Position numbers and translations under genes: made by a program
From: Candidatus Onthoplasma sp.
Lineage (GTDB): Bacteria; Bacillota; Clostridia; Christensenellales; UBA1242
Direction of reading: 5' to 3'
Length of the DNA: 64,000 nucleotides
NCBI GenBank assembly: GCA_965646995.1
Contig: CBFGBH010000002.1
Span: forward strand, 5,977-69,976
Part shown: piece after piece, positions 1 through 64,000 of the stretch
Layout: every line of letters starts with the position of its first letter
How positions within the stretch are numbered: position 1 is the stretch's first letter
Notes under the pieces: generated by a model
The model's database searches: none
Told to the model about the DNA's origin: nothing
Seen by the model: the letters and a program-made list of their open reading frames with translations, nothing else

Positions 1-1380
1 GATATCTTTAGGATTAGTGCTGTAGTAATGTCATCTAATGAATGGGATAGTGGCATATTAGGAATAGTGTGCGCTCGTATTGCTGAAGAATATCATCGTC
101 CTACATTTCTTTTTAGTCAAGTACAGGATGAGTTGGTCGGTTCATGTAGAAGTGTCAATGGCGTAAATGTGCATACATTACTCAGTAGCATGCCTCATTT
201 GTTGACTAAATTCGGAGGTCATCCAATGGCGGCAGGCTTGACACTGAAAGTCGAGAATTATGATGAGTTTGTTAAACTTACCAATGATTATGTGGCAGAG
301 AATTTAGATAAATCTGATTTTCTACCGACAAAAAGTTACGAGTTTTCACTGGATGAAGCGGAAATAACATTGAAATTTGTCGAAGATATTGATAGATTAG
401 AGCCATGTGGACATATGAATTCTCGTCCGATTTTCATGTTTAAATTAAAAAACGCCTTTGTTAGCTGTTTACCTAAGCATCCACAACATTTGGTTTTATC
501 TTATCCATCTTTTAGTTTGTTGGCGTTCAATGCTAGTGATAAATATTTTGTCCTATCAGGTAATACTTCATGCAATTTACTAGCAGATTTGAATATAGAC
601 ACATTTAGAAATACTAAGAAGATTTCAGGCATTGTGAAATCAATCGACTACGAGGATATTTATAGACCAGTAGACCATGAGATAATAGAGGCAGAATATA
701 TTAAACAAATTACTTATCCACTAGAAAGTACTTATACCTTCAATAATTATAATCGTGATCAATTGATTAGGCTATTAGTTGATATGGATAAAAATGTATA
801 TGGTACACTAATAGTTGCAAATGATTATAATACCTACATTAATTTTAAAGCAATATTTGATAGCAATAATATTTTTAGAAATCGTATATTCGACATTAAT
901 GATGAAACAGGTTTAAATACAATATTGCTTGCGCCTACAGATTTTAAATCATTTAATACATTCAGTAGAATAATATTCTTAGACCCAATACTTAATATGG
1001 GGTATTTGTCAGAGCTTCATAAAAAAGCTAAATCAACAGTGTATCTACCTCATATGCCAGCAAGTGCACATTCATTATTAAATAAGATAGACTTATCTAG
1101 GCAGATATTTGGGAAATATTTTAGACTTATTCAGTTTGCTTTTGAGAATCAAATTCGTGGTTATTATTGTTATGATATGTATCACAATTTACTAGCGAAG
1201 TTGAAGGATAAAGATAATTACTCTTATTTGCAATTTTATACTTGTCTGAATGTCTTTAAAGAATTAGGGATAGTGGAGGTTAGTGATAACTTTAATGAGA
1301 TAATTAAAATTACAGATAAGAAGAATCCGCTTAATGCGAGTTCATTTTACAATAGATTAGCTACACTTAAACAAGGATAA
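1..1380 (+). CDS. recJ: Single-stranded-DNA-specific exonuclease RecJ, C-terminal part (5' end lies outside the window)
   Basis: Reading frame is open from base 1. 'GILGIVCARIAEEYHRPTFLFS' and 'GGHPMAAGLTL' match the RecJ DHHA1/C-terminal region. Confidence 0.8.
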   Translation, partial: DIFRISAVVMSSNEWDSGILGIVCARIAEEYHRPTFLFSQVQDELVGSCRSVNGVNVHTLLSSMPHLLTKFGGHPMAAGLTLKVENYDEFVKLTNDYVAENLDKSDFLPTKSYEFSLDEAEITLKFVEDIDRLEPCGHMNSRPIFMFKLKNAFVSCLPKHPQHLVLSYPSFSLLAFNASDKYFVLSGNTSCNLLADLNIDTFRNTKKISGIVKSIDYEDIYRPVDHEIIEAEYIKQITYPLESTYTFNNYNRDQLIRLLVDMDKNVYGTLIVANDYNTYINFKAIFDSNNIFRNRIFDINDETGLNTILLAPTDFKSFNTFSRIIFLDPILNMGYLSELHKKAKSTVYLPHMPASAHSLLNKIDLSRQIFGKYFRLIQFAFENQIRGYYCYDMYHNLLAKLKDKDNYSYLQFYTCLNVFKELGIVEVSDNFNEIIKITDKKNPLNASSFYNRLATLKQG

Positions 1381-1417
1381 AAGATATATACTAGATATTG
1401 TGTATATATCTTTTTTT
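1381..1417 (+). terminator. Rho-independent terminator after recJ
   Basis: AAGATATATA/TATATATCTT 10-bp stem followed by a T7 run. Confidence 0.7.
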
Positions 1418-1532
1418 ATACTCATGTATTAGAATAATAGTGTTATGCCAAAAATTAAAATAAAAATAAACAAACTTATAAATTTGTTTGCTATACATTT
1501 AAAATTTTGATATAATTTAAGCGAGGGTTAAA

Positions 1533-2225
1533 GTGCTATATTATTTATTATTCGGTAGTGATATGACAGCGGAACAAGCGGTAATTAATTTTGTAATTAC
1601 TATTATTGTTTTTGTCATCTCTTTATCTATCCATGAGTTTGCACATGCTTTATCTGCATTTAAACAAGGCGACCCTACAGCAAAACTTGCAGGTAGACTG
1701 ACACTAAACCCATTTAAACATCTAAGTCCTTCTGGATTTTTGATGTTTGTATTCTTTGGCGTAGGCTGGGCTAAACCCACACCTGTCAATCCATTGAATT
1801 TTAAAAAATATAGGTCGGGTATCCGTAAGGTGTCTTCTGCGGGTGTAATAGCTAACTTTATACTCGGTTTAATTAGTGCTGTGTTATATGCAATATTATA
1901 TTGGACTATAGGTGTTCCTAACGAGTTTATGATGTATTTATTACTAATATTGCAATATTTTATGTTAATAAATAGTTTCTTAGCGTTATTTAATATTTTA
2001 CCGATATATCCGTTAGATGGTTTTAATTTTATTACTTCATTTATGAAGACAGAGAATAAATACATCCGTTTCAATTTAAAAAACGGCAATAATATTTTAA
2101 TAGGAATTTTACTTACTAGTTTGATTATAGAAATAATTTTTGGTTTTGACTTAATTGACTTGTATTTATCGCTATTATACAATTATGTTTATATGCCGAT
2201 TACATTTATAGGGGCTTTATTCTAA
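1533..2225 (+). CDS. Site-2 protease family (peptidase M50) zinc metalloprotease
   Basis: HExxH 'HEFAHAL' inside a hydrophobic helix and a downstream 'NILPIYPLDG' motif. GAGGG RBS precedes the GTG start. Confidence 0.75.
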   Translation: MLYYLLFGSDMTAEQAVINFVITIIVFVISLSIHEFAHALSAFKQGDPTAKLAGRLTLNPFKHLSPSGFLMFVFFGVGWAKPTPVNPLNFKKYRSGIRKVSSAGVIANFILGLISAVLYAILYWTIGVPNEFMMYLLLILQYFMLINSFLALFNILPIYPLDGFNFITSFMKTENKYIRFNLKNGNNILIGILLTSLIIEIIFGFDLIDLYLSLLYNYVYMPITFIGALF

Positions 2226-2989
2226 TGGAAGAGATTGTTGATACTATTGACGAAGAATCATCTTCGCATTTAACATTTAGACTGGAGGGGTTTGAGGGTC
2301 CTCTGGATCTTTTGTTGCATCTTATCAAAGAATCAAATATGTCAATAATGGAAGTTAAATTATCAGAGATTACTGACCAATATATGAAATATATGGAGAA
2401 CATAACCGAGCTTGACATGGAAGAAGCTACCGCTTTTCTAGATATAGCCAGTAAATTATTAGAGATTAAATCTAGAAAATTGTTACCAGTAGAAGAGACG
2501 GAAGAAGAAAGTGAAGAGATTGACCCAGAGACTCAGCTTCGCATGCAGATTCAAGAATATGAGCTATTCAAAAATGCAGGTGGAGATTTACAAAAAATTG
2601 AGAATGTAGATAGATTGTATAAGCAGCCGGATAAGTCAGTGGGGGATACCCGAATAGTATTTAACCAGTTTAATTTAGATAAACTTTTAGACGCATTCGC
2701 TTTTATATTAATGCGAACGAAAGATAAAGAAAATCCGCAAGAGAAAAAGATAAATCGCGACAGATGGACGGTCGCTGATAAAATATCTTTCTTAACCAAT
2801 GTCTTAAAAGATAATAAAGAAATCAATTTCTTTAGTTTATTTGATGATACATATTCAAAGCTAGAGGTAATTACGGTATTTATGGCAATATTGGAACTTT
2901 TGAAGTTTCAAAAAATCGAGGTTGTTCAGACAGAAAGATATGCTGACATTTTAATTAAGCGCAGGGAGGAAATAGATGAATCTAAGTGA
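2225..2989 (+). CDS. scpA: Segregation and condensation protein A
   Basis: 'FRLEGFEGPLDLLLHLI' ScpA signature. Overlaps scpB by 14 nt. Confidence 0.9.
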   Translation: MEEIVDTIDEESSSHLTFRLEGFEGPLDLLLHLIKESNMSIMEVKLSEITDQYMKYMENITELDMEEATAFLDIASKLLEIKSRKLLPVEETEEESEEIDPETQLRMQIQEYELFKNAGGDLQKIENVDRLYKQPDKSVGDTRIVFNQFNLDKLLDAFAFILMRTKDKENPQEKKINRDRWTVADKISFLTNVLKDNKEINFFSLFDDTYSKLEVITVFMAILELLKFQKIEVVQTERYADILIKRREEIDESK

Positions 2990-3599
2990 AATAGCTAAAG
3001 TTATTGAAGGAGTATTATTCGTATCAGGAGAAGGTGTAGAGATAGACGAATTCAAATCAAAATATGAAATGAATGATAGAGAATTTAATAAATGTCTAGA
3101 TATATTAAAGGCTAAATACAATGAAGAAAGCGGAATAAATATCATACAATATAAGACTAAAATTCAACTATGTTCAAATCCAAAAATAGTAGATAGTATT
3201 TCTGAAATTCTTAATCCGATTAGAGAGAGAAGTTTGACAAAGGCTGCGTTGGAGACGGTGGCAATAATTGCATATAAACAGCCTGTTACGAGACTAGATA
3301 TAGAGAATATACGTGGCTCCAGTAGTGACTATGCTATACAATTATTGCAGTCAAATAATTTAATTGAAGTAGTAGGTAGAAAGGATACAGTTGGTAAGCC
3401 TTTGCTATTTGGCACGACTGAAAATTTCTTAAAACGCTTCGAGCTAAATTCCATTGATAACTTGCCTAACTATAATGAATTATTAGATAGAATACGCGTG
3501 ATACATAGCGAAGGAGATTCGTTATATAGAGAGTTCACTATTCCAGATGAGTCTACTGCACTAGAAAAAGCTGAACCTGCATCAGAATTAGCGGAATAA
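2976..3599 (+). CDS. scpB: Segregation and condensation protein B
   Basis: 'IEGVLFVSGEGV' and 'LETVAIIAYKQPVTRLDIENIRG' winged-helix pattern. Lies directly after scpA. Confidence 0.9.
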   Translation: MNLSEIAKVIEGVLFVSGEGVEIDEFKSKYEMNDREFNKCLDILKAKYNEESGINIIQYKTKIQLCSNPKIVDSISEILNPIRERSLTKAALETVAIIAYKQPVTRLDIENIRGSSSDYAIQLLQSNNLIEVVGRKDTVGKPLLFGTTENFLKRFELNSIDNLPNYNELLDRIRVIHSEGDSLYREFTIPDESTALEKAEPASELAE

Positions 3600-3658
3600 T
3601 TAAATTTAATTTTCAACTCAATTCGTATAAATACATTAAAAAAAAAGATACTACTAAT

Positions 3659-4243
3659 ATGTGGCATCTTATTTTTTTATTTCTAACTATAATGAATATT
3701 TTAAGTTTAATTTATCCGTTTTTAGTTAAGTTTGATATCCGTTTTAATATCTTAAAATTGCGGGGTTCATTCGCTTTAACGCTATTTAATAAGATTAAAA
3801 TAGATTTCAGAATAAAGATTAAAAATGGCTATATCTATATAAACCATAAAAATAAGTTACGAAAAGAGAAAATCACTAATAATAACTTCAATGTTATATT
3901 CTTCATGAATTTAATCAAACAATTATATTTTAGAGAGCAATTTTTATCTCTATATTTGAAATCAAATTTTGGGTATGTCAATGATTCATGTATTACTGCT
4001 GTAGGTTGTGGTTATATGGATGTGATAGTCAAATCATTTTTTAGTAAACTGAAAAATAACAAAAAATCATCACATATTTTTGTAGATAATGAGCCAAGAT
4101 ATAATGAAGATGTATTTAATATTAGATTAGTAAATACTATCAGAATCTCTATAGCTGATATAGTATATTCACTATTATATACATTAATATATTCATGGGG
4201 TAAATATGAAAAAAGTAGAAAATGTAAGTCTCAAAAACAATAA
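3659..4243 (+). CDS. YtfI-like sporulation membrane protein (assignment by position only)
   Basis: Hydrophobic N-terminus. Sits immediately upstream of and overlapping the ytfJ homologue, as in the Bacillus ytfI-ytfJ pair. I recognised no motif. Confidence 0.4.
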   Translation: MWHLIFLFLTIMNILSLIYPFLVKFDIRFNILKLRGSFALTLFNKIKIDFRIKIKNGYIYINHKNKLRKEKITNNNFNVIFFMNLIKQLYFREQFLSLYLKSNFGYVNDSCITAVGCGYMDVIVKSFFSKLKNNKKSSHIFVDNEPRYNEDVFNIRLVNTIRISIADIVYSLLYTLIYSWGKYEKSRKCKSQKQ

Positions 4244-4601
4244 AATAGAATCGCTTATTGATGTTTCATTGGATAAAATCAGGGGATTGATAGATGTTAA
4301 TTGTGTAGTAGGTAATGCTATTACTATGCCAGATGGTAGCGTAATAGTCCCCATTTCAAAAGTGTCTATCGGTTTTGTGGCAGGTGGTGGAGAATATAAT
4401 GACCTAAATGCAAAACGTAATTCTGCAGATTTTCCTATGGCGGGCGGTACAGGCGGTGGATTCACAGTATCCCCAATAGGATTCTTTGTTGTGAAAGATG
4501 GAAAATTTAAAATAATTCATGCAGATAAATCAACTGCATATATGGGGCTTATAAAAAATGCTACCGAAGTATTAAAACAATTTGCGGAGAAAGTGAAATG
4601 A
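4206..4601 (+). CDS. ytfJ: Sporulation protein YtfJ / GerW family
   Basis: 'VIVPISKVSIGFVAGGGEY' and 'GGTGGGFTVSPIGFFVV' are typical of the GerW/YtfJ family. Confidence 0.8.
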   Translation: MKKVENVSLKNNKIESLIDVSLDKIRGLIDVNCVVGNAITMPDGSVIVPISKVSIGFVAGGGEYNDLNAKRNSADFPMAGGTGGGFTVSPIGFFVVKDGKFKIIHADKSTAYMGLIKNATEVLKQFAEKVK

Positions 4602-5746
4602 AAATATTAAAAAAAGTTTCGGCTCTTACTTTTACTTTGGCTTTAATATGTATATTAGTACTACCAATAATGAATAGTCAGGCAAGTTATGCAGATTATA
4701 CAAGTGCAAAAGGTATGTGCGTTATTGATAAAGATAGTAAGCGCGTATTATATTCATCTAATCCAGATAGAAAATTACCGATGGCTTCGACTACTAAAGT
4801 GATGACGGCGATTACCGTCATTCAGAAATGCCAAGATTTAGAAGAGTATATTCAAGTCGATGATGATGCTGTTGGTATAGAGGGGACTTCTATATACCTT
4901 AGGAAAGGTGAATTAATAAAAGTAAAAGATTTATTATACGGCTTGATGTTAAGAAGCGGTAATGATGCTGCGACTGCATTAGCAATCCATGTTGGTGGCA
5001 GTGTAGAAGCTTTTGCAGACATGATGAATGATTTGGCGAATACAATAGGAGCAAAAAATTCACATTTTGTCAATCCACATGGTTTAGACCACCCAGAGCA
5101 TTACACTACAGCGTACGATTTGGCATTGATCAGTGCATATGCACTAAATAACCCAATATTTAAAGAGATAGTATCTACTAAATCTCATGTAATAGAAGAG
5201 ACTAATATTTCAGATAAAAGGTATTTGACGAATAAAAATCGTTTACTTAATAGTCTAGATGGTTGTTGTGGAGTTAAAACAGGATTCACTAGTAAAGCTG
5301 GTAGATGTTTGGTCAGTGCATGTGAGCATGACGATAGGACTAGCGTGTGCGTTGTATTAAATTGTGGACCAATGTTTGAAGAGAGTACAGATTTGTTGAA
5401 TTCTAGTTTTGAAGATTTTGATTATATTAAAATAATAGATAAGAATCGAGAAATCTATAATGAATATATCATTGAAGAGACGAACGGGAAACTAAATTTA
5501 TATACAAATGAAGATTTCTATTATCCAATGACTTCAAGTGAGAAAAAAGATTTGAAATTAAAATACTTTGTAAGTTTAGATGATTCTAATCCTGACGACA
5601 GTGTTGGAGAAATTCAAATATTTATCAAAAATGACTTGATTAAAACCTTAAAATTGTATACAATGAACAAGATAGATAAATTAATTGATAGCAAGACATT
5701 GCAGATTAATGAAGTACTATGGGAAGAGAATTTGAATGAGAATTAA
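4598..5746 (+). CDS. dacB: D-alanyl-D-alanine carboxypeptidase (low-MW PBP, S11 family)
   Basis: Signal peptide plus SxxK 'ASTTKVMT', SxN 'RSGND' and KTG 'VKTGFT' motifs. Confidence 0.85.
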   Translation: MKILKKVSALTFTLALICILVLPIMNSQASYADYTSAKGMCVIDKDSKRVLYSSNPDRKLPMASTTKVMTAITVIQKCQDLEEYIQVDDDAVGIEGTSIYLRKGELIKVKDLLYGLMLRSGNDAATALAIHVGGSVEAFADMMNDLANTIGAKNSHFVNPHGLDHPEHYTTAYDLALISAYALNNPIFKEIVSTKSHVIEETNISDKRYLTNKNRLLNSLDGCCGVKTGFTSKAGRCLVSACEHDDRTSVCVVLNCGPMFEESTDLLNSSFEDFDYIKIIDKNREIYNEYIIEETNGKLNLYTNEDFYYPMTSSEKKDLKLKYFVSLDDSNPDDSVGEIQIFIKNDLIKTLKLYTMNKIDKLIDSKTLQINEVLWEENLNEN

Positions 5747-6449
5747 TAAATATTTGGCTCAAGCAGGAATTGATAGCCGTAGAAAAGTTGAATCCTTAAT
5801 AATTGAAGGAAAAGTAAAAGTAAATGGAATAGTCTGTAAAGACCTGGCTACAGACATTAAACCAAATGACATAGTGATATGTGCTGGTAAAACAGTGCGT
5901 GTCGCTAATACATATGTGTATTATAAACTTCACAAGCCTAAGGGTTATGTCTCTACAGTGTCTGATGACAAGGATAGAAAGACGATTATGTCTCTCATGC
6001 GTGGAGTACATGCCAGAATCTTCCCTGTGGGCAGATTGGATTATGATACCGAAGGTCTAATACTTTTGACCAATGACGGTGAGATTACTAATATCCTGAC
6101 TAAGCCGAATAGTGAGATATCTAAAACATATATAGTGCATATAGAGAATGACATTACTAAAGACGAGATTAAAGCATTGTGTTCTGGAGTAGATATAGGA
6201 GACTATGTTACTCGTCCGTGTAGTGTAGTTTGTCAGTCAAATACAGAGAAATTGTCTAAATTAAGCGTCACTATAACAGAAGGTAAGAATAGACAAGTGC
6301 GTAGAATGTTTGAAGCAATTGGTAAAAATGTCATTTTCTTAAGGCGGGTACAGATTGGAGAGATTAGACTAGGTGGATTATCAAGGGGCGAATATGCCAC
6401 ATTAAATCCTAAAGAGATTAGATATTTAAATAGTTTAAAGAAGAGATAG
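5736..6449 (+). CDS. rluB: rRNA pseudouridine synthase, RsuA/RluB family
   Basis: S4 domain 'RINKYLAQAGIDSRRK' and catalytic 'GRLDYDTEGLILLTNDG'. Confidence 0.85.
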   Translation: MRINKYLAQAGIDSRRKVESLIIEGKVKVNGIVCKDLATDIKPNDIVICAGKTVRVANTYVYYKLHKPKGYVSTVSDDKDRKTIMSLMRGVHARIFPVGRLDYDTEGLILLTNDGEITNILTKPNSEISKTYIVHIENDITKDEIKALCSGVDIGDYVTRPCSVVCQSNTEKLSKLSVTITEGKNRQVRRMFEAIGKNVIFLRRVQIGEIRLGGLSRGEYATLNPKEIRYLNSLKKR

Positions 6450-6465
6450 ATTTCTCTTCTTTTTT
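6438..6465 (+). terminator. Rho-independent terminator after rluB
   Basis: AAGAAGAGA/TCTCTTCTT stem overlapping the stop codon, followed by a T-run. Confidence 0.75.
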
Positions 6466-6484
6466 ATATAACTATTAAAAAAAT

Positions 6485-6513
6485 TTGACTTTTTTTTAAT
6501 TTCGTTAGATAAT
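6485..6513 (+). promoter_or_regulatory. Sigma-A-type promoter for plsC
   Basis: TTGACT, 17-nt spacer, GATAAT. Confidence 0.5.
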
Positions 6514-6537
6514 ATTATTAAATTAAAAGGATTGAAT

Positions 6538-7134
6538 ATGTTTTTTTGGCTTTGCTTTATAATTTTAGCTATACCATTAGCAATCATATTTCCCGTCAAA
6601 ATAGTAGGGAAGAAACATCTAAAAGTTTTGAAGAGACAGAATTATATTATTTCATGCAATCACATGTCTAATATGGATTCACTATTATTAGATGTTAAGA
6701 TGCGTAAAAAATATAGATTTTTAGGCAAGAAAGAACTTTTTAAAAATAAATTTACCAGTGCCTGTTTGCGTGCGTTGGGTGTTATCTCTGTAGATAGAGA
6801 GCATGCAGATACTCGGGCTGTTAAAGAAATTTTTAAATTAATAGATAAGAAAAAAAATATTTGTATTTTTCCACAAGGTACGCGAGCTAAATCTCCGGTA
6901 GTAGAGGGAGAGACAGCGAAGGAAGGTGTGGCTATGTTTTCTATACGCACTAATACTCCAGTCGTGCCAATGATGTATAATAGGAAATTGCGTGCTTTTC
7001 ATAGAACTAAATTGATTATAGGAGAACCAATTTACCCAGTCGCAGAGAGAAAGAGAGATAAAGAATATTTAAAAGAATTTGCTAATCTAATCGTCACTAA
7101 GATGAATGAATTGCTAGAGGAGAATGTGAAATGA
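6538..7134 (+). CDS. plsC: 1-acyl-sn-glycerol-3-phosphate acyltransferase
   Basis: HxxxxD motif 'CNHMSNMD' and 'FPQGTR'. I prefer the ATG at 6538 (AAGGA RBS 6 nt upstream) over the TTG at 6532 in the track. Confidence 0.85.
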   Translation: MFFWLCFIILAIPLAIIFPVKIVGKKHLKVLKRQNYIISCNHMSNMDSLLLDVKMRKKYRFLGKKELFKNKFTSACLRALGVISVDREHADTRAVKEIFKLIDKKKNICIFPQGTRAKSPVVEGETAKEGVAMFSIRTNTPVVPMMYNRKLRAFHRTKLIIGEPIYPVAERKRDKEYLKEFANLIVTKMNELLEENVK

Positions 7135-8135
7135 AAATGAAAGATTTTAATATTAATATGACACAGTATAACAGAGGAGACATCATTACCGGTACTATTG
7201 TTATGATAGGAGCTAAAGAAGTAGTGGTTGCACTAGGAGGACTGAAAGAAGGCGTTTTCCCGAGAGAAGAGTTAGACTCTGCCTTTAAAATAGGAGATGC
7301 CATTCTTGTTATGGTAACTGGAGAGATAGATGATAAAGGCTGTTTAGTATTAAACCATGCTGGAGTGAATAAAGCCATTCAAGATAAAGAAAAATTAAAA
7401 AATCTCAAAGTCGGTAGTGAACTAAGTTTCAAAGTGAACAATATCAACAATTCTGGTTTGCTAGGCGAATTTATGGGCTACCGCGTGTTTTTGCCATTCT
7501 CGCAATGTACTTCAGAAGATTTCATCAATAGAGATAGTCTAATCAATCGTGAAGTGAATGTCATAGTTATTGAATTAGATAATATCAAGAAATCAATAGT
7601 TGGTAGTACCAAACTTTTATCTAATAATAGCATAGAGCCTGTAGAAATAGGAGATATTGTAGCAGGCACAATTATCAAAATAGAAGATAAGTACGCTATT
7701 GCACTTCTAAAGAATGGAGCGAAAGCTAAACTATCTATTAACGATGCTAGCTATGAGCGTATAGATAGCTTAAAATCCGTGGTAGAATTAAATAAAGAAT
7801 ATGAATTCAAAATATTAGATTGCAATACTGATTTTTCTCGTATAAGCGTGGGCTTGAAACAATTAAAGCACAATCCTAGATTTGATGCGTTTAATGAATT
7901 AAAATTAGATGATGTGGTAGAGGGAGAAGTCGCTAAAATATTACCAGCAGGAGCCGTGATTAAATTAGATAATGGCTTTTCAGCTATGGCTCTTATTAGA
8001 GATAATAGTGACAGAGCAAATGTTGCTACGCATCATATTTATAAGTTAAAATCGAGAGTCAAAGGTCGAATATCATACATTAATTATGATTCGCATAAGA
8101 TTAATTTAATAACACATGAGAAAAAAGATAAATAA
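7131..8135 (+). CDS. S1 RNA-binding domain protein (ribosomal protein S1-like, four S1 repeats)
   Basis: Repeated OB/S1 starts 'GDIITGTIV', 'GSELSFKV', 'GDIVAGTII' and 'DDVVEGEVA'. ATGA overlap with plsC. Confidence 0.8.
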   Translation: MKMKDFNINMTQYNRGDIITGTIVMIGAKEVVVALGGLKEGVFPREELDSAFKIGDAILVMVTGEIDDKGCLVLNHAGVNKAIQDKEKLKNLKVGSELSFKVNNINNSGLLGEFMGYRVFLPFSQCTSEDFINRDSLINREVNVIVIELDNIKKSIVGSTKLLSNNSIEPVEIGDIVAGTIIKIEDKYAIALLKNGAKAKLSINDASYERIDSLKSVVELNKEYEFKILDCNTDFSRISVGLKQLKHNPRFDAFNELKLDDVVEGEVAKILPAGAVIKLDNGFSAMALIRDNSDRANVATHHIYKLKSRVKGRISYINYDSHKINLITHEKKDK

Positions 8136-8138
8136 ATT

Positions 8139-8158
8139 TTGACAAATTTCGACAAATT
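8139..8158. promoter_or_regulatory. Tandem Spo0A-box-like motifs (TTGACAAAT + TTCGACAAAT)
   Basis: TTCGACA is the reverse complement of the 0A box TGTCGAA. The reverse strand reads AATTTGTCGAAATT. The same 15-mer recurs at 16165-16179. Confidence 0.45.
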
Positions 8159-8195
8159 ATTTGCTAAAATTTGGTAATTATTATAGTATTATACA

Positions 8196-9134
8196 GTGAA
8201 GAAGAAAAATACTATATTTTTTATACTTTACTGTGTAGCTATGATTGTGATTATAGCGATTATTTTGGTTGTGGGTCTAACGCTAAAGAAGCCAAATAAA
8301 GACAATTCATCAACGGAGAATAATAATACGCAATACGCTAAATCAATCAATCTAAATTGCCCTAAAGAAATCACTTTCGGACTTAATTCAAAGATAAAAC
8401 TAAAAGATAATTTTTTATCTGTTAATCCAAGTTCGATGAAATCAAAATTAACTATCGAAGTTACTAATCGTAGTGGTGAATTGACAAATGGATTAGTATT
8501 TGAAAATTTTATTGTGACAGCGAATAAGATAGGTTATTATAATCTCAAATTCTCAGTACCATCTAGTGAGTCTAGATATTTGTATGTTAATTTAGCTGTG
8601 AACGTAGTAGACGATGAGGAAGATATTAAAGTTAAACAACTAGAAAAAACACTATTAGAAGAAACGAGCGTAAATATTAACGAAATCTTTGAATTTACTT
8701 ATGCTAATCTTACTCATAATGTAGTCATAGCTGATACTGCAATTCTTAGACTAGAGAACGACAATCTATATGCAATAGGCATAGGTAGTTCAAGTGTAGC
8801 TATAACTATAAGTACAGATTATGTCGAGTATACTTATACGTTCAATATCTTAGTTAGACCGAAACCGGCCTATGAAATCAAAGTAGAAAACTCTGATATC
8901 GTGAATATTAATATACCGATATATACTATTTATTATAGGGTAGAAGATTCTAATTTTAATATAGTTAATCAAGATATTGAGGCAGAGTCGAGCGATGAGA
9001 ATATTGCAGTAATTAATTATGTTACTAATCCTACTATTCAGATACAATTCAAAACAAAAGGTATAGTAAGAATTATATTAAAATTAAAAAGTGATAATTC
9101 TATTACTAAAACTATTACTATTATCTATGAGTAA
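8196..9134 (+). CDS. Hypothetical membrane-anchored, beta-rich extracytoplasmic protein
   Basis: GTG start and an N-terminal TM helix, then beta-rich sequence. I recognised no diagnostic motif. Confidence 0.5.
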   Translation: MKKKNTIFFILYCVAMIVIIAIILVVGLTLKKPNKDNSSTENNNTQYAKSINLNCPKEITFGLNSKIKLKDNFLSVNPSSMKSKLTIEVTNRSGELTNGLVFENFIVTANKIGYYNLKFSVPSSESRYLYVNLAVNVVDDEEDIKVKQLEKTLLEETSVNINEIFEFTYANLTHNVVIADTAILRLENDNLYAIGIGSSSVAITISTDYVEYTYTFNILVRPKPAYEIKVENSDIVNINIPIYTIYYRVEDSNFNIVNQDIEAESSDENIAVINYVTNPTIQIQFKTKGIVRIILKLKSDNSITKTITIIYE

Positions 9135-9157
9135 ATAATATTTTAATATAATTATGA

Positions 9158-9192
9158 CAAAAAAGAGACCAATTAAACTTGGTCTCTTTTTG
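9158..9192. terminator. Bidirectional terminator between convergent genes
   Basis: AAAAAGAGACCA/TGGTCTCTTTTT stem flanked by A- and T-runs. Confidence 0.75.
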
Positions 9193-9209
9193 TAATATTG
9201 TCAAATATT

Positions 9210-9545
9210 TTATTTCGTCCTTATGAATACTGCTTCAAAAGTAGATTTGCCAGTATTTCTTTGCTCGTGGTACACACCTTTAGGAAATATAAAGAAATCT
9301 CCTACATTGAATTTATATTCGCCGTCTTCATCTCGGACGATACCATGACCTTTCAGTACATACATACACTCGTTGCAGTCAGGATGATTATGCCATTCAA
9401 ACATACCTCCAGCTTTTAGCCAACCATGTGTGATGCCTTGAATATTTTTTACTTCATCATTTTTAACAAACAATTTTCTAGTGCCTGCTCCGTCATGTGC
9501 TGGCTCTAAATTGATACTTTCTTTTGATTTTTTAATAACTTTCAT
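9210..9545 (-). CDS. Cupin domain protein
   Basis: 'WHNHPDCNECMYVLKGHG...YH' cupin metal-site pattern. Confidence 0.7.
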   Translation of the reverse strand: MKVIKKSKESINLEPAHDGAGTRKLFVKNDEVKNIQGITHGWLKAGGMFEWHNHPDCNECMYVLKGHGIVRDEDGEYKFNVGDFFIFPKGVYHEQRNTGKSTFEAVFIRTK

Positions 9546-9599
9546 ACTGACTCCTAAATATATTTTTAATAATTTATCTATATTGAAACTATTTTGTAT

Positions 9600-9965
9600 T
9601 TAATAATTCTGTTTGGTTGGGATGACTCCACGAACACCGCCTCGTGGATTTGGTACATCTCCGTTATATCTTGGAATAAGATGTACATGAACATGCATGA
9701 TAGATTGTCCGTCAGCTTCTCCACAATTCATGCCTATATTGTAGCCATCGGGATGATATTTTTTATCTAGCATTTTCTTAGCTTGGTCTATCAATTCAAA
9801 AATTGCAATTCGTTCTTCTTTAGTGGTCTCAAAAAATGTTTTCACATGTCTTTTAGTCACGAACTCCATGTGTCCTTTGCTCACAGGGTAGCCGTCGAAA
9901 CGACCCTTAGCGAGTTCATTTTCTAATATATAATCATCAATTTTACAGAATAAACAATCTTTCAT
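9600..9965 (-). CDS. HIT family nucleotide hydrolase/transferase
   Basis: Histidine triad 'HVHVHLIP'. N-terminal 'CLFC' zinc-type motif. Confidence 0.85.
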   Translation of the reverse strand: MKDCLFCKIDDYILENELAKGRFDGYPVSKGHMEFVTKRHVKTFFETTKEERIAIFELIDQAKKMLDKKYHPDGYNIGMNCGEADGQSIMHVHVHLIPRYNGDVPNPRGGVRGVIPTKQNY

Positions 9966-9966
9966 T

Positions 9967-10290
9967 TTACACCTCGATATTATCTTTTACAGATATTAAA
10001 TATATTTTATCATCAAACGCACCACGCTTTTCGACTTTCGCTTTTCTAATCTTTTCGAAATCTTCATATGTACATTTTTTAGTTTTTAGTATAGCACGCA
10101 GTACTTCTTCTAAGTCTGCTAATTCTTCTATCTCACCAGACTCAAGATATTCGTTTAATTCTTCTTTTATTTTCTTGTTTAGCTCGTCTAGATATTCACT
10201 ATCATTTAAGATGCGAGTAGTAGGTGTTTGATTGTTTTTCTTGCAAATTTGTGGAATTTTATCTCGAACTAATTTATTGTATATTTTCAT
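9967..10290 (-). CDS. All-alpha NTP pyrophosphohydrolase (MazG / PRA-PH-like house-cleaning family)
   Basis: 'YNKLVRDKIP' N-terminus and acidic helices 'EELNEYLESGEIEELADLEEV'. AAAGGAG RBS. Ends 1 nt before the HIT gene. Confidence 0.7.
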   Translation of the reverse strand: MKIYNKLVRDKIPQICKKNNQTPTTRILNDSEYLDELNKKIKEELNEYLESGEIEELADLEEVLRAILKTKKCTYEDFEKIRKAKVEKRGAFDDKIYLISVKDNIEV

Positions 10291-10361
10291 ATTTTCTCCT
10301 TTTTATAGTAGTTTAAATGATGCTATCTCTTCATATGGTGTTATGTCATATCAATTTTATA

Positions 10362-10811
10362 TTATTTTATTTTGTCTCGTAATTTCATCCAAAGTTTACC
10401 GAGTTGGTTTTGTCCATCTCTATTCTTGCCAATTCCCCAAAAACTATCTTTCGGAGAATCTTCGCAAATCAAATAATTTTTTGTCTGCAATAGTTTTTGT
10501 TTTACATATGGATTTTGCTCTAATTTAATTCTCAACAATTTTTCCATATAGTCAACTTTTATATCATGCCAATTTTTCGGAAGCTTATCTTTATTCTTAA
10601 AAGCAATTTGTTGAGCTTCGTGAGCCGAGAGACATTTTTTGATTTTTTCAGCAATTTCTGGAGCAGTGTCGACAAATTTGCCCGCTTGGTAAGCATGTTC
10701 GACAGTAGGGTAGAAATCTCCGTCTAAAACAATACCGAACGAACTAAAGTTGTCAAAAACAAAAAATTCTCTAGGGTAGAAACCTATAAATTCTCCAAAC
10801 TTTTCACTCAT
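10362..10811 (-). CDS. NADAR (YbiA / DUF1768) family protein
   Basis: 'FDNFS', 'TVEHAYQAGKF' and 'SFWGIG' motif order is typical of NADAR/YbiA. Confidence 0.75.
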   Translation of the reverse strand: MSEKFGEFIGFYPREFFVFDNFSSFGIVLDGDFYPTVEHAYQAGKFVDTAPEIAEKIKKCLSAHEAQQIAFKNKDKLPKNWHDIKVDYMEKLLRIKLEQNPYVKQKLLQTKNYLICEDSPKDSFWGIGKNRDGQNQLGKLWMKLRDKIK

Positions 10812-10900
10812 CCAACAATCTTCTATATTGCTCTAATTTCATAATTTACACCAATCTAATATTCTTAAATCTTATTACTAAGACTAATATACTTTATATA

Positions 10901-10976
10901 TGGAGCTACTGGGCGGACTTGAACCGCCGACCTGCTGATTACGAATCAGCTGCTCTACCGACTGAGCCACAGTAGC
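10901..10976 (-). tRNA. tRNA-Thr (anticodon CGT), CCA encoded
   Basis: Cloverleaf folded by hand: acceptor GCTACTG/CAGTAGC, anticodon loop TTCGTAA, T-loop GGTTCAAGTCC. Confidence 0.9.
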
Positions 10977-10983
10977 ATATTAA
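10958..10983. repeat. 26-bp direct repeat, copy A (tRNA-Thr positions 1-19 plus 7 nt of 5' flank)
   Basis: CCGACTGAGCCACAGTAGCATATTAA is identical to 11080-11105. Confidence 0.9.
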
Positions 10984-11079
10984 GATTAGATTTTGTTTTA
11001 CTCAGTCCTCGCTAACGTTCACTCGTTGCTATTGCACCGCTACAATATACCAAAGGGCATATTGCTTAACGCTACTTCG

Positions 11080-11105
11080 CCGACTGAGCCACAGTAGCAT
11101 ATTAA
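11080..11105. repeat. 26-bp direct repeat, copy B (orphan tRNA-Thr 5' fragment)
   Basis: Identical to 10958-10983. Separated from copy A by 96 nt of relatively GC-rich sequence. Confidence 0.9.
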
Positions 11106-11112
11106 CTTTTAT

Positions 11113-11141
11113 ATTCTAACACATATTACATAAATTTTCAA
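11113..11141 (-). promoter_or_regulatory. Sigma-A-type promoter upstream of the orphan tRNA fragment / tRNA-Thr
   Basis: Minus strand reads TTGAAA, 17-nt spacer, TAGAAT, with TG upstream of the -10. Confidence 0.55.
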
Positions 11142-11235
11142 TTAATTTAATTAATAATTTTACAATATGCTCTTTTAATATACTAATTAATTATAAATAC
11201 TTGATTTTACATTAAGAATTTGATATCATTAATGT

Positions 11236-12579
11236 GTGTTAGGATTTAAAATTGCGGTTATCACAATACTTATAATTCTATATTTCATTATGTCTACTAT
11301 AATGATTATTTTTGAGCGTGATAAACCAAGAATTATGATAACATGGATGATTATTTTCTTCTTTACTTCAATTATTGGCTATATCATATATGCGTCTTCA
11401 AAAACTGTTTTTTATAAGAAAAAATCATCTCTTAATATTAAGAAGAAAGAAGATAATATTTATTTGTCATTAATAGCTAATGAATTATTTAATAATGAAT
11501 CCGAGAAAAACATAGATGAATTATTTGAATTTAACGCTTTAGCTTATAATGCCAAGCTTACTAATAATAATTATTATGAAATAATTAATTCATTTAAAAA
11601 ATTCAAAGCAAGTCTAATCAAAGATATTAAGTCTGCTAATAAATATATCATTTTAGAGTTGAATAAATTTAATACTGACGAGATGAAAGATATTAAAGAT
11701 ATTCTGATATCTAAAGTACAAGTAGGCGTAGTAGTGAAATTCTTATACGAGAAGTGCTATGATAAAAAATTCTTGAAAGAATTAAAAACGGCAGGCATTA
11801 GAGTATTACGATTTAGTAAGCATCACACCCTAGGTGGAGTATATGCGAATAAGAGAAATCTTATAGTAATAGATGGTAGAACTGCATATTCTGCAAACTT
11901 AAATGTCAAGAAAAATCATCTATCTGATAAATATGATGTCGAAGATATATATTTTAGATTTCGCGGCGATATAGTGCAAGATATGGATATATCCGCACAC
12001 AAAGATGTCATATTCGCTAGTCAAAAGTATATGGACTATGAAGCACCTAAGCAAGAATCATTTGCTTCTGAGAGCAGTATTCAGTTCGTATCTAACGAAG
12101 TAGATACAGATATTGAACTTTTATTAGTCAAAGCTATATGTTTAGCCAAACATTCTATTCAGTTGCAATTAAGTGAGTTTATACCTTCAGAGAGTATAAT
12201 GTCTCTTTTGCGCTATGCGGTTAATTCAAATATAGATGTTCGCTTAATGGTGCCACTCAAGACATATAAGCATGGCAAACACTATGCCACCAGAGCGTAT
12301 GCTAAAGAAGTAGCTCTTATGGGTGCTAATGTATATCTCTACGATGGATATATTCGTTTTAATGCTATTACTATTGATTCTAATTATATGCTAGCAGGTT
12401 CATATACACTTGATAGAGAGCATATTAATACGAGTTTGCAGAATGTCGTAATATTTAGAGATAGTAAAGTTATTAATTATTTCAACAAAAATTTTGAAGA
12501 ATGTGTCGCTAATAGTTATAGAATTTCAAACGCAAAATTGATGCTTTTAAGAGAAAAATTCTTTAAGAATTTCGTATAG
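11236..12579 (+). CDS. Cardiolipin synthase-like phospholipase D family protein with both HKD motifs apparently degenerate
   Basis: Two N-terminal TM helices and two PLD repeats. The motif positions read 'NKRNLIVIDG' and 'RFNAITIDS...GSYTLD', where 'HxKxxxxD' is expected. Confidence 0.7.
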   Translation: MLGFKIAVITILIILYFIMSTIMIIFERDKPRIMITWMIIFFFTSIIGYIIYASSKTVFYKKKSSLNIKKKEDNIYLSLIANELFNNESEKNIDELFEFNALAYNAKLTNNNYYEIINSFKKFKASLIKDIKSANKYIILELNKFNTDEMKDIKDILISKVQVGVVVKFLYEKCYDKKFLKELKTAGIRVLRFSKHHTLGGVYANKRNLIVIDGRTAYSANLNVKKNHLSDKYDVEDIYFRFRGDIVQDMDISAHKDVIFASQKYMDYEAPKQESFASESSIQFVSNEVDTDIELLLVKAICLAKHSIQLQLSEFIPSESIMSLLRYAVNSNIDVRLMVPLKTYKHGKHYATRAYAKEVALMGANVYLYDGYIRFNAITIDSNYMLAGSYTLDREHINTSLQNVVIFRDSKVINYFNKNFEECVANSYRISNAKLMLLREKFFKNFV

Positions 12580-12586
12580 GAGAATT

Positions 12587-13432
12587 ATGGAGACTATATT
12601 TGGTGTAGCCGGTGTTCCTACCAATTATAAAGGTAAATTAAAAGGTCTTTTTCCGTGGCTATCAGAGCGAAAATTAAATGCGTTAGAGATACAATGCACA
12701 TATGGTTTCAAGATAAGCGATGAGAATAAAAAGCTCTATATTGAGCAGAAGAATAATGGTTTTCATTTTTCGATACATGCTCCTTATTATATCAATCTTG
12801 GGAGTCTTAATACTCAGGTAGTTGGTAGAAGTAAAGCAAATATGAAAGATGGTATAGAGCTCGCTAAATCTATAGGTGTCAATCGTATTATCTTTCATCC
12901 GGGTGGTGGACATGAAAATACATTAGAGGGTAGACATGTAGCAGTTAAACAACTCATCTCTGCCATTAAGGAATTTACTAGCGAGATAGATATGGGAGAG
13001 GTTCGTCTGTATCCCGAAATAGGTGGCAAATCCGCCAGTCTAGGTAGTCTAGATGAAATTATTGAAATATGCCGTGAATGTGAATATTGCTATCCGTGTA
13101 TAGATATTGCTCATTTGCACGCTAGAGAAGTGGGTAGTATCACGAGTAAAGATATCCTAATGGCTAAATTACAAAAAATCAAAGATGCTATGCCAGAGAA
13201 ATTTGAATACATACATTTTCATGCCTATACTATCAACTATGGAGATAAGGGTGAGATTAAGCATCTTTCTCATGGCGAGAATATGCCAGATGGTAGACCG
13301 GGTATGCCTAATCTTGATGATTTTGTATCAGTATTGAAAGAAATGAATATTACACCATGGGTCATCAGCGAAGCTTTAGATAGCCAAGAACTCGGCGCTC
13401 AATATATGAGAGAATTATATTTCAAAAATTAA
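12587..13432 (+). CDS. Endonuclease IV-like TIM-barrel protein (AP endonuclease family 2 / xylose-isomerase-like fold)
   Basis: 'HAPYYINLGS', 'IIFHPGG', 'PEIGGKSASLG' and 'CIDIAHLHA' parallel the Nfo metal-site blocks. Confidence 0.6.
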   Translation: METIFGVAGVPTNYKGKLKGLFPWLSERKLNALEIQCTYGFKISDENKKLYIEQKNNGFHFSIHAPYYINLGSLNTQVVGRSKANMKDGIELAKSIGVNRIIFHPGGGHENTLEGRHVAVKQLISAIKEFTSEIDMGEVRLYPEIGGKSASLGSLDEIIEICRECEYCYPCIDIAHLHAREVGSITSKDILMAKLQKIKDAMPEKFEYIHFHAYTINYGDKGEIKHLSHGENMPDGRPGMPNLDDFVSVLKEMNITPWVISEALDSQELGAQYMRELYFKN

Positions 13433-13433
13433 T

Positions 13434-14264
13434 ATGCAGAAATTAGAATTTACATTAAATCAAGATAAAGAATTAATAAAAGCAGTTATAGACGAACTGC
13501 CTTTTCTTTCTCGCTTTGATGTTAAGAAAATTCTGGACAATAAAGATATTAAGGTAAATAATGTCAGAGTTAAAGAAAACTATAAATTATCAATTAATGA
13601 CAAAGTTACAGTTTTCTATCATGAAAAAGAAAGTACAGAATGGTATACTCTAGTTTATTCGGATGATAATATTGTAATTGTTAATAAGCGTGCGGGCATT
13701 GAAGTAATTAGTGATAAAGAGCGAGATTTAATATCAATATTAAAACAGACCTATTCGCAGATATTGCCCATTCATAGAATAGATAGAAATACCGAAGGAT
13801 TAGTACTTTTTGCGCTCAATAAGCAGAGTGAAAAAGAACTTTTAGAAGCTTTCAAGTCTAGAAAAGGCATTGATAAAAGGTACGCACTACTGGTTCATGG
13901 CAGAGTAGACATTGCGCGTGTTAAACGCACGATTTATTTAAAAAAGATAGCAAATGTATCGAAAGTTTGGATAAGTGAAGTAAAATCAACAGGATATGAA
14001 CCAATAATAACTGAATTTGATATAATAGAGTATAGAGGAGATTATACTCTTCTAGAAGCGAGATTGATTACAGGTAAGACTCATCAGATACGAGCACATA
14101 TAGCATATTATGGATATTCAATAGTTGGAGATAATAAATATGGCAAGGATAATGAGAAAAAACTTCATTTAACAGCGAATAATATGTCATTTTGTTTCAA
14201 AAAAGATAGCAAATTATACTATTTGAATAGTAAAAATTTTGAAATAATACCTACATGGCTTTAA
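13434..14264 (+). CDS. RluA family pseudouridine synthase
   Basis: 'HRIDRNTEGLVLFA' catalytic Asp motif and 'GKTHQIRAH'. Confidence 0.85.
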   Translation: MQKLEFTLNQDKELIKAVIDELPFLSRFDVKKILDNKDIKVNNVRVKENYKLSINDKVTVFYHEKESTEWYTLVYSDDNIVIVNKRAGIEVISDKERDLISILKQTYSQILPIHRIDRNTEGLVLFALNKQSEKELLEAFKSRKGIDKRYALLVHGRVDIARVKRTIYLKKIANVSKVWISEVKSTGYEPIITEFDIIEYRGDYTLLEARLITGKTHQIRAHIAYYGYSIVGDNKYGKDNEKKLHLTANNMSFCFKKDSKLYYLNSKNFEIIPTWL

Positions 14265-14291
14265 AAAATAAAAAAAATTAATAAAAATTCA

Positions 14292-14320
14292 TTGACAATT
14301 GATTCTATTTATAGTAAAAT
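14292..14320 (+). promoter_or_regulatory. Sigma-A-type promoter of the tRNA cluster
   Basis: TTGACA, 17-nt spacer, TAAAAT, ending 15 nt upstream of tRNA-Pro. Confidence 0.6.
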
Positions 14321-14335
14321 AACACTTGTAATCGT

Positions 14336-14411
14336 CGGGGTGTAGCGCAGTTGGTAGCGCACGTGATTTGGGATCATGGGGCCGGGGGTTCGAGTCCCTT
14401 CACCCCGACCA
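14336..14411 (+). tRNA. tRNA-Pro (anticodon TGG)
   Basis: Acceptor CGGGGTG/CACCCCG, anticodon loop TTTGGGA, CCA encoded. Confidence 0.9.
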
Positions 14412-14417
14412 TTATGG

Positions 14418-14494
14418 GGGCCTTTAGCTCAGTTGGTTAGAGCAACCGGCTCATAACCGGTCGGTCCGCGGTTCAAGTCCGTGAAGGCCCACCA
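14418..14494 (+). tRNA. tRNA with CAT anticodon (elongator Met or lysidine-modified Ile2; not an initiator)
   Basis: Acceptor GGGCCTT/AAGGCCC with positions 1-72 paired. Anticodon loop CTCATAA. The Ile-like body GGGCCTTTAGCTCAGTTGGTTAGAGCA suggests Ile2. Confidence 0.85.
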
Positions 14495-14522
14495 TGCCTA
14501 TTAAGGCGATTAATTTTAATTT

Positions 14523-14599
14523 GGCCCGATAGCTCAGTTGGTTAGAGCGCCAGCCTGTCACGCTGGAGGTCGAGGGTTCGAGCCCCTTTCGGGTCGCCA
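14523..14599 (+). tRNA. tRNA-Asp (anticodon GTC)
   Basis: Anticodon loop CTGTCAC, cloverleaf folded by hand, CCA encoded. Confidence 0.9.
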
Positions 14600-14605
14600 A
14601 ATTAT

Positions 14606-14681
14606 GCCTCGATAGCTCAGTCGGTAGAGCAAAGGACTGAAAATCCTTGTGTCACTGGTTCGATTCCGGTTCGAGGCACCA
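14606..14681 (+). tRNA. tRNA-Phe (anticodon GAA)
   Basis: Acceptor GCCTCGA/TCGAGGC, anticodon loop CTGAAAA, CCA encoded. Confidence 0.9.
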
Positions 14682-14698
14682 GCGGTGACGCGAGAGGA
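14673..14698. repeat. 26-bp direct repeat, copy A (last 9 nt of tRNA-Phe plus 17-nt trailer)
   Basis: GAGGCACCAGCGGTGACGCGAGAGGA is identical to 14734-14759. Confidence 0.9.
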
Positions 14699-14733
14699 AC
14701 CAGAATATTTCCTAAATATCTGCTTCCGATTAA

Positions 14734-14759
14734 GAGGCACCAGCGGTGACGCGAGAGGA
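14734..14759. repeat. 26-bp direct repeat, copy B (supplies the RBS of the DUF1653 gene)
   Basis: Identical to copy A. Weaker similarity extends upstream (TTCCGATTAAGAGGCACCA versus tRNA TTCCGGTTCGAGGCACCA). Confidence 0.9.
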
Positions 14760-14765
14760 GTAATA

Positions 14766-15050
14766 ATGGAAGATATTAGACGGGGCGTTTACAGACATTT
14801 TAAAGGCGGGACAATCTCTGTTATTGGTGTAGCACATCGTAGCGATGGTAAGAATAGTGATGTTATCTATATTGGCAATCAAGATGGCAAGTTATATTCT
14901 CGTCCATTTATGGAATTTGTAGACTATGTTGAAGTTGATGGTAAGCAAGTTCATAGATTCGAGTTGGTAGAAGCAAAAAATATTAATTTGCAAGATGTAA
15001 TTGACCAGGCTTTTAGCAAAAAGACACCGAAATCTACTCATCAATTATAA
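14766..15050 (+). CDS. DUF1653 domain protein
   Basis: 'GVYRHFKGG...VIGVA...LYSRPFMEF' pattern. GAGAGGAG RBS 6 nt upstream of the ATG. The longer track ORF (14649) runs through tRNA-Phe and is rejected. Confidence 0.75.
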   Translation: MEDIRRGVYRHFKGGTISVIGVAHRSDGKNSDVIYIGNQDGKLYSRPFMEFVDYVEVDGKQVHRFELVEAKNINLQDVIDQAFSKKTPKSTHQL

Positions 15051-15076
15051 TATATTACCTTAAAAAAGGTAATCAT

Positions 15077-15151
15077 GCTAGTGTGGCTCAACGGTAGAGC
15101 AGCTGACTTGTAATCAGCAGGTTGGGGGTTCGATTCCCTTCACTAGCTCCA
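15077..15151 (+). tRNA. tRNA-Thr (anticodon TGT)
   Basis: Acceptor GCTAGTG/CACTAGC, anticodon loop CTTGTAA, CCA encoded. Confidence 0.9.
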
Positions 15152-15265
15152 TGTCGCAATCTATGTTTAGTTTGTTTATACATAGATTGCTCATTTTATG
15201 AAAGGACTCCAAATTATTTATGGTTTCCATTCGTACAACCTTTCCGCTTAATCGGAAAGTTTTAT

Positions 15266-15350
15266 GGAAGGATTGCAGAGCGGCCAAATGCAACGGACTG
15301 TAAATCCGTCGACTTCGTCTTCCGTGGTTCGAATCCACGTCCTTCCACCA
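15266..15350 (+). tRNA. tRNA-Tyr (anticodon GTA), long variable arm
   Basis: Acceptor GGAAGGA/TCCTTCC, anticodon loop CTGTAAA, 14-nt variable arm, CCA encoded. Confidence 0.9.
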
Positions 15351-15363
15351 GTGTCGTTAAAAA

Positions 15364-15387
15364 ACGAACCATTGCGGTTCATTTTTT
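15364..15387 (+). terminator. Rho-independent terminator of the tRNA cluster
   Basis: GAACC/GGTTC stem followed by ATTTTTT. Confidence 0.7.
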
Positions 15388-15621
15388 ATATCATAGATCT
15401 ACCATATTCTCAATGTGATTTTACTTATCATATACTTGAAAAGAGCATTAATTTTTAGTATAATATTTTAATGAAAATACATTCAAGTTAAAACCTTTTA
15501 TTTGAAGAGCTTTTTATTTTTTTGGACAAAATATTTTATAAAACTTTCATTTTAGACTTTTTATTTTTTCACATTTTTTCTTAAATTGAATAAATTTTTC
15601 ATTTGATTTTATTAATAAAAA

Positions 15622-16164
15622 ATGCTAATATATATTAAATACTTTATGCAAAATAGAATAAAAAAACTTTCAATAGTGTCAGGAGTATTTTGCTTTTTAT
15701 TAGCAATATTGTTTTTATCATACGCTATATATTTTGGTTTCGATGGTGTACGATTTTTTATAAATCAAGATTTCATTAATTCTGTCGGCAATATTTTAGT
15801 GCTATTTTTCGGTTTGCTATTTATTCCTATGTTTGGGATTATCTTGATTTGTATTTCTATTGTATCTATTTCTTTTTGTATCTCATATTTATCGTCTGGC
15901 ATTAAGCAAATTAGATTGGGTGTCCAAGACCTATTATTAAATACCAAGAATAGATGGATAAAGGGTGTATTTGTATTAGATATATTATTAATTATTTTGT
16001 TTGGATATAGATTTATTATAGGATTAGGTCGACTTATTGTGCATGGTATAAATACAGACTTAATTACATTTATCGTTTTTGGAGCTATTCCGTTTGTTTT
16101 AATAGTACTAAACATAATATTTAATAGATTGTTAGCTAAAGAGATTAAGTTAAAGTCGCACTAG
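15622..16164 (+). CDS. Hypothetical polytopic membrane protein
   Basis: About five hydrophobic segments. No clear RBS, so the start is uncertain. Confidence 0.45.
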   Translation: MLIYIKYFMQNRIKKLSIVSGVFCFLLAILFLSYAIYFGFDGVRFFINQDFINSVGNILVLFFGLLFIPMFGIILICISIVSISFCISYLSSGIKQIRLGVQDLLLNTKNRWIKGVFVLDILLIILFGYRFIIGLGRLIVHGINTDLITFIVFGAIPFVLIVLNIIFNRLLAKEIKLKSH

Positions 16165-16179
16165 ATTTCGACAAATTAT
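16165..16179. promoter_or_regulatory. Spo0A-box-like motif (ATTTCGACAAATTAT)
   Basis: Contains TTCGACA (reverse complement TGTCGAA). The 15-mer is identical to 8146-8160. Confidence 0.4.
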
Positions 16180-16268
16180 AAAGAATATCTACAAATATTT
16201 TACAGATTAATTAATAATATATATAATTATTCTAAGAATTGATACTTAAACTAAAGAAGAGGGAATAC

Positions 16269-17414
16269 ATGATTATTACCATAGTTTGTGATGTACTAGG
16301 AGAAGAAAATAATGGTACTACCATTGCTGCCATGAATTTAATAAATTATTTAAAGAAACAGGGACATACTGTTAGAATTCTTTGTGCTGACCAAAATAGG
16401 ATAGGAGATGAAAATGTATATGTTACTCCTAATATGAGTTTTGGAAAACTTTTAGACGCATATGTCAAAAAGGTTGGTGTGACTCTTGCTAAAGCAGACC
16501 ATGATATTATTAATTCCGCACTTGAAGGAGTAGACCACATTCATGCAATGTTGCCATTTGGACTTGGTATATCTGCTGCGAATTATGCTAAAGAACATAA
16601 TATTTCTATGACTGCAGGATTTCATATGCAGGCGGAAAATCTGACTTCATATTTAAAACTAAATAAAATCAAAGCAGTGAATAAAATAGTATACAAATTC
16701 ATTTATAAACATTTTTATTCTAAAATAGACGCTATACACTATCCTACATTATTTATAAAAGACACTTTTGAGAAAAATATAAAACAAAAAACGAAAGGAT
16801 ATGTTATTTCTAACGGCGTACATGCGTATGTACAAAAGCGTAACATAGAGAAACCCGATGAACTAAAAGATAAAATATTAGTACTTACAACTGGTAGATA
16901 TGCTAGAGAAAAATCACAGGATACGCTAATTAAGGCTATAAGATATTCAAAATATAAAGATAGAATTCAGTTAATATTAGGTGGACAAGGCGTCAAAGAA
17001 AAGTATTATAGAAAGTTATCAAAGAAATTGCCTATTCAACCTTTGTTTAAATTATATTCACGAACTGAGATTATAGATGTACTGAATTATTGTGACTTGT
17101 ATGTTCATCCTGCAGAAATCGAACTTGAGGGCATATCTTGCTTAGAAGCTATAGCATGTGGTAAACTCACTATCGTGTCTGACTCTATATTAAGTGCGAC
17201 AAAAAACTTTGCAGTTGACGATAGATGTATTTTTAAGAATAGGAATCCTAAAGATTTGGCACGAGTAATTGATTATTGGTTAGATAATGATGACGAAAAG
17301 AAACTATGTGAAGAAAAGTATCTAACTAATGCAATTATTTATAATCAAGATGAATGTATGAAGCGTATGGAAGAGATGATAATGGAAGTGCACAACTTAA
17401 AAAATAATAATTAG
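16269..17414 (+). CDS. Glycosyltransferase family 4 (GT-B fold)
   Basis: 'GTTIAAMNL', and 'EGISCLEAIACG' in the C-terminal nucleotide-sugar-binding region. The ATG at 16269 has a GAGGG RBS. Confidence 0.8.
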   Translation: MIITIVCDVLGEENNGTTIAAMNLINYLKKQGHTVRILCADQNRIGDENVYVTPNMSFGKLLDAYVKKVGVTLAKADHDIINSALEGVDHIHAMLPFGLGISAANYAKEHNISMTAGFHMQAENLTSYLKLNKIKAVNKIVYKFIYKHFYSKIDAIHYPTLFIKDTFEKNIKQKTKGYVISNGVHAYVQKRNIEKPDELKDKILVLTTGRYAREKSQDTLIKAIRYSKYKDRIQLILGGQGVKEKYYRKLSKKLPIQPLFKLYSRTEIIDVLNYCDLYVHPAEIELEGISCLEAIACGKLTIVSDSILSATKNFAVDDRCIFKNRNPKDLARVIDYWLDNDDEKKLCEEKYLTNAIIYNQDECMKRMEEMIMEVHNLKNNN

Positions 17415-17480
17415 AGAATGATTTTTTACTTATATGAAAATTTTGTTTGAAAAAACAAAATTTTTTGATATTATACTGAT

Positions 17481-18512
17481 ATGATAACGAATTGTAATAA
17501 TTGTGGAGGTATTCTAGTATTTAGCCCTAAAGATAAGGGTAATGTTTGCGAGAGCTGTGGTGCAATTCTGCCATTAAAGTATAATTATAAATTTACTAAA
17601 AAACCTTTTGAGCAAAATATAAATTTAGATGTGGATGAACTTGCTGAATCAATGAAGAATTTAAAGTGTAAATCATGTGGTGCAAATGTGTTGCTATCAA
17701 AATTCAAATTACAGACAAAATGTCCGTATTGTGATAGAACCACAATAGTCGAGGGTAAGAATAAAAAACTCATGTACATTGACTCAATCATACCTTTTAC
17801 ACTTGATAGAGAAGAAGCATTGAAGAAGTTTAAATCGGCGGTTAATAAACGCATATATGCAGATAGAAAAGTATTTAAGCATATTAGCCAAAACAATGTG
17901 GTTGGCGCTTATATCAATGCTTTTGTATTTGATATTAAGACTTCAAATACTTATTTAGGGACATTTAGCTATTGTATCAATGTAAAAGATTCTAATGGAA
18001 ATTCTCATACAGAGAAAAGATATAAGACAGTCAGTGGCACATATGATAAGGAGTTTAAAAATCTCACAATAGAGGCAAACTCTAATCTTGAACAACGAGA
18101 GTTGGTAAGTATTTTACCATTCGATTATACTGCTTCTGTAGAATTTAGAGATGAATTCATGAATGGTTATATGCTCGAATATCAAAATAAAATGTTTGAT
18201 GAATGTGTTAAGACGGCAGAGAAAGTAATGAAAGAAGCAGTTAAACGCGACCTACTCAGTAAGTATGAGTGTGAGCATATTGAGAATCTATCTCTTGATG
18301 TAAAATATTCAGATAGAAAATACAATTATTGTTTGTTACCGGTTTATATAATTAACAATACCGTTAAGGATAAAAAGTATAAAGTTGTAATGAATGGGCA
18401 GACAGGCAAAGTTGGTAAATTACCGAAAAATAAGTTTAGAATTATTCTTACAATATTTTTATCTTGCGGTTTAGTGGTGGGTTTGATATTGCTTCTGCTA
18501 TTGTTGCTATAG
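17481..18512 (+). CDS. Double zinc-ribbon protein with a C-terminal transmembrane anchor
   Basis: CxxC...CxxC twice ('CNNCGG..CESCG', 'CKSCGA..CPYCD'). C-terminal 'ILTIFLSCGLVVGLILLLLLLL'. Confidence 0.6.
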   Translation: MITNCNNCGGILVFSPKDKGNVCESCGAILPLKYNYKFTKKPFEQNINLDVDELAESMKNLKCKSCGANVLLSKFKLQTKCPYCDRTTIVEGKNKKLMYIDSIIPFTLDREEALKKFKSAVNKRIYADRKVFKHISQNNVVGAYINAFVFDIKTSNTYLGTFSYCINVKDSNGNSHTEKRYKTVSGTYDKEFKNLTIEANSNLEQRELVSILPFDYTASVEFRDEFMNGYMLEYQNKMFDECVKTAEKVMKEAVKRDLLSKYECEHIENLSLDVKYSDRKYNYCLLPVYIINNTVKDKKYKVVMNGQTGKVGKLPKNKFRIILTIFLSCGLVVGLILLLLLLL

Positions 18513-18629
18513 TATTTTTAATAATCTATACCAATCTCTACACACTTCAACAAAAAATGGTTTTATTTCAACAAATAAAACTGTTTTTTTTATTTTTAAC
18601 TCTGTTAGAATTCTTTCAAGGAGTTTGGT

Positions 18630-18941
18630 ATGGAAATTAAGTCACGCATTTTTAATAAAACGCTATATATTCTTCTGTCAGGCGAATTAGATGAATATAC
18701 AGCTCAAACAGCTAGAAAAACTCTCGATACACTTCTTGATACAGAGAAGGGTTTTATTCAGATAGTAATGGATATGTCGGAATTAACCTTTATGGACTCT
18801 ACAGGAGTAGGAGTATTGATAGGGAGATACAAAAAGATGAGATCATATAATAAACCAATTTTCATTACTAATCCGAGTCGAAATGCTGAACGTATTTTTA
18901 AGATGTCTGGATTATATGAAATAATGCCAAAGATTGTTTAA
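18630..18941 (+). CDS. spoIIAA: Anti-sigma F factor antagonist (STAS domain)
   Basis: 'FMDSTGVGVLIG' phospho-serine motif. First gene of the spoIIA-type operon. Confidence 0.9.
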   Translation: MEIKSRIFNKTLYILLSGELDEYTAQTARKTLDTLLDTEKGFIQIVMDMSELTFMDSTGVGVLIGRYKKMRSYNKPIFITNPSRNAERIFKMSGLYEIMPKIV

Positions 18942-18950
18942 GGAGGAAAT

Positions 18951-19382
18951 ATGAAAAATTCAATGGAAATTAAATTTAAAGCAATAGCTGAGAATAGCGC
19001 ATTTGCACGTAGTGTGGTTAGCAGTTTTATATTACCTTTAAATCCCAGTCTAAACGAATTATCAGATATAAAAACTGCAGTTAATGAAGCTGTTACTAAT
19101 GTGATAGTTCATGCTTATCCGGACAAAACGGGTTATATTACAATTAAGATGTCTACAAATAATAATTTAGTAAATATAAGTATATCGGATAATGGGGTGG
19201 GTATTCAAGATATAGAACGAGCATTAACACCGTTTTATACTAGTAAGCCTAATGAAGAGAGAAGCGGTATGGGTTTCACCGTAATGGAAAGTTTTATGGA
19301 TAAATTGGAGGTAATAAATAATAAAGAAGGCGTCACTGTGAATATGACTAAAGAGATAGAGCAAGAGAAGATGGTGATGTAA
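18951..19382 (+). CDS. spoIIAB: Anti-sigma F factor (serine protein kinase)
   Basis: HATPase N-box 'AVNEAVTNVIVHAY', 'DNGVGI', 'RSGMGF'. Confidence 0.9.
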   Translation: MKNSMEIKFKAIAENSAFARSVVSSFILPLNPSLNELSDIKTAVNEAVTNVIVHAYPDKTGYITIKMSTNNNLVNISISDNGVGIQDIERALTPFYTSKPNEERSGMGFTVMESFMDKLEVINNKEGVTVNMTKEIEQEKMVM

Positions 19383-20104
19383 TGCTGACTGCTGAAGAAA
19401 CATCTGAATTGCTCGAAAAAGCAAAAAATGGTAATGATTTAGCAAAAGAAAAGCTGATAACTATGAATTCGCCTCTAATTAAGAGCGTAGTTAAAAGATA
19501 TTTAAATAAAGGTACTGAATATGATGATTTATATCAACTTGGAGCTTTGGGTTTCGTAAAAGCTATCAAAAATTATGACCCAAGTTTTAATGTGAAATTT
19601 ACTACTTATGCTGTACCTATGATTGCAGGAGAGATTAAGCGTTTTTTACGTGACGATGGTAGCGTCAAAGTTTCGCGTAGTATCAAGCATACGGCTATAC
19701 AAATTAAAAATTATATTATAGAATATGTTAAACAATATGGAGAGAATCCGTCACTTGAGAAACTAAGTGAAGAGTTCAATCTCGATAAACAAGATATAAT
19801 TTTATCGATGGAGGCAAATACTAGCCCATTGTCTTTAAATGAAAAATTCAATGATGATGAAGGTTCGACTTCAATATTAGATAAACTCTCAGATAATTTT
19901 TCCGTGGATAATTATTTTGATAAATTAGCTATACGCGATATGATAGAGAAATTATCCGCTAGAGAAAAACAAATAATAATAATGCGTTATTATTTAGACA
20001 AAACGCAAAGTGAAATTGCTAAAGAACTGGGGGTAAGTCAAGTCCAAGTCAGTAGAATAGAAAATAAAATATTAAAAGAATTTAAAGAAGGCATAGATAT
20101 TTAA
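19382..20104 (+). CDS. sigF: RNA polymerase sporulation sigma factor F
   Basis: Region 2 'YDDLYQLGALGFVKAIKNYD' and region 4 HTH 'TQSEIAKELGVSQVQVSRIE'. Overlaps the spoIIAB stop. Confidence 0.9.
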   Translation: MLTAEETSELLEKAKNGNDLAKEKLITMNSPLIKSVVKRYLNKGTEYDDLYQLGALGFVKAIKNYDPSFNVKFTTYAVPMIAGEIKRFLRDDGSVKVSRSIKHTAIQIKNYIIEYVKQYGENPSLEKLSEEFNLDKQDIILSMEANTSPLSLNEKFNDDEGSTSILDKLSDNFSVDNYFDKLAIRDMIEKLSAREKQIIIMRYYLDKTQSEIAKELGVSQVQVSRIENKILKEFKEGIDI

Positions 20105-20122
20105 TCTATGCCTTATGATTTT
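20090..20122. terminator. Hairpin shared by convergent sigF and the Asn-rich gene
   Basis: GGCATAGAT/ATCTATGCC stem spanning the sigF stop, followed by a T-rich tail. Confidence 0.55.
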
Positions 20123-20141
20123 ATTTATAACTATTAAAGTT

Positions 20142-21521
20142 TTATGTCTTATTTTTTATACGAGATAAGAAATCACTAACGGATTGCTTAATATTGCTAA
20201 ATCTCATTTTTGGTGTAGGTGTGTTATCGTCACGGTAAGTATCTATATTTTTTGTGATTTTGAATTTTTTTGATTTTTTATCTATATGTTGTGTGTTATC
20301 TTGATTTTGTATACCAGTATTATTGTTTGATACATTATTTCCAACATTATTATTAACATAGTTTCGATTAAAATATGGATTAAAGCCATTCATTCCGTTA
20401 TAACCATTGCCGTACATAAATTCATTGTCAAGTAAAGCGGTATTAAAGAAACTATCTATATTTTTAGGATTATCTCCGACATAAGTGTCTATATTTGACT
20501 GGAATTTTTTATTTGTGTCAATTGTATCAATATTTTTATTCTCATTTTCATTGCTCTGATTGGCTTCAGTATTATTTTCTTGTAAATTTCCATTTTCATC
20601 TATTAAATAATCTTTTACTATGGGTTTATCATCATTTTTTTTGAAGCCGTATAGTATCCTACCTTGATTGTTAGGTGGAAGTGGTGCAGTCATGTTGAAC
20701 ATCTGATTAATCATGTTCAGTGAATATAAACCATTTTCAAGCATTTCATTGCCATTAATGATATTATCTAATACAATCATATATTTAAGAGATAATTTAT
20801 CTATGTCATTATTGCCATTTAATATCTCATTTAAATCGCTCAAAGATAAAGATAATTCTGTGGTTTTTCTAGATAATTGTCGACTAAGATTTTTTAATTG
20901 ATGAGATTGTTCGTTGATAAACATACGTTGTTCAGCAGTTAAATCAATCTCTTTGTTTTGTAGTTTATTAATGAGTGTTTCAGTTTCAAGAATAGCATTA
21001 GTTATTTTTTCCTTTAAATTGCAAAATTCGTCGCACGATTCATTTATATCATTTGATAAAGAATATAGCGTAGATAATTTATTTTCATTTTCGGGAAAAT
21101 CAGCATTGTCTAAATTTGACTCATTATTATTCTCCAGGACATTATTCTCATTATTATCTGTTTCGTTAGGTTCTATAATGTTAATGTCGTTATCAATTAT
21201 AGTTTGATTGTCAACATTTTCAGCAATATTAGTATCTATATCATTATTCATTAGTGGCTGAGCATACGAATTGCCATAGTTTTTTATGCTAGAGTCTGGA
21301 TTTTCTTCATTAAAAGGCGCAGAGACCTTAATAGCATATTTGTTCAGTTTGGTAGAGATTAGATTAGTATTAGTCATATTGGTGTAATTTTCTACATTCT
21401 TTTTGAATTCGTCTATACTATCATTAAAGTTAGTTGGTTTTTCATTATTATTTGACATACCATATCCTACAAATAATCCACCTAAACTAAGTAAAGTAAC
21501 TATTGGTAATATTTTTTTCAT
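20142..21521 (-). CDS. Hypothetical Asn-rich, membrane-anchored/secreted coiled-coil protein
   Basis: N-terminal 'KKILPIVTLLSLGGLFVGYG' signal/anchor, a central heptad-like region and a C-terminal N-rich low-complexity region. Confidence 0.5.
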   Translation of the reverse strand: MKKILPIVTLLSLGGLFVGYGMSNNNEKPTNFNDSIDEFKKNVENYTNMTNTNLISTKLNKYAIKVSAPFNEENPDSSIKNYGNSYAQPLMNNDIDTNIAENVDNQTIIDNDINIIEPNETDNNENNVLENNNESNLDNADFPENENKLSTLYSLSNDINESCDEFCNLKEKITNAILETETLINKLQNKEIDLTAEQRMFINEQSHQLKNLSRQLSRKTTELSLSLSDLNEILNGNNDIDKLSLKYMIVLDNIINGNEMLENGLYSLNMINQMFNMTAPLPPNNQGRILYGFKKNDDKPIVKDYLIDENGNLQENNTEANQSNENENKNIDTIDTNKKFQSNIDTYVGDNPKNIDSFFNTALLDNEFMYGNGYNGMNGFNPYFNRNYVNNNVGNNVSNNNTGIQNQDNTQHIDKKSKKFKITKNIDTYRDDNTPTPKMRFSNIKQSVSDFLSRIKNKT

Positions 21522-21629
21522 ATTATTTCTCCTTAACTTAGTATGAGAAAATTAACAAAAAATATTTCGGAAATAAAAAATTTGTTTATAAATTTCAAAT
21601 TATAGTTAACAATCATTTCGGAGAAGTAT

Positions 21630-22076
21630 ATGGACAAAAATAAAAGAAATGCGAACTATAATATATATGTTGAATCAAAAATTCCGAAGACAAAGGCATG
21701 GCCATCGCTTTTTAAGGCGTTTTTGCTGGGTGGTTTAATATGTGCTATTGGACAAGGTTTCTTTGACTTATATTCATATTTATTTCCAAATTTGGCGGAA
21801 AGTGAAGTGTCTACATGTATGCTTATGACGATAATATTCATCACATGCTTTTTGACAGGGTTAGGCGTATACGATATTGTTGGTGCGTGGGGAGGTGCTG
21901 GTTCTGTGATACCTATTACTGGTTTTTCTAATTCGATCTCAAGCCCTGCAATAGAGTTCAAAAAAGAAGGTATTATTTATGGTATTTGTGTCAAAATGTT
22001 TACAATAGCCGGCCCAGTCATAGTATGCGGTGTGGTGGGGTCAATCGTTTGTGGCTTCGTAGGGTTATTTATATAG
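21630..22076 (+). CDS. spoVAC: Stage V sporulation protein AC
   Basis: 'AFLLGGLICAIGQ' and 'ITGFSNS' pattern, about 150 aa, followed by spoVAD/AE. Confidence 0.85.
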   Translation: MDKNKRNANYNIYVESKIPKTKAWPSLFKAFLLGGLICAIGQGFFDLYSYLFPNLAESEVSTCMLMTIIFITCFLTGLGVYDIVGAWGGAGSVIPITGFSNSISSPAIEFKKEGIIYGICVKMFTIAGPVIVCGVVGSIVCGFVGLFI

Positions 22077-22083
22077 GTGATTT

Positions 22084-23136
22084 ATGCAGACAATTAAATT
22101 AAAAAATAAAGCATATATTCTAGACGGATATAGTATAGTTGGACCAATGGAAGGCGAAGGTCCAATAAAAGACTATTTTGATTATATATTAAAAGATGAT
22201 ACTTTAAAAGAAAAGACATTTGAGAAAAGTGAACGAAAGTTGTTGCAAAGTATAATTAAAGGTGCAATAGATAAAGCAGGACTTAAAAATAGTGATATAG
22301 ATTTTTTCTTAGGTGGGGACTTATTGAATCAAATAGTCAGTTCATCATATACTGCTAGAGAGTTGGAGATACCATTTATTGGCTTGTATTCGGCATGTGC
22401 CACTATGACAGAATCTTTAGCTTTGGGTTCGATTCTAGTGGATAATGGTTTGGCGAACAATATTGTGGCAGGTACCTGTACACATTTTAGTAGTGCAGAA
22501 AGACAATACCGTTTTCCATTAGAGCTTGGGAATCAACGCCCACCTACAGCTCAGTGGACTATAACAGGCGGTGGTGCAAGTGTGGTTTCAAATATACCTA
22601 GTAAAATTAGAGTGGTCTCAGTTACTTTTGGTAAAGTGACAGATTTTGGTATAGCGGATGTTAATAATATGGGAGCTGCTATGGCTCCAGCGGCTTGTGA
22701 TACTATATTAGAACATTTTAAGAATATGAAGAGGAAATCTGCTGATTACGATTTTATAGCGACGGGAGATTTGGGGAAATTAGGTAGTGAAATTTTGATA
22801 GACCTAATGGAACATGCAGGTGTAGTGCTTGGCAAAAATTATTCTGATTGCGGATGTATGATGTATGATAAAACTAAGCGTGTATTTATGGGGGGAAGCG
22901 GTGCTGGATGTAGTGCAAGCATACTTAATTCATATATTTTAAGGAAACTTAAATTAGGAGAATTTAAGAGAATACTTATTGTCTCTACAGGCGCATTGAT
23001 GAGTACAACTACATCCCAACAGGGAGATACAATACCGGGTATTGCTCACGCTGTAGAATTAGAATATGTCCCACAAACAGTCGTTCATAGAAAAACTAAT
23101 CAGAAAACAGCGAAAAAGGAGAAGAAGAATGATTAA
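22084..23136 (+). CDS. spoVAD: Stage V sporulation protein AD
   Basis: Thiolase-like fold pattern 'GLYSACATMTESLALG' and 'VSTGALMS'. Operon position fits. Confidence 0.85.
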   Translation: MQTIKLKNKAYILDGYSIVGPMEGEGPIKDYFDYILKDDTLKEKTFEKSERKLLQSIIKGAIDKAGLKNSDIDFFLGGDLLNQIVSSSYTARELEIPFIGLYSACATMTESLALGSILVDNGLANNIVAGTCTHFSSAERQYRFPLELGNQRPPTAQWTITGGGASVVSNIPSKIRVVSVTFGKVTDFGIADVNNMGAAMAPAACDTILEHFKNMKRKSADYDFIATGDLGKLGSEILIDLMEHAGVVLGKNYSDCGCMMYDKTKRVFMGGSGAGCSASILNSYILRKLKLGEFKRILIVSTGALMSTTTSQQGDTIPGIAHAVELEYVPQTVVHRKTNQKTAKKEKKND

Positions 23137-23506
23137 CGTTTGGGATTATGTAATATCATTTTTAGTTGGGGGTATTATTTGTTTTTTAGCTCAAATATTG
23201 GTAATAAGGACAAAAATTACTACTGCTCGCATTTTGGTATTATTCTTAATAATAGGCATGATTCTAGAAGTCTTTAATGTATATGCTCCTTTCAAAGAAT
23301 TTGCAAAAGCAGGAGCTAGCGTACCTATAATAGGTTTTGGAGCCAGTCTTGCTAGAGGTGCAATTTTGGCGACAAAAGAATATGGAATTATTGGAATATT
23401 CACAGGCGGACTTACCGCGGCGGCAGGTGGAATCTCCATGGCAATATTCGCATCATTTATATTCGCTTTAATATTTAGTAGTAAATCTAAGCGTGGAGGA
23501 CATTGA
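23129..23506 (+). CDS. spoVAE: Stage V sporulation protein AE (AEB type)
   Basis: 'PIIGFGASLARGA' pattern. I prefer the ATG at 23129 (GGAG RBS, 8-nt overlap with spoVAD) over the track start at 23066. Confidence 0.8.
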   Translation: MINVWDYVISFLVGGIICFLAQILVIRTKITTARILVLFLIIGMILEVFNVYAPFKEFAKAGASVPIIGFGASLARGAILATKEYGIIGIFTGGLTAAAGGISMAIFASFIFALIFSSKSKRGGH

Positions 23507-23565
23507 AAATATTGGCGAATATTTACGAATATAGATAATTTTATTTTTACTTAATAAATTAAAAT

Positions 23566-24228
23566 ATGAAGGAAAGATGCAATAAAACAAAAGGGTCAAA
23601 AAAGATTAATTTTAGCATCATTTTCTTTTTTATTCTAATGTCTATAATTATTTATTATTTTTTGGTTTCAAGCCCTATTATCAAGACTTATACAGTCGCT
23701 GAAACTAGAGCAGTTACGGAAAAGGCGGTCAACTTGGCAGTGAGTAATGTGGTAAATCGTACGCTTAGTTATGATACTTTAATAGATGTTAGTTATACAG
23801 CTACTGGTGAGATAGCGGCTTTCTCTGCTAATCAGTATGAAATTAATAGCATTACACGAGAGATAGTGAAAGAAACACAATATCAGATGAATTCGCTTGG
23901 GGAAGATGGCCTTAGGTTAAATATTGGAACTTTTACCGGACTACCTGTATTGATAGGCAGAGGGCCTAAAATAACATTGAAATTAGTTCCAATAGGTGCG
24001 GTAAGTAGTGTGTTTGAAAGCGAATTTAATTCAGTTGGTATAAATATGACAAAGCATACTTTATATTTATATGTTAATGTACATGTTAGTATTGTGCTTC
24101 CAATTAAAGCTTTTGAAGTATATTCTACGAATCAAATATTATTAGCAGAAAGTATAATAGTAGGCAAAGTGCCTGAAGTATATTTAAATGGTGGAAGTTT
24201 AGGAAAATCGTTGAATCTTGTACCATAA
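23566..24228 (+). CDS. yunB: Sporulation protein YunB
   Basis: N-terminal TM helix. 'GRGPKITLKLVPIGAV', 'SVGINMTKHTLYLYV' and 'IIVGKVPEVY' blocks are typical of YunB. Confidence 0.75.
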   Translation: MKERCNKTKGSKKINFSIIFFFILMSIIIYYFLVSSPIIKTYTVAETRAVTEKAVNLAVSNVVNRTLSYDTLIDVSYTATGEIAAFSANQYEINSITREIVKETQYQMNSLGEDGLRLNIGTFTGLPVLIGRGPKITLKLVPIGAVSSVFESEFNSVGINMTKHTLYLYVNVHVSIVLPIKAFEVYSTNQILLAESIIVGKVPEVYLNGGSLGKSLNLVP

Positions 24229-24266
24229 GAATTGATAAATCTATATCTATATGTTATAATAACATT

Positions 24267-25370
24267 ATGTTATATTTTGATAATGCTTCGACCACCAAGA
24301 TTAGTAAAGAAGCACTAGATACATATATAAAAGCGAGCGAAAATTTCTATAATCCAAGTGCTTTATATAACGAAGCCGGTTTAGTAAAAAGAGATATAGA
24401 TAATACTCGTGAGTTTTTTGTTAAGCTGTTAAAAGGTAAACCGAAATCTACTTTTATTTTTACTGCGGGTGCGACAGAAGCAAATAATGCAGTCTTAAAT
24501 TCATGTTTTAATCGTAAGGATAAGAAATATATTTTTAGTGCAGGAGAGCATAGCTCAATTTATGAAACAGCTTTGCATTATAAGGAGCAAGGTTATGATG
24601 TTAAGTTTGTTCCGCTTAATCCTAATGGTTCAGTTAATGTAGAAGAACTCATGAAACTAATTGACAAAAATGTCGCACTGGTTTCCATTATACATGTTAG
24701 TAATGAAACGGGAGCTGTAAATGATATAGAAAATATTGCAAGAAAAATTAAAAATATTGACACCAAAATTATCATACACAGTGACGGAGTTCAGGCAGTG
24801 GGGAAAATAAATATAAATCTATCAAAAATGGATGTAGATTTTTATACATTGTCAGCTCATAAAATTAATGGTCCAAAAGGTGTAGGAGCATTATTTATAG
24901 CGAATCAAAACAAGTTTAAACCATTTTTATTGGGTGGCGGACAAGAATCAAATTTGCGGTCAGGTACGGAAAATACACCTGGAATACTATCTTTTAAAAC
25001 CGCAATGGCAAATATAAAGATGAATGATTATTCTGAGCATAAAAAAGCATTGCTTTCACATTTATCAGGCGATTATGTCGTTGTATCGGATGAATCGTGT
25101 GTAGATAATATAATTTCTATTTGCTTTAAAGGTGTCCGAGGAGAAACGATTGCTCATATGATGGAGTCAAAAGGCTATCTAATAGGTACTGGGTCTGCTT
25201 GTAATAGTAAGGCTCATCATAATCGTGTAATTTCGCAACTAGTAGATAGAGATTATATTGACGGGACTTTACGTATTAGCTTCTCAGATGTGAGCATTGC
25301 TGATTGCATCAGACTAGGTCAAGAACTATCTCAAACAGTGTTAGAATATAGGAGAAAAATTAACAGATGA
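24267..25370 (+). CDS. Cysteine desulfurase (class V aminotransferase, NifS/IscS-like)
   Basis: PLP-lysine motif 'SAHKINGPKG' and active-site 'GSACNS'. Overlaps thiI by 4 nt. Confidence 0.85.
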   Translation: MLYFDNASTTKISKEALDTYIKASENFYNPSALYNEAGLVKRDIDNTREFFVKLLKGKPKSTFIFTAGATEANNAVLNSCFNRKDKKYIFSAGEHSSIYETALHYKEQGYDVKFVPLNPNGSVNVEELMKLIDKNVALVSIIHVSNETGAVNDIENIARKIKNIDTKIIIHSDGVQAVGKININLSKMDVDFYTLSAHKINGPKGVGALFIANQNKFKPFLLGGGQESNLRSGTENTPGILSFKTAMANIKMNDYSEHKKALLSHLSGDYVVVSDESCVDNIISICFKGVRGETIAHMMESKGYLIGTGSACNSKAHHNRVISQLVDRDYIDGTLRISFSDVSIADCIRLGQELSQTVLEYRRKINR

Positions 25371-26512
25371 ATAAGGTTATATTAATTAGATTTAATGAGA
25401 TACACTTAAAAGGTGGAAATAAGAAATATTTTACTAAATTACTATTAAATAACATTAAGCATGCTCTAAAAGGTTATGATTGTAAAATAGAGAATATTCA
25501 GAGTAGATTATTAGTAAGGGATTATATTGATGAAGATGAGATAATTTCTGCATTGAAATGTGTATTTGGTATTCATTCGTTATCTTTAGCGGTTGAATTA
25601 GAAAATAATGTCACTACTATTAATGACTATGTAAAAACGCTTGAGATAAATAAAACTTTTAAATGTGAAGTAAATAGAGCAGATAAATCTTTTCCTATTA
25701 AATCAAACGATTTTGCAGCCGATTTAGGAGAGATTATTTTAAAGAACAATAAAAATGCCAAAGTAGATATACATAACCCTGACATAATAGTTCATGTCGA
25801 TATTAGAGAAAATGGAAAAACTTATATTTTTTATAATATAGTATATGCTTATTCTGGGCTTCCACTAGGTGAGAATAGAGATGGTTTATTGTTATTAAGC
25901 GGTGGAATTGATAGCCCAGTAGCTGGTTTTTGTATGGCAAAAAGAGGTTTAAGACAAGATATATTGCATTTTGATAGTTTCCCGTATACTAGTCCGCAAG
26001 CTAAACAGAAAGTGATAGACTTAGCTAAATCAATACAGAAATTTACAGGAAGTAAATATATGTATATCTGTAGTATGACTAAATTGCAGGAAGAATTCCA
26101 TGTGAATTGCAGTACTGAATATGCGATTAATTTATTGCGAAGATCAATGATTAGGGTTGCGAATATCTTATGTCAGAAGTATAAATATAAGACGATAATA
26201 ACAGGCGAGAGTCTAGGACAAGTGGCAAGTCAGACGATAGAAAGTTTGACTACAACTAATGTCGTAGCAAATGTACCAGTATTAAGACCACTAATTAGCT
26301 TTAATAAAGAAGAGATCATTGCTATTGCAAAAGATATTAATACCTATGAAACAAGTATCTTACCATATGAAGATTGTTGCACTGTATTTTTACCACGAAA
26401 TCCAGTAATAAAGCCAGATATAAAGGTTGCCGAAAGAGAAGAATCTAAAATAGACTTAAATGATTTGATAAATGGTGTAATTAAAAACATTGAAGTTATA
26501 GTATTAGAATAA
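25367..26512 (+). CDS. thiI: tRNA uracil 4-sulfurtransferase
   Basis: THUMP-type N-terminal half and PP-loop 'LLLSGGIDSPVA'. Confidence 0.85.
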   Translation: MNKVILIRFNEIHLKGGNKKYFTKLLLNNIKHALKGYDCKIENIQSRLLVRDYIDEDEIISALKCVFGIHSLSLAVELENNVTTINDYVKTLEINKTFKCEVNRADKSFPIKSNDFAADLGEIILKNNKNAKVDIHNPDIIVHVDIRENGKTYIFYNIVYAYSGLPLGENRDGLLLLSGGIDSPVAGFCMAKRGLRQDILHFDSFPYTSPQAKQKVIDLAKSIQKFTGSKYMYICSMTKLQEEFHVNCSTEYAINLLRRSMIRVANILCQKYKYKTIITGESLGQVASQTIESLTTTNVVANVPVLRPLISFNKEEIIAIAKDINTYETSILPYEDCCTVFLPRNPVIKPDIKVAEREESKIDLNDLINGVIKNIEVIVLE

Positions 26513-26595
26513 TTATTAAACACTATATATATGGTGTAATATCAATATAATACACAATTATTAAATCAATTATATGAGACATTTTTAGATTTTTG

Positions 26596-26625
26596 TTGAC
26601 TTTGTTTAGATTTTTAGTGTATAAT
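26596..26625 (+). promoter_or_regulatory. Sigma-A-type promoter for rny
   Basis: TTGACT, 18-nt spacer, TATAAT. Confidence 0.5.
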
Positions 26626-26669
26626 CTAATTGTTACGATAGTATTCGTAATAAAAAGGTAGGGTAATTT

Positions 26670-28274
26670 ATGAACATAGCAAATCTTAGTATGCTATGTG
26701 TGAGTACTCCTGTCGCATGGATTTTATCAATAGTTATGTTAGCAATAGGTATAGGAATAGGTATAGGTGCCGGTGTTGGAGTATACGCTGTTGTTATTAA
26801 TAAAAAATCTAAATCAGCTGGTATAAAGGCGGATAAAATTCTCGAAGAAGCACGCATACAAGCAGAAAAAATCAAGAAAGAACAAGTCGAACAGACAAAT
26901 AAAGAGATTAATCTTTTAAAATCAACATTTGAGCAAGAGAACAAAGAACGCAGAGAAGAGACGAAGCGAAATGAAGAGAGACTTTATTCTCGTGAAGAAC
27001 TTTTAACGAAAAGAGAATCAGCATTAGATAAGAAATTAGAAGACTTAGAAACTGCGAGAGAAAAAGTGCGCAATCAAATCGAAGCACTTAATTCTAAAGA
27101 ATCAGCATTAGATGAACTACAAGAGTCTATTGTAAAAGAGTTAGAAAAAGTCAGTGCAATGTCTAAAGAAGAGGCTAAACAGGTTATCATTGACAGATAT
27201 ACCGAAGAGGCAAAGATAGATGCAATAAAACTAGCTAAAGAAATAGAAGATAAAGCGAAAGAAGAAGCAGACAAAAAAGCAAAGAATATTATTACTCTCG
27301 CTATACAAAAATGTGCTGTTGATAATACTAGTGAAGTTACTACCAGTGTAGTCACTCTGCCTAGTGAAGAGATGAAAGGCAGAATTATCGGACGCGAAGG
27401 AAGAAATATCAGAGCGCTAGAGGCTGCTACTGGTATTGACTTTATAGTAGATGACACTCCAGAAGTGATAACATTGTCTGGATTTGACCCGGTAAGAAGA
27501 GAAGTTGCTCGAATCTCACTAGAAAAATTAATATTAGATGGACGTATTCACCCAGCTAGAATTGAAGAACTAGTACAGAAAGTACAAAGAGATGTCGAGG
27601 ATACTATTAAAGAAGCAGGCGAGAACGCTTGTTTCGATGCAGACATTCACAACATTCATCCGGAAATTGTGAAAGTATTAGGAAGACTAAAATATAGAAC
27701 TAGTTATGGACAGAATGTACTTAACCATTCACTAGAGGTTTCTTATATCGCTGGTATGTTGGCTGCTGAAGTCGGCGCAAACGAAAAAGTAGCTAGGCGA
27801 GCAGGCTTACTACATGATTTAGGTAAAGCTGTAGACCAAGAAGTAGAAGGTACACATGTTTCTATCGGTGTAGACTTAGCTAGAAAATATAAAGAGAGTG
27901 AAGCAGTCATTCATTGTATTGCATCCCATCATAACGATATTGAGCCTAAGACTCTTGAAGCTGTTTTAGTACAAGCGGCAGATGCTATTTCTAGCGCTAG
28001 ACCGGGTGCAAGGCGAGAGTCTATCGAAAATTATATCAAGAGATTGCAAGAATTAGAAGCTATAGCTAATGCCTTTAAAGGTGTCGATAAAACTTATGCT
28101 ATTCAAGCGGGTCGCGAGATTAGAGTTATGGTTAAGCCAGAACAAATCAGTGACGAAGAAGCACAAATTTTAGCTCATGATATCGCTAAAGATATTGAAG
28201 CTAAACTTGAATATCCTGGACACATTAAAGTAAATGTTATTCGAGAGTCTAGATTTACGGATACTGCAAAATAA
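26670..28274 (+). CDS. rny: Ribonuclease Y
   Basis: N-terminal TM helix, coiled coil, KH '[15 protein letters not shown]', HD 'LLHDLGK'. Confidence 0.9.
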
Positions 28275-28386
28275 AAAAGACTAGTTAGTTAGTCCATTTT
28301 GAAACTAGCAGAATAATAAAGGAAACATAGACAAAAACAGCCTATGTTTTCTTTTTGCTCTTAACTCTCTCTTAACTGCAAAAAAA

Positions 28387-28687
28387 GCGAATACTTCTGC
28401 CGTTGTCATAGGTTGTCATAAGAATAACAACCTTAAAAGGTATAAGACACTCGCATTGACCTTGACAACAAAGAATATTCGCTTATACTAGAAAATAGAG
28501 AGAAGAAAACAAAAAGCAAAAGAGCGGTTTGCGTTACGCTCCGCCAGCAACCGCTCTTTTGGCAACAAAATTAAGTTTATTTAGTTTGTTAGGCGTGTGC
28601 TTGTCTGCTGGAGCGAAGCGACAGCACTTGTATAAACAAGCACACGCCTAAATGCCAAAGTTAAAAACTTAATCATTAATTGTTGCT
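28387..28687 (+). ncRNA. Candidate structured RNA / palindrome-rich noncoding segment (family unknown)
   Basis: Three long hairpins: 28387-28481 (7+4+7 bp outer stem with an inner GGTTGT/ACAACC hairpin), 28517-28560 (12-bp perfect stem) and 28561-28687 (rod with a 14-bp perfect core AGGCGTGTGCTTGT/ACAAGCACACGCCT). Locally GC-rich. Confidence 0.3.
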
Positions 28688-28732
28688 TTTATTTTTTAAT
28701 ATTATTATACTATTAATGTAAAGGTGGTATCT

Positions 28733-29176
28733 ATGAAAGAAATAATTGCAGAAAGAGATAAAAGTTTTTTCTTTCTAGTAACTGGTGTAGGATTTATCAG
28801 TATGGTGGCAAGTATTATTGCTTTAATTCTTATTCAAAATTACATATGGTTTTATATTTTTGGAATATCTATGATGAGCTTAATTACACTCGTTGGGGTA
28901 ATTGGTTTATTTTTCCCCAAATGGGTCATTATAAGAAAATCAAACACTATCATTATTTACAATGGATTTCGAAGTTTTAAAAAGATAACATTAAACTTAA
29001 CAGATATTGTTGATGTGAAAGTTCAAGAATTACCACAAGAAAGTAAAGTTAAACATAATGGTAATATAATTTTAACAGTAAAGAGTGAGAGTTCCTCAAC
29101 AAAAAACATTGTTGTTATCAATGTAAAAAGCACTTTAAATGTTGTGGAAAAACTTAACTCATTAATTCAAAAATAA
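28733..29176 (+). CDS. Hypothetical small membrane protein (two N-terminal TM helices plus a beta-rich C-terminal domain)
   Basis: AAAGGTGG RBS before the ATG at 28733. The topology resembles bacterial PH-like (YdbS/T-type) proteins, but I recognised no motif. Confidence 0.5.
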   Translation: MKEIIAERDKSFFFLVTGVGFISMVASIIALILIQNYIWFYIFGISMMSLITLVGVIGLFFPKWVIIRKSNTIIIYNGFRSFKKITLNLTDIVDVKVQELPQESKVKHNGNIILTVKSESSSTKNIVVINVKSTLNVVEKLNSLIQK

Positions 29177-29230
29177 AGTTGAACCTTAAAATCTATTATG
29201 ATTCGATTAAGTTTTAAAGTTGGGTTGATA

Positions 29231-29265
29231 AAAAAACGAACTAAAATTAAGTAGTTCGTTTTTTT
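29231..29265. terminator. Bidirectional rho-independent terminator
   Basis: AACGAACTA/TAGTTCGTT stem flanked by A7 and T7 runs. Confidence 0.8.
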
Positions 29266-29311
29266 GCTAGTTTCAAAATTTACAGCCCTTGGCTAGTCTT
29301 TTTTTTCGTAA

Positions 29312-29815
29312 TTATCCTAATAAATTGTTTATAAATGTCATAATTCTTGATGGCTTGCGTTTGTTTTCAATTTGTCTTTGTGCTTCTTCTTGTTCTTCTT
29401 TTGTACGATTGTAAATTAGAATTGGCTCATTAGTAATTTTGATATAGTTTTCATGTGTTTCATCTTGAAAATAATATTTTACATCAATGTGATTAATAAT
29501 TAAATCTAAATACATCATTCCAGTAAATTTTTTACAAAATTTAGTTAATTGACAGCTGTCTGTTGCTTCACTGCCAAAAAGCTGGATATATGCGGATATG
29601 GCATTTGATAGATCTCTATCATCCTTTAATTCTTGATTAGGATGTACATTAGTTACCGAAATATAATAATAAGCATGTACATCATCTTCTTTTTGTAAAC
29701 CTCTTGTCATAGTTCTAGTCAATAGTCCTAGCGAAACAGATTGAGAATATTCGGCACTCCTAGTCATTTTCTCAAATCTATGTATATTATTTAAAATATA
29801 ATCTTTTTTAATCAT
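29312..29815 (-). CDS. Hypothetical protein (no recognisable motif)
   Basis: I prefer the ATG at 29815 (AGGGGG RBS 5 nt upstream) over the track start at 29848. Confidence 0.5.
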   Translation of the reverse strand: MIKKDYILNNIHRFEKMTRSAEYSQSVSLGLLTRTMTRGLQKEDDVHAYYYISVTNVHPNQELKDDRDLSNAISAYIQLFGSEATDSCQLTKFCKKFTGMMYLDLIINHIDVKYYFQDETHENYIKITNEPILIYNRTKEEQEEAQRQIENKRKPSRIMTFINNLLG

Positions 29816-29902
29816 ATAAACCCCCTTAGTGTTTGCGTAATATATCATATTTATCTTTGATTGTCAATACTTAATTTTAAAATTTTGTTGAAAAGTTGAC
29901 TA

Positions 29903-29930
29903 TTGACAATTATCAAATCCATGATATAAT
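29903..29930 (+). promoter_or_regulatory. Near-consensus sigma-A promoter directly abutting the purA/purZ-like ATG
   Basis: TTGACA, 16-nt spacer, TGATATAAT (extended -10). The ATG at 29937 lies 7 nt after the -10 with no RBS, which implies a leaderless transcript. Confidence 0.55.
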
Positions 29931-29936
29931 ATCATT

Positions 29937-31261
29937 ATGAAATATAGTGGGAAAGTACATGTAGTATACGATGGCATGTGGGGTTCGTGTGGTAAAGGTA
30001 AGATTTGCGGTATGCTGGCGCGAGACACAAAATTAAATATTAAAGTATCTGTTAATAATAATATGCCTAACGCTGGACATACATTTTATTTTGATGATGG
30101 TAGAAAGATTGTAACACATCAGTTACCTATAGGTATAGTTAATCCTGATATTAAATATTTAGTAATTGGCGAGTCGGCAGCAATTAATGTTGATAAGCTA
30201 ATAGAAGAATTAGATAAATATAAAGATTTAATTGGAATATAAAGATTTAATTGGGAACAGACCTATATATATTTGTAATACTGCATGTATAGTTACCGAA
30301 GAGCATATTAAGAGAGAAAAAGCAAGACTTAAGACGGGTAGTACTTTTACTGGCAGTGGAGAGGCGCTTATTGCTAAAATGAGAAGAGAAGGAAACATTG
30401 CAGAAAATGATGAAAGATTACAAGAATTACAAAGACAAGGTATAATTAAAATAGTAAAATCTAAAATTTTCTTTCCGAGTCTATATAATGGAGTTAATGG
30501 TTTTAATGGGGATGAAAATATATTAGTCGAATGCTCGCAAGGGAGACGCATTGAGTCTGAATGGCACTAGTTATCCTTATACAACGTCTAGAGATTGTAC
30601 TCCTGCCCAAGCAATTAAAGATATACACGCTACTGATTACAGCGGAAACATTATTAAATATTGCGTTATCCGACCATATCCAATACGCATAAATAATAGA
30701 CCAAAAAATGACAAAGACGACTATATGTATACGGGAGATTTTTTAGGAGCGAAAGAGATAGATTGGGAGACTATATCTGAACGCAGTGGAGTGCCACTAG
30801 ATGAAATATTAGAAAATGAGCAGTCAACTACCACCCATCAGACTAGAAGAGTGGCAGAGTTTAGTGCTAGACAGTTCAGCGAGATGTTACTTGATACTAA
30901 TCCCGATAAAATAATTATCAATTTCGGTCAATATAATGATGAGGCTCTTAGTGAACTTAATGAAGCAAAAGTAATTGATATAATAAACAATTATAATAAC
31001 GGAGATACTTCATCATATAATCTTGAAATATTGTCTGCTGTAGAAAATTTATATGCTTATATTGGTTTATTTGAGTTGGATTTTCCAATGTCTGAAGGTA
31101 AAATTAGATTAATAGGGACAGGTAGGCTAGAGAGTGAGATAATTAATGTTTCGCATTTACCAGATTTTGAGTTGCCGTACGAATATCAAATACATTGCTT
31201 TAAGCCAAATGCTCTAGACTATGCGATATATGATGAGGCAGACATTAATATTAAATTTTAA
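29937..31261 (+). pseudogene. Adenylosuccinate synthetase-like (PurZ-like/divergent PurA) gene split into three frames
   Basis: Track ORFs 29937-30242, 30232-30570 and 30551-31261 are collinear with PurA. Motifs: 'WGSCGKGK' P-loop, 'NMPNAGHT', 'GSTFTGSGEA', 'ECSQG..LSLNGTSYPYTTSRDCTP', 'TTTHQTRRV'. Frames are broken at 30237 and about 30550. Confidence 0.75.
30218..30255 (+). repeat. 19-bp tandem duplication inside the purA/purZ-like gene
   Basis: ATATAAAGATTTAATTGGA followed by ATATAAAGATTTAATTGGG (18/19 identical). Removing one copy restores the frame ('DKYKDLIGNRPIYICN'). Confidence 0.9.
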
Positions 31262-31290
31262 GAATGAGAGTATCTCATTCTTATTTTATT
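31261..31290 (+). terminator. Rho-independent terminator after the purA/purZ-like gene
   Basis: AGAATGAGA/TCTCATTCT 9-bp stem followed by TATTTTATT. Confidence 0.7.
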
Positions 31291-31291
31291 A

Positions 31292-31324
31292 ATAAAAAAA
31301 TTAACTATAAACATCATAGTTAAT
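31292..31324 (-). terminator. Rho-independent terminator of tRNA-Trp
   Basis: ATTAACTAT/ATAGTTAAT stem followed, on the minus strand, by a T7 run. Confidence 0.7.
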
Positions 31325-31338
31325 TAATAGTAAAATAA

Positions 31339-31413
31339 TGGCAGGGGAGACGCGATTCGAACACGCAACCAATGGTTTTGGAGACCACTACTCTACCATT
31401 GAGCCACTCCCCT
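31339..31413 (-). tRNA. tRNA-Trp (anticodon CCA)
   Basis: Acceptor AGGGGAG/CTCCCCT, anticodon loop CTCCAAA, CCA encoded. Confidence 0.9.
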
Positions 31414-31534
31414 TTAATGTCTAGTATACTCTATACGAAATATTATGTCAATAAATTTGTTGAAATAAATTGTAATAAAGGATATAATAGTTTGAATTTT
31501 ATAGATTTTATGATAGTATTATCATGAGGTAGAT

Positions 31535-32320
31535 ATGATAATTCCAATAATCGAAGAGTGCGATGGGAATGAAGAATACACGTCGGCAAGGCAGTTTGCT
31601 GAACATTTCCCAGATATGTTTAAAAATGTGAATGAAGTGAAACAAAAAGGAATACATAAATGTTACATAATTTTTTATGATTATCCAGAAAATAATAAAT
31701 TTTTATCTAAATTAAAAGTGGTATATAAATTTCATGGAGGATCGGGATTAAGCAATGTATTTGAATATAAGAATTCACTAATAGCTATATCTCCAGTTGG
31801 TGCACCTGTCGCAGCTGGATTGATGGAAGAATTGTCAGTTTTTGGTATTGATGAATTTATTGCACTTGGTTCGGCTGGCTGCTTGGATGAAAAAATATCT
31901 GAAAAATTTGTATTAGTCACTAAAGCTATTCGAGATGAAGGGACCTCGTATCATTATTTAAAGCCAAGTACATATGTTAACACTAGTAAAGATTTGAATC
32001 AAAAATTGATAGAATATTTAAAATCTAATAATATTGATTTCGTAAAATCGATTACATGGACTAACGATGCATTTTATCGTGAAACTAAACAAAAAATTGC
32101 TATGGCAAAAACGCTAGGAGCGGTAGCTGTAGAAATGGAATGTGCTGCGTGGTGTGCTGTAGCGAAATATCGTAAACTAAAATTTTCGCAAATTTTATAT
32201 TTCAGTGATGTGGTAAAACAAGAAGCATGGCAAAGATTGACTTGGAAAAAAGACATGTCGGAAGATATAAAAGATAAAATTATACTAATAGTAAAAGATA
32301 TGATAGATAATAGGGTGTAA
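31535..32320 (+). CDS. Nucleoside phosphorylase family protein (PNP_UDP_1 superfamily)
   Basis: 'GSAGCL', 'RDEGTSYHY' and 'VEMECAA' blocks. GAGG RBS. Confidence 0.7.
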   Translation: MIIPIIEECDGNEEYTSARQFAEHFPDMFKNVNEVKQKGIHKCYIIFYDYPENNKFLSKLKVVYKFHGGSGLSNVFEYKNSLIAISPVGAPVAAGLMEELSVFGIDEFIALGSAGCLDEKISEKFVLVTKAIRDEGTSYHYLKPSTYVNTSKDLNQKLIEYLKSNNIDFVKSITWTNDAFYRETKQKIAMAKTLGAVAVEMECAAWCAVAKYRKLKFSQILYFSDVVKQEAWQRLTWKKDMSEDIKDKIILIVKDMIDNRV

Positions 32321-32322
32321 TT

Positions 32323-32763
32323 ATGAAAAAAGTGACAATATACACTGATGGTGCATGTAGCGGTAATCCTGGAGCAGGGGGCTGGGGAGCGGTACTTTTT
32401 TATAAAGATAGTATGAAAGAAATTAGTGGTTTTGAACCAAATACAACAAACAATCAAATGGAATTAACGGCTGCAATTAAAGCTATAGATAAATTAAAAG
32501 AACCTTGCGAGATAGATTTATATAGCGATAGTGCATATCTTATCAATGCTTTTAATCAGGACTGGATTACAAAATGGCAGATGAATGGTTTTAGAACAGC
32601 AAATAAAAAGCCAATTCAAAATATTGAATTATGGAATACATTAATAGAATTTAATAATATGCACAAGATTAATTGGATAAAAGTGAAAGGGCATGCCGAC
32701 AATAAATTTAACAATCGTTGTGATGAGTTAGCAACGGGCGAGATAGCAAAAAATGCTAAGTAA
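32323..32763 (+). CDS. rnhA: Ribonuclease HI
   Basis: 'IYTDGACSGNPGAGGWG', 'TNNQMELTA' and 'KGHADNKFNNRCDELA'. Confidence 0.9.
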   Translation: MKKVTIYTDGACSGNPGAGGWGAVLFYKDSMKEISGFEPNTTNNQMELTAAIKAIDKLKEPCEIDLYSDSAYLINAFNQDWITKWQMNGFRTANKKPIQNIELWNTLIEFNNMHKINWIKVKGHADNKFNNRCDELATGEIAKNAK

Positions 32764-32777
32764 ATTAGCATTTTTTT
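32754..32777. terminator. Terminator between convergent rnhA and the ABC permease gene
   Basis: TGCTAA/TTAGCA stem across the rnhA stop, followed by a T7 run. Confidence 0.7.
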
Positions 32778-32793
32778 ACTATAAATTTATATT

Positions 32794-34527
32794 TTATAAT
32801 TCTTTTTTCTTGAATATTTGAGTTGATATTACATTCAAAACTAAAACAATTAAAACTATTATGCAAACCGTTAAAACGATATTTGTTCCTGCGAATACTT
32901 TTGCTCCTAATATCACATTAAAGAAATCGTTGGCTGGAGCATAAATTGAGCTTCCGAACAAAGCATATAACGAGATGTGTGAGAAAGGATAGAATGAAAG
33001 CCAACTATTAATTCCGCCTGCAAACATTGGTAATAATGTATTAACGAGATATATCACTAATACTATAGTAACTGCAAATAGGTCTGATTTTAATAATGTC
33101 GCTAACAACATTGCAATGGAAACATAGACCAAAATTTCAAGTAATAAACTTAAAATATATATTAAAATCATACCGATAGGGTGTATAACTATCGCTATAG
33201 AACTATTGAAGATGGTCAAAATATTCAGTGAAGATACTCCATAGAAAGCAGCACCAACACATAATGATATAATGCCTGCGAATAATGTCATTATGGTAGA
33301 CATGAACATTATGGCAAATAATTTACCCATGAAAACATTATTTCTAGATACTGGGCGAATAGCAAAATATCTCATTGAGCCTTCTTTGATTTCTCCAGCG
33401 ATAGAATGACATGAGGTCATCACTGCATAAGCAATAATTATGAAAGAGAATAATCGAAGAATAAAGTAAGTATAGTCATATGTGTTAATAGAGTGATTAG
33501 ATGTGATTCCTATTGTTAGTGGATTAGCATAATCAGCAGTAGTTTTGTCATTGTCAAATAAATAAGAATATAATATTAATTTAGTATTAGAATTATATTC
33601 AGATTCATTCTTTAGTCCTAATAAGTTTAATTGTTCTTTAGTATTGACGAAAGAGAAAGCATTGCTCAATAATTCTAGATGTATTAGTGTAGAGTATGCA
33701 TCACAGATATCTACATATTCTTGGCATAAATTAGCCATTTTTGAGATGTTTTCAGATTTAATAGAATGGTCAGCTTCTTTACAGAAATTATAAAATTTAT
33801 CTATTTCTTCCATTTTCTTATTAAGTCTAGATGTTAGGGTAGAGTATTTTGTTTTTTCTTCTTTTGTTGTATAGGTTCTTATTAGATTATCTGCTAATTT
33901 AGTATAAATTAAATTATCTATAGCATTAAAAAGAGGTTCTTTATATTTTTTATTAAATTCATCACATATATTAGCGATTTCATTTGTGTCTGTCTTGAGA
34001 AGGGTAAGTGCTGATAAATATACTGAATCTAATGTTTTTTGGTTATCAGTCGAAGTCAATATTGGGTATGCACCATTTTTGATGAGTTCTAAGCCGTGGT
34101 TGATTGTATCATACAAACTGGTTAGAGCGGTGGTAACGGCATTTCGTCTATTGACTTTTGTGGTTTCATTTTTATCGGATTCAGCCATGTACGCATAGGC
34201 TAAATAATTCTTAAACGCATCATCAAATGCTGATACTTGAATGTTAATATATTCTTTATATGATTTATCATTGATTTCGTAATTATCTATATTTCGTATG
34301 GCTAGTGTTATAGAATCATCAGCTTTGGTCTTAATACCACCCATAAAATATGTATAATTATCTAATGCAGATTTATTAGCAAAATCAATTTGATTAGTAG
34401 CGGGGGTAACTGATGGTTTATATATAAATACGCCTAAAACCAATATGACTGCCAGTAAAATAGCCAGTACATAAATACCTGGTTTAGAGACCATCTTTTT
34501 AATTTCTGCTTTAAAAACTTTGTACAT
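32794..34527 (-). CDS. ABC-2 type transporter permease with a large extracytoplasmic domain
   Basis: N-terminal TM helix, about 330-aa soluble region, then five or six C-terminal TM helices. Downstream of the ABC ATPase gene. Confidence 0.65.
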   Translation of the reverse strand: MYKVFKAEIKKMVSKPGIYVLAILLAVILVLGVFIYKPSVTPATNQIDFANKSALDNYTYFMGGIKTKADDSITLAIRNIDNYEINDKSYKEYINIQVSAFDDAFKNYLAYAYMAESDKNETTKVNRRNAVTTALTSLYDTINHGLELIKNGAYPILTSTDNQKTLDSVYLSALTLLKTDTNEIANICDEFNKKYKEPLFNAIDNLIYTKLADNLIRTYTTKEEKTKYSTLTSRLNKKMEEIDKFYNFCKEADHSIKSENISKMANLCQEYVDICDAYSTLIHLELLSNAFSFVNTKEQLNLLGLKNESEYNSNTKLILYSYLFDNDKTTADYANPLTIGITSNHSINTYDYTYFILRLFSFIIIAYAVMTSCHSIAGEIKEGSMRYFAIRPVSRNNVFMGKLFAIMFMSTIMTLFAGIISLCVGAAFYGVSSLNILTIFNSSIAIVIHPIGMILIYILSLLLEILVYVSIAMLLATLLKSDLFAVTIVLVIYLVNTLLPMFAGGINSWLSFYPFSHISLYALFGSSIYAPANDFFNVILGAKVFAGTNIVLTVCIIVLIVLVLNVISTQIFKKKEL

Positions 34528-34543
34528 ATATTTACTCCGAAAA

Positions 34544-35476
34544 TTAAATTATACTTGACGAGGGTCGGTCGCCATTTAACATCTCAAAATATAATTCTTC
34601 AAGTGATTTTTGAATTTTCTTAATATTATAAATTTTCACTTTCTTATAAGTGAGATAAGATATAATTGTAGCGATATTGCTTTCACGAAGTGGAAGAATA
34701 ATAGAAGTGCCTATTACTTTACTATTGATTTTGTATTTTTTTCTCAGTAGTTGAGCTGCGTAGTTAGGGTAGTTGCAGTGGAATTGCACTCGTTGTTGTT
34801 CGGCCAAAGTGTTAGATATCTGCTTCATTGTTTTATGTTCTATAATTCGACCATTACTTATTAATCCTATCACATCACATAGTTGTTCTAATTCTGCTAG
34901 ATTATGGCTTGAGATAATAATTGCCATCTTTTCTTTTTCGGCTAGAATTCGTAATATATTTCTTATTTCAACGATACCATTTGGGTCTAATCCATTTGTT
35001 GGTTCGTCTAGAATTAATAGTTTGGGTTTGTTTAAAAGAGCTTGAGCTATACCTAATCTTTGTTTCATGCCGAGCGAGTAGGTAGACACTTTGTCTTTAA
35101 TGCGGTTTTCCATACCTACTAATTTGACAATTTTATTGATTCTGGCGCTTGCTTTTTTGCCATAAAAATCTGCAAAAAGTTTTAAGTTATTCAACCCTGA
35201 TAGATAAGGGTAGAGCTGCGGCATCTCAATTACAGCACCTACATTTGCAATAGCATATCTAAAATTTCTTTCTATATTGTATCCGCATATCCTTATTTCT
35301 CCACTTGTAATTGGAGTAAGGCCTGTAACCATTCTAATAGTTGTGGATTTTCCTGCTCCGTTTGGGCCTACGAATCCAAAAATTTGTCCTTCGAAAACGG
35401 AAAAAGTGACATTGTTTACCACTTTTTTATTACCATAAACTTTAGTTAAATTCTTAATATTTAGAATGGGTAACAT
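34544..35476 (-). CDS. ABC transporter ATP-binding protein
   Basis: Walker A 'GPNGAGKST', signature 'YSLGMKQRLGIA', Walker B 'LLILDEPTNGLD'. Confidence 0.9.
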   Translation of the reverse strand: MLPILNIKNLTKVYGNKKVVNNVTFSVFEGQIFGFVGPNGAGKSTTIRMVTGLTPITSGEIRICGYNIERNFRYAIANVGAVIEMPQLYPYLSGLNNLKLFADFYGKKASARINKIVKLVGMENRIKDKVSTYSLGMKQRLGIAQALLNKPKLLILDEPTNGLDPNGIVEIRNILRILAEKEKMAIIISSHNLAELEQLCDVIGLISNGRIIEHKTMKQISNTLAEQQRVQFHCNYPNYAAQLLRKKYKINSKVIGTSIILPLRESNIATIISYLTYKKVKIYNIKKIQKSLEELYFEMLNGDRPSSSII

Positions 35477-35484
35477 ATTGCTCC

Positions 35485-36708
35485 TTATATTCTATTTTTT
35501 ATTTTTATTAAAAATAAATATGTAAATAATAAATCTACTAACAGTGAAACGCTTAGTAATACAACTGCATACAAATTGGCGTAATTATTAACAGCAAACA
35601 TAGATGAAATGGTATTTTTACCTATGCAAATATTTATAATGAATAAAACTAATAAAATTATTATTTCAGAACAAGCGACAATAATACTGCGTTTTTTTAA
35701 GTTGATTTTGTGTGGCAACTTAACTAATTTAAGTCTAATTTTTTGATAATAAAAAGCGTAAATAGAAGGGTAGAATATCATTACAATAAGACCTAGGGTT
35801 AAAGATATATAATATAGTGTAGTCTTTCCTGTGAAATTAGTTACTATTCCATTGATTATCAGCATTAATAAAATGTATGCACTTGTTGACAAAATCTTAA
35901 ATAAAATATTTTTAGCGGTAATTTTGGCTTGAATATAATTTTGGTCTATTCGTAAGTCTTTATAATCTACATGTTTTATTGAATCGTATTCTAGAGAAGA
36001 AGGCTGTAGATTATGATTCTTTTTTAGCTTTGTTTCATTTGAATCGTAAATTGCTTTTAATTGGTCTTTATACTCGCTAGATAAAATGTTATTTGAATGT
36101 TCTGTAAATTTAGCTACATTTTCATTGCAGGCAAAAGTTTCATCTGTTTTGGTTTTCTCATCTTTTAATAATTCGGTATTAGTTTTGTTTATTTCTACTT
36201 CAGTTATAGTATCTATAGATTTGTTTGCAAAGACTTCATTACTAGGCAAAACGCTTTCTTTTTGAGCAATTGTTGAGTCGTCTTTTTCTTGTGATAACAT
36301 ATCAAAAATAGAATAGTTATCATTTTCGATTGATTTTTTGCTTTGTTTAGGCTGCATCATTGTTTCCACATGTGCACTAATATTGTTTGTATCGTTTGAC
36401 ATCATGTCAGTATTATCATTCATTATATTTTGTATTAGAGTCTCAAAAGAAGGGAGTGTAGCTACTTGCTGTCTTCCGTTTGAGGTTAATTTATAATAAT
36501 GGCGTTTGCCTCCAATCTCGCTATCTTGCCAATAAGATGTGATAAAACGAGATTTTTCTAATTTTTTCAATATAGTATATAGGGTAGGCTGTTTAATTAT
36601 AATTTTACCTTTAGAACGGCTTTCTAACGACTTGATTAAGTCTAGTCCGTATTTGTCTTCTGAGCTTAATTCTAGTAGAATTAGTGGAATTAAATCTACA
36701 GTTTTCAT
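35485..36708 (-). CDS. PadR-family transcriptional regulator fused to a C-terminal membrane domain
   Basis: wHTH 'YGLDLIKSLE...QPTLYTILKKLEKSRFITSYW...KRHYYKLT', then four TM helices. Confidence 0.75.
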   Translation of the reverse strand: MKTVDLIPLILLELSSEDKYGLDLIKSLESRSKGKIIIKQPTLYTILKKLEKSRFITSYWQDSEIGGKRHYYKLTSNGRQQVATLPSFETLIQNIMNDNTDMMSNDTNNISAHVETMMQPKQSKKSIENDNYSIFDMLSQEKDDSTIAQKESVLPSNEVFANKSIDTITEVEINKTNTELLKDEKTKTDETFACNENVAKFTEHSNNILSSEYKDQLKAIYDSNETKLKKNHNLQPSSLEYDSIKHVDYKDLRIDQNYIQAKITAKNILFKILSTSAYILLMLIINGIVTNFTGKTTLYYISLTLGLIVMIFYPSIYAFYYQKIRLKLVKLPHKINLKKRSIIVACSEIIILLVLFIINICIGKNTISSMFAVNNYANLYAVVLLSVSLLVDLLFTYLFLIKIKNRI

Positions 36709-36802
36709 ATGTCCCCTTTAAATAAATATATAATAAATTATATATTAAAATTGTTTATTAGTCAAATAAAAAAAGACAATTTTCATATTGTCTTGATATT
36801 TA

Positions 36803-37390
36803 TTAGAATTTATTTCTTATTAAGCCTACAACTTTGCCTAAAATCTCTAAATGGTCTGTAATAATTGGTCGCATATATGAGTTTTCTGGCTGTAATCTAA
36901 AATAGCCATTTTCTTTATAAAATCGTTTAACGGTGGCTTCATTATCTATTAAACAAGCCACAATTTCTCCATTATTGGCTATAGATTGCTTTGATATTAT
37001 TACATAATCATCGTTGTATATGCCGATGTTAATCATACTATCACCTTTTACCTTTAAGATAAACATGTTAGTACCGGAAAATAAATTGTCAGAAACCATA
37101 ATTTTGTCAGAAATATTTTCTTCGGCGAGTATAGGAGTACCGGCTGCGATGGTGCCAACAATTGGAAGCGATATGTTATTGGCATATGATTTATCAGATA
37201 ATTCTATCGCTCGATTTTTAAATTCGTTTCTATTAATTTTTCCTAATTTTTCTAGTTTCTTTAGATGATATGCTACGGTGGAGGTCGATGCGATGTTTAG
37301 TTTGTCGCAGAGTTCTCGCACAGTAGGGGGGTAGCCCTTATTTTCGATATTAGAAACTATCATATCATAAGTTTCTTGTGTCTTGTCCAT
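36803..37390 (-). CDS. lexA: LexA repressor
   Basis: 'GYPPTVRELCDKL..STSTVAYHLKKLE' HTH and S24 peptidase 'VKGDSM'. Confidence 0.9.
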   Translation of the reverse strand: MDKTQETYDMIVSNIENKGYPPTVRELCDKLNIASTSTVAYHLKKLEKLGKINRNEFKNRAIELSDKSYANNISLPIVGTIAAGTPILAEENISDKIMVSDNLFSGTNMFILKVKGDSMINIGIYNDDYVIISKQSIANNGEIVACLIDNEATVKRFYKENGYFRLQPENSYMRPIITDHLEILGKVVGLIRNKF

Positions 37391-37407
37391 ATAATTCTCC
37401 TAAATCA

Positions 37408-37436
37408 AATATAGCACATTTAAAAGAACTTGTCAA
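37408..37436 (-). promoter_or_regulatory. lexA promoter
   Basis: Minus strand reads TTGACA, 17-nt spacer, TATATT. Confidence 0.6.
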
Positions 37437-37447
37437 ACATTTGTTCG
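37434..37447 (-). promoter_or_regulatory. SOS (Cheo) box
   Basis: Minus strand reads CGAACAAATGTTTG. This has one mismatch to GAAC-N4-GTTC and overlaps the -35 of the lexA promoter. Confidence 0.65.
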
Positions 37448-37514
37448 ATAAATTGTTATTTCATTAAAAACTAATTAATAAACTACATATTGGGTGTTAT
37501 ATGTGAATAATACA

Positions 37515-38561
37515 CTATATTTTATCAATTTTTACTTTGCCGGCAACAGATTTTCTAATATCATCACTAATAGCAGCATAATGTTTTTTAGTAGTGTTAA
37601 CATCTTTATGTCCTAGAACTTCTGCGACTATATATATATCATTTGTGGCGTTATAAAGATTTGTACCATATGTTGAGCGTAATTTATGTGGAGTAATATG
37701 TTTCAATGGAGTGGCTATTTTAGCATATTTTTTCACTAAATATTGTATAGTTCTGACCATCATACGTTTACCTTGACTCGATATAAACAAAGCTCGCTCT
37801 TCTTTTGGTAAATTCAAAGTATCTCGATATCTTAAGTAGTCTTTAAGTGTATCTGCCGTCTCTTCGCCGAAATATAATATTACCTGATTGCCACCTTTCC
37901 TAGTTACTCTAAATGAATTAAGATTAAAATTAATATCATCAATATTTAATCCGACGCATTCACTTACACGTATACCAGTTGTTAAAAATAATGACAATAT
38001 CGCATTATCACGAACTTTAAATTTTTCATTATATTTTTTTTGATGTTCGCCAAACCCGGACAATGTATTGCAAGAATACATGAGTTCAGTGGTCTCTTGT
38101 GGTTCTAGTCTGATTATTGGTTTTTCGTGTAATTTGGGACTAGCTACTTTACTTGCCACATTGGCTCTCAACATATCTTTATTAAAAAAGTATTTAAAGA
38201 AAGCACGAAGAGTAGATAGTTTTCTTAATTTGCCACGCTCACCATTACTGAATATCTCTCCTGAGTCCTTATCATAATAAGAAAGATATGACATGAATCG
38301 CTCAATCAGTCTGGAATCAATCTTATCAATATCGCTAAGACTGATGGTTTTTAATTCTCTTCCCATAAAAATTTCTTCATACGTTATTAGATAATTAAAA
38401 AATGTTTTAAGGTCAATAGCGTAATTAAGTCGTGTAAGAGGAGTAGTAGTGTCCTGAATGCCGATGAAAAATATACTACAAAATGCCGGTAATTCGCCGA
38501 GTATTTCATTTAATTTCTTCATGTTATTACGATTTCTATCTAAATAGTAATTATTACTCAT
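37515..38561 (-). CDS. Tyrosine recombinase (Xer/phage-integrase family; long N-terminal domain, XerS-like layout)
   Basis: 'TGIRVSE' (Arg I), 'VTRKGG', 'HKLRSTYGT' (HxxR) and 'LGHKDVNTTKKHY' (catalytic Tyr). Confidence 0.85.
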   Translation of the reverse strand: MSNNYYLDRNRNNMKKLNEILGELPAFCSIFFIGIQDTTTPLTRLNYAIDLKTFFNYLITYEEIFMGRELKTISLSDIDKIDSRLIERFMSYLSYYDKDSGEIFSNGERGKLRKLSTLRAFFKYFFNKDMLRANVASKVASPKLHEKPIIRLEPQETTELMYSCNTLSGFGEHQKKYNEKFKVRDNAILSLFLTTGIRVSECVGLNIDDINFNLNSFRVTRKGGNQVILYFGEETADTLKDYLRYRDTLNLPKEERALFISSQGKRMMVRTIQYLVKKYAKIATPLKHITPHKLRSTYGTNLYNATNDIYIVAEVLGHKDVNTTKKHYAAISDDIRKSVAGKVKIDKI

Positions 38562-38573
38562 ACAAATATTATA

Positions 38574-38591
38574 CTATATCTTTGCGTAAAA
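38574..38591 (+). repeat. Arm copy 1 of the TATCTTTGCGTAAAA motif
   Basis: CTATATCTTTGCGTAAAA lies 12 nt upstream of the recombinase start codon. After a 9-nt gap comes TTTTAC, the first 6 nt of the complementary arm. Confidence 0.85.
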
Positions 38592-38681
38592 CACAAATAT
38601 TTTTACTATAAACGAAAAAATATTACATGTTACTTGACAAAATCTTTTTTTCATTAGTAATTATAATAGAGGTGAAAAATA

Positions 38682-39239
38682 TGGTACAAGATTTAGGAAA
38701 GTGGGCATTTAACGATATAACTGACGAAGATTGGTACTCAATAGCTGAAGTTTTAGAGAATGAATATGTAACATGAACGGAGTTAAGAAGTGCGTATGAA
38801 AAGTAACTGAGAAAGAGAATACCTATGTGATATATGGAGAGCAAGTTAAAGGCGTTAAGAATGCAAGCGATGAGGGATATGGTTTACTTGCTATTGTTAA
38901 AGTTATAAACAATTATGATTTTTCAGTGAGTACAAATCCAGATAAAGAAGAGCTTTTTATAGACACTTTACTTAAATATTTAATTAAAAATTGTAAACTA
39001 GTTGATTACGATGAAGAATTTACTAGTTATCAATATGATAAGATTAATACTAAAGCGAAGAAAGCTGCAGAGGAATCAGTTAAAAAATTACGTATAATTG
39101 AAAATGAAAAATCTAACAAAGTAAAAGAATCTTTATTAAGGAAAACATACGAATTTTGACCGAAGAGTATAAAAAACTAAATGAAAAAGTTTACAAATTA
39201 TATGAAGAGGTTCATTCTGAAGAAAATAATACTCTTTAA
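38682..39239 (+). pseudogene. Fragmented ORF of unknown function (multiple frame breaks)
   Basis: GAGGTG RBS plus ATG opens a 31-codon ORF. Coding-like sequence continues in other frames (track ORF 38827-39159, then 'LTEEYKKLNEKVYKLYEEVHSEENNTL'). Confidence 0.45.
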
Positions 39240-39304
39240 TTCATGTATATTTAAAACAATATGAATTAATAGATGCTGTAGTTAGAAATTATATCAAAAA
39301 TTTG

Positions 39305-39333
39305 TTGACAAAAAATATGTTATTTTATATAAT
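39305..39333 (+). promoter_or_regulatory. Consensus sigma-A promoter of the serS leader
   Basis: TTGACA, 17-nt spacer, TATAAT. Confidence 0.7.
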
Positions 39334-39339
39334 AAAAAT

Positions 39340-39585
39340 AGTTTAATATATCGTTGATTTGGACTAGTACATTTCTAAAGTATCAGAGAGTTTGCGGTTG
39401 GTGAAAGCAAATTATGGAAGTTATGTACGTCTACCCAAGGAGATACCTGTGAAAATAGGGCTGATTGCATAGCAAAATTTGCAATTAATGAGTGGAATGA
39501 TTTAATTCATTCAAAATAGAGTGGCACAGTGGTAAATATCACCTCTATATTAGTTTTTGTAACTATATATGAGGTGTTTTTTATT
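39340..39585 (+). promoter_or_regulatory. T-box riboswitch leader (Ser)
   Basis: Stem I 'AGAGAG..GGTGAAAGC'. T-box-like 'AAATAGAGTGGCACAGTGG', whose UGGC would pair with the GCCA end of tRNA-Ser. Terminator CACCTCTATAT/ATATATGAGGTG plus T6. The possible UCU specifier is tentative. Confidence 0.75.
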
Positions 39586-39627
39586 TTAGATACCTTGTAT
39601 ATAGTAAATATATTATAAGGAGACAAT

Positions 39628-40920
39628 ATGATAGATATTAGTTTTTTAAGAAATAATCCAGAGATAGTCAAGGAAAATATTAAAAAGAAATTCCAAGACC
39701 ATAAGCTTCATTTAGTAGACGAAGTTATTGTTATGGATGTAAAAGTGCGAGCCTTAAAACAAGAAGGCGATGATTTGCGTGCTAAGCGTAATACTTTGTC
39801 TGGACAAATCGGAATATTAATGAAGAACAAACAAATAGATGAAGCAAATAAAATTAAAGCCGAAGTAGTTAAGAATAATGAACGTATTACGGCAATAGAA
39901 GCCGATGTAGCTGAGTTAGATTCAAAAATTAAGCAGGCTATGATGGCTATACCTAATATAATAGCTGACAATGTTCCTATTGGCGAAGATGATAGTAAGA
40001 ATGTTCAAAGACTTACTGTGGGACAAGCGAAAAAATCAGATTTTGACATACCATATCATGCTGATATATTAGAATCATTAATGGGATTAGATTTAGATAG
40101 TGCTAGACGAACTAGTGGTAATGGTTTTTATTATCTAACTGGGGATGTAGCAAGATTACATTCTGCGATTTTATCATATTCACGCGATTTCATGATAGAT
40201 AGAGGGTTTACTTATTGTATACCACCATTTATGATACATGGAGATGTTGTTAATGGTGTCATGAGCTTTGAAGAGATGGATAATATGATGTATAAAATTG
40301 AAGGCGAGGACTTATATCTTATAGGTACAAGTGAACATTCTATGATTGGACGATTTAAAGGTACAATTTTGAAAGAATCAGACCTTCCATTATGTTTGAC
40401 TTCATATTCGCCATGCTTTAGAAAAGAAGTTGGTGCTCATGGACTCGAGGAAAGAGGTATCTATAGAGTGCATCAGTTCGAAAAGCAAGAGATGATAGTC
40501 ATCTGTAAACCAGAAGATTCTATGAAATGGTATGATAAAATGTGGCAGATATCTTCAGATTTCTTTAAATCATTAGATATACCACACGAAGTAATGGAAT
40601 GCTGTAGCGGAGATTTGGCAGACCTTAAGGTAAAATCTTGTGATATTAATGCTTGGAGTCCTAGACAAAATAAATATTTTGGAGAGCTGGGTTCTTGCTC
40701 AAATTTAACAGACGCGCAGGCTCGTAGATTAGGTATTAGATATAAGACTGAGAAGGGTACAGTACTAGCGCATACATTGAATAATACTGTAGTGGCACCT
40801 CCTAGAATGCTGATTGCATTTCTTGAAAATAATTTGAATGAAGATGGTAGCGTAAATATTCCTATTGCTTTAAGGCCATATATGGGCGGAAAAGAGAAAA
40901 TAGAGAAGAAAAAGGTGTAA
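39628..40920 (+). CDS. serS: Seryl-tRNA synthetase
   Basis: N-terminal coiled-coil arm and class II motifs 'FRKEVGAHG' and 'GELGSCSN'. GGAG RBS. Confidence 0.9.
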   Translation: MIDISFLRNNPEIVKENIKKKFQDHKLHLVDEVIVMDVKVRALKQEGDDLRAKRNTLSGQIGILMKNKQIDEANKIKAEVVKNNERITAIEADVAELDSKIKQAMMAIPNIIADNVPIGEDDSKNVQRLTVGQAKKSDFDIPYHADILESLMGLDLDSARRTSGNGFYYLTGDVARLHSAILSYSRDFMIDRGFTYCIPPFMIHGDVVNGVMSFEEMDNMMYKIEGEDLYLIGTSEHSMIGRFKGTILKESDLPLCLTSYSPCFRKEVGAHGLEERGIYRVHQFEKQEMIVICKPEDSMKWYDKMWQISSDFFKSLDIPHEVMECCSGDLADLKVKSCDINAWSPRQNKYFGELGSCSNLTDAQARRLGIRYKTEKGTVLAHTLNNTVVAPPRMLIAFLENNLNEDGSVNIPIALRPYMGGKEKIEKKKV

Positions 40921-40991
40921 TCATCTTTTTCTTTTTATATTGACAAAGTGGGCTTCATATGCTGTATTACCAATGATATTAGGAGAAATTT

Positions 40992-41138
40992 ATGACTAAA
41001 GAACAACATAAGCTTTTGTATAAAACTGACATTAATAATATTACTGCAAAAGATGTAAAAAATTTTATGCCGTATATTAAAAAGAGAATACTTAAAATTA
41101 AAACTCATAAAAAATTTTCGACGATAACATTAGTATAA
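40992..41138 (+). CDS. Possible 48-aa basic small protein
   Basis: AGGAG RBS 7 nt upstream of the ATG. Ends 10 nt before a strong terminator. Too short for the ORF track. Confidence 0.3.
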   Translation: MTKEQHKLLYKTDINNITAKDVKNFMPYIKKRILKIKTHKKFSTITLV

Positions 41139-41148
41139 TTTAAAGTTT

Positions 41149-41180
41149 AAAATCTGTGACAAATCCTGACAGATTTTTTT
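41149..41180 (+). terminator. Rho-independent terminator of the serS unit
   Basis: AATCTGT/ACAGATT stem followed by a T7 run. Confidence 0.75.
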
Positions 41181-41196
41181 GATTGCAATGTTGGTT

Positions 41197-41214
41197 TTTT
41201 ACGCAAAGATATAG
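41197..41214 (-). repeat. Arm copy 2 (exact reverse complement of copy 1)
   Basis: TTTTACGCAAAGATATAG is the reverse complement of CTATATCTTTGCGTAAAA (18/18). Confidence 0.9.
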
Positions 41215-41518
41215 AATCGTGATAATTAGTTAAAATTTTCTTAAAAGTGACATGTAATGCTGTCTTTTAATTTTTAATGCTGTAATATATCAGTAAAAGG
41301 GCATTCTAAAATGCTCCTAGACGCATTGGACAAAAAATAAATGAGTAATTGTTCATCTAAAATAATATAAATTTATCACAGACTAAAACATATTTTGTAT
41401 TTTTTAAGCTGTGGATTAAAATATGCGACTTATGTCTAATTTTAGTCAAACATGCGTTATTAGAAAGTTTCTGTGGATAAAATACGGCATTTCCACAGGA
41501 TTTTTATCAACTTTTTAA

Positions 41519-41556
41519 TTATCTTTGCGTAAAAGTGTTGTTTTACGCAAAGATAA
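41519..41556. repeat. Perfect 16-6-16 palindrome built from arm copies 3 and 4 (candidate tyrosine-recombinase core site)
   Basis: TTATCTTTGCGTAAAA GTGTTG TTTTACGCAAAGATAA. No U-rich tail on either strand. Confidence 0.6.
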
Positions 41557-41646
41557 ATTTATAGCTTTGCACTCTGCCCTAGAGTTATACACATCTGCAA
41601 AAATAAAAAATCACACTAATTATAGTGCGATTTTATAAAACATACT

Positions 41647-42891
41647 CTACTCTATTATGCTTAATACTGCATTGATTAAACCTATTTTTCCATGTTGATA
41701 GGTTAAGCAACCTTGTAGGTATCCGGCATAAGGTTCTCGCATAGGGCCATCACAACTTAGTTCTATACTGCTACCTTGATTGAAACTACCGCTGGCCATG
41801 ATGATTAAATCTTCATAACCATCCATCTCCCCCGCTTCAAGTGTTGAGTCGCTATCTATAGCACTAGAAGCTTGTATAGCTCGAGTAAATTTGATAAGTT
41901 TCTCTTTATCATTGAATTTGATACATAGTACAATATCAGATATCGGCTCATTAATATTTGGGACTGTATCATACCCTACTTTATTCAAAACTACGCGTGA
42001 TAAAGCAACTAATTTTTTTGCTTGAGCGACCACATGAGGTGATATAAATAAACCTTCAAAAAACGACTTATAACCCAGTTCATATGACCCAGTATCTACA
42101 CCTAGTGCAGGACTAGTCATTTTATATGAAATTAATTCAACCAATTCTTTTTTTCCGGCTATATATCCTCCTGTCGGAGCTATACCTCCTCCCATATTCT
42201 TTAGTAGCGAACCGATAACTAAATCAGCTCCCACATCTGTAGGTTCTCGAGTTTCTGTAAACTCTCCATAACAATTATCGACTACAATGTATGAATGTTT
42301 ATTATAACTGCGTATATCTTTTATGATTGAAGCAATTTCATCAATAGTCAATGAATTGCGCAATGAGTATCCTCTCGAACGTTGAATATATATAATCTTC
42401 GGATTATGCATTAAAATATTATCTTTGATTTTTTTATTATCAAATCTACCATTAATTAAATCTACTTCGTAATATTTTATATTGTAATCTTTTAACGAAC
42501 CAACATCCCTATTCTCTACCCCATATATAACTTGCTTAAGAGTATCATATGGTGTACCAGAGATACAAAGCATATTGTCATTTGGCCTTAATATGCCTAG
42601 TAAAGATTGGCTGATAGCTTCTGTACCACAACTTATTAATGGGCTTACAAAAGCAGATTCGGTATTAAAAATACTAGAAAATAATTCACATATCTTATCT
42701 TTGCCAATATCGTTATGCCCATATCCACTACTGCCAATAAAATGGCGTGACTGAACATGATTTTCGTTAAAAGCGTTCAGTACTTTTAATTGGTTCTCAA
42801 ATTCAATAGTTTCAATCTCGTGAAAAATATCAGAACATTCTAATTCTGATTCATTAACTAATTCTACTATTTTTCTTTTTAGTTCTATCAT
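41647..42891 (-). CDS. YnbB-like PLP-dependent protein (methionine gamma-lyase / aluminium-resistance family)
   Basis: 'HFIGSSGYGHNDIGKD' N-terminal block is typical of the family. Lies downstream of miaA, as in Bacillus-type synteny. Confidence 0.7.
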   Translation of the reverse strand: MIELKRKIVELVNESELECSDIFHEIETIEFENQLKVLNAFNENHVQSRHFIGSSGYGHNDIGKDKICELFSSIFNTESAFVSPLISCGTEAISQSLLGILRPNDNMLCISGTPYDTLKQVIYGVENRDVGSLKDYNIKYYEVDLINGRFDNKKIKDNILMHNPKIIYIQRSRGYSLRNSLTIDEIASIIKDIRSYNKHSYIVVDNCYGEFTETREPTDVGADLVIGSLLKNMGGGIAPTGGYIAGKKELVELISYKMTSPALGVDTGSYELGYKSFFEGLFISPHVVAQAKKLVALSRVVLNKVGYDTVPNINEPISDIVLCIKFNDKEKLIKFTRAIQASSAIDSDSTLEAGEMDGYEDLIIMASGSFNQGSSIELSCDGPMREPYAGYLQGCLTYQHGKIGLINAVLSIIE

Positions 42892-43797
42892 TTATTCTCC
42901 ATCATTATTTAGAAAAGATTCTATATACTTTTTGGCTGAATTTAGAGTGCATAGATTAATATTATTTATCGTTTTTAAAAATGTGAGTTGGCGTTTACAA
43001 TAATTTCTAGTATGTTGTTTGATTAATGCAACAGTCTCTTCTCTAGTTGCTTTGCCATCTAGATAATCAAACCATTCTTTATAACCAATAGAGTTCATTG
43101 ATTGATTTTCTCTACTCGCCCCACATTTTATTAAATGTCTAACTTCTGTCTCTAATCCATTTGACAACATTTCATCTACTCTACCATTTATTCTAGCATA
43201 TATTTGCTCGCGTTCATCAATTATGCCGACGCAACAAATATTGTAGTTATCTAATATGGATAATTTATTTTCCTTTTGCTCTTTTGAATTTTCTTCAATT
43301 TCTAGATATCTGATTACTCTTTTTAAGTTATTGAAATGAACAGTTTTGGCTTTATCTGGATTGATTTCATTTAAGACAGCCCATACATATTCATTTCCAT
43401 GTATTTTAGCCAAATTCTGATATTTGTCTCGCAAATCATTATCTTTTTCGGCGTTCCCAAAAGTATATCCATCTAACAATGCTTTAATATAAAGACCTGT
43501 CCCACCTACTATAATGGGTAATTTGCCTTTTGAGATAATATTAGTAATTGCGATTTCGCAATCATGCAGAAATTCACCGACGCTATAGGTTTCATTAAAT
43601 TCTTTTATATTGATTAAATGATGTTTGATTTTAGCCATAATTTTGTATGACTCTTTAGCACTACCGATATCTAAACCTTTATATATTTGTACACTATCGG
43701 CAGATATTATTTCTCCATTGTTTTTTTTAGCTATATCAATAGCTAAGCTACTCTTTCCACTACAGGTTAGTCCCGTAATAATTACTAATTTTTTCAT
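42892..43797 (-). CDS. miaA: tRNA dimethylallyltransferase
   Basis: P-loop 'GLTCSGKS' and 'SADSVQIYKGLDIGSAK'. I prefer the ATG at 43797 (ATGA overlap with the mutL stop) over the track start at 43815. Confidence 0.9.
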   Translation of the reverse strand: MKKLVIITGLTCSGKSSLAIDIAKKNNGEIISADSVQIYKGLDIGSAKESYKIMAKIKHHLINIKEFNETYSVGEFLHDCEIAITNIISKGKLPIIVGGTGLYIKALLDGYTFGNAEKDNDLRDKYQNLAKIHGNEYVWAVLNEINPDKAKTVHFNNLKRVIRYLEIEENSKEQKENKLSILDNYNICCVGIIDEREQIYARINGRVDEMLSNGLETEVRHLIKCGASRENQSMNSIGYKEWFDYLDGKATREETVALIKQHTRNYCKRQLTFLKTINNINLCTLNSAKKYIESFLNNDGE

Positions 43798-45647
43798 ACT
43801 ATTCTCTTGAACCATTTTTCTATCTGTGATTTAGCAATTATAGAGATCACAGGTCTACCATGCGGACATAGTAAAACATTATTATTTTTCTCTAAATTGT
43901 TTAGTAATTCTTTGATTTCCAAATCAGACAGTGTCATTCCAGCCTTTACACTACTTTTGCAAGCTTTTTGCATTAAATAATGTTGGATTTCATTATTAGT
44001 TTTTGGTCTCAAATTTTTCATATCGTGCAACAAGTCGTCAGTAAATGTTTTCAAATTAATATCTTTAAGCTGCATAGGTACCGCATTTATTATAATACTA
44101 TTATCTCCGAATGAGTCAATATCAAAACCTAAATTATGAAGTTCGGTTTGTAAATTCAATATATATTGAACTTCTTGTTGAGTAATCTCTCTAACATAAG
44201 GCACTAATAAATTTTGAATAACGATATCTCGCTTCTCTACCATTTTAGTAAATTTATCATAATTTAATCTCTCATGTCCTGCGTGGAAATCAATTAAAAG
44301 TAAATTATCTTTTCGTTCAATTAAAAGAAATTCGTTGAATAATTGTCCTATAATTTTAAAATCATTAAATTCATTAATATCAAGATAATTAACATTTTTA
44401 GAGCTTATATTTGATTCGCTTTTAGAAGCTATTATTTCATTAGATAACGAATTGCTCGATTGTTTATCTTCTTCTTTCTTTAAATCAAAGATTGTAATTG
44501 GAGAAAATGTGTCTTGTCTCAGTTTTACTTTGCTATTTGGAAATTCTGAAAGATTTGGTTCTAAAGATATTTCTTTCAAAGAGTCAATATTCGTATTAAT
44601 TAATACTTCCTTATTGTCATGATTAGGAATATCAAACTCGTTCGTTTGCTCTTGAATAGGATTGAGATGTTTATATATTGTTTCGCGTATAGCAGTATAC
44701 ACTAAGTCATATATTTTATTTGGATTAGAGAATTTTACATTTAGTTTGTTGGGATGCACATTAACATCAACATCTATATTGGGCATTGTCAAATTCAAAA
44801 TAAAAACCGGGAACTGACGAGTCATCAAATATTCTTCATAAGCCATGTATGACGCTTTTGAAACTATTTCATCAACCACATATCTCGAGTTAATCATCAG
44901 GGTTTGATATGTTGTATTGGGCTTGCTAAATCCTACCTTTGATATATAGCCACTTAAGATATAGTTCCCGACTTGTTTTTCAAGATACATGACATTCTGT
45001 GTAAATTCCGCTCCATATACACTATATATTGCGTCAAATAAAGTATTGCCATTGGTTTGATAGATGGTTTTACCATCTGAGATATATTTAAAGTTAATAT
45101 TAGGATGAGCAAGAATATATCTAGATACAATGTTCGTGATTTGACTTTCTTCTTGTTTTGGCTTTTTTAAAAATTTTCTTCTAGCAGGAGTATTGTAAAA
45201 TAAGTTATTGATTTCGATTTTTGTACCTAGTTCGCAAGAAGTAGGCATAATTTCACTGAAATTTCCACCATTGACATCAATGGTATAAGCACATTCTGCT
45301 GTTTTTGTCATTGTAGTCAATGTAGTTTGGCTAACATTAGATATACTAGCTAGAGCTTCTCCCCTAAAACCCAAAGTTTGAATAGCGTCTAAATCTTCTA
45401 ATGAAGAAATTTTGCTTGTCGCATGTGGCAGAAATGCCTTTTTTATATCATCATAGTTAATTCCTGTACCATTATCTTTGACCTGTATATAATCTATTCC
45501 ACCATTTTTAATCTCAATCGTTATCTTAGTAGCGCCGGCATCTAGTGAATTATCAATTAATTCTTTTACAATTGAAAAAGGGCTCTCTACCACTTCTCCA
45601 GCAGAGATTCTATTGATTATCATGCTATCTAAGATATTAATTGACAT
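43794..45647 (-). CDS. mutL: DNA mismatch repair protein MutL
   Basis: GHKL ATPase 'VVKELIDNSLDAGA' and 'GFRGEALASI'. Confidence 0.9.
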   Translation of the reverse strand: MSINILDSMIINRISAGEVVESPFSIVKELIDNSLDAGATKITIEIKNGGIDYIQVKDNGTGINYDDIKKAFLPHATSKISSLEDLDAIQTLGFRGEALASISNVSQTTLTTMTKTAECAYTIDVNGGNFSEIMPTSCELGTKIEINNLFYNTPARRKFLKKPKQEESQITNIVSRYILAHPNINFKYISDGKTIYQTNGNTLFDAIYSVYGAEFTQNVMYLEKQVGNYILSGYISKVGFSKPNTTYQTLMINSRYVVDEIVSKASYMAYEEYLMTRQFPVFILNLTMPNIDVDVNVHPNKLNVKFSNPNKIYDLVYTAIRETIYKHLNPIQEQTNEFDIPNHDNKEVLINTNIDSLKEISLEPNLSEFPNSKVKLRQDTFSPITIFDLKKEEDKQSSNSLSNEIIASKSESNISSKNVNYLDINEFNDFKIIGQLFNEFLLIERKDNLLLIDFHAGHERLNYDKFTKMVEKRDIVIQNLLVPYVREITQQEVQYILNLQTELHNLGFDIDSFGDNSIIINAVPMQLKDINLKTFTDDLLHDMKNLRPKTNNEIQHYLMQKACKSSVKAGMTLSDLEIKELLNNLEKNNNVLLCPHGRPVISIIAKSQIEKWFKRIV

Positions 45648-45662
45648 ACTTCTCCTAATTAA

Positions 45663-48224
45663 TTATTTCACTATATCTATTAAATGATTGAGAGTATCAA
45701 AGGCGACTAGTGGCGATAATGTATTTATATCTATATTTTTTAATATATCTACTATTTCGCTTTCTTTTTGAGTTGTATTGTTAATCTTCTCGGACTCAAA
45801 ATCTTTAATTAATTCTTTAGCTCTCTCAATTATGATATTTGGTAATCCTGCTAAACTAGCAACTTCAATACCATAACTTCGTGTAGCACTCCCTCTCATG
45901 ATTTTTCGTAAGAAAACTAATTTACCAGCGATTTCTTTAATGGAAATACAATAATTCTTTACACCTTCATATAGTCCTTCAAGCTGCATCAATTCGTGAT
46001 AGTGTGTTGCAAATAAAGTTTTGGCATTCAGTTTTTTAGATAAATACTCTACTACCGACCATGCAATTGAAAGTCCATCAAAAGTGGAAGTTCCTCTACC
46101 GACTTCGTCTAAAATAATCAAACTATTGTTAGTGGCGAAGTTCAAAATATTAGCGACCTCTATCATTTCTACCATAAATGTAGACTGCCCCACCGCCAAA
46201 TCATCGCTAGCTCCGATTCGCGTGAAGATTCTATCCACTATACATATGTCAGCTTTATCCGCAGGGACAAAACTACCTATGTGTGCTAGATATGTAATAA
46301 GTGCTACTTGACGCATATATGTTGACTTTCCGGCCATATTTGGACCAGTCAAAATCATGGTTCGTTGGTCAGTATTATTGAGTAAACAATCATTAGGAAT
46401 AAAATCATTCGATTGCAACATTTTTTCAACTGTTGGATGTCTACCTGCAACAATATTAATATTAGGTGAGTCTATTAAGTTCGGTTTAACGTAGTTGTTT
46501 TTAACAGCTACTGTAGCAAGAGAACAAATCGAATCTGCCGTAGAAATAATTTTAGCGATTTGTTGCATTATTGAAGTGTTGCGCAATAATTGTGCTTTTA
46601 GTTCAATAAATATTTTTTCTTCTAGTTTTAATGCTTCCTCATGCGAAGTTATCACTTCTTCTTCGAATTTTTTTAGTTCTTCAGTGATATATCTTTCGTT
46701 GTTTGATATTGTTTGTTTTCTTATATAACTAAATGGTACCAAATTATTGAATTGTTTATTCACTTCAATATAATATCCAAACACTCTATTGTAGCCTATT
46801 TTCAGATTCTTAATGCCTGTAGATTCTCTTTCTCTTGCTTGTATTGACAAGATATAATCTTGTGCATTCTTTTTCATATCTCGTAATTTATCAAGATTTG
46901 AATTAAATCCTACTCTAATATAACCTCCATCTTTCATTAATGCGGGTGGTTCTGGAGCGATGGTTTGAGTGATAAGATTAACGATCTCATTAACATCTAC
47001 CATATTATGAGCTAATTCGATTAGATTAGGATTATTTGAAGCAAGCAAAATTGATTTTACTTTTGGAGTTAAAGAAAGGGATTGAGAGAGAGCTAGACAT
47101 TCTTTAGGATTAATGTTGCCATAAGATATTTTTCCTGCTAATCTTTCTATATCTTGTATATTGTCTAGAGCATTATAGAGTTCAGTTCTAAGCAAAGCAT
47201 TATGATATAAACTTTCTACCATAGATAATCTGCTATTTATGGTATTTTTATCTTGCAAAGGTTGTCTAACCCAACTACGCAACATACGAGCGCCACCACT
47301 AGTACAGGTATTGTCTAATACCCAAAGTAGACTGCCATATTTAGAGCCATCTCTCATAGTTTGTTCGATTTCTAAATTTCTTCTAGTGTTTGTGTCAACA
47401 TACATATATTGATCATCTTTTAATAGATTAGGCATTTTTAAGTGTTTTAGCTCGCGCTTCTGAGTTTCATTATAGTATTCTAGCAATGCACCAATTACCG
47501 ATATTCTATTTTTAGAGTCAAAATCATATCCCTTAGTTGATTTTATATCATATTGTTTTAATAATTTTTTTTCAGCATTTGAATAATTGAAAGCCCAATC
47601 ATAATATTGATTAAATTTAAATTTGTCACCATTTGATTGTACACATGGCAAATTTTTATAAATCAAAAACATTTCATTATTGCATAATATTTCGCTAGGC
47701 ATAACTCTGACAATTTGGTCATTAATGTAGGAAATAAGGTTATCTCCTGAGAATTCTGCCACATTAAATTCTCCTGTAGACAAATCACTATAAGCGTAAG
47801 ATATAGTATTTTTGTTCTTATAAATACACATTATATATGTATTACAAGTTTCCGTTAACATAGAACTATCTACCACTGTGCCTGGAGTAATTATTCGTAC
47901 CACTTCACGCTGTACAATTTTATTGACAATATTATCAGTCTGTTCGCAAATGGCTACTTTATACCCTTTCTCGATTAGTTTTTGAGCATAAGATTCGTAT
48001 GCGTGATGCGGAACTCCGCACATTGGTGCACGCTCGTCTAGACCACAATCCTTACCTGTGAGTGTTAAATCTAATTCTTTGCTAGCTATTTTGGCATCAT
48101 CAAAAAACATTTCATAAAAGTCACCTAAGCGATAAAAAAGTATACAATCTTGATATTGTTCTTTAGTTGCAAGATATTGTTTTATCATCGGTGATAATTT
48201 TTCTTCATTAATTATATTCGTCAT
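45663..48224 (-). CDS. mutS: DNA mismatch repair protein MutS
   Basis: 'FYRLGDFYEMF', Walker A 'GPNMAGKST' and 'DEVGRGTSTFDG'. Confidence 0.95.
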   Translation of the reverse strand: MTNIINEEKLSPMIKQYLATKEQYQDCILFYRLGDFYEMFFDDAKIASKELDLTLTGKDCGLDERAPMCGVPHHAYESYAQKLIEKGYKVAICEQTDNIVNKIVQREVVRIITPGTVVDSSMLTETCNTYIMCIYKNKNTISYAYSDLSTGEFNVAEFSGDNLISYINDQIVRVMPSEILCNNEMFLIYKNLPCVQSNGDKFKFNQYYDWAFNYSNAEKKLLKQYDIKSTKGYDFDSKNRISVIGALLEYYNETQKRELKHLKMPNLLKDDQYMYVDTNTRRNLEIEQTMRDGSKYGSLLWVLDNTCTSGGARMLRSWVRQPLQDKNTINSRLSMVESLYHNALLRTELYNALDNIQDIERLAGKISYGNINPKECLALSQSLSLTPKVKSILLASNNPNLIELAHNMVDVNEIVNLITQTIAPEPPALMKDGGYIRVGFNSNLDKLRDMKKNAQDYILSIQARERESTGIKNLKIGYNRVFGYYIEVNKQFNNLVPFSYIRKQTISNNERYITEELKKFEEEVITSHEEALKLEEKIFIELKAQLLRNTSIMQQIAKIISTADSICSLATVAVKNNYVKPNLIDSPNINIVAGRHPTVEKMLQSNDFIPNDCLLNNTDQRTMILTGPNMAGKSTYMRQVALITYLAHIGSFVPADKADICIVDRIFTRIGASDDLAVGQSTFMVEMIEVANILNFATNNSLIILDEVGRGTSTFDGLSIAWSVVEYLSKKLNAKTLFATHYHELMQLEGLYEGVKNYCISIKEIAGKLVFLRKIMRGSATRSYGIEVASLAGLPNIIIERAKELIKDFESEKINNTTQKESEIVDILKNIDINTLSPLVAFDTLNHLIDIVK

Positions 48225-49549
48225 TCAACAATTGCTCCAGATAGTTTATGATTTCTAACACTGTCTATCTTAATTTTAGCGAAATAATTTTGATTATCAT
48301 ATTTATAGTTGGGAATATATATTTCTTTTCCGCCGTCAGTTACTCCTACGGCAACTCCATTAATTTGGCGTATCAGACAGTCATATGTTTTATTGAAATA
48401 TCTTTTTATTTGGTCTTTTTGAATGATTTTTTGTAACCTTAATAACTTATTAACTCTAATGTTTTTAATCTCTTCATCTATTTGGTCATCAAACTCTGCT
48501 GCTGGAGTTCCAGTTCTTTTTGAATACATGAAAGCAAAAACTTGGTCGTATTTTACTTTGTTTAGCAATTTCATTGTTTGATTAAAATCTTTTTCACTTT
48601 CGCCCGGAAAACCTACTATAATATCTGTAGATAGTGATATGTTAGGAATAGAACGTTTTATTTTCTTAATTATACTATTGTAATGTTTGATATCATAATG
48701 TCTATTCATTTTGTTTAATATTTTGCTACTACCTGATTGAACGGGTAGGTGTAAAAATTTAGCTACCTTGTTTTCAGTCTTCATTACTTTAATTATTTCA
48801 TCATTAAAATCCATTGGATGTGAGGTCATGAATTTAATTTTGAAATCTCCTTCAATCTTACATAAATTTGTAAGTAATTGTGCAAAGGTCGTTTTTTCTT
48901 TCAAGTCTTTACCATAAGAATTCACATTTTGACCTAGTAGTGTTATATATTTGTAGCCTTTGTTTTGAACTAAATCTTTTACTTCTGTATAGATTTCTTT
49001 GATAGGTCTACTCTTTTCTCGTCCACGTACATATGGTACTATGCAATATGTACAAAATTTATCGCATCCATAGATTATATTGACGTAGGCATTGATTTTA
49101 TCATCTCTAATACTTTTAACATTATCTAGCGGAGAATCTGTACTTTCTATAATCTCGTATATTCTTTCATGCTTAGTATCAAACTCCAATAAGTATTTTT
49201 TCAACGCGTTGATATTATGTGTACCTAAAATAATATCGACAAATGGCAATTTCGTCTTGAGATTGTATTTACCTTTTTTTTGTTGTGGCATACAACCACA
49301 CACTACAATGACTTTTGACGAATCTTCAGATTTAAGTTTTTTCAGAGCAATTATATTATTATAAGCCCTATCTTCTGCTCCTTCTCTGATACAACAAGTG
49401 TTAAAAACTATTACCTTGGCTTGATTAATATCATCTGTTTCAAGCATACCAAGCGTTGACAAAACTCCACGAATTTTTTCAGATTCGTGAACATTCATTT
49501 GGCAACCATAAGTAATGACATGGTATAATCTTCCTTCATAACTATTCAT
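48221..49549 (-). CDS. miaB: tRNA-2-methylthio-N6-dimethylallyladenosine synthase
   Basis: UPF0004 N-terminal cysteines, radical-SAM 'CDKFCTYC' and a TRAM C-terminus. Confidence 0.9.
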   Translation of the reverse strand: MNSYEGRLYHVITYGCQMNVHESEKIRGVLSTLGMLETDDINQAKVIVFNTCCIREGAEDRAYNNIIALKKLKSEDSSKVIVVCGCMPQQKKGKYNLKTKLPFVDIILGTHNINALKKYLLEFDTKHERIYEIIESTDSPLDNVKSIRDDKINAYVNIIYGCDKFCTYCIVPYVRGREKSRPIKEIYTEVKDLVQNKGYKYITLLGQNVNSYGKDLKEKTTFAQLLTNLCKIEGDFKIKFMTSHPMDFNDEIIKVMKTENKVAKFLHLPVQSGSSKILNKMNRHYDIKHYNSIIKKIKRSIPNISLSTDIIVGFPGESEKDFNQTMKLLNKVKYDQVFAFMYSKRTGTPAAEFDDQIDEEIKNIRVNKLLRLQKIIQKDQIKRYFNKTYDCLIRQINGVAVGVTDGGKEIYIPNYKYDNQNYFAKIKIDSVRNHKLSGAIVE

Positions 49550-49636
49550 AATAGTAATTATAATATATTAATTATATATTTTCAACTAAAATATTGCAAA
49601 TTTAGTTATTAAAACCAATATTTTGCAAATAATATC

Positions 49637-51889
49637 GTGATGAACAATGTAAAAAAGAAAGTTAATTTCAAAAAGATATTATTGATAATTAGTATTTTTA
49701 TCATTCTCATTTTTGTAAGTATTGGTGGTATCATTGCATATTTATACAATAAATATGACTTAGATGTAGACAAATTAACGAAAGTAAATAATGGAATAAG
49801 AGTATACTCTTCTACAGGTACAGACAGCACTTTATACAATACTAATCGCTCCATAGTAGAATTAAATGAATTACCAGATTATGTGAAGCAAGCATTCATA
49901 GATACAGAAGATAAACGATTCTATAGCCATAATGGTTATGATGTTAAGCGAATGTTAAAAGCAGGATTAGTAAATCTATCTACTAATAGCAAATCACAAG
50001 GAGCATCAACGATTAGTCAGCAATTAGTAAAAAATGCACTACTAACTAACGATAAGACATATTCAAGAAAAATACAAGAAGTAATCTTATCTAGCAAAAT
50101 GGAGAAACAATTCAGTAAAGATGAAATCCTAGAGATGTATTTGAATACAATATATTTTGGGTCAAATGCGTATGGGATTGAGAACGCCAGTAAGACATAT
50201 TTTAATAAATCAGCTAAAGATTTGACTATAAATGAAGCTTGCTGTTTGGCGGGATTAATAAAATCTCCTAATAAATATTCGCCTAGATTACATTATGAAG
50301 ATTCCATAGAAAGACGAAATGTAGTGGCAAGATTAATGTTAACTGCTAATGATATTACGAAAGATATTTACGAAGATATAATCTCATCCCCCATCATACT
50401 TTCTGAAGGTCAAGAGACAAATAATAGTTACGAAACAGAAGCAATATATGAAGCATGTAGATTATTAAATCTAACTGAGAGAGAATTAATCAACTCTGAT
50501 TATGAATTGATAACTTTTAAAAACGATGATATTCAGGAGAAATTAAAATCTATTAATAACTCTATCCTATCAAAAAAAGAAAATCCGCTGGACAGTGTAT
50601 CAATTATATCTGATAATAATGGTAAAATATTGGCATATTACAGCAATAGTCAGTATAATACACATAAAATGAGAAGGCAAGCTGCGTCTACATTAAAACC
50701 ATTAGCAGTGTATCTGCCATGTATTATACACAATAAATTGAGTCCAGCAAGTCAAATTTTGGATGAAGAAATTGACTTTTCTGGATATTCTCCTAAAAAT
50801 GTAGATGACAAATATCATGGTTATGTTTCAGTTAGAGAAAGCATTTCACATTCATATAATATCCCAGCTGTGAAAGCATTAGATTGTGTAGGACTTAAAA
50901 ACTCAAAAGATTTATTGATTAGTTTAGGATTTGATATTGATAATTCTGACATGAATCTCTCTTTAGCCCTAGGTGCTACTAAAAAAGGTGTTACCCTAAT
51001 GCAATTAGTCAATGCATATGCTTGTTTAGCGAATTTAGGTGAATATAGAGAAATGTGCTTTGTTGATAAAATAATAGATAAACAAGGGAAGATAATCTAC
51101 GAACATGAAGATTTTGTCCAGAAGTTATTTAAAGATGAAGATTGCTATCTAATCAATAATATGCTGCAAGATACAGCTAAAACCGGTACAGCAAAGAGAA
51201 TGGCGAGTTTAAATCTACCTATAGCTAGCAAAACTGGTACAGCTTCTGTGGGTAATGAAAGTACAGACTTATATAATATTGCATATACTAGTGAGCATAC
51301 GTTGTTAACATGGGTCGGCGATATTAAAAATAATTATTTACCTAAAGGAGTATATAGTGCGGTAGAGCCAACAGAGATAAATAAAAAGATGTTAGACTAT
51401 ATTTATAGTGAATATACCCCAATAGATTTTGCACAACCCGAAACTATAATCAACGCTCCTTATGATATCTGTGAATTAAACGAAAATCATAGATTAACTA
51501 AACCTAATCATAATATAGATAGATATATTGCATATGATTTATTCAAGGTAGACAATCAACCTATTGAAATAATTGAAAATGATGACTCTAATCTAAGTGT
51601 AAACATTAATAAAACAGGTTCTACAGTCCAATTTGATAGCAAGAAATATAAAAATTACAGACTGTATAAAGAAATAGATAATAAAAAGCAACTTCTATCT
51701 GAAATATCGGATAGAAGCGGTATGATAGAAATTTTGGATAATGATATTTTTCAATATCATGAAATAAAATATTATTTAATGGATGATAGTAACAATAAAT
51801 CAAAAGAAATCAAAATAAGACCAAAAGATTATTTAATAAATTTATTGAATAGTGAGATACAATCTAGCAAGAAGCGTTGGTCAGTTTAA
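49637..51889 (+). CDS. Penicillin-binding protein 1A family (bifunctional transglycosylase/transpeptidase)
   Basis: GT51 'EDKRFYSHNGYD' and 'RKIQE'. Transpeptidase 'STLKP' and 'SKTGT'. Confidence 0.9.
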   Translation: MMNNVKKKVNFKKILLIISIFIILIFVSIGGIIAYLYNKYDLDVDKLTKVNNGIRVYSSTGTDSTLYNTNRSIVELNELPDYVKQAFIDTEDKRFYSHNGYDVKRMLKAGLVNLSTNSKSQGASTISQQLVKNALLTNDKTYSRKIQEVILSSKMEKQFSKDEILEMYLNTIYFGSNAYGIENASKTYFNKSAKDLTINEACCLAGLIKSPNKYSPRLHYEDSIERRNVVARLMLTANDITKDIYEDIISSPIILSEGQETNNSYETEAIYEACRLLNLTERELINSDYELITFKNDDIQEKLKSINNSILSKKENPLDSVSIISDNNGKILAYYSNSQYNTHKMRRQAASTLKPLAVYLPCIIHNKLSPASQILDEEIDFSGYSPKNVDDKYHGYVSVRESISHSYNIPAVKALDCVGLKNSKDLLISLGFDIDNSDMNLSLALGATKKGVTLMQLVNAYACLANLGEYREMCFVDKIIDKQGKIIYEHEDFVQKLFKDEDCYLINNMLQDTAKTGTAKRMASLNLPIASKTGTASVGNESTDLYNIAYTSEHTLLTWVGDIKNNYLPKGVYSAVEPTEINKKMLDYIYSEYTPIDFAQPETIINAPYDICELNENHRLTKPNHNIDRYIAYDLFKVDNQPIEIIENDDSNLSVNINKTGSTVQFDSKKYKNYRLYKEIDNKKQLLSEISDRSGMIEILDNDIFQYHEIKYYLMDDSNNKSKEIKIRPKDYLINLLNSEIQSSKKRWSV

Positions 51890-51890
51890 T

Positions 51891-53573
51891 TTATTCTACC
51901 GTGACACTTTTAGCTAGATTTCTCGGCATATCCGGGTTAATACCCTTCTCTATCGCTAGATAGTAACTAAGTAATTGGAATGGTATAATACTATATATTG
52001 CTAAATATTCTTTAGGAATTTTCAAGTTTTTAATAAATCTAGACATGTCAATTATTTTTCCTTTTCTAGAAGATATTTCATTAATGACAGTTTTAAACCT
52101 ATCATCATCTAAAGATGAATTCAATACAATACTTACGCATTCTTCATTGACTAGAGACAGAGTCCCATGTTTCAACTCTCCAGAATACATTGGCAAGGTA
52201 AACATATAGTCTATTTCTCTAATCTTTAAACTGGCTTCTAATAATATTAGATAATCAATATCTCTACCTATTAATAATAATTTGTCTAACGATTTTAATT
52301 GAGAAGAAATCTCTTTTATATCAATAGACTTTAAGTATGTATTTAAATCATTCGTAAATTCATCAATGTTCATTTGAAAATTTTTATCTTTTAGTTTGTT
52401 CAATATATAAGAAAAGGCAAATACTTGACAACAGTAAGTCTTTGTGCTGGCGACTGCTAGTTCTTTATTTGCTTTGGTAAATAGTTGATAATCAGACAAT
52501 TTTGACAGTGTACTATTCTCTTGATTGGTAATGACGAGTATTTTTCCGCCATGTGTTTTTATGTCGTTGGCCACTCTAATACAATCGGCTGTTTCTCCGC
52601 TTTGGCTTACAATTATATGAAGGTGTTGTTTCTTTATTTTGTCTTTGATGTCATAATTGCTGGCAAGACATGTCTCTAAATTATATTTATTCAATCTTTC
52701 TAATAAATTTTGTCCTATTAAACAGGAATGGTATGCTGTGCCACATCCGATAAATGTAATATGATTGATACGGTCAAATATTGGTAAAAAATTTTGATAT
52801 TTTAAATAATTATATGTATCTTTTATACTCCTAGGAATTTCGTATATTTCTTTTATCATAAAATGATTGTATTTTCCTAGATTATTAATTTCAATATCAT
52901 TATTAAAAGTAGTAAAACTTAATTCTTGATTTTTTAGATTTATAATGGTATTGTTGGATATCTTTATCGCGTCTCCATCTTGCAATGAGTATAATTGTCC
53001 ATCTTGCATGCTATCTACATCACTTGAAATGAAGATATTACTATCAGATATTACAAGATGCAAAGGACTGAATCGTTTGAGTAAATACATGTCGCCATTT
53101 TGACATCCTATTATTAACGAAAAGCTTCCTTTAAGAATGTCATATAATTTAAGTATTCTTTGCTCGACTTCTCCTTCAAGATTGGACAAAATATTGCATA
53201 TTACTTCGGTATCTGTATCAGATAAGAATGGTATTCCTTTATTTTTTAATTCTAACTTCAATTCATCTGCGTTGGTTATAATCCCATTATGAACAATTGT
53301 AAATTGGTTATCAAATGAGACATGAGGATGAGTATTGACTAAATTAACTTCGCCATTGGTTGCCCATCTAGTATGCCCGAACGCCATATTAGGAATGAAA
53401 TCTATATCTTCTAGATTATCTAAAGTACCTATAGCTTTGTTTACAATAAATCTATTATCTTTATAATAAGCTATACCGCACGAATCATAACCACGATATT
53501 GTAGTAAAAACAAACCATTCAACACTTCATTATAAGCATGTTTTTTCCCTATGTAACCATATATACCACACAT
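51891..53573 (-). CDS. glmS: Glutamine--fructose-6-phosphate aminotransferase (short, 560 aa)
   Basis: N-terminal 'MCGI' nucleophile, two SIS domains, C-terminal 'AKSVTVE'. Confidence 0.85.
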   Translation of the reverse strand: MCGIYGYIGKKHAYNEVLNGLFLLQYRGYDSCGIAYYKDNRFIVNKAIGTLDNLEDIDFIPNMAFGHTRWATNGEVNLVNTHPHVSFDNQFTIVHNGIITNADELKLELKNKGIPFLSDTDTEVICNILSNLEGEVEQRILKLYDILKGSFSLIIGCQNGDMYLLKRFSPLHLVISDSNIFISSDVDSMQDGQLYSLQDGDAIKISNNTIINLKNQELSFTTFNNDIEINNLGKYNHFMIKEIYEIPRSIKDTYNYLKYQNFLPIFDRINHITFIGCGTAYHSCLIGQNLLERLNKYNLETCLASNYDIKDKIKKQHLHIIVSQSGETADCIRVANDIKTHGGKILVITNQENSTLSKLSDYQLFTKANKELAVASTKTYCCQVFAFSYILNKLKDKNFQMNIDEFTNDLNTYLKSIDIKEISSQLKSLDKLLLIGRDIDYLILLEASLKIREIDYMFTLPMYSGELKHGTLSLVNEECVSIVLNSSLDDDRFKTVINEISSRKGKIIDMSRFIKNLKIPKEYLAIYSIIPFQLLSYYLAIEKGINPDMPRNLAKSVTVE

Positions 53574-53576
53574 ATA

Positions 53577-54248
53577 TTACTCCTCTAACAATCTTAAAAT
53601 CTTATTTTCATATTCAATACTTGCTTTAGATAAAATAATTTTTATATTTAAATTTTTAATTTTAGGTATGTATTGAATTTTATTCATAATTGAATCACTA
53701 TTTAGTTCAATATTTGTATTGGGGCAAAAATTTTTTATTACATTTTTTATAAGTTCATAATGAGTACACCCAAGTATTAAGTTCTTTTCATCTTGTATAT
53801 GATGTATTGCTACATGTCTTTTAACTATTGTTTCAATTTTTCTTTTATTGTATATATTTTTTTCTATTAATTCGGCTAAATTTTTATCAGCAATAGTTTT
53901 GTTATTTTTTATATTCTTTTTTGTTAAATTAGTAGTGAAGTAAGTTCCTGTTTTATCAAAATCTAGCGTAATTATATTTGAGTTGCTGTTTTTGCTTAAT
54001 ATGCTAGACGCTGTATTACATGCGATGATTATTTTAGATACATTATATTGATTGATGAGAATATTTATAATATTTTCTAGTCTATCTTTTAAAAATTTTT
54101 TACTCTTATTGCCGTACGGCATATAGAGATTATCAGCATAATATATATAGTTCCCATATTCAAATTTATCGATTAAGCGTTTTAATACGCTAATCCCTCC
54201 TATTCCACTATCTATAACTGCGATAGTTGAATCTACGATAGATAACAT
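53577..54248 (-). CDS. murI: Glutamate racemase (short, 223 aa)
   Basis: 'DSGIGG', 'ACNTAS' and 'GCTHY' catalytic-Cys motifs. Confidence 0.8.
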   Translation of the reverse strand: MLSIVDSTIAVIDSGIGGISVLKRLIDKFEYGNYIYYADNLYMPYGNKSKKFLKDRLENIINILINQYNVSKIIIACNTASSILSKNSNSNIITLDFDKTGTYFTTNLTKKNIKNNKTIADKNLAELIEKNIYNKRKIETIVKRHVAIHHIQDEKNLILGCTHYELIKNVIKNFCPNTNIELNSDSIMNKIQYIPKIKNLNIKIILSKASIEYENKILRLLEE

Positions 54249-54381
54249 AGAAATATGTATGATTTGAATTTAAAACATGAAACTAAAAAGAAAAAATTTA
54301 ATTATTGATTGTAAAATATTGTCAAACCTCTTGCTTTTTTTACAAAAGTCTGATATACTAGTAATTGAAATGGAGGTTTGT

Positions 54382-54633
54382 ATGGCTAATATTAAATCAG
54401 CTAAGAAACGCATTGAAGTTATCGACAGACAAACTTTAGAAAATAAATCTTATAAAAGTAAGATTGCTACTTTTGTCAAAAAGTACAAATTTGCTGTAGA
54501 TAATGGAGATGAAAGTGCTACTAAGTTATTAAGTGAGACATTTTCATTAATTGATTCAGCTGTATCTAAAGGTATCTTACAAAAAGCTACCGCTAATAGA
54601 AAAAAAGCTAGATTAAGTTCTTATAAAAAATAA
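54382..54633 (+). CDS. rpsT: 30S ribosomal protein S20
   Basis: 'MANIKSAKKRIEV'. GGAGG RBS. The track ORF start at 54277 is an upstream extension. Confidence 0.9.
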   Translation: MANIKSAKKRIEVIDRQTLENKSYKSKIATFVKKYKFAVDNGDESATKLLSETFSLIDSAVSKGILQKATANRKKARLSSYKK

Positions 54634-54656
54634 ACTCTCAATTGAGAGTTTTTTTA
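54634..54656 (+). terminator. Rho-independent terminator after rpsT
   Basis: ACTCTC/GAGAGT stem followed by a T7 run. Confidence 0.8.
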
Positions 54657-54752
54657 ATATATTATATAAGGGAAATTTTTATAAAGATGAAACAGTTATT
54701 AAGTGCAACAAACAATATTTAATTCATTATTACATTTTGACATTCATCGATA

Positions 54753-55415
54753 TTAAATTAAGTTCATAATGCTTCGATTTTGTTTTAACCAATTTTCGCA
54801 AGTTTTATATTCGGGCATAAATTGTCTAACTTTTCTCCAAAAAGTTTTGCTATGATTCTTAAATATAGTGTGTGTTAACTCATGAATGATGATATAATCA
54901 ATGACGCTTTTATTACACAGCATTAGACGAAATGAAAAGTTTAATTTATTGTTATAACTACAAGAGCCCCATCTAGTTTTAGCGCTAGTTATAGTAATAC
55001 TTTTATACGACATACCATATATGTGGGATAGTTTATCTGTGCGTGCTGATAAATATTCTTTTGCTAATTTGATTAGATATTCTCGCAAATACTTAATTGA
55101 ATTATTATTAGGTATGAATATGTAATTGTTATTAATTTTTATGTGCTTATCATCAAATAATTTAATCTCGTAGTTATTGCCTAAAATAGATAGAAACTCT
55201 CCATCAATGCATTTAATAGGAGTTAATTTCGATTGATTAATTTCATCGATTTTCCTTTTTACCCATGCTTGTTTATCATAAATAAATTTATTGACTTTGT
55301 CAATACTTACTGACGATGGTGCTCGCACAATAAAATCTCCACTATTATTGATGATGAGGGCTATACTCTTTCTTTTGGTATATATTATTTTACTTGGATT
55401 TATAATTTGATTCAT
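54753..55415 (-). CDS. YgjP-like metallopeptidase (DUF45 / M48 family)
   Basis: 'WGSCS' and 'HELTH' motifs. Confidence 0.75.
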   Translation of the reverse strand: MNQIINPSKIIYTKRKSIALIINNSGDFIVRAPSSVSIDKVNKFIYDKQAWVKRKIDEINQSKLTPIKCIDGEFLSILGNNYEIKLFDDKHIKINNNYIFIPNNNSIKYLREYLIKLAKEYLSARTDKLSHIYGMSYKSITITSAKTRWGSCSYNNKLNFSFRLMLCNKSVIDYIIIHELTHTIFKNHSKTFWRKVRQFMPEYKTCENWLKQNRSIMNLI

Positions 55416-55457
55416 AATTTGATTATATCATAAACCATGTATAAAATGGTACATAAT

Positions 55458-56378
55458 TTAAAATATTAATTCATATAGAGCATTGAAGGCTGTAATCTCT
55501 CCAGATTTGATTTTAAAATCTAAATCAACATATTTTTGATATAGATTAATATAGTACTTTACTCCATTTTTTATAATTTTCTGTCTTGCTATTTTTATAG
55601 CATAAGTTTTAATATTTAAAATCTTAGATAATTCATCATCACTTTTATTTAGAGATATATATTGCATGCGCTTAAAATATCGTCCTAAATATGAAAATAT
55701 TTCGCTAATAGATTGTGATTTGGACATCTCGTTAAGTATTGTCTGAAATTTAGTATAATCACGATTATCTATCGCTTCTGTTAACATATAGATGACATAT
55801 TCATTAGAATCTGATATAAGATTTGTCACAATATCCATATCTATTTTGTCTAGTCCATTTGAGTAAACGATTAATTTTTCGAGCTCATTGCTAATTTTGG
55901 ACATATCAGAATTAGTCGCATCAATCAGGTAATCCAATGCTCTCTCTTCTATAGATAAATTATATTTTGATAACATATTTAAAATGTATTTAGTAATATC
56001 GCTTCGTTCTAGACTGGTGCAGTCTATAATCTCTCCCACTGACAACTTATCTGTATTTATACACACAAGGATAGTTGAAGAATCTGTAAAATCATATTTG
56101 TTAATGAATTTAATCAGGTCATTGCTGGGATTATCTAATATGATTAGTCGATGTTGACAAGCTATTGGAAGCGTTAATATTGCATTGTCTAGCTCTATGG
56201 ATTTTAATTTCTCACCTTCTAGACATACATAATTAAATTCTTCTAAATCTGTGATTATATTTGACTTCAATATATGAATGGCTTGTCTAACTAGAAAAAT
56301 ATCACCACCAATAATATTATATACTGGCGATAATTGTTGTTTAATTTTCTTGTTTAGTTCCATAAACTTCATATTCAT
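55458..56378 (-). CDS. holA: DNA polymerase III subunit delta
   Basis: Size, position downstream of comEC and N-terminal 'PVYNIIGGD' pattern. Moderate confidence, by eye only. Confidence 0.65.
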   Translation of the reverse strand: MNMKFMELNKKIKQQLSPVYNIIGGDIFLVRQAIHILKSNIITDLEEFNYVCLEGEKLKSIELDNAILTLPIACQHRLIILDNPSNDLIKFINKYDFTDSSTILVCINTDKLSVGEIIDCTSLERSDITKYILNMLSKYNLSIEERALDYLIDATNSDMSKISNELEKLIVYSNGLDKIDMDIVTNLISDSNEYVIYMLTEAIDNRDYTKFQTILNEMSKSQSISEIFSYLGRYFKRMQYISLNKSDDELSKILNIKTYAIKIARQKIIKNGVKYYINLYQKYVDLDFKIKSGEITAFNALYELIF

Positions 56379-56379
56379 A

Positions 56380-57930
56380 TTATAGCAAACAAACTATCAA
56401 TAATGCAAGCAATGGTAGGGTCAAAATAACTTTCTCTTTATGTCCTGCCACACAGATTCTACTTAAAACTAGTAAAATGATAAAATATACGATTATGCCT
56501 ATATATTTGAAATCAATAGTAGACAAATTTGATATTGGCATATTACCTAGAATTGCTGCTAATAGATTAATGAAATCAAATATGGGATTGATTACAAATA
56601 GTAAGTGAGTTATAAGCGGAAATATTAATGAGAGTATTGATAGAACAAAGACAATACTAAATGAAACTGAGAATAAAGGTATTAATAAAATATTCGCTAT
56701 TATAGATATTAAATTTAGTGTGTTAAAGAAATAAGCCATTACCATCATCAATGATATCATAGTTGCTATACTAATTGCCAAACTATCTATTAATGATTTT
56801 GGCATTTTAGAGTGCGATAGCATTTTAGCTAAGGGTCTAAACAATAGTATTATCCCAAATACACATGAAAAACTCATTAGAGTACTTATATCAAACACAC
56901 ACATCGGATTTATAAAGAAAACTATGATGCCCGCCAGTGCTGTGGCAGACAGAGCATCGTATTGACGAAATACTAATGGTGCGATTAGTAAAGTTAATGT
57001 CATGATAGTCGCTCGTACGACCGATACAGAGAATCCACAAATATACATGTATAGCAAAAGTATTAGTGCGACAATTAATACTCTACCCCATCTTTTAACT
57101 TTTAACAAGTCTAAAATTTTATACAAAATACCTGCAATAATTCCAACATGTAATCCAGATACTGCCAATAAGTGTGCTACTCCAGAAAGCTTATAGGCTG
57201 AATATTGACTATCAGATAAACTAGCCTTATCTCCAAAAAGGGCTGAGTATGCTATCTCTACATTTTCGTTAGATAATCCATCAGATAAATTCGATTTAAT
57301 ATACTCCTTTATCTTTTCTGCGAAAGTCAAATCTTGGCGTATTATATTGATAGTATTATAATTGGTATTTGAATAATACTTAATATTCTTATTAACATAG
57401 TAGCAATTAGGTATATCACGATTATTATAGAGTGAAAGGTGCTCAAATTTGTCTGGAATAAAAGATATGACTGAACCTAAATCTAGATTAGTAAAAAGAT
57501 TATCCTTATCATAAATTTGTATTACCATTCTATCATTGTTTTTATCATTGTCGAATATACAATTATCTACTAGAACTTCTATATACCCATCATGTGATTT
57601 ATCAAAGTTATATATTCGAGCAGTGATTTTATTAGGGCTATAGTTTATACCTTGATTATAATTATATTCAACTATATAAAAAGCAGATAAGCCTAAGACA
57701 AAACTAAATAGTGGTACCAGTATGTATTTTATTTTTCGTTTTAATATTGATATAACTAGAGAAATTGTTAAAATTATAATAGATATTATGATAGTAACTA
57801 TGACATTTCTAGTAATATAATATGCAAATAGACTTCCTATTACAAGGAATGCAAGAATAATACATAATGGTCGATAGTTAAACCATCTTTTGTTATTTAT
57901 AGGCGATATTTTATCTTTAGTTTTATTCAT
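56380..57930 (-). CDS. comEC: ComEC/Rec2 family competence channel protein (no C-terminal metallo-beta-lactamase domain)
   Basis: Polytopic. 'SGVAHLLAVSGLHVGI' competence-domain motif. 516 aa. Confidence 0.75.
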   Translation of the reverse strand: MNKTKDKISPINNKRWFNYRPLCIILAFLVIGSLFAYYITRNVIVTIIISIIILTISLVISILKRKIKYILVPLFSFVLGLSAFYIVEYNYNQGINYSPNKITARIYNFDKSHDGYIEVLVDNCIFDNDKNNDRMVIQIYDKDNLFTNLDLGSVISFIPDKFEHLSLYNNRDIPNCYYVNKNIKYYSNTNYNTINIIRQDLTFAEKIKEYIKSNLSDGLSNENVEIAYSALFGDKASLSDSQYSAYKLSGVAHLLAVSGLHVGIIAGILYKILDLLKVKRWGRVLIVALILLLYMYICGFSVSVVRATIMTLTLLIAPLVFRQYDALSATALAGIIVFFINPMCVFDISTLMSFSCVFGIILLFRPLAKMLSHSKMPKSLIDSLAISIATMISLMMVMAYFFNTLNLISIIANILLIPLFSVSFSIVFVLSILSLIFPLITHLLFVINPIFDFINLLAAILGNMPISNLSTIDFKYIGIIVYFIILLVLSRICVAGHKEKVILTLPLLALLIVCLL

Positions 57931-57997
57931 AAATGAGAAAAATATATAAATTTATAAAATTATATCATAAATTTTGCAAGAAATTAACTAAATATAC

Positions 57998-58026
57998 TTG
58001 AAAAATATAAAATATTATGTTATGAT
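57998..58026 (+). promoter_or_regulatory. Sigma-A-type promoter of tRNA-Glu
   Basis: TTGAAA, 17-nt spacer, TATGAT, ending 10 nt upstream of the tRNA. Confidence 0.55.
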
Positions 58027-58036
58027 ATCAAAGTAT

Positions 58037-58111
58037 GGCGCTATAGTCTAGAGGTTAGGACGCGACCCTCTCACGGTTGAGACCGGGGTTCGATTCCCCG
58101 TAGCGCTACCA
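58037..58111 (+). tRNA. tRNA-Glu (anticodon CTC)
   Basis: Acceptor GGCGCTA/TAGCGCT, D-arm GTCTAGAGGTTAGGAC, anticodon loop CTCTCAC, CCA encoded. Confidence 0.85.
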
Positions 58112-58116
58112 CTCGA

Positions 58117-58146
58117 AAGCACAGCCTTTTGGCAGGTGCTTTTTTA
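58117..58146 (+). terminator. Rho-independent terminator after tRNA-Glu
   Basis: AAGCAC..GCC/GGC..GTGCTT stem followed by a T-run. Confidence 0.7.
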
Positions 58147-58320
58147 TTAGAAATATTTATCATTTTTTATTAGTTTTCAATTTGTTCCACAATGTATGAG
58201 TTTTTATCTTTCATAATGAAGTGACTTACTCATTAATTTGTAGAAATAAATAAAAATGTGTACAATTTTCAAATATAAAAAGTAGATGAAACTCATCTAC
58301 TTTTTTGATTTTAAACTAGA

Positions 58321-58827
58321 CTATTTAGATTTAACCGTTGCGAAGAAAGCTACCACTGCACTGATAATTGATAAGAATGCAACACCATAAACACCAAGGT
58401 TAGCTACATACTTAGTCACATCTGTACTCATAGCTGCGCATCCTACTAATGTAGAGATGAAGAAAACTAATGCGGATACTATTGTTAGTATACTTAGAAC
58501 TTTAACGCCCAAATCTAGAAATTTGTTTTTCATAAATAGACGAACTAGCATAGCAACAGCAAGCAATCCAACTAATACTAATGTAATAATCATAAAGATT
58601 TTTCCAACATTCCAACCTGTGATTGCGTCTGCCTTTTGGAAAGTTTCAATTTTATCCATCCAACCTGAAAGATTAGCTTCTTTAGTCGTGGTTATACCCA
58701 ATACAGTATTATTAATAGATAAGAAATTAAATGCTAGTGATACAAATGATAAAACTGTTACTACTATAGATATAATACCTAGAATAAAACCCAATCCACC
58801 ATTACTCTTACTTTTTTTCTTTGCCAT
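58321..58827 (-). CDS. Hypothetical four-TM membrane protein
   Basis: Basic N-terminus 'MAKKKSKSNGG' and four hydrophobic segments. GGAGG RBS. Confidence 0.6.
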   Translation of the reverse strand: MAKKKSKSNGGLGFILGIISIVVTVLSFVSLAFNFLSINNTVLGITTTKEANLSGWMDKIETFQKADAITGWNVGKIFMIITLVLVGLLAVAMLVRLFMKNKFLDLGVKVLSILTIVSALVFFISTLVGCAAMSTDVTKYVANLGVYGVAFLSIISAVVAFFATVKSK

Positions 58828-59001
58828 ATTAACCTCCTTTTATTATCTATGACATAATATTAACTAAAGTTAGTGATAACTAACTTAATCTAGAAGCATT
58901 CTACACTTAATATTTGTTTAAGTCAAATAAATTAAATTAATTTTTCAACTTGCAATTTTTCATATTGTGATATTACTAGGTTATATAATTAATTTTCATT
59001 T

Positions 59002-60435
59002 TTAATATTGCTTGCCAAAATATATTCTATACTTACTCTTTTTACCACAGTAAATACACTTATGAGACTCATCAAACGAATGAATGACACGAGTTTTAAT
59101 AGTGGTATCTTCTTTAATCTTATCTTCGCAAGCATTCTCTCCGCAATGATATGCCAGTACTACTTTTTGTTGGTTAACTTCATCTACTAGAGTATTAAAA
59201 GCATCACACTCTATGATTGAATTGTTTAAATTATCTTCTGCTTGTTTCAGCATATTATTTTGAATACTTTTCAATGTAGAGATTACTTCTTCAACTATGT
59301 TATTTAAATGCAAAGTAAATTTTTCGTGAGTATCTCTACGAACAGCAGTTGCTACACCATTCTCTATATCTCTAGGTCCAATCTCCAATCTCAATGGCAC
59401 ACCTTTAAGCTCATACTCATTGAATTTCCAACCGGGTGTGTTATTTGAGTCATCTAGTTTTACCCTGCAATTAGCTTGTATTTTAAGAAGATTTTCGATT
59501 TCCTTACATTTATCTAATACGCCTTCTTTGTGGCTGGCAATAGGAATTATTACTACTTGAATTGGGGCAATTTGTGGAGGCAAACGGAGTCCACGCTCAT
59601 CTCCGTGTGTCATTACTAAAGCGCCTATTAATCTAGTAGATACGCCCCAGCTAGATGAATATCCATATTCCAATTCTTCATTTTGGTTAAGGAATTTGAT
59701 ATTACTAGCTTTAGCGAAATTCTGTCCTAGATAGTGAGTAGTACCAGCCTGTAAACATTTACCATCTTTCATTATTGCTTCTAGTCCATATGTCCTAACA
59801 GCACCTGCGAACTTTTCTTTTTCACTTTTTTGACCAGTTAATGTAGGTATAGCTAAACTATTGTGTAAAAAATCTTTATATACAGCTAGCATCTGTTTTG
59901 CATCATTATCTGCTCCTTCAGACGTTGAGTACACAGTGTGCCCTTCTTGCCATAGAAACTCACTAGTTCTTAAGAATGGACGAGTCGTTTTCTCCCATCT
60001 AAGAACATTACACCACTGATTCATCTTCATTGGTAAATCACGATATGATTTAATCCACTTTGAATACATGTCACATATAATAGTTTCACTAGTTGGTCGA
60101 ATAATTAGAGGTTCTGCTAATTTTTCTCCACCAGCATGAGTAACCACGGCAACTTCGGGTGCAAAGCCCTCTACGTGTTCCGCTTCTCTCTTTAAATATC
60201 TCTCTGGTATGAGCATTGGAAAGTATGCGTTCTGTACATCTAAATTTTTAAACTTACCATTCAAGATTGCTTGTATATTCTCCCAGATTGCATAGCCATA
60301 TGGTTTAATGACCATTGTTCCTTTTACTGGGCCATAATCTACCATATTGGATTTTAGTACGACATCGGTGTACCACTGGGCGAAATTTGTCTTAATATCC
60401 GCAATCTCATTAACAAATTGTTTATTCTTCTCCAT
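59002..60435 (-). CDS. proS: Prolyl-tRNA synthetase (archaeal/eukaryote-like type lacking the INS domain)
   Basis: Class II motifs, 'RPTSETI', a C-terminal zinc-type cysteine cluster and a terminal Tyr. The start is ambiguous (60435, 60444 or 60462) and overlaps the xseB end. Confidence 0.85.
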   Translation of the reverse strand: MEKNKQFVNEIADIKTNFAQWYTDVVLKSNMVDYGPVKGTMVIKPYGYAIWENIQAILNGKFKNLDVQNAYFPMLIPERYLKREAEHVEGFAPEVAVVTHAGGEKLAEPLIIRPTSETIICDMYSKWIKSYRDLPMKMNQWCNVLRWEKTTRPFLRTSEFLWQEGHTVYSTSEGADNDAKQMLAVYKDFLHNSLAIPTLTGQKSEKEKFAGAVRTYGLEAIMKDGKCLQAGTTHYLGQNFAKASNIKFLNQNEELEYGYSSSWGVSTRLIGALVMTHGDERGLRLPPQIAPIQVVIIPIASHKEGVLDKCKEIENLLKIQANCRVKLDDSNNTPGWKFNEYELKGVPLRLEIGPRDIENGVATAVRRDTHEKFTLHLNNIVEEVISTLKSIQNNMLKQAEDNLNNSIIECDAFNTLVDEVNQQKVVLAYHCGENACEDKIKEDTTIKTRVIHSFDESHKCIYCGKKSKYRIYFGKQY

Positions 60436-60625
60436 TTTGTTCATCCTTTGATTGAAATTCATTCTTTACCATTATAATCTTTCCTTTAGCTTTTTCCAAC
60501 TCTTTTAAGCAAAGTTTTGCTAATTTACAGCCCTCTTCATATAATTTGAGACTATCATCTAGGTTAGCCCCTTTTTCAAGTATATTAGAAATTTCTTCTA
60601 ATCTTTTAATATTTTTTTCTATCAT
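60422..60625 (-). CDS. xseB: Exodeoxyribonuclease VII small subunit
   Basis: 'LEEISNILEKG...LDDSLKLYEEGCKL' pattern. Overlaps xseA by 4 nt. Confidence 0.85.
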   Translation of the reverse strand: MIEKNIKRLEEISNILEKGANLDDSLKLYEEGCKLAKLCLKELEKAKGKIIMVKNEFQSKDEQNGEE

Positions 60626-61794
60626 AAGATCTCCTTTGATTTAACCTCTGCTGTGAGTTTCATGTCTGTTGTTGTGATGTTTATTTCATCTCCAATATTA
60701 ATATTATCTTTAGTAGCACTTTGATTATTGCTATCAATAATCGCATAACCACTACTTAATATTCTAGCTGGGTTTAATTTATCTAGTGTATTTAATAGTA
60801 TATTTACCTTATATGTGGTATTGTTAATATAATTGTCAGTCAAATATTCTATTCGATTGATTAAGTCTACTACTCTAATAGATTCATCATTTATAGTTGA
60901 ATTTATATTATGGTCTATTGCATTAGTGATTAATTCTAACTGGATAGATTTTGATTGAATTAAATCATCTATTTTATAATTCATATTAAAAATAATATCT
61001 TGAATATATTTAATTAAATCAGAATTGTTAAACGTTACCAATTCAGCAGCCGCACTTGGCGTGGGGGCTCTAAGGTCAGCAACAAAGTCTAAAATACTAA
61101 AATCAGTCTCATGCCCTACTGCACTAATTATTGGTTTGTTACATATAAATGCAATTCTTGCTAGTTCTTCGTCATTAAAAGGTGCAAGATCCTCTATACT
61201 ACCGCCACCTCGTGCGACAATTATTACATCTACATCTGTCATATTATCAAAATAGGTTATACCTTCTATTATCTGTTTAACAGCATATTTACCCTGAACT
61301 TGTGAATCATAAACATAAATATCAAGATTTGGATTTCTTCTATAAGTGATATTTTTAATATCTTGTAATACTGCTCCTGTTTTACTTGTAACGACACCAA
61401 TTGAAGAGATATATTTAGGTATTGGACTTTTATTTTTTGCGTCAAATATACCTTCTTTTTCTAGCCTATTTTTTAGTTCTAAAAATTGCTTATATAATTC
61501 TCCTTGACCACATAGTTGAATAGAAAGAGCCTGAAAAGATAGTTTACCACCTTTAGGATAATATTTGATATTACCTCTACACTCTACTAAATCTCCTATT
61601 TTAAATTCACTGTGTACACCGAATTGAACACATGAAAGAATATTATCATTTTCTTTTAAAGTGAAATATGCTATATTTCGTGTAATAGAAAAACTAGACA
61701 ATTCCCCAGTAACAACGATATCTTCTAATAATACTTCATTGTCTATTAAATCTTTTATAATTCGGTTAATTTGGCTAACTGAAAATACTTTCAT
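60622..61794 (-). CDS. xseA: Exodeoxyribonuclease VII large subunit
   Basis: N-terminal OB 'VSQINRIIKDLI..VVTGELS' and 'VARGGGSIEDL'. I prefer the ATG at 61794, just after the nusB stop. Confidence 0.85.
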   Translation of the reverse strand: MKVFSVSQINRIIKDLIDNEVLLEDIVVTGELSSFSITRNIAYFTLKENDNILSCVQFGVHSEFKIGDLVECRGNIKYYPKGGKLSFQALSIQLCGQGELYKQFLELKNRLEKEGIFDAKNKSPIPKYISSIGVVTSKTGAVLQDIKNITYRRNPNLDIYVYDSQVQGKYAVKQIIEGITYFDNMTDVDVIIVARGGGSIEDLAPFNDEELARIAFICNKPIISAVGHETDFSILDFVADLRAPTPSAAAELVTFNNSDLIKYIQDIIFNMNYKIDDLIQSKSIQLELITNAIDHNINSTINDESIRVVDLINRIEYLTDNYINNTTYKVNILLNTLDKLNPARILSSGYAIIDSNNQSATKDNINIGDEINITTTDMKLTAEVKSKEIL

Positions 61795-61798
61795 TAAA

Positions 61799-62173
61799 TT
61801 AAATATCCTTAACGATATCTGCGAGTACTCCATTTATGAATTTAGGACTCTTGTCAGTTGAAAATTTCTTTGCGAGTTCGACAGATTCATTTATGACTAC
61901 TTCTTTCGGAGTTTTGATATATATCAGCTCAATGATAGCTAGTATTAAAATGGCTAAATCAATTTTATATAATCTATCTATAGTATAGCCTTTAAGATTC
62001 TTTGAAATAATATCATTTATCTCAGAATAATTTTTTGCGAAATTAGAAAGAATCTGACTAGTAAATTCAAGTCCATCTTTGTCTGCACCTTTTAATACAT
62101 CCTCATCGCTTGGATTGAAAAATTTAGAATAAATCGTTTTAAATGCCAATTCACGCATATCTGTTCGTTTCAT
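61799..62173 (-). CDS. nusB: Transcription antitermination factor NusB
   Basis: 'R..AFK..Y' N-terminus and 'FINGVL' C-terminal motif. Confidence 0.85.
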   Translation of the reverse strand: MKRTDMRELAFKTIYSKFFNPSDEDVLKGADKDGLEFTSQILSNFAKNYSEINDIISKNLKGYTIDRLYKIDLAILILAIIELIYIKTPKEVVINESVELAKKFSTDKSPKFINGVLADIVKDI

Positions 62174-62204
62174 CTTTTCCTCCTATGACAAAAACTCTCT
62201 CTAG

Positions 62205-62561
62205 TTAGAGAGAATTCTTTTCTGCATCCATAATATGCACATTAATTGTTTTAATTTTAATAGGTAGCAGTGAAGTTATGCTGTTTTTTACATTTTGCTG
62301 TATGCGATATACGACATCATTAACTTCACAATCTGTCTCAACAGTAATATACAAATCAATAATAACGCCTATATTTGTATATTTAATACGTACTCCTTTA
62401 CCTACATTTTTATTAAAAGGTCGTCTTATCGTAAGTCTAGTAGGTTGGAATACGTCCACTACACCCTTGATTTCTTTAGTAGCTAAGCTTACAATAGATA
62501 CAAGCATATTCTTATTAATATAGGTATCTGTTTCACCATTTATGTTTTTTATTTGTGCCAT
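62205..62561 (-). CDS. Asp23/Gls24 family envelope stress protein
   Basis: 'IVSLATKEIKGV' pattern. Positioned between spoIIIA and nusB, as for Bacillus yqhY. Confidence 0.8.
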   Translation of the reverse strand: MAQIKNINGETDTYINKNMLVSIVSLATKEIKGVVDVFQPTRLTIRRPFNKNVGKGVRIKYTNIGVIIDLYITVETDCEVNDVVYRIQQNVKNSITSLLPIKIKTINVHIMDAEKNSL

Positions 62562-62612
62562 AAATAAACCACCTTCTATTTAATTATAACACATAAAATC
62601 AATTTTAGCAAA

Positions 62613-63101
62613 TTATTCAGACGGTATTATAATAATTTTATCATCTTCAATACCAAATTGTTCATGTACTACATTAGCAATTTGTGCTACTTCAGCACTA
62701 GTTAATTCTTTTGATTGAACAAATACATTGATATTCGAACTAGATGGAGTGACAACAGCGTCTGGGAAACCTTTACCTCTTATTATTCCTTCGGTAACTA
62801 ATTCTTTCTCCATTTGAGCAATAATGGCTAATTTATTCTGCTCTGCTTCTTTCTTTGATTCTGCACTTGCTGTAGTGCTGGCGATAATAGAATCATAGAA
62901 TTGAATTTCTTGTGTTCTGGTTGCTTCTCTTTTATTTCTATATGTGGTATAGAAATTGGCAGACACATTTGTACTTACATTTGTAGAATTGTTGCCTGAT
63001 AGAGTACTATTTAAAGCAACATTCACATACCCTGTAACTAATAATAAAGCTATCATAACTGATAAAATAATAATTTTTTTCTTCTTTGATAATGTTTTCA
63101 T
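62613..63101 (-). CDS. spoIIIAH: Stage III sporulation protein AH
   Basis: N-terminal TM helix and a C-terminal YscJ/FliF-like domain. Last gene of the spoIIIA series. Confidence 0.75.
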   Translation of the reverse strand: MKTLSKKKKIIILSVMIALLLVTGYVNVALNSTLSGNNSTNVSTNVSANFYTTYRNKREATRTQEIQFYDSIIASTTASAESKKEAEQNKLAIIAQMEKELVTEGIIRGKGFPDAVVTPSSSNINVFVQSKELTSAEVAQIANVVHEQFGIEDDKIIIIPSE

Positions 63102-63110
63102 AAATCCTCC

Positions 63111-63560
63111 TTAATCACTTGATAAAATTTCTACATTTCCATTTGTAATATCAATCACTGCTTCTAATGCTTTAAGAACTTTTAACTTGTTCGCCGTATC
63201 TCCTACTCCCTTGGCTGTCACGATAACACCTTTGATAGGCGGAAATGTCGTAATGTTGATTGATGATTCATCCACTTTCACATTACTCATATCTAATGTT
63301 ATCATTACTTTAACATTTGATACACCTCCGATATTAGATAAAATCTCTTCTAGATTATTTTCTAAGTTGTCGACATAAGCTGTGATTGTTAATTCATTTG
63401 TAGTAGTGTTTTTCTTATTTGTTCCACTAGTTTTAGTACTTGATAGATATATTAGCAATAAAATCACAACGAATAATACAGCAATATAAATCTCAATATG
63501 TTTTATCTTTTTCAGTTTTTCGAACCATTTAAAACCCGATTTATTTTCTTTATCACTCAT
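63111..63560 (-). CDS. spoIIIAG: Stage III sporulation protein AG
   Basis: TM helix plus 'VKVMITL...IKGVIVTAKG' pattern. Confidence 0.75.
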   Translation of the reverse strand: MSDKENKSGFKWFEKLKKIKHIEIYIAVLFVVILLLIYLSSTKTSGTNKKNTTTNELTITAYVDNLENNLEEILSNIGGVSNVKVMITLDMSNVKVDESSINITTFPPIKGVIVTAKGVGDTANKLKVLKALEAVIDITNGNVEILSSD

Positions 63561-64000
63561 CGAATATTATCACCTCATCTGTCAGATTTGTGTAAGTAGA
63601 CACGACTTCAATAATGAATTCATATTTATTTATATGCGGCTTGTCCGATGTAATTACTAAATTTTTTAAATTTACCGTGCAAGAATATAATTCTAATTTG
63701 TTATCATTTACCGAATAGGATATTTTTATGTCGATATTTTTATATCCTGACTTTTCTAGGTCTTTTAATATTGATTTTTCCATTGAGGAAATTTTTTGTT
63801 TCGTGATATAATTATGTAGTGTTTGCTCTATTTCATAATCTTCATATTTTAATTGAAAGCCTTGATTTTCATGGAAAAATGTAATCACAGGACTTAATAT
63901 TACCGCCACCACAAAGATAGAGAAAATACTCTTGATATATTTGTTAATCTGTCCACTTGGGATAATAATGTCTATAATAATACCAGCTACTACCACCCCA
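63553..64000 (-). CDS. spoIIIAF: Stage III sporulation protein AF (5' end outside the window)
   Basis: The ORF runs off the window edge. Hydrophobic N-terminal part and operon position fit. Confidence 0.65.
   Translation of the reverse strand, partial: GVVVAGIIIDIIIPSGQINKYIKSIFSIFVVAVILSPVITFFHENQGFQLKYEDYEIEQTLHNYITKQKISSMEKSILKDLEKSGYKNIDIKISYSVNDNKLELYSCTVNLKNLVITSDKPHINKYEFIIEVVSTYTNLTDEVIIFDE

Follow-up and report, generated by a model that had tools for sequence, protein, structure and literature searches.

Some mobile elements insert in or beside extragenic stem-loops at the 3′ ends of genes, where they do little harm: IS1397 and ISKpn1 enter the loops of REP palindromes, class C group II introns insert after terminators, and Tn7 inserts downstream of glmS. 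Each of these uses a transposase or an intron-encoded protein of its own. Mobile insertion cassettes (MICs), as defined in PMC3913671 with examples such as MIC231 of Bacillus cereus, mic-qnrD, and mic-qnrS2, and cargo-bearing MITEs lack a transposase; they are bounded by inverted repeats of ~20 to 24 bp, bring along a passenger gene that has a promoter and a terminator of its own, turn up at different sites and across different hosts, and are presumably mobilized in trans. Cis-mobilizable elements (CIMEs) and decayed Firmicute integrative mobilizable elements (with serine recombinase and a Rep-like relaxase, PHA00330/Rep-type; PMC5704250) lost their integration and transfer genes while keeping the ends, a probable origin, and cargo. 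Lastly, the sso/ssi sites (ssoA of rolling-circle plasmids, the complementary-strand origin of phage G4, and ssiA of RSF1010) are long imperfect hairpins that lie by a rolling-circle Rep, and the mini-hairpin rule GCGNAGC/GCGNNAGC is known from the priming sites of phage G4/St-1 and ssiA (PMC13037366).

Here, we analyzed a 64,000-nt stretch of DNA from Candidatus Onthoplasma sp. (hereafter the window), in which the interval 28285 to 29292, directly downstream of rny, is probably a ~1-kb nonautonomous, trans-mobilized, MIC-like cassette that was inserted in the terminator loop between rny and the convergent gene orf178 (178 aa, 29312 to 29848, minus strand). It resembles MICs and cargo MITEs in all the properties listed above. 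It differs from MICs in that no cognate insertion sequence was found and no clean target duplication is seen, in that an intrinsic terminator loop is the target at 4 of 4 junctions, and in that the cassette has a terminator at each end and an orphan copy of a hairpin module that is otherwise linked to Rep genes. With CIMEs and decayed integrative mobilizable elements it shares the lack of integration and transfer genes and the retention of end sequences, a probable origin, and cargo, and its internal parts (the hairpin module and the ORF147 cargo family) recur in an element with a serine recombinase and a Rep gene (L082). The insertion at an extragenic stem-loop is shared with IS1397/ISKpn1, group II introns, and Tn7, whose sequences and ends are not known to be related to the ones described here.

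The interval is enclosed by two nested pairs of inverted repeats, whose arms pair in 12 of 12 positions for the outer pair (AAAAAAGACTAG and CTAGTCTTTTTT) and in 15 of 15 for the inner pair (ATTTTGAAACTAGCA and TGCTAGTTTCAAAAT), the latter extending to 21 nt at 90%. This reproduces, at the same positions, the pairing that had been reported in an earlier sequence-only reading of this DNA. None of the arms occurs again in the 64-kb window. As a chance test, we counted perfect inverted repeats with arms 200 to 2000 nt apart in the window and in 200 dinucleotide-preserving shuffles of it. The window contained 4 such repeats of at least 15 nt, versus an average of 0.71 per shuffle. Nested pairs, with both arms at least 12 nt long and at most 30 nt apart, were found once in the window, namely at the rny-orf178 site, versus an average of 0.01 in the shuffles (any in 2 of 200). 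A chance origin of the nested repeat is unlikely.

Judging from related genomes, the outer arms are the two halves of a host hairpin that is common to rny and orf178, with the rny stop codon (TAA, 28272 to 28274) reaching into the left half. DNA homology ends at the rny stop codon in all 80 related loci that we collected, and in ~25 of the 32 closest Ca. Onthoplasma/Christensenellales relatives a single hairpin, built of A-run, stem, loop, stem, and T-run, directly follows rny. In the closest relative (L002), rny is followed by one hairpin (AAAAAAGGGCTacaaacAGCCCTTTTTT) and then by an orf178 homologue, with the two stop codons a mere 24 nt apart, while in the window the stem halves stand 1,008 nt apart. 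At the position of the outer left arm, relatives carry TAAAAAAG and a complete hairpin, and an intact terminator with the same stem as that of the window, AAAAAGACTAGttgaaCTAGTCTTTTT, is found at another gene in the relative L013. These empty sites bear out the proposal of the sequence-only reading that the outer pair represents the halves of a bidirectional terminator, and, together with the other bounded copies described below, they support its suggestion that an element with terminal repeats of ~15 bp had inserted into the loop. The sole same-strain contig (L094), retrieved by exact look-up of the Rny protein, carries the insert, so that this look-up yielded no same-species empty allele, and an exact-protein look-up of orf178 gave no match. 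The thiI-rny synteny is kept in 55 loci and the downstream side varies. All 4 kb between rny and position 32320 form a variable island, which the sequence-only reading had not noticed. A larger element integrated at tRNA-Trp and spanning 28275 to 31338 was also considered; given the variability of this island it may lie in the background, but it leaves the repeat-bounded unit unexplained. In annotation, neither an rny 3′ UTR nor a regulatory region should be assigned to the 1-kb interval, and the stretch from rny to 32320 deserves a variable-island flag.

Within these boundaries, the cassette appears, from its predicted signals, to be a self-contained unit, with its own promoters, terminators at both ends, one cargo gene, and an orphan double hairpin. 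From one end to the other, its family members carry an inward terminator, a promoter, the two hairpins, a second promoter, the cargo gene, and a bidirectional terminator (Table 1). The DNA between 28318 and 28700 is rich in palindromes, as noted earlier, and the terminator that had been ascribed to the small open reading frame is the hairpin and T-run at its 3′ side; that both element ends carry a terminator had escaped that reading. Because a terminator lies just inside each cassette end, rny and orf178 can still be terminated. The cassette would use a terminator loop as a safe landing site for a single gene, where both neighboring genes stay terminated.

Table 1. Features of the cassette and its junctions, in window coordinates.
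Feature	Position	Strand	Remark
Outer left arm AAAAAAGACTAG	28273..28284	.	left stem half and A-run of rny/orf178 bidirectional terminator; overlaps rny stop
Left junction TTAGTTAGTCC	28285..28295	.	terminator-loop remnant and outermost part of element end A
Element end A: inner repeat ATTTTGAAACTAGCA and conserved inner extension GAATAATAAAG	28296..28321	+	15/15 with 29265..29279
Inward hairpin and T-run AAACATAG..CTATGTTTTCTTTTT	28318..28354	+	likely replacement terminator for rny read-through
Control region: inverted repeat AGCGAATA..TATTCGCT and GTTGTCA repeats (28402, 28413; inverted 28463)	28386..28489	+	
Promoter-like TTGACA-16-TATACT	28462..28489	+	in control region
Hairpin 1: 13-bp perfect stem CAAAAGAGCGGTT/AACCGCTCTTTTG, 19-nt loop	28517..28561	+	
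Hairpin 2: core arms 28589..28604 and 28636..28651, apex GCGAAGC, then TGCCA	28575..28660	+	
Cargo promoter TTGCTT-17-TATACT	28683..28711	+	AAGGTGG ribosome-binding site before ATG
Cargo gene ORF147, 147 aa	28733..29176	+	N-terminal strand, two transmembrane helices, PH-like domain
Bidirectional terminator of cargo gene AAAAAAACGAACTA..TAGTTCGTTTTTTT	29230..29265	.	14/14 stem; adjoins end B
Element end B: inner repeat TGCTAGTTTCAAAAT and conserved TTACAGCCCTT	29265..29290	-	
Outer right arm CTAGTCTTTTTT	29293..29304	.	right stem half and T-run of host terminator; 7 nt before orf178 stop

A search for other segments bounded by the inner repeat, as the sequence-only reading had proposed, yielded one other complete cassette (L128, both ends) and two partial ones (L081, right end; L006, one end) to date. 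The inner repeat TTTTGAAACTAG is specific to the element, in that it bounds or ends a segment in all three while the outer arms differ, and comparison of these copies identifies the inner arms as the terminal repeats of the element itself. In L128, the halves of a host terminator (AAAAAACGCGC/GCGCGTTTTTT) are 1.8 kb apart around an AT-rich insert that begins immediately past the stop of an ORF (putative aminotransferase-like) in a GC-rich host, and the insert shows the same internal order as the window cassette with an unrelated cargo of 425 aa. L081 is 91% identical from hairpin 2 to end B, beyond which follow a different stem half (CTATGTG and a T-run), a thymidylate-kinase gene (tmk), and other genes, none of which lies close to rny in the relatives or occurs at all in the window. 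In L006, the same type of end adjoins a fourth terminator half (AAAAAAGATGAGG) directly after the stop of another gene, a homologue of the window gene at 32323 to 32754, and the next 1 kb beyond the end contains no hairpin module. Sequence comparison places related cassettes, with the same ends and other cargo, in other terminators, both within the genus and in a GC-rich host unrelated to it: the four junction contexts are rny, tmk, the aminotransferase-like ORF, and the homologue of gene 32323 to 32754, and a terminator hairpin is the target in 4 of 4.

Similarities between the members extend inward from the ends. The element-end consensus reads approximately RRGYYR-TAAA-T-TTTGAAACTAG, within a ~24-nt end RRGYYRTAAATTTTGAAACTAG, and the TTTGAAACTAG-NNN-AATAAT of end A is found again at end A of L128 and in L006, where, as in the window, a hairpin and T-run directly follow. 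End B has a counterpart in L081, at a different locus (ACTAGTTTCAAAATTTATAGTCCTT), and related sequence in end B of L128 and in L006. The control-region sequence CTTGACAACAA is common to a conserved promoter segment of L117, L009, and L128, and the cargo-gene terminator is kept in L081 and L084, with an equivalent hairpin adjoining end B in L128. TTAGTC(C)AT of the left junction is common to both L128 ends. Next to the stems, imperfect short repeats are all that is seen (TTAG/TTGG in the window, TTAAAG/CTAAAG in L128), the end boundaries are not base-exact, and the junctions of the window and L128 show no clean target-site duplication.

Because L128 was found via hairpin 2, ascertainment bias affects the association of the ends with the hairpin module. 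When all 124 hairpin-2 loci were examined for inverted repeats on their flanks or for split terminators, the window and L128 alone passed; the remaining candidates proved to be repeats of complete terminators, or noise. TTTGAAACTAG-like sites upstream of thiI (L032, L049, and L054) were set aside as chance matches since they lie inside coding sequence. The terminal-repeat pattern gave 26 matches in IMG/VR, all of them chance within coding sequence, and BLAST of L128 end A against plasmids returned chance matches only. A phage and plasmid BLAST of the whole interval produced no plasmid match and, as the sole match, hairpin 2 in the phage record MT835493.

The cargo is the small membrane protein that had been predicted earlier, confirmed here at 147 aa. 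Its AlphaFold model has a pLDDT of 80, and its closest fold matches, PH/PTB domains, are without exception weak (best E = 0.05), as is the match to Pfam bPH_2 (E = 0.06). We found 12 homologues with 39 to 93% identity in several different contexts, which indicates that the ORF147 family is one that travels between contexts. In one case (L082; 66% identical, with the cargo promoter kept upstream), the homologue belongs to an element that also has a serine recombinase and a Rep gene, with a hairpin module at a distance of 3 kb. Inspected by eye for an integron-like cassette array, the intergenic regions around the homologues in L215 and L217 show promoters and no obvious attC-like palindromes.

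These data speak against an interpretation without any mobile element, in which the repeats would stem from chance or local terminator duplication around a lineage-specific gene and ORF147 would be regulated by the hairpins, acting as a 5′ leader or small RNA. The promoter-like site and T-run that bracket the hairpins would suit such a role, and the DNA that follows rny is hypervariable across the genus. Against it stand the rarity of nested repeats in the shuffles, the bounding of other inserts by the inner repeat with different outer arms, the conserved promoter of ORF147 downstream of the hairpins, and the ORF147 homologues that occur without hairpins. With the shuffles, L128, and the hairpins of relatives taken together, this interpretation is already largely refuted and we regard it as highly improbable.

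The enzyme that would move the cassette was not found near it. No ORF of at least 60 aa other than ORF147 is present in the cassette, in agreement with the reported lack of a transposase, and tblastn searches of the 64-kb window that used Rep, serine recombinase, and tyrosine integrase proteins gave no match. In ~2 Mb of loci, the inner repeat flanks no transposase or recombinase gene, and no autonomous partner with the same ends was detected there or in IMG/VR (chance matches only). For the MIC-like cassette that we favor, an enzyme encoded elsewhere would recognize the ~24-nt ends and would move the cassette as is assumed for MICs, with a preference for the loops of A-run/stem/T-run hairpins directly after stop codons. 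A putative resemblance of the ends to IS256-like ends was set aside. On this model, terminator loops would be structural targets through which gut bacteria with small genomes gain genes, and what was an odd pair of repeats becomes a defined, testable mobile unit.

Alternatively, the interval might be the remnant of a larger integrative mobilizable element with a serine recombinase and Rep, from which an internal deletion removed both genes while the attachment sites, origin-like hairpins, and last cargo gene remained. Here, the nested repeats would be hybrid attL/attR sites from recombination of a palindromic element site with a palindromic terminator, an event that would yield exactly the nested geometry observed. 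L082 combines a serine recombinase, a Rep, and the hairpin module with an ORF147 homologue that is the final gene ahead of the host DNA, and Firmicute mobilizable elements with a serine recombinase and a rolling-circle-initiator-like relaxase are documented (PMC5704250). In addition, a short direct repeat, T(T)A.AGYCC, can be read in both spacers of the window, left and right, and in the right spacer of L081. However, the TTTTGAAACTAG ends are absent from the 33 serine-recombinase-bearing loci and from the Rep loci examined, and L128 repeats the compact layout with the same ends and a different cargo, which marks the small form as a recurring unit. Moreover, the spacers measure 11 and 13 nt without the common central dinucleotide that serine-integrase sites require, and the sub-terminal spacers of L128 are inverted rather than direct; a hybrid-site model for a serine integrase was rejected because of the asymmetric spacers. 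We consider an origin by decay unlikely on balance.

The sequence-only reading had missed that the palindrome-rich stretch belongs to a conserved family. By profile comparison, hairpin 2 of the window is a member of a widespread Rep-linked motif, which occurs in at least 120 gut metagenome contigs and can be written as GGCGKGTGCTTG..N33..CAAGCACMCGCC with a GNA apex, CTYGT, and then GTGCCA. An nhmmer profile built without the window recovered it with E = 9.6e-20, it has all 24 invariant columns of alignment A1, and its region folds with z = -6.9. Rfam 15 covariance models gave no relevant match in the window (E up to 10, and at gathering thresholds) and none to the canonical motif member L098 at E up to 1, and an exact 18-mer of hairpin 2 had two chance matches in IMG/VR.

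In other loci, the double hairpin adjoins rolling-circle Rep genes (PF23343, REP_ORF2-G2P) of integrative elements. Such a gene flanks the module at hairpin 1 in 76 of 123 loci, on the same strand as the module in 43 of these, where it mostly ends 117 to 152 nt before hairpin 2, and divergently in the other 33; a serine recombinase is present in 33 hairpin-2 loci, which may overlap with the divergent ones. Since the PF23343 Rep is absent from the window, its copy of the double hairpin is an orphan. The stems covary: outer-stem columns that were left free by the search pattern show 39, 27, 33, and 32 double changes, and the apical stem occurs with 30 different arms and with the loops GAA, GCA, GTA, GTCA, and GTTA, all in keeping with GCGNAGC/GCGNNAGC, the mini-hairpin rule for DNA.

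That apex, shared with G4/St-1 and ssiA (PMC13037366), the adjacency to Rep, and the strand asymmetry of the profile match (66 bits on the plus strand versus 26 on the minus strand) are indirect signs of a putative sso/ssi-type role. The motif has no sequence homology to any described sso, and the window module has no nearby Rep. The double hairpin would act as folded single-stranded DNA, serving as a priming or origin-type site (sso/ssi or oriT-like), and, with a helper Rep or relaxase present, it would allow the cassette to be copied or transferred. Conserved yet unannotated, with covarying stems and rolling-circle Rep genes beside it, this structure makes a good candidate origin for a large group of integrative elements, and that role lends itself to direct testing. 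The window copy itself may be decaying rather than functional, as its hairpin 1, located at the family position, has the loop TGCGTTACGCTCCGCCAGC instead of the family loop AAGCGGYTYAGCGGC (from which several AT-rich members also differ), the CAAG side stem of hairpin 2 is missing, and in the 91% identical L081 copy the stem of hairpin 2 is broken by two mismatches without compensation. More speculatively, and with rather low confidence, the cassettes could represent an undescribed class that is mobilized in trans, homes to terminator loops while bringing replacement terminators, and spreads via a Rep-linked single-stranded-DNA double hairpin with a GCGNAGC apex, itself a new and widespread origin-type element of gut-Firmicute integrative elements.

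The tight linkage of the hairpin module to Rep genes could also suggest that the cassette moves as single-stranded DNA by means of an HUH-type Rep or relaxase. The nick site would then lie in the hairpin 2 region, where CTTGTAT / ATACAAG may resemble the CTTG/ATA nick sites of pC194 and phiX174, and the targets would be terminator hairpins extruded in single-stranded DNA, so that a transposase of the usual type would not be needed. The apex that obeys the mini-hairpin rule, the hairpin targets at all four sites, and the lack of a clear target duplication are compatible with this mechanism, whereas the known HUH elements (IS200/IS605 and IS91) are not known to have such terminal inverted repeats, the end in L006 has no adjacent module, and hairpin 2 of the window lacks the side stem. 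We deem it quite improbable. The promoter-like site of the control region and a T-run at 28687 to 28698 would allow a transcript of ~200 nt, and the sequence is compatible with hairpins that form as DNA as well as with hairpins that form as RNA.

The outer arms, the two halves of the host terminator hairpin between rny and the convergent 178-aa gene orf178, pair at 12/12 positions (AAAAAAGACTAG with CTAGTCTTTTTT), while the inner arms nested within them, the terminal repeats of a ~1-kb cassette, pair at 15/15 (ATTTTGAAACTAGCA with TGCTAGTTTCAAAAT) and at 90% over 21 nt when extended; both pairs lie and pair exactly as the sequence-only reading had claimed. The left outer arm overlaps the rny stop codon, and the right one ends 7 nt short of the stop of orf178. 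Such a nested pair arose in only 2 of 200 dinucleotide-preserving shuffles of the window (mean, 0.01), and perfect inverted repeats of at least 15 nt, spaced 200-2000 nt, numbered 4 in the window against 0.71 expected. No further copy of either arm was found in the 64-kb window. Chance or local duplication as the source of the repeats was effectively excluded. Two more perfect 15-nt inverted repeats occur in the window at 15980/16208 and 41197/41520.

We compared the rny 3′ region with that of relatives, where the sequence-only reading had proposed to look for an empty site. Rny shares 82-93% identity with its counterparts in more than 50 species-level MAGs (labeled Ca. Onthoplasma, uncultured Christensenella, or Clostridia), and the thiI-rny order is kept in 55 loci, with DNA similarity stopping at the rny stop codon in every relative. 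A single canonical hairpin (A-run, stem, loop, stem, T-run; e.g., TAAAAAAGAGTTGCaatttGCAACTCTTTTTT) lies 0-25 nt from the rny stop in ~25 of the 32 closest relatives. In the closest species (L002; Rny, 93%), rny is followed by AAAAAAGGGCTacaaacAGCCCTTTTTT and then by the stop of an orf178 homologue (53% identity), leaving 24 nt between the stops; the window opens with the same TAAAAAAG, yet retains only the stem halves, which lie 1,008 nt from each other. In L013, a locus from the same genus, an intact hairpin with an identical stem (AAAAAGACTAGttgaaCTAGTCTTTTT) follows another gene. The unsplit hairpins after rny, together with this intact hairpin, therefore support insertion, in agreement with the first of the two earlier readings, an element inserted into the loop of a pre-existing terminator hairpin. 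We thus propose that the interval is a ~1-kb trans-dependent cassette inserted in the loop of the rny/orf178 terminator. At the 3′ end of rny, L013 also shows a rearrangement of a different type (1677-1795), a direct duplication of the final ~36 nt of the gene and its stop (AGCAGATTTAGCGATACTGCTAAGTAATCGATAAAT), with a ~45-nt insert between the copies.

Because the next gene conserved past rny, a homologue of window 32323-32754, follows it by 220-860 nt in most relatives, we regard 28275-32320, which is absent or different in most of them, as a variable island. It contains the 1-kb interval, orf178, a PurZ-like gene broken over three frames, a tRNA-Trp, and a nucleoside phosphorylase gene. The PurZ-like gene, a phage-type adenylosuccinate synthetase homologue (phrog_1211, annotated PurZ type; Pfam Adenylsucc_synt), resembles a phage-derived pseudogene. 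A tRNA-Trp is also present at this hot spot in four relatives (L006, L009, L019, and L021), in varying orientations, and in the window a perfect 15-nt inverted repeat, TCAAATACATTGCTT (31186-31200 and 31750-31764), brackets the tRNA-Trp and the start of the phosphorylase gene.

Further segments bounded by the inner repeat had also been suggested as a check, and a search of all fetched loci with the inner arm yielded three informative cases. In the first, L128 (a gut contig of 3.7 kb; GC-rich host), the terminator halves AAAAAACGCGC (576-586) and GCGCGTTTTTT (2401-2411), the left one directly 3′ of the stop of a putative aminotransferase-like ORF, are parted by an AT-rich 1.8-kb insert with the ends TTAAAGTCATAAACTTTTGAAACTAGCG and, as reverse complement, CTTTAGTCATGGAATTTTGAAACTAGTG. 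The second, contig L081, matches window 28590-29306 at 91% identity and terminates in ACTAGTTTCAAAAT-TTATAGTCCTT; next come a stem half of another sequence (CTATGTG and a T-run) and, beyond it, a gene for thymidylate kinase (PHROG match), a fragment resembling UvrC (recognized by eye), and another ORF; these genes were found near rny in no relative and nowhere in the window. The third, the Onthoplasma relative L006, carries AAAAAAGATGAGG-AAGGGTTATCCC-GTTTGAAACTAGTGTAATAATTA directly past the stop of its 32323-32754 homologue. At all four junctions (window, L128, L081, and L006), the neighbor of the inner repeat is an A-run or T-run stem half beside a stop codon. Since these three loci carry the inner repeat with other outer arms, the inner repeat travels and the outer arm varies by site, and the data support a small family of cassettes that targets terminator loops. 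Two independent short-read assemblies break within the cassette at or near strong hairpins (L094 stops at window-equivalent 28349, and L081 begins inside hairpin 2), which could reflect repeat copies or coverage loss at hairpins.

The window cassette and L128 share one order of parts: end A, inward terminator, control region, hairpins 1 and 2, promoter, cargo, terminator, and end B. With a terminator just inside each end, both flanking host genes could still be terminated after the split.

Features of the cassette and its surroundings (window positions)
Feature	Position	Composition	Elsewhere
rny stop	28272-28274	TAA	
Outer arms	28273-28284; 29293-29304		
Inner arms	28296-28310; 29265-29279		
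End A		inner repeat + conserved extension CTAG-NNN-AATAAT	
Inward-facing terminator	28318-28354	hairpin + T-run	equivalents in L128 and L006
Control region	28386-28489	promoter-like TTGACA-16-TATACT (28462-28489); GTTGTCA repeats also present	
Hairpin 1	28517-28561		
Hairpin 2	28575-28660		
Second promoter	28683-28711	TTGCTT-17-TATACT	conserved in L082
ORF147	28733-29176 (+)	single cargo gene, 147 aa	
Bidirectional terminator		after cargo, abutting end B	
orf178	29312-29848 (-)	178 aa	
PurZ-like gene	29937-31261	pieces 29937-30242, 30232-30570, 30551-31261	
tRNA-Trp	31339-31413 (-)		

The segment corresponding to the control-region promoter is conserved in L128 and two further loci, L117 and L009, as ~60 nt of GTTTATGCCGTGAAAGGTGCTTGACAA...CATAAT (2263-2323, 905-965, and 4413-4475, respectively), followed by a small hairpin whose stem differs by locus; segment and hairpin may be the promoter and a small RNA of elements with the hairpin module.

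The earlier statement that no transposase is present held: ORF147 is the sole ORF of at least 60 aa in the cassette, and tblastn with Rep, serine-recombinase, and tyrosine-integrase queries found nothing in the whole 64-kb window. ORF147, a membrane protein, has 12 homologues (39-93% identity), and its family occurs past rny (window), beside tmk (L081), in a serine-recombinase and Rep element (L082), directly past recA (L084-L089, many contigs), and in the company of accessory genes, Fic and acetyltransferase genes among them. Its AlphaFold model (13-sequence alignment; pLDDT 80) places two transmembrane helices and a six-stranded sheet between an N-terminal strand and a C-terminal helix; its closest fold matches in the PDB, all of them weak (best E = 0.05), are PH or PTB domains, in agreement with a weak Pfam bPH_2 match (E = 0.06). 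The L128 cargo is a 425-aa protein (664-1938, minus) with no Pfam match, part of which looks GIY-YIG-like by eye (YFVYKH..GKIYIGVT..).

By the definition in PMC3913671, the window cassette resembles a mobile insertion cassette in most respects: it is bounded by inverted repeats, lacks a transposase, carries a passenger gene with expression signals of its own, and has copies elsewhere. No autonomous partner sharing its ends was found in ~2 Mb of loci or in IMG/VR. No clean target duplication was found; beside the stems, the window has only TTAG/TTGG and L128 only TTAAAG/CTAAAG. The main rival, a relic of an integrative element whose nested repeats are hybrid attachment sites, loses weight because the compact form is seen again with a different cargo, the cassette ends are absent from the 33 loci carrying a serine recombinase, and the spacer geometry is mismatched to a serine-integrase site.

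The interest of this terminator-loop cassette lies mainly in its targeting and in its hairpin motif. Window 28490-28735 folds far more stably than shuffled sequence (z = -6.9), and Rfam returned nothing for the hairpin region. Against phage records, BLAST matched hairpin 2 alone, in MT835493, where it directly follows a PF23343 (REP_ORF2-G2P) gene. A pattern from three hairpin 2 copies, GGCGNGTGCTTG-N25-45-CAAGCACNCGCC, matched an 84-kb IMG/VR contig, again past a Rep-like ORF, and at least 120 gut metagenome contigs. Among the matches listed, 108 distinct hairpin 2 sequences share 24 invariant columns, and outer-stem columns left free by the pattern show 39, 27, 33, and 32 double compensatory changes. 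Arms of the apical stem come in 30 different sequences, with the loops GAA (42), GCA (17), GTA (7), GTCA (10), and GTTA (2), so that the apex reads GCGNAGC or GCGNNAGC. Apices of this type have been described as an "extraordinarily stable DNA mini-hairpin" in ssiA of RSF1010 and at the sites where complementary-strand synthesis is primed in phages G4, St-1, and alpha3 (PMC13037366).

A long hairpin 1, its loop usually AAGCGGYTYAGCGGC, lies 5′ of hairpin 2 in the motif family, and among the matches listed a Rep gene is found on the hairpin-1 side at 76 of 123 loci, many of the loci without one being truncated contigs. Rep is on the same strand in 43 loci (gene end mostly 117-152 nt before hairpin 2) and divergent in 33; a serine recombinase, counted separately, occurs in 33 hairpin-2 loci. 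A profile built without the window sequence finds window hairpin 2 (E = 9.6e-20; 66 bits on the plus versus 26 bits on the minus strand) and no second copy in the window. The cassette's module is an orphan member of a widespread, undescribed, Rep-linked motif, partly atypical in its different hairpin 1 loop and missing CAAG side stem; in the stem of the 91% L081 copy, two mismatches are uncompensated. Because the module elsewhere adjoins Rep, shows strand asymmetry, and has a DNA-type apex, it is best read as a putative origin-type site (single-strand origin, priming site, or oriT), with a ~200-nt transcript from 28496-28698 as a possible alternative role. A Rep-mediated route through single-stranded DNA would likewise be a possible alternative for the cassette itself.

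Firmicute integrative mobilisable elements combining a serine recombinase with a relaxase that resembles a rolling-circle initiator are documented (PMC5704250). An ORF just upstream of Rep in contig L090 (23-1777), with equivalents in L093 and L141, encodes a protein of 580-700 aa that has transmembrane helices at its N terminus and contains a Walker A motif (GSMGKKKT); it matched nothing in Pfam or PHROG and may be a TcpA-like coupling protein.

Follow-up and report, generated by a model that had tools for sequence, protein, structure and literature searches.

A broken purZ-like gene in a Candidatus Onthoplasma genome and its chromosomal relatives in gut Clostridia and Bacilli

PurZ is a phage enzyme of the adenylosuccinate-synthetase superfamily and stands on the route to the DNA base 2-aminoadenine (Z). 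A preliminary description of a 64,000-nucleotide (64-kb) stretch of Candidatus Onthoplasma DNA, called here the window, drew attention to three consecutive ORFs which resemble the housekeeping adenylosuccinate synthetase PurA and carry PurZ-like substitutions in its motifs, and proposed that they belong to an accessory island left by a decayed integrated element. The locus thus raises the question of what such a gene is doing in a bacterial genome: is it a phage relic, a divergent PurA or a PurZ-type gene proper to the bacterium? Taken jointly, our results indicate that it is probably a recently inactivated chromosomal gene of a PurZ-type clade encoded by bacteria, not phages.

Positions 29937-31261 of the window carry a single adenylosuccinate-synthetase-family gene split into three consecutive plus-strand ORFs (29937-30242, 30232-30570 and 30551-31261; 101, 112 and 236 codons). 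The four motifs reported for them, GSCGKGK, NMPNAGHT, GSTFTGSGEA and SYPYTTSRDCTP, were all found. A word-index search returned 455 relatives, among them intact proteins of 433 aa (81% identity) and many of 436-450 aa (50-58%). The intact gene was found in two related genomes, L012 and L001 (GCA_965647245.1, a 205-kb contig), the latter in a locus syntenic with the window. The parts of the broken gene and its predicted signals are as follows:

29903..29930, plus strand: promoter of sigma-70 type for the purZ-like gene, with TTGACA and a TG-extended TATAAT spaced by 16 nt (12/12 consensus match)
29937..30242, plus strand: N-terminal pseudogene fragment, 101 codons, with the P-loop GSCGKGK and NMPNAGHT; it closes at a TAA made by the duplication
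30217..30254, plus strand: lesion 1, the 19-bp AATATAAAGATTTAATTGG repeated perfectly in tandem (30217-30235 and 30236-30254), shifting the frame by +1
30255..30540, plus strand: middle pseudogene fragment, within ORF 30232-30570, with the nucleotide-phosphate loop GSTFTGSG and ECSQG
30541..30543, plus strand: lesion 2, one extra G in CAAGG(G)AGA (GGG versus GG in L001 and L012), causing the second frameshift
30544..31261, plus strand: C-terminal pseudogene fragment, within ORF 30551-31261, with YPYTTSRDCTP, RPYPIRINN, QSTTTHQTRR, the ATP-type INFGQY and a clade-specific C-terminal extension
31259..31283, plus strand: intrinsic terminator hairpin, overlapping the stop codon and followed by a T-run

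In the alignment, both intact orthologues have a single copy of the lesion 1 19-mer. Lesion 2 lies within CAAGGGAG, and removing any one base of 30539-30544 restores the frame. In silico repair, by deletion of one 19-bp copy and one G, generated a single 434-aa ORF with zero further stops, collinear from end to end with the intact 433-aa orthologues (81% identity). Two frame breaks had been noted in the gene, and both were borne out: the 19-bp duplication and the 1-bp insertion are both missing from L001 and L012. The window copy is a pseudogene, its lesions being known from assembled sequence, probably a metagenome-assembled contig. Programmed frameshifting was also considered as an explanation for the split and was ruled out, the two lesions being unrelated and the orthologues contiguous.

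Could the gene be intact, and both lesions be errors that arose in sequencing or assembling a metagenomic contig? Lesion 2 involves only one G within a run of Gs, a mis-joined overlap can produce a short exact tandem duplication, and the rest of the CDS is unblemished (dN/dS ~0.05). Yet one gene has two independent lesions in a span of 330 bp, whereas the 20 neighbouring genes common to the window and L001 are all full length (20/20, 54-95% identity). Moreover, other genomes carry point-nonsense copies, which are not assembly artefacts. We therefore regard decay of the purZ-like gene as real and recurrent, and the artefact explanation as quite improbable.

Comparison of the repaired CDS with L001 or L012 gave dN ~0.12, dS > 2 (saturated) and omega 0.03-0.05. 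Purifying selection has acted through nearly all of the divergence and, since omega is ~0.05, the break is recent. Independently damaged copies were found in five other species representatives:

L013: CAG changed to TAG
L058: TAA
L089: TAA
L028 and L084: frameshifts

Since these five other species carry independently disrupted copies, the gene is dispensable and its loss recurrent. In this Candidatus Onthoplasma genome, the enzyme is not made, and the gene is on its way to loss.

The -10 hexamer of the promoter ends 6 nt before the ATG and a Shine-Dalgarno sequence is absent, which together suggest that the mRNA is leaderless; the same promoter layout is kept at the orthologous loci in L001 and L012. 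An Rfam scan of 26000-33000 retrieved tRNA only, with no riboswitch upstream of the purZ-like gene.

To what does the repaired protein belong? Pfam recognised Adenylsucc_synt (PF00709, E = 1.4e-23) in its N-terminal third only, whereas PHROGs matched the protein over its whole length to phrog_1211 (‘2-aminooxy adenylosuccinate synthetase’, E = 5e-54). The best sequence matches in the PDB were the PurZ of phiVC8 (6fm1, E = 3.4e-34) and of S-2L (7odx, E = 2.7e-33), followed by weaker ones to archaeal PurA (6e-13), PurZ0 (7e-12) and bacterial or eukaryotic PurA (1e-9 to 1e-15). The PurZ resemblance is thus far above chance, with PHROG 1211 at 5e-54 and PurZ structures at ~1e-34 against ~1e-15 for the best PurA. 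The alignment with phiVC8 PurZ shows that the NMPNAGHT and YPY(C/T)TSRDCTPA blocks are common to both proteins. Among NCBIfam models the best was PurZ NF038379, at 183.4 bits, below its curated cut-off of 300, which the reference proteins pass (Vibrio phage VP5 PurZ, 396 bits; Archimedes PurZ0, 325). The PurA equivalog models scored lower still, with 102 bits for the archaeal-type NF003295 (cut-off 368) and 84 for TIGR00184 (cut-off 396).

An AlphaFold2 model built with 17 family sequences (pLDDT 85.4, pTM 0.88) has the adenylosuccinate-synthetase fold, and its strong structural matches are PurZ and PurA only. Foldseek ranked the PurZ structures 7ODX and 6FKO/6TNH first, then 5K7X and 7VF6, then ordinary PurA.

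The pocket was inspected at S-2L PurZ positions taken from PMC8342488, in a 159-sequence alignment where the intact bacterial family has 77 members. In PurZ, T273 and Q308 are unique substrate contacts, and Phe306 stacks on ATP where PurA has the GTP-specifying (N/T)KxD (PMC8342488). Ser at the PurA Asp13 position occurs in 100% of phage PurZ (PMC12884076). The mapped positions read:

S-2L S23: Ser in the window protein and bacterial family; Asp in PurA
S-2L S131: Ser in the window protein and bacterial family; Thr in PurA
S-2L T273: Ser in the window protein (QSTTTH), Thr in most members; Gly in PurA
S-2L F306: Phe in the window protein and bacterial family; Lys or Met in PurA

These four positions are invariant in the intact family, bar the S/T exchange at T273, and Ser replaces Asp13 in 75/75 aligned intact bacterial members. 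The equivalent of Q308 is Gln, as read from INFGQY in the window and NF(G/A)QY in the family sequences inspected, so that the GTP-specifying (N/T)KxD is replaced by an ATP-type NF(A/G)QY. At all five discriminating pocket positions, the window protein carries the PurZ residue, and it also has the PurZ-type insertion after V241 (R-V/I loop). The PurZ-like substitutions first noted in this PurA-superfamily gene are therefore upheld by library matches, pocket residues and the tree described below. Drift of a pseudogene was ruled out as their source, the same residues being invariant across the intact family.

The family also departs from classic phage PurZ: it has Ile at V241 (77/77), Thr or Val at C204 and an invariant Cys after the Ser (GSCGKGK versus GSTGKG). 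In PurZ, V241 lies against the deoxyribose C2' (PMC8342488); judged from the alignment, the bulkier Ile would still be compatible with a deoxynucleotide substrate.

Phylogenetic placement was obtained by neighbour-joining on ~327 well-occupied columns of 165 sequences with 200 bootstraps, a distance-based analysis with a modest outgroup. The set comprised 78 bacterial family members, 72 IMG/VR viral PurZ, the PurZ of VP5, DMU1 and S-2L, PurZ0 of Archimedes and Wayne, Bacillus phage BpsS-140, E. coli PurA and either one or seven archaeal PurA; the topology was identical in both runs. All PurZ-like sequences were separated from archaeal PurA at 99.5-100% bootstrap, with E. coli PurA outside too. 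PurZ and the bacterial family grouped together, leaving PurZ0 outside, at 92-95%. Within this group, the bacterial family forms a clade with six gut-phage contigs (86-88%). Classic phage PurZ is the sister of that clade (75-83%), and the bacterial family is not nested within it. The window, L001 and L012 sequences join at 100%, inside a 24-member ‘440-aa’ sub-clade also supported at 100%. Groupings of the bacterial family with archaeal PurA, or of PurZ0 with archaeal PurA, received 0% support in the bootstraps. The repaired protein consequently lies within the PurZ group, outside Firmicute PurA and with ATP-type PurZ. By sequence, structure, diagnostic residues and phylogeny, it is PurZ-type, not PurA.

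How close is it to the systems already characterized? With phage PurZ (6FM1/6FKO, 7ODX; NF038379; PHROG 1211) it shares the fold, Ser for Asp13, a GST rather than GTT phosphate loop, T/S at T273, the ATP-type site with Gln308 and Phe306, the insertion after the R-V/I loop and YPYxTSRDCTP; phage PurZ is its top match in every library and its sister in the tree. It is, however, only ~30-32% identical to phage PurZ and scores 183 bits against the 300 of the model. Its family sits in conserved chromosomal loci without DatZ, MazZ or DpoZ, its sub-clade has ~70-100 extra C-terminal residues, and all family members have the GSCGKGK Cys (phage GSTGKG) and Ile for V241. Two features of PurZ membership are thus formally lacking, namely a score above the curated HMM threshold and a setting among the Z-cluster genes of a phage; this copy is in addition a pseudogene, with two frameshifts where a PurZ would have an intact reading frame.

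PurZ0 (Gordonia phage Archimedes, 7VF6), which uses GTP, likewise has Ser at Asp13 and falls with the PurZ group as against archaeal PurA. But the window protein matches it at E = 7e-12 only, has Phe where PurZ0 has a GTP-type Met, and belongs to the PurZ-plus-bacterial clade outside which PurZ0 branches (92-95%); it is not a PurZ0. The short archaeal PurA (Pyrococcus horikoshii 5K7X; NF003295) has a similarly compact architecture (TM ~0.65-0.83), yet differs from the window protein by Asp13, the GTT loop, Gly at T273 and a GTP-type site. Identity is ~25%, the window protein reaches 102 bits against the 368 cut-off, and the split of archaeal PurA from the PurZ group is at 100%. Housekeeping PurA is likewise excluded as a class assignment by Ser and NFGQY in place of Asp13 and (N/T)KxD, and by scores below the equivalog cut-offs.

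We then come to the setting of the gene. The features flanking it in the window are:

26670-28274: rny
28724..29176, plus strand: 150-aa predicted membrane ORF, inside a ~1 kb insertion missing from L001 and outside the conserved locus
29312..29848, minus strand: 178-aa ORF, divergently transcribed, a lineage-restricted orphan; same position in L001, 54% identity
31339..31413, minus strand: tRNA-Trp(cca), a conserved neighbour, inverted with its promoter relative to orthologous loci
31535..32320, plus strand: PNP_UDP_1-family nucleoside phosphorylase/nucleosidase homologue, below every NCBIfam cut-off; conserved downstream of the purZ-like gene in L001 and L012 as well as here

The order thiI-rny-ORF-purZ-like-tRNA-Trp-PNP-like-rnhA-ABC is conserved, each gene included, in L001, where the purZ-like gene is intact. 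Synteny with L001 spans the sigF operon, spoVA, an iscS-like gene, thiI and rny on one side and RNase HI, the ABC transporter, PadR, LexA, an integrase-family gene and serS on the other. The gene had been said to lie with two orphan ORFs; one of them, the 178-aa ORF, is conserved with the locus, and only the 150-aa ORF belongs to a lineage-specific insertion.

The wider family is found in similar surroundings. When one genome was scanned for each GTDB species, 100 loci were confirmed and 80 retained, all from uncultured gut Clostridia or Bacilli; the carriers include Christensenellaceae, ‘Eubacteriales’, Candidatus Onthoplasma, ‘Tenericutes’-labelled bins and Clostridium sp. CAG:575. In all, at least 85 species of uncultured gut Clostridia/Bacilli have relatives placed among housekeeping genes. 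Distant members, on bacterial contigs of up to 539 kb, sit beside ribosomal-protein operons, beside RuvX/IreB/MutS2, or beside a spore germination protease and ribosomal protein S20.

A remnant of an integrated Z-genome phage or mobile element beside tRNA-Trp would explain some of what is seen here. The gene adjoins a tRNA gene, a Phage_integrase-family gene lies ~6 kb off (37515-38561), and the locus has undergone local rearrangements (the 1-kb insertion and the tRNA inversion). ORF6N or TnpV neighbours occur at some short-clade loci, and six IMG/VR phage contigs with a GSCGKG-type PurZ nest within the bacterial clade. Nevertheless, L001 keeps the entire neighbourhood, the integrase-family gene next to lexA among it, and its purZ-like gene is intact. 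G+C around the purZ-like gene is 0.30-0.32, equal to the window average. No phage genes flank it, and neither phage structural or replication genes nor homologues of DatZ, MazZ or DpoZ were found in the 64-kb window, in agreement with the earlier remark that no such partner is adjacent. The 440-aa sub-clade was not represented in 2.9 million viral contigs (best viral identity 37%), and the best identity in 50,697 phage records was ~31%. The integrated-element reading is not supported, given synteny in L001, a G+C equal to the surroundings, the lack of phage genes and the housekeeping contexts, and we consider a phage remnant very unlikely. The family is a vertically inherited clade encoded by bacteria, not phages. 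Exchange of the PurZ-type gene between phages and bacteria did occur, as read from the sequences.

The partners of phage PurZ are likewise missing. A phage genome with Z-cluster genes (DatZ, MazZ/DUF550, usually DpoZ) is not what surrounds the gene, the locus being chromosomal and syntenic. Searching the window by tblastn with the PurZ-adjacent cluster of DMU1 (a DNA polymerase and four unannotated ORFs) returned nothing, nor did tblastn with gut-phage PurZ neighbours and NUDIX proteins or a NUDIX-box regular expression. Around the GSCGKG-type phage PurZ, Pfam and PHROGs revealed no recognisable DatZ or MazZ in the flanking genes. In the 440-aa sub-clade, clustering of neighbours identified no conserved partner: contexts are variable, the gene is solitary, and an adjacent NUDIX gene was seen in L018 only.

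The short (~360 aa) sister sub-clade is differently organised. In 16 loci the enzyme carries an N-terminally fused NUDIX domain, and in ~27 loci a NUDIX gene is adjacent (~22 immediately upstream on the same strand, 5 immediately downstream). The fused domain matches human MTH1 (E = 2.4e-35), with the equivalents of Asn33 and Asp119-Asp120 kept; the stand-alone NUDIX is different from the fused type. This arrangement recalls the MazZ-PurZ module of Z-genome phages, in that an NTP pyrophosphohydrolase is paired with a PurZ-type enzyme (NTP to NMP to succino-adduct). It differs from that module in using NUDIX (MTH1-like when fused) rather than the MazG/DUF550 fold and in lacking DatZ, and the window sub-clade has no partner.

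What might intact members do? By analogy with PurZ, they would join aspartate to C6 of a guanine deoxynucleotide in an ATP-dependent reaction (dGMP to N6-succino-2-amino-dAMP), and host adenylosuccinate lyase would finish the step to 2-amino-dAMP. In the sister sub-clade, the fused or adjacent NUDIX would supply the monophosphate from the triphosphate, the role of MazZ in Z-genome phages. PurZ chemistry on dGMP is the best-supported guess for intact members, though a tentative one, drawn from phage enzymes ~30% identical to them. The score under the NF038379 cut-off, the changes at V241 and C204, the invariant Cys and the lack of a conserved NUDIX, DatZ, MazZ, DpoZ or PurB partner in the window's sub-clade weigh against the PurZ-type reading.

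The main rival to dGMP chemistry is a PurA-like role on IMP. The family would then be a divergent housekeeping PurA (IMP to adenylosuccinate) of reduced gut Firmicutes, in which Asp changed to Ser without change of substrate and whose window copy decayed as adenine was salvaged. Such a role would fit a chromosomal, syntenic gene that is transcribed singly from a strong promoter and that purifying selection has strongly constrained. It would also fit the short sub-clade, which scores about equally on archaeal-type PurA and PurZ models (242 versus 214 bits for P0117), and the long-clade members P0054 and P0055, which have Asp at the PurA position. In addition, tblastn with E. coli PurA did not find a canonical purA in the window or in ~1.4 Mb of carrier flanks, but this absence carries little weight because the flanks searched amount to only 10 kb per genome. 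Several observations run the other way: the PurZ-specific substrate contacts are conserved across the family, (N/T)KxD has given way to NF(A/G)QY, and the family falls far under the cut-off of every PurA equivalog model. It would also be unusual for a sole essential PurA to be independently disrupted six times, to occur as two paralogues in one MAG or to be fused to NUDIX. We therefore hold the PurA role to be unlikely and retain PurZ-type chemistry. With E. coli PurB as query, purB was found near the purZ-like gene in one bacterial locus only, L072; as purA was not found and purB only there, neither gene is linked to the purZ-like gene.

A further step would be that uninfected gut Firmicutes possess a cellular route to 2-aminoadenine (Z) deoxynucleotides through a chromosomal PurZ-type synthetase, often NUDIX-coupled. 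It might put some Z into the cells' DNA, act against phages or as an antimetabolite, or be the cellular reservoir that gave Z-genome phages their PurZ. We put this forward as a speculation, and a rather doubtful one.

Natural dZ-DNA has been reported only in phages (PMC13128860, March 2026), and the PurZ group has been described as phage sequences plus four archaeal ones (PMC12884076, February 2026). Bacterial-named PurZ records were taken as mis-annotated viral sequences (PMC8342488). A PurZ-type clade on bacterial chromosomes was not described anywhere in the literature searched full-text; an earlier mention in the Science 2021 or 2023 PurZ0 papers is possible. A large, vertically inherited bacterial clade that has the diagnostic residues of PurZ and is often joined to a predicted purine-dNTP pyrophosphatase shifts where the origin of the Z pathway is to be sought. 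It also raises the question whether any cells make 2-aminoadenine nucleotides. The window copy itself is dead; its worth is as a pointer to the family and as evidence of dispensability and repeated loss.

PADLOC gave zero matches for the PurZ-like protein or its neighbours. As a separate observation, the NUDIX domains of its relatives match the PADLOC candidate family PDC-S07.

The purZ-like gene, itself broken by two frameshifts, is preceded by a perfect extended -10 promoter whose end lies 6-7 nt 5′ of the ATG (window 29903-29939). No Shine-Dalgarno sequence precedes it in this interval and the gene appears to be leaderless. The promoter-to-ATG arrangement is kept in orthologues, for example in the syntenic locus L001 (GCA_965647245.1, about 9960-10003), where the gene is intact. 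The elements surrounding it in the window are the following:

28275-29311, insertion of about 1 kb, separating rny from the 178-aa ORF
28462-28489, promoter-like site inside the insertion
28724-29176, 150-aa membrane ORF inside the insertion
29312-29848, minus strand, 178-aa ORF transcribed divergently; its own promoter (11/12) is at 29867-29839
31339-31413, tRNA-Trp(cca), with flanks 31262-31534

At the insertion point, L001 has only a 26-bp gap, and it keeps the 178-aa ORF beside the purZ-like gene. Only two homologues of this ORF were found among 5.8 billion proteins, and searches of family libraries with it gave no match. On the other side of the gene, the tRNA-Trp(cca) is inverted, along with the promoter that belongs to it, compared to L001 (11412-11486) and to the second orthologous locus with an intact gene, L012 (1608-1682); in both, the tRNA is co-oriented with the purZ-like gene. 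Further downstream, at about 32800-41000, the genes switch strand and the cumulative GC skew reaches its maximum (at about 41 kb), next to a conserved pair formed by lexA and an integrase-family, possibly Xer-like, gene. These features are consistent with a replication-terminus region, as had been suspected in the preliminary description.

Inactivation is not restricted to the window. Family members of other species representatives have independently acquired three nonsense codons and two frameshifts, in the following copies:

L013 9214-10548
L058 9524-11059
L089 9983-11161
L028 10001-11306
L084 9091-10217

Two proteins of the 440-aa type, P0054 and P0055, carry the motifs GDCGKGK and PANVDHT. 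They thus have Asp at the PurA catalytic position, where the rest of the clade is Ser-type; either a reversion or an altered function could account for this. The MAG CALWEJ01 encodes the 440-aa type twice, as paralogues on separate contigs (loci L018 and L024).

GSCGKG-type PurZ is also present on gut-type phage contigs of 36-69 kb (IMG/VR; L099-L104, L150), in replication modules with exonuclease, SSB, RusA, helicase, ThyA/ThyX and dNMP kinase. No recognisable DatZ or MazZ was found in these modules. In the tree, these phage proteins are nested inside the bacterial clade.

In other gut bacteria, an MTH1-like NUDIX domain and the PurZ-type enzyme form a single fusion (L003 10001-11539; L038-L045, L048, L050, L052, L076, L078, L085), the fused domain matching human MTH1 with E = 2e-35; in about 27 further loci, a separate NUDIX gene lies immediately beside the PurZ-type gene. 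ORF6N/Rha-like genes (11 loci, e.g. L039 11371-12315) and TnpV genes (3 loci, e.g. L065 11210-11563) are repeatedly found no more than three genes away from the NUDIX-PurZ module of the short clade, which hints at some mobility of this module.

The surroundings are nucleotide-salvage flavoured in one lineage (L002 8635-13712; L013 7872-9149): a sodium:dicarboxylate symporter lies directly upstream of the family gene, an ABC-F protein and Ham1/ITPase are encoded downstream, and NT5C and a nucleoside hydrolase are close by.

Follow-up and report, generated by a model that had tools for sequence, protein, structure and literature searches.

A probable dif-like recombination site and its XerS-like recombinase gene at the replication terminus of Clostridia

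The perfect palindrome at positions 41519-41556 of the window (the whole 64-kb stretch of DNA that we analysed) very probably serves as the dif-like site on the chromosome in a module of recombinase gene and site that we found in many Clostridia. Sequence comparisons document the architecture and conservation of this site, its linkage to a tyrosine recombinase gene, its position at the terminus and, in a close relative, recombination in vivo. We infer that the enzyme encoded at 37515-38561 acts at this core site, that it would do so alone, and that its physiological role would be chromosome dimer resolution. Monomers of the recombinase would bind the two identical 14-bp arms, the two sites of a chromosome dimer would come together in synapsis as a tetramer, and strand exchange where the 6-bp central region meets the arms would resolve the dimer at the replication terminus; small integrase-less ssDNA phages with a look-alike site would hijack the same reaction. 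We found no published description of the Clostridia module in the literature.

Architecture, conservation and terminus position of the core site

Inverted-repeat analysis of the window identifies 41519-41556 as a perfect 16-6-16 palindrome, just as the original prediction had described it, and the chance expectation for such a structure is estimated at about 1.6e-4 per 64 kb at the base composition of the window. The unstranded core site consists of 14-nt arms at 41521-41534 and 41541-41554 around the 6-bp central region GTGTTG (41535-41540), and it is the only full site that a PWM scan detects in the window. The 15-mer TATCTTTGCGTAAAA had been reported to occur four times within 3 kb, and all coordinates of that report are right: the copies lie at 38577-38591 and 41520-41534 on the forward strand and at 41197-41211 and 41541-41555 on the reverse strand. 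No further copy with up to two mismatches exists in the window, and shuffled sequences contain a mean of 0.58 copies, with four or more reached in 0 of 100 shuffles. The core site is non-coding DNA flanked by two convergent terminators; the palindrome itself is followed by no T-run on either strand, as read from the sequence, which bears out the earlier remark that it does not look like a terminator. Classical dif sites have a G+C content below that of their genome, unlike this one (0.29 against 0.30 for the genome, so not lower).

Between the core and the nearest lone copy of the arm motif (copy 2, below) lies a non-coding interval, 41215-41518, with blocks conserved in 4-5 species. It includes the inverted repeat CTGTGGA-N14-TCCACAG with a T-run (41470-41505), within which a perfect DnaA-box 9-mer (a match to TTATCCACA) is found at 41472-41480 and whose hairpin has two covarying pairs. 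This interval is possibly accessory sequence, or a short transcript.

The palindrome lies at the replication terminus of the chromosome. The cumulative G-C of the window reaches its maximum at 41487, 32 nt from the palindrome; a terminus-like switch had been placed about 10 kb away, which was wrong, and because the peak is 32 nt and not 10 kb distant, the error turns out in favour of the dif-like reading. With 8-kb flanks, 52 of 60 loci show a change of skew from plus to minus across the site, and none of the 60 shows the opposite change. With 3-kb flanks, the plus/minus pattern is seen at the site in 29 of 55 loci, 3-5 kb to the left of it in 1-2 of 37-50 loci, and 3-5 kb to the right in 10-17 of 52-53 loci. 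On a fine scale the switch is often displaced by 0-3 kb toward the recombinase side of the site; the local skew maximum has a median offset of +812 nt from the site and is within 1.5 kb of it in only 16 of 39 loci.

The arrangement recurs across a sample of 80 related loci from Clostridia (1.42 Mb, from 21-kb loci), drawn from GTDB species of Christensenellales, Lachnospiraceae, Oscillospiraceae and others. Exactly one full site is present in 65 of these loci and two sites in none, and the remaining 15 loci show no full site within the stretch covered. The consensus is ATCTATTCGYAAAA-N6-TTTTRCGAATAGAT, and the spacer is 6 bp in 65/65 orthologous sites, all of them on the upstream side of the recombinase gene, at a median distance of 382 nt (range 27-6077), in flanks that are mutually unrelated. 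Lachnospiraceae sites are asymmetric (CGCAAAA vs TTTAACG), so sequence rather than pairing is conserved, which fits protein binding over a hairpin.

The recombinase and the lone half-sites

The gene at 37515-38561, on the reverse strand, encodes a 348-aa Xer-type tyrosine recombinase (Pfam Phage_integrase, 116.8 bits) of a XerS-like family of Clostridia. Its top NCBIfam matches are all Xer models, as the earlier assignment to this group would have it: XerS comes first (NF003462, 177.9 bits, full-length, with residues 11-342 aligned to model positions 4-355 of 360), followed by XerC, XerA and XerD, and XerS is also the best profile match for all 52 relatives tested. The catalytic set is complete, with R198, K222, H292, R295, H318 and Y328 invariant across the 52 relatives. 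The AF2 model of the protein (pLDDT 93.6) has a fold that matches XerA, XerH and XerD; in structure comparison the XerH-difH complex gives the best TM-score (0.64) and XerA the best E-value, and in sequence comparison against the PDB the match to XerH has E = 5e-8 vs 8e-22 for XerD.

The XerS type suggested by the original prediction is correct in that the protein is XerS-like and has its site beside its gene, but we rejected XerS proper, since 177.9 bits falls below the curated cut-off of 267 bits for the equivalog NF003462 and the site centre measures 6 bp vs 11 bp in difSL; the module is therefore better seen as a variant of the XerS/XerH kind. Canonical XerC/XerD acting on a 28-bp dif was rejected for this locus as well, because both protein scores are under their cut-offs (162.7 bits against 335 for XerC, 151.5 against 330 for XerD) and no match to canonical dif in the window rises above shuffles. 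The best match to canonical dif in the 64-kb window is 19/28, the same as in shuffles, in agreement with the earlier failure to see a conventional 28-bp site. The identical arms, together with the lack of a second tyrosine recombinase and of a canonical 28-bp dif in the 64-kb window, suggest a single-recombinase system.

The two other copies of the motif are lone half-sites. Copy 1, on the forward strand, is a putative recombinase-binding site with its arm ATCTTTGCGTAAAA at 38578-38591 (PWM 19.5 bits) inside an 18-mer at 38574-38591; copy 2, on the reverse strand, has its arm at 41197-41210 (also 19.5 bits) and its 18-mer at 41197-41214, which is the exact reverse complement of the first, as had been noticed, with similarity continuing to 31 nt at 87%. 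Twelve nt separate the 18-mer of copy 1 from the CAT start codon (38559-38561) of the recombinase gene, and TTTTAC follows at 38601-38606, 9 nt past the copy. These positions had been given accurately, but the idea that TTTTAC is an arm facing copy 1 fails, as no second arm is conserved there in related loci. A PWM scan at spacings of 4-12 nt finds no partner arm for copy 1 or copy 2, and neither is therefore a full core site. By these scans the two copies are conserved single arms and not recombination sites; of the dif-like site set proposed earlier, the palindrome stands as the core site on comparative, compositional and natural-genetic evidence, and copies 1 and 2 do not.

The arm of copy 1 is invariant at its position in the loci L082, L083/84 and L002, where its flanks diverge, and 15 related loci have a lone strong arm no more than 110 nt from the recombinase start codon. 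Copy 2 lies about 310 nt from the core, beside the terminator of the serS unit; in L082, L083/84, L002 and L255 its counterparts lie at a distance of 320-450 nt. Lone strong arms number 1.1 per 100 kb outside the module vs 12.6 per 100 kb inside it, a distribution by which, in the DNA scanned, the motif is not a dispersed repeat, the possibility that had been raised against it.

A putative promoter of the recombinase gene can be read at 38562-38598 on the reverse strand, with a -10 TATAAT at 38568-38573 and a -35 TTGTGT at 38591-38596. Because the -10 box is only 6 nt ahead of the ATG, the recombinase mRNA is probably leaderless; a -10-like box is present 4-9 nt ahead of the start codon in 22 of 79 related loci. 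Copy 1 occupies the spacer between -35 and -10 and is most likely an autoregulatory operator at which the recombinase would repress its own gene. Copy 2 overlaps a promoter-like TTTACG-17-GATAAT (41198-41226, forward strand) directed toward the core site.

Prophage junctions and alternative explanations

Natural insertions in relatives point to recombination at the site. The loci L083 and L084, two contigs of one species, encode the same recombinase protein, 87% identical to that of the window, and have arms identical to the window's. L084 has the empty site ATCTTTGCGTAAAA-CACTTC-TTTTACGCAAAGAT; L083 has a 5.3-kb microvirus prophage without an integrase, inserted between a hybrid attL (chromosomal arm, spacer and weak phage arm) and attR (phage arm, spacer and chromosomal arm). 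The overlap of the L083 junctions with the empty L084 allele is 24 nt and ends inside the site. L002 is a second case of a prophage at the site, and L177 is a free 5.3-kb microvirus contig with one attP-like site. Comparison of attB with attL and attR thus indicates, indirectly, that recombination occurred in vivo inside the orthologous site of a close relative; the spacer there is CACTTC vs GTGTTG in the window, and the prophage evidence belongs to the relative's genome, not the window's. For gokushoviruses, XerCD-dependent integration at dif has been established experimentally (PMC7062461).

Integration modules of mobile elements typically also have a site adjoining the gene, and the recombinase and palindrome might be such an integration/resolution module that happens to lie near the terminus, rather than one for housekeeping dimer resolution. 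The stretch with serS that separates copies 1 and 2 does resemble an insertion, and the inovirus-like IMG/VR contigs L086 and L126 each code for a recombinase of their own (about 30% identical) that has a core TTCGYAAAA-N6-TTTTRCGAA directly upstream. We nevertheless consider a mobile-element origin very unlikely: the module sits among the housekeeping genes lexA, mutS, mutL, miaA and serS in conserved synteny, the protein is 80-91% identical over many MAGs and apparently belongs to a large, vertically inherited family, each locus has a single site, no element boundaries surround the recombinase gene in the 80 loci, and the coincidence of site and skew switch described above extends over different families. 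Still harder to credit is a phase-variation switch, in which the recombinase would invert a 2.6-kb segment with copies 1 and 2 as its inverted repeats and the palindrome would be secondary. The exact inverted repeats and their 31-nt extension bracket a discrete segment, and the recombinase has weak NCBIfam matches to tyrosine-type invertases (E about 1e-9); set against this, the copies have no partner arm and hence are not full core sites, serS is opposite the recombinase gene in 6/6 assemblies examined (the window, L001, L082, L083, L084 and L002), the segment holds this essential-type gene with its own T-box leader and terminator, and most relatives have one lone arm or none.

That recombination is not involved at all, the motif being a transcription-factor operator or the palindrome a hairpin formed in RNA or DNA, for instance a terminator, strikes us as scarcely credible, even though copy 1 lies over the recombinase promoter and copy 2 over a promoter-like site, and a 16-bp palindrome would be expected to fold stably. 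The prophage junctions fall exactly within the orthologous site, and the attL/attB/attR comparison largely refutes such a view. The arm sequence is conserved across orders in versions that are not symmetric in Lachnospiraceae, the T-run expected of a terminator is absent, and both the constant 6-bp spacer and the strict association with a tyrosine recombinase are in keeping with a core site. An operator role of the lone arms is part of our main explanation, a dif-like core site with its own recombinase, and no rival to it.

Relation to known Xer systems

In streptococci and lactococci, XerS, about 350 aa long and with an extended N-terminal part, is the only recombinase of a system whose site, difSL, adjoins the gene at the terminus (PMC1914069, PMC2965235, PMC5357621); difSL spans 31 bp, and its imperfect arms differ in length and flank an 11-bp centre (PMC5357621). 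The Clostridia module likewise joins a protein of similar size, again with a long N-terminal part, and its site into one terminus module, and the inner arms are similar (TTTCCGAAAA in difSL, TTTGCGTAAAA in the Clostridia site). It differs in its 14-bp near-perfect inverted-repeat arms and 6-bp centre, its host clade, its conserved extra lone arms and its score below the XerS cut-off. In Campylobacter and Helicobacter, XerH is a single recombinase of about 355 aa with a usually gene-linked site near the skew peak, and difH is palindromic, with A-tract/T-tract inner ends and a variable 6-bp centre, as in ATTGAAAA-CTATAA-TTTTCAAAT (PMC2731167, PMC3325230, PMC5241119). The palindromic form, 6-bp centre, gene linkage and proximity to the skew peak are shared with the Clostridia site, and XerH gives the best superposition, but the sequence similarity of the proteins is weak and the arm sequence and phylum are different.

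Legionellales use one recombinase, XerL, at a dif in which long inverted repeats run without interruption, a system recognised through the integrated IMEX LME-1; xerL lies over 400 kb away from this dif, and XerL was not detectable by Xer homology (PMC9765430). The Clostridia site shares the long inverted repeats and, in relatives, a mobile element integrated at it, but it is linked to its recombinase gene, whose product is clearly Xer-like. The IMEXs of XerCD/dif are CTX, other filamentous phages and enterobacterial gokushoviruses, all integrase-less (PMC7062461, PMC3091885), and PMC7062461 describes no gokushovirus prophages outside enterobacteria. The prophage described here resembles them as an integrase-less microvirus at the terminus site, flanked on one side by the host site and on the other by a phage site of more degenerate sequence. 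Hosts of XerCD/dif, unlike the Clostridia module, have a pair of recombinases and a 28-bp site whose arms are dissimilar.

The TnpI/IRS system of Tn4430, reportedly described by Vanhooff et al. in 2006, has a palindromic core upstream of its own tyrosine-recombinase gene and extra single binding motifs on the gene side of the core, all within about 116 bp borne on the transposon. The Clostridia core, too, lies upstream of its own recombinase gene and is accompanied by extra single arms, but unlike those of the compact IRS these arms lie at distances of 100 nt to 3 kb from it. By this likeness, or by that to cer/psi, the lone arms might be accessory recombinase-binding sites that together with the core would form a topologically selective synapse, in which the extra arms, and not (only) FtsK, would set directionality; we regard this as rather unlikely. 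If true, it would make the module a chromosome dimer-resolution system with directionality from its own extra arms. And should Christensenellales, Lachnospiraceae and related groups have no Xer system other than this module, a large share of the gut Clostridia would rely mainly on it to resolve their chromosome dimers.

A palindromic site beside a Xer-type recombinase gene

The 15-mer TATCTTTGCGTAAAA lies at 38577 (+), 41197 (-), 41520 (+) and 41541 (-) in a motif scan of the 64 kb, which holds no further copies at up to two mismatches, and four copies were reached in none of 100 shuffles. The last two belong to a perfect 16-6-16 palindrome (41519-41556) centred on GTGTTG, in non-coding DNA flanked by the terminators of two convergent units. 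Copies 1 and 2 (38574-38591 and 41197-41214) are exact 18-nt inverted repeats that can be extended to 31 nt at 87% identity. The four-copy motif, palindrome and recombinase gene of the original prediction are thus borne out, with positions, shuffles and repeat analysis in agreement. In a strain 99.6% identical to this one (L001), 12 of 57 differences fall within the non-coding 41168-41545 (380 nt), and a right-arm change, 41545 A to G, gives the arm variant GCGCAAAA, which is also present in the phage arm of L083, a prophage-bearing contig.

The 348-aa tyrosine recombinase encoded at 37515-38561 (-) has XerS as its top NCBIfam hit, with 177.9 bits and colinear alignment from end to end, ahead of XerC, XerA and XerD. 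The resemblance to XerS noticed earlier holds insofar as XerS is the best profile, but the score is below the curated cut-off of 267 bits and the protein is not XerS proper; XerS likewise ranks first below the cut-off in 52 of 52 diverse aligned relatives. At E <= 1e-30 the family has 721 cluster representatives (50% identity), most of them 345-360 aa long, and the catalytic Arg-Lys-His-Arg-His-Tyr set is invariant in the alignment of relatives. An AlphaFold model (pLDDT 93.6) matches Xer structures, with DNA-bound XerH giving the top TM-score. The closest named relatives are from Candidatus Onthoplasma MAGs in Christensenellales, and the window is ordinary chromosome, with 30% G+C, of a member of the Clostridia.

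The recombinase gene is flanked on one side by lexA and genes for a PadR regulator and an ABC transporter, and on the other by a T-box-controlled serS, followed by a Met-gamma-lyase-like gene, miaA, mutL and mutS. The T-box leader 5' of serS (39345-39549; 86.1 bits, E = 1.5e-18) is missed at default thresholds because its score is just below the Rfam gathering score of 93. Between the recombinase promoter and the T-box, three short successive ORFs (38627-39239; 49, 110 and 27 aa) look like a decayed gene, and the counterpart in the related locus L082 is a 105-aa gene. At 37426-37447, a Cheo-box-like AAACATTTGTTC, with one mismatch to GAAC-N4-GTTC, overlaps the lexA -35 TTGACA, an arrangement consistent with LexA autoregulation. 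Immediate 3' placement of lexA relative to the recombinase gene is seen in 17 of 80 related loci. In Lachnospiraceae loci (e.g. L057, L060, L062, L067), a conserved gene encoding a protein with the C-terminus ...NPGVKERMF...GW is directly followed, or overlapped at its end, by the recombinase gene; there the dif-like site is 1-6 kb further upstream and its arms are systematically asymmetric.

Conservation of the site and its place at the skew switch

Conservation was assessed in 80 loci with recombinase relatives at 45-85% identity, one genome per GTDB species, spanning Christensenellales, Lachnospiraceae, Oscillospiraceae and others. Many of these loci carry a palindrome immediately 5' of the recombinase gene, and the arm weight matrix built from such palindromes has the consensus ATCTATTCGTAAAA. 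Scanning 1.42 Mb with this matrix returned 65 full sites, exactly one in 65 of the 80 loci and none in the other 15. All 65 have a 6-bp spacer and all lie upstream of the recombinase gene, at 27 nt to 6 kb (median 382 nt). Site flanks are unrelated from lineage to lineage, and the spacer is variable in sequence and found in either orientation relative to the gene. Arms in Lachnospiraceae differ systematically from one another (CGCAAAA versus TTTAACG), an asymmetry that favours protein recognition and argues against a hairpin function; in these alignments, the arms are conserved as sequence and not by their pairing alone. Lone strong arms are scarce outside the module (1.1 per 100 kb), and most of these are 3-7 kb past the core, a distance at which att scars are to be expected. 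Within the 1.4 Mb of related DNA and the window, the motif is therefore not a dispersed repeat.

The original prediction placed the locus about 10 kb from a terminus-like switch in gene orientation. Cumulative G-C in the window instead climbs from the left to a maximum at 41487, which coincides with the palindrome, and falls thereafter. When flanks of 8 kb are compared, 52 of 60 loci have a G-rich top strand left of the site and a C-rich one right of it, and the reverse occurs in none. With 3-kb flanks, the pattern is centred on the site in 29 of 55 loci, as against 1-2 of 37-50 for control points 3-5 kb to the left and 10-17 of 52-53 for those 3-5 kb to the right, and the local skew maximum is displaced by a median of +812 nt. 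From these counts and this offset, the site marks the skew switch at kilobase resolution; head-on genes on the recombinase side plausibly account for the slight bias in that direction.

The conserved 300-nt interval between copy 2 and the core holds a hairpin with a DnaA-box-like stem (41470-41505), a conserved inverted repeat CTGTGGA-N14-TCCACAG with a T-run, at a distance of 14-20 nt from the core. This repeat contains a perfect DnaA box (TTATCCACA), and a relaxed one (TTATACACA) is on the core's other side at 41585-41593; both are conserved in four to five species. The repeat is a candidate terminator, DnaA-binding site or accessory site; because the main box is part of the hairpin and T-run, we claim no DnaA binding. 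A cluster of DnaA boxes near the site was rejected, with TTATNCACA not enriched in the window (5 versus 4.3 expected), as was a structured RNA in the interval, which has one short conserved hairpin only and gave no match in an Rfam search.

Lone arms around serS

Neither copy 1 nor copy 2 has a partner arm at spacings of 4 to 12 nt, and the TTTTAC 9 nt after copy 1, first taken for the start of a complementary arm, is not conserved in relatives. Copy 1 occupies the 17-nt spacer between a -35 TTGTGT and a perfect -10 TATAAT, which ends 6 nt (6-7 across loci) before the ATG. With this short distance (38562-38573, from the -10 to the ATG) and no Shine-Dalgarno sequence 5' of the gene, the recombinase mRNA is probably leaderless, and the arm between -35 and -10 would be placed to repress the promoter. 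A lone strong arm no more than 110 nt from the start codon recurs in 15 related loci, placed like copy 1 or abutting the -35. The -10 box is close to the ATG in 22 of 79 loci, in the Christensenellales branch, which suggests leaderless recombinase mRNA there; other branches have Shine-Dalgarno sequences. Copy 2 is found immediately beyond the serS terminator, some 310 nt away from the core. The order of core, lone arm, serS segment, promoter arm and recombinase gene is kept in related loci at 91% (L082), 87% (L083/84), 85% (L002) and 74% (L255) identity, with invariant arms in drifting surroundings.

An inversion switch between copies 1 and 2 was rejected on the lack of full sites and on the constant orientation of serS, opposite to the recombinase gene in six of six assemblies, none of which shows a sign of inversion of the serS segment. 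Were the copies instead the two halves of a site split by an IMEX (an integrase-less element using host Xer), their orientations would fit, but the adjoining "spacers", AACCAA and TTTGTG, fail to match as crossover demands, which makes such a scar doubtful. Copies 1 and 2 are alike beyond the arm (31 nt, 87%), both are in a promoter-like context, and 7 of 10 flanking positions agree when they are read as inverted duplicates, so they look like duplicated operator/promoter modules.

Prophages in the site and relation to other Xer systems

Natural recombination at the site is recorded in Onthoplasma-like Clostridia. Two contigs of one species, L083 and L084, share one recombinase protein 87% identical to that of the window. 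L084 has the empty site, ATCTTTGCGTAAAA-CACTTC-TTTTACGCAAAGAT, with the same arms as the window, and at the same point L083 carries a 5.3-kb microvirus prophage (L083 2366-7693 versus L084 7666-7699) with genes for Phage_ORF5, a Chlamydia-phage scaffold, an F capsid and a rolling-circle Rep, and no integrase. Its attL consists of the chromosomal arm, the same spacer and a weaker phage arm, TTTTGCGAGTAAAT, and its attR of the phage arm (C variant), the same spacer and the chromosomal arm. When the two junctions are aligned with the empty allele, their matches have 24 nt in common, made up of one arm, the spacer and four bases. A second integrase-less, gokushovirus-like microvirus prophage is found in another species (L002, 521-5893), where the two junctions cease to be identical precisely at the border between spacer and arm.

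Microvirus contigs with the site also occur in IMG/VR: the 5.3-kb L177 has a single attP-like copy, and L191 and L255 contain prophage and recombinase. On the IMG/VR contig L113, a 5.35-kb element (604-5987) encoding a rolling-circle Rep and a protein of 538 aa that matches no family, with a strong-arm/weak-arm site on one side and a full site on the other, is another IMEX-like insert. Four of 231 viral contigs with the site are related to the L002 microvirus by tblastn; some others are tailed-phage fragments, which may be chance or unrelated matches. In E. coli, host XerCD has been shown experimentally to integrate integrase-less gokushoviruses at dif (PMC7062461), and such integration has been proposed for Bacteroidetes microviruses (PMC3091885); gokushovirus prophages were reported as not found beyond enterobacteria (PMC7062461). 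Read in the simplest way, by analogy, integrase-less phages are inserted here too by the host enzyme that acts at the palindrome. Two inovirus-like IMG/VR contigs of about 6.65 kb, L086 and L126, encode a Zot-like/pI ATPase, a rolling-circle Rep and their own recombinase (in L086, site 5520-5543 and recombinase 5577-6650). This recombinase is only about 30% identical to that of the window and has a core TTCGYAAAA-N6-TTTTRCGAA just 5'; such an inovirus-borne cousin may bear on the origin of the module.

The earlier failure to recognise a conventional 28-bp dif was upheld when the window was scanned for the B. subtilis and E. coli sites by Hamming distance, the best match (19/28) being at shuffle level, and a family-profile search of the 64 kb found no second recombinase. 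For difSL and difH the defining traits were a palindrome with a short variable centre, a place outside coding sequence and close to the skew peak, a single long Xer-like recombinase linked to the site, and occurrence only once (PMC2731167, PMC1914069); the palindrome with its short variable centre, the non-coding place, the skew-peak proximity and the linked Xer-like gene are all found here. From its sequence, the module would work like XerS/difSL and XerH/difH as a member of neither, because its protein scores below the XerS cut-off and resembles XerH only remotely, and its site has a 6-bp centre where that of difSL is 11 bp. Long and perfect arms are a feature shared with the Legionella dif (PMC9765430). 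Reviews and recent papers list only XerS of streptococci and lactococci, XerH of Campylobacterota, XerL of Legionellales and archaeal XerA as single-recombinase systems (PMC5357621, PMC9765430), and canonical dif sites were predicted in Clostridium species having XerCD (PMC3025954). The literature searched, whose coverage is incomplete so that an earlier description is possible, contains no described Clostridial single-recombinase system.

If this reading is correct, the gap around chromosome dimer resolution in dominant gut anaerobes would be filled by a further family, spread across Christensenellales, Lachnospiraceae and Oscillospiraceae, and in MAGs the site would precisely mark the replication terminus. 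The recombinase, at about 350 aa, and its symmetric 34-bp site may also serve as a genetic tool for these hard-to-manipulate bacteria. Finally, the module would explain the lysogeny of integrase-less ssDNA phages, microviruses and rolling-circle elements, in Firmicutes.
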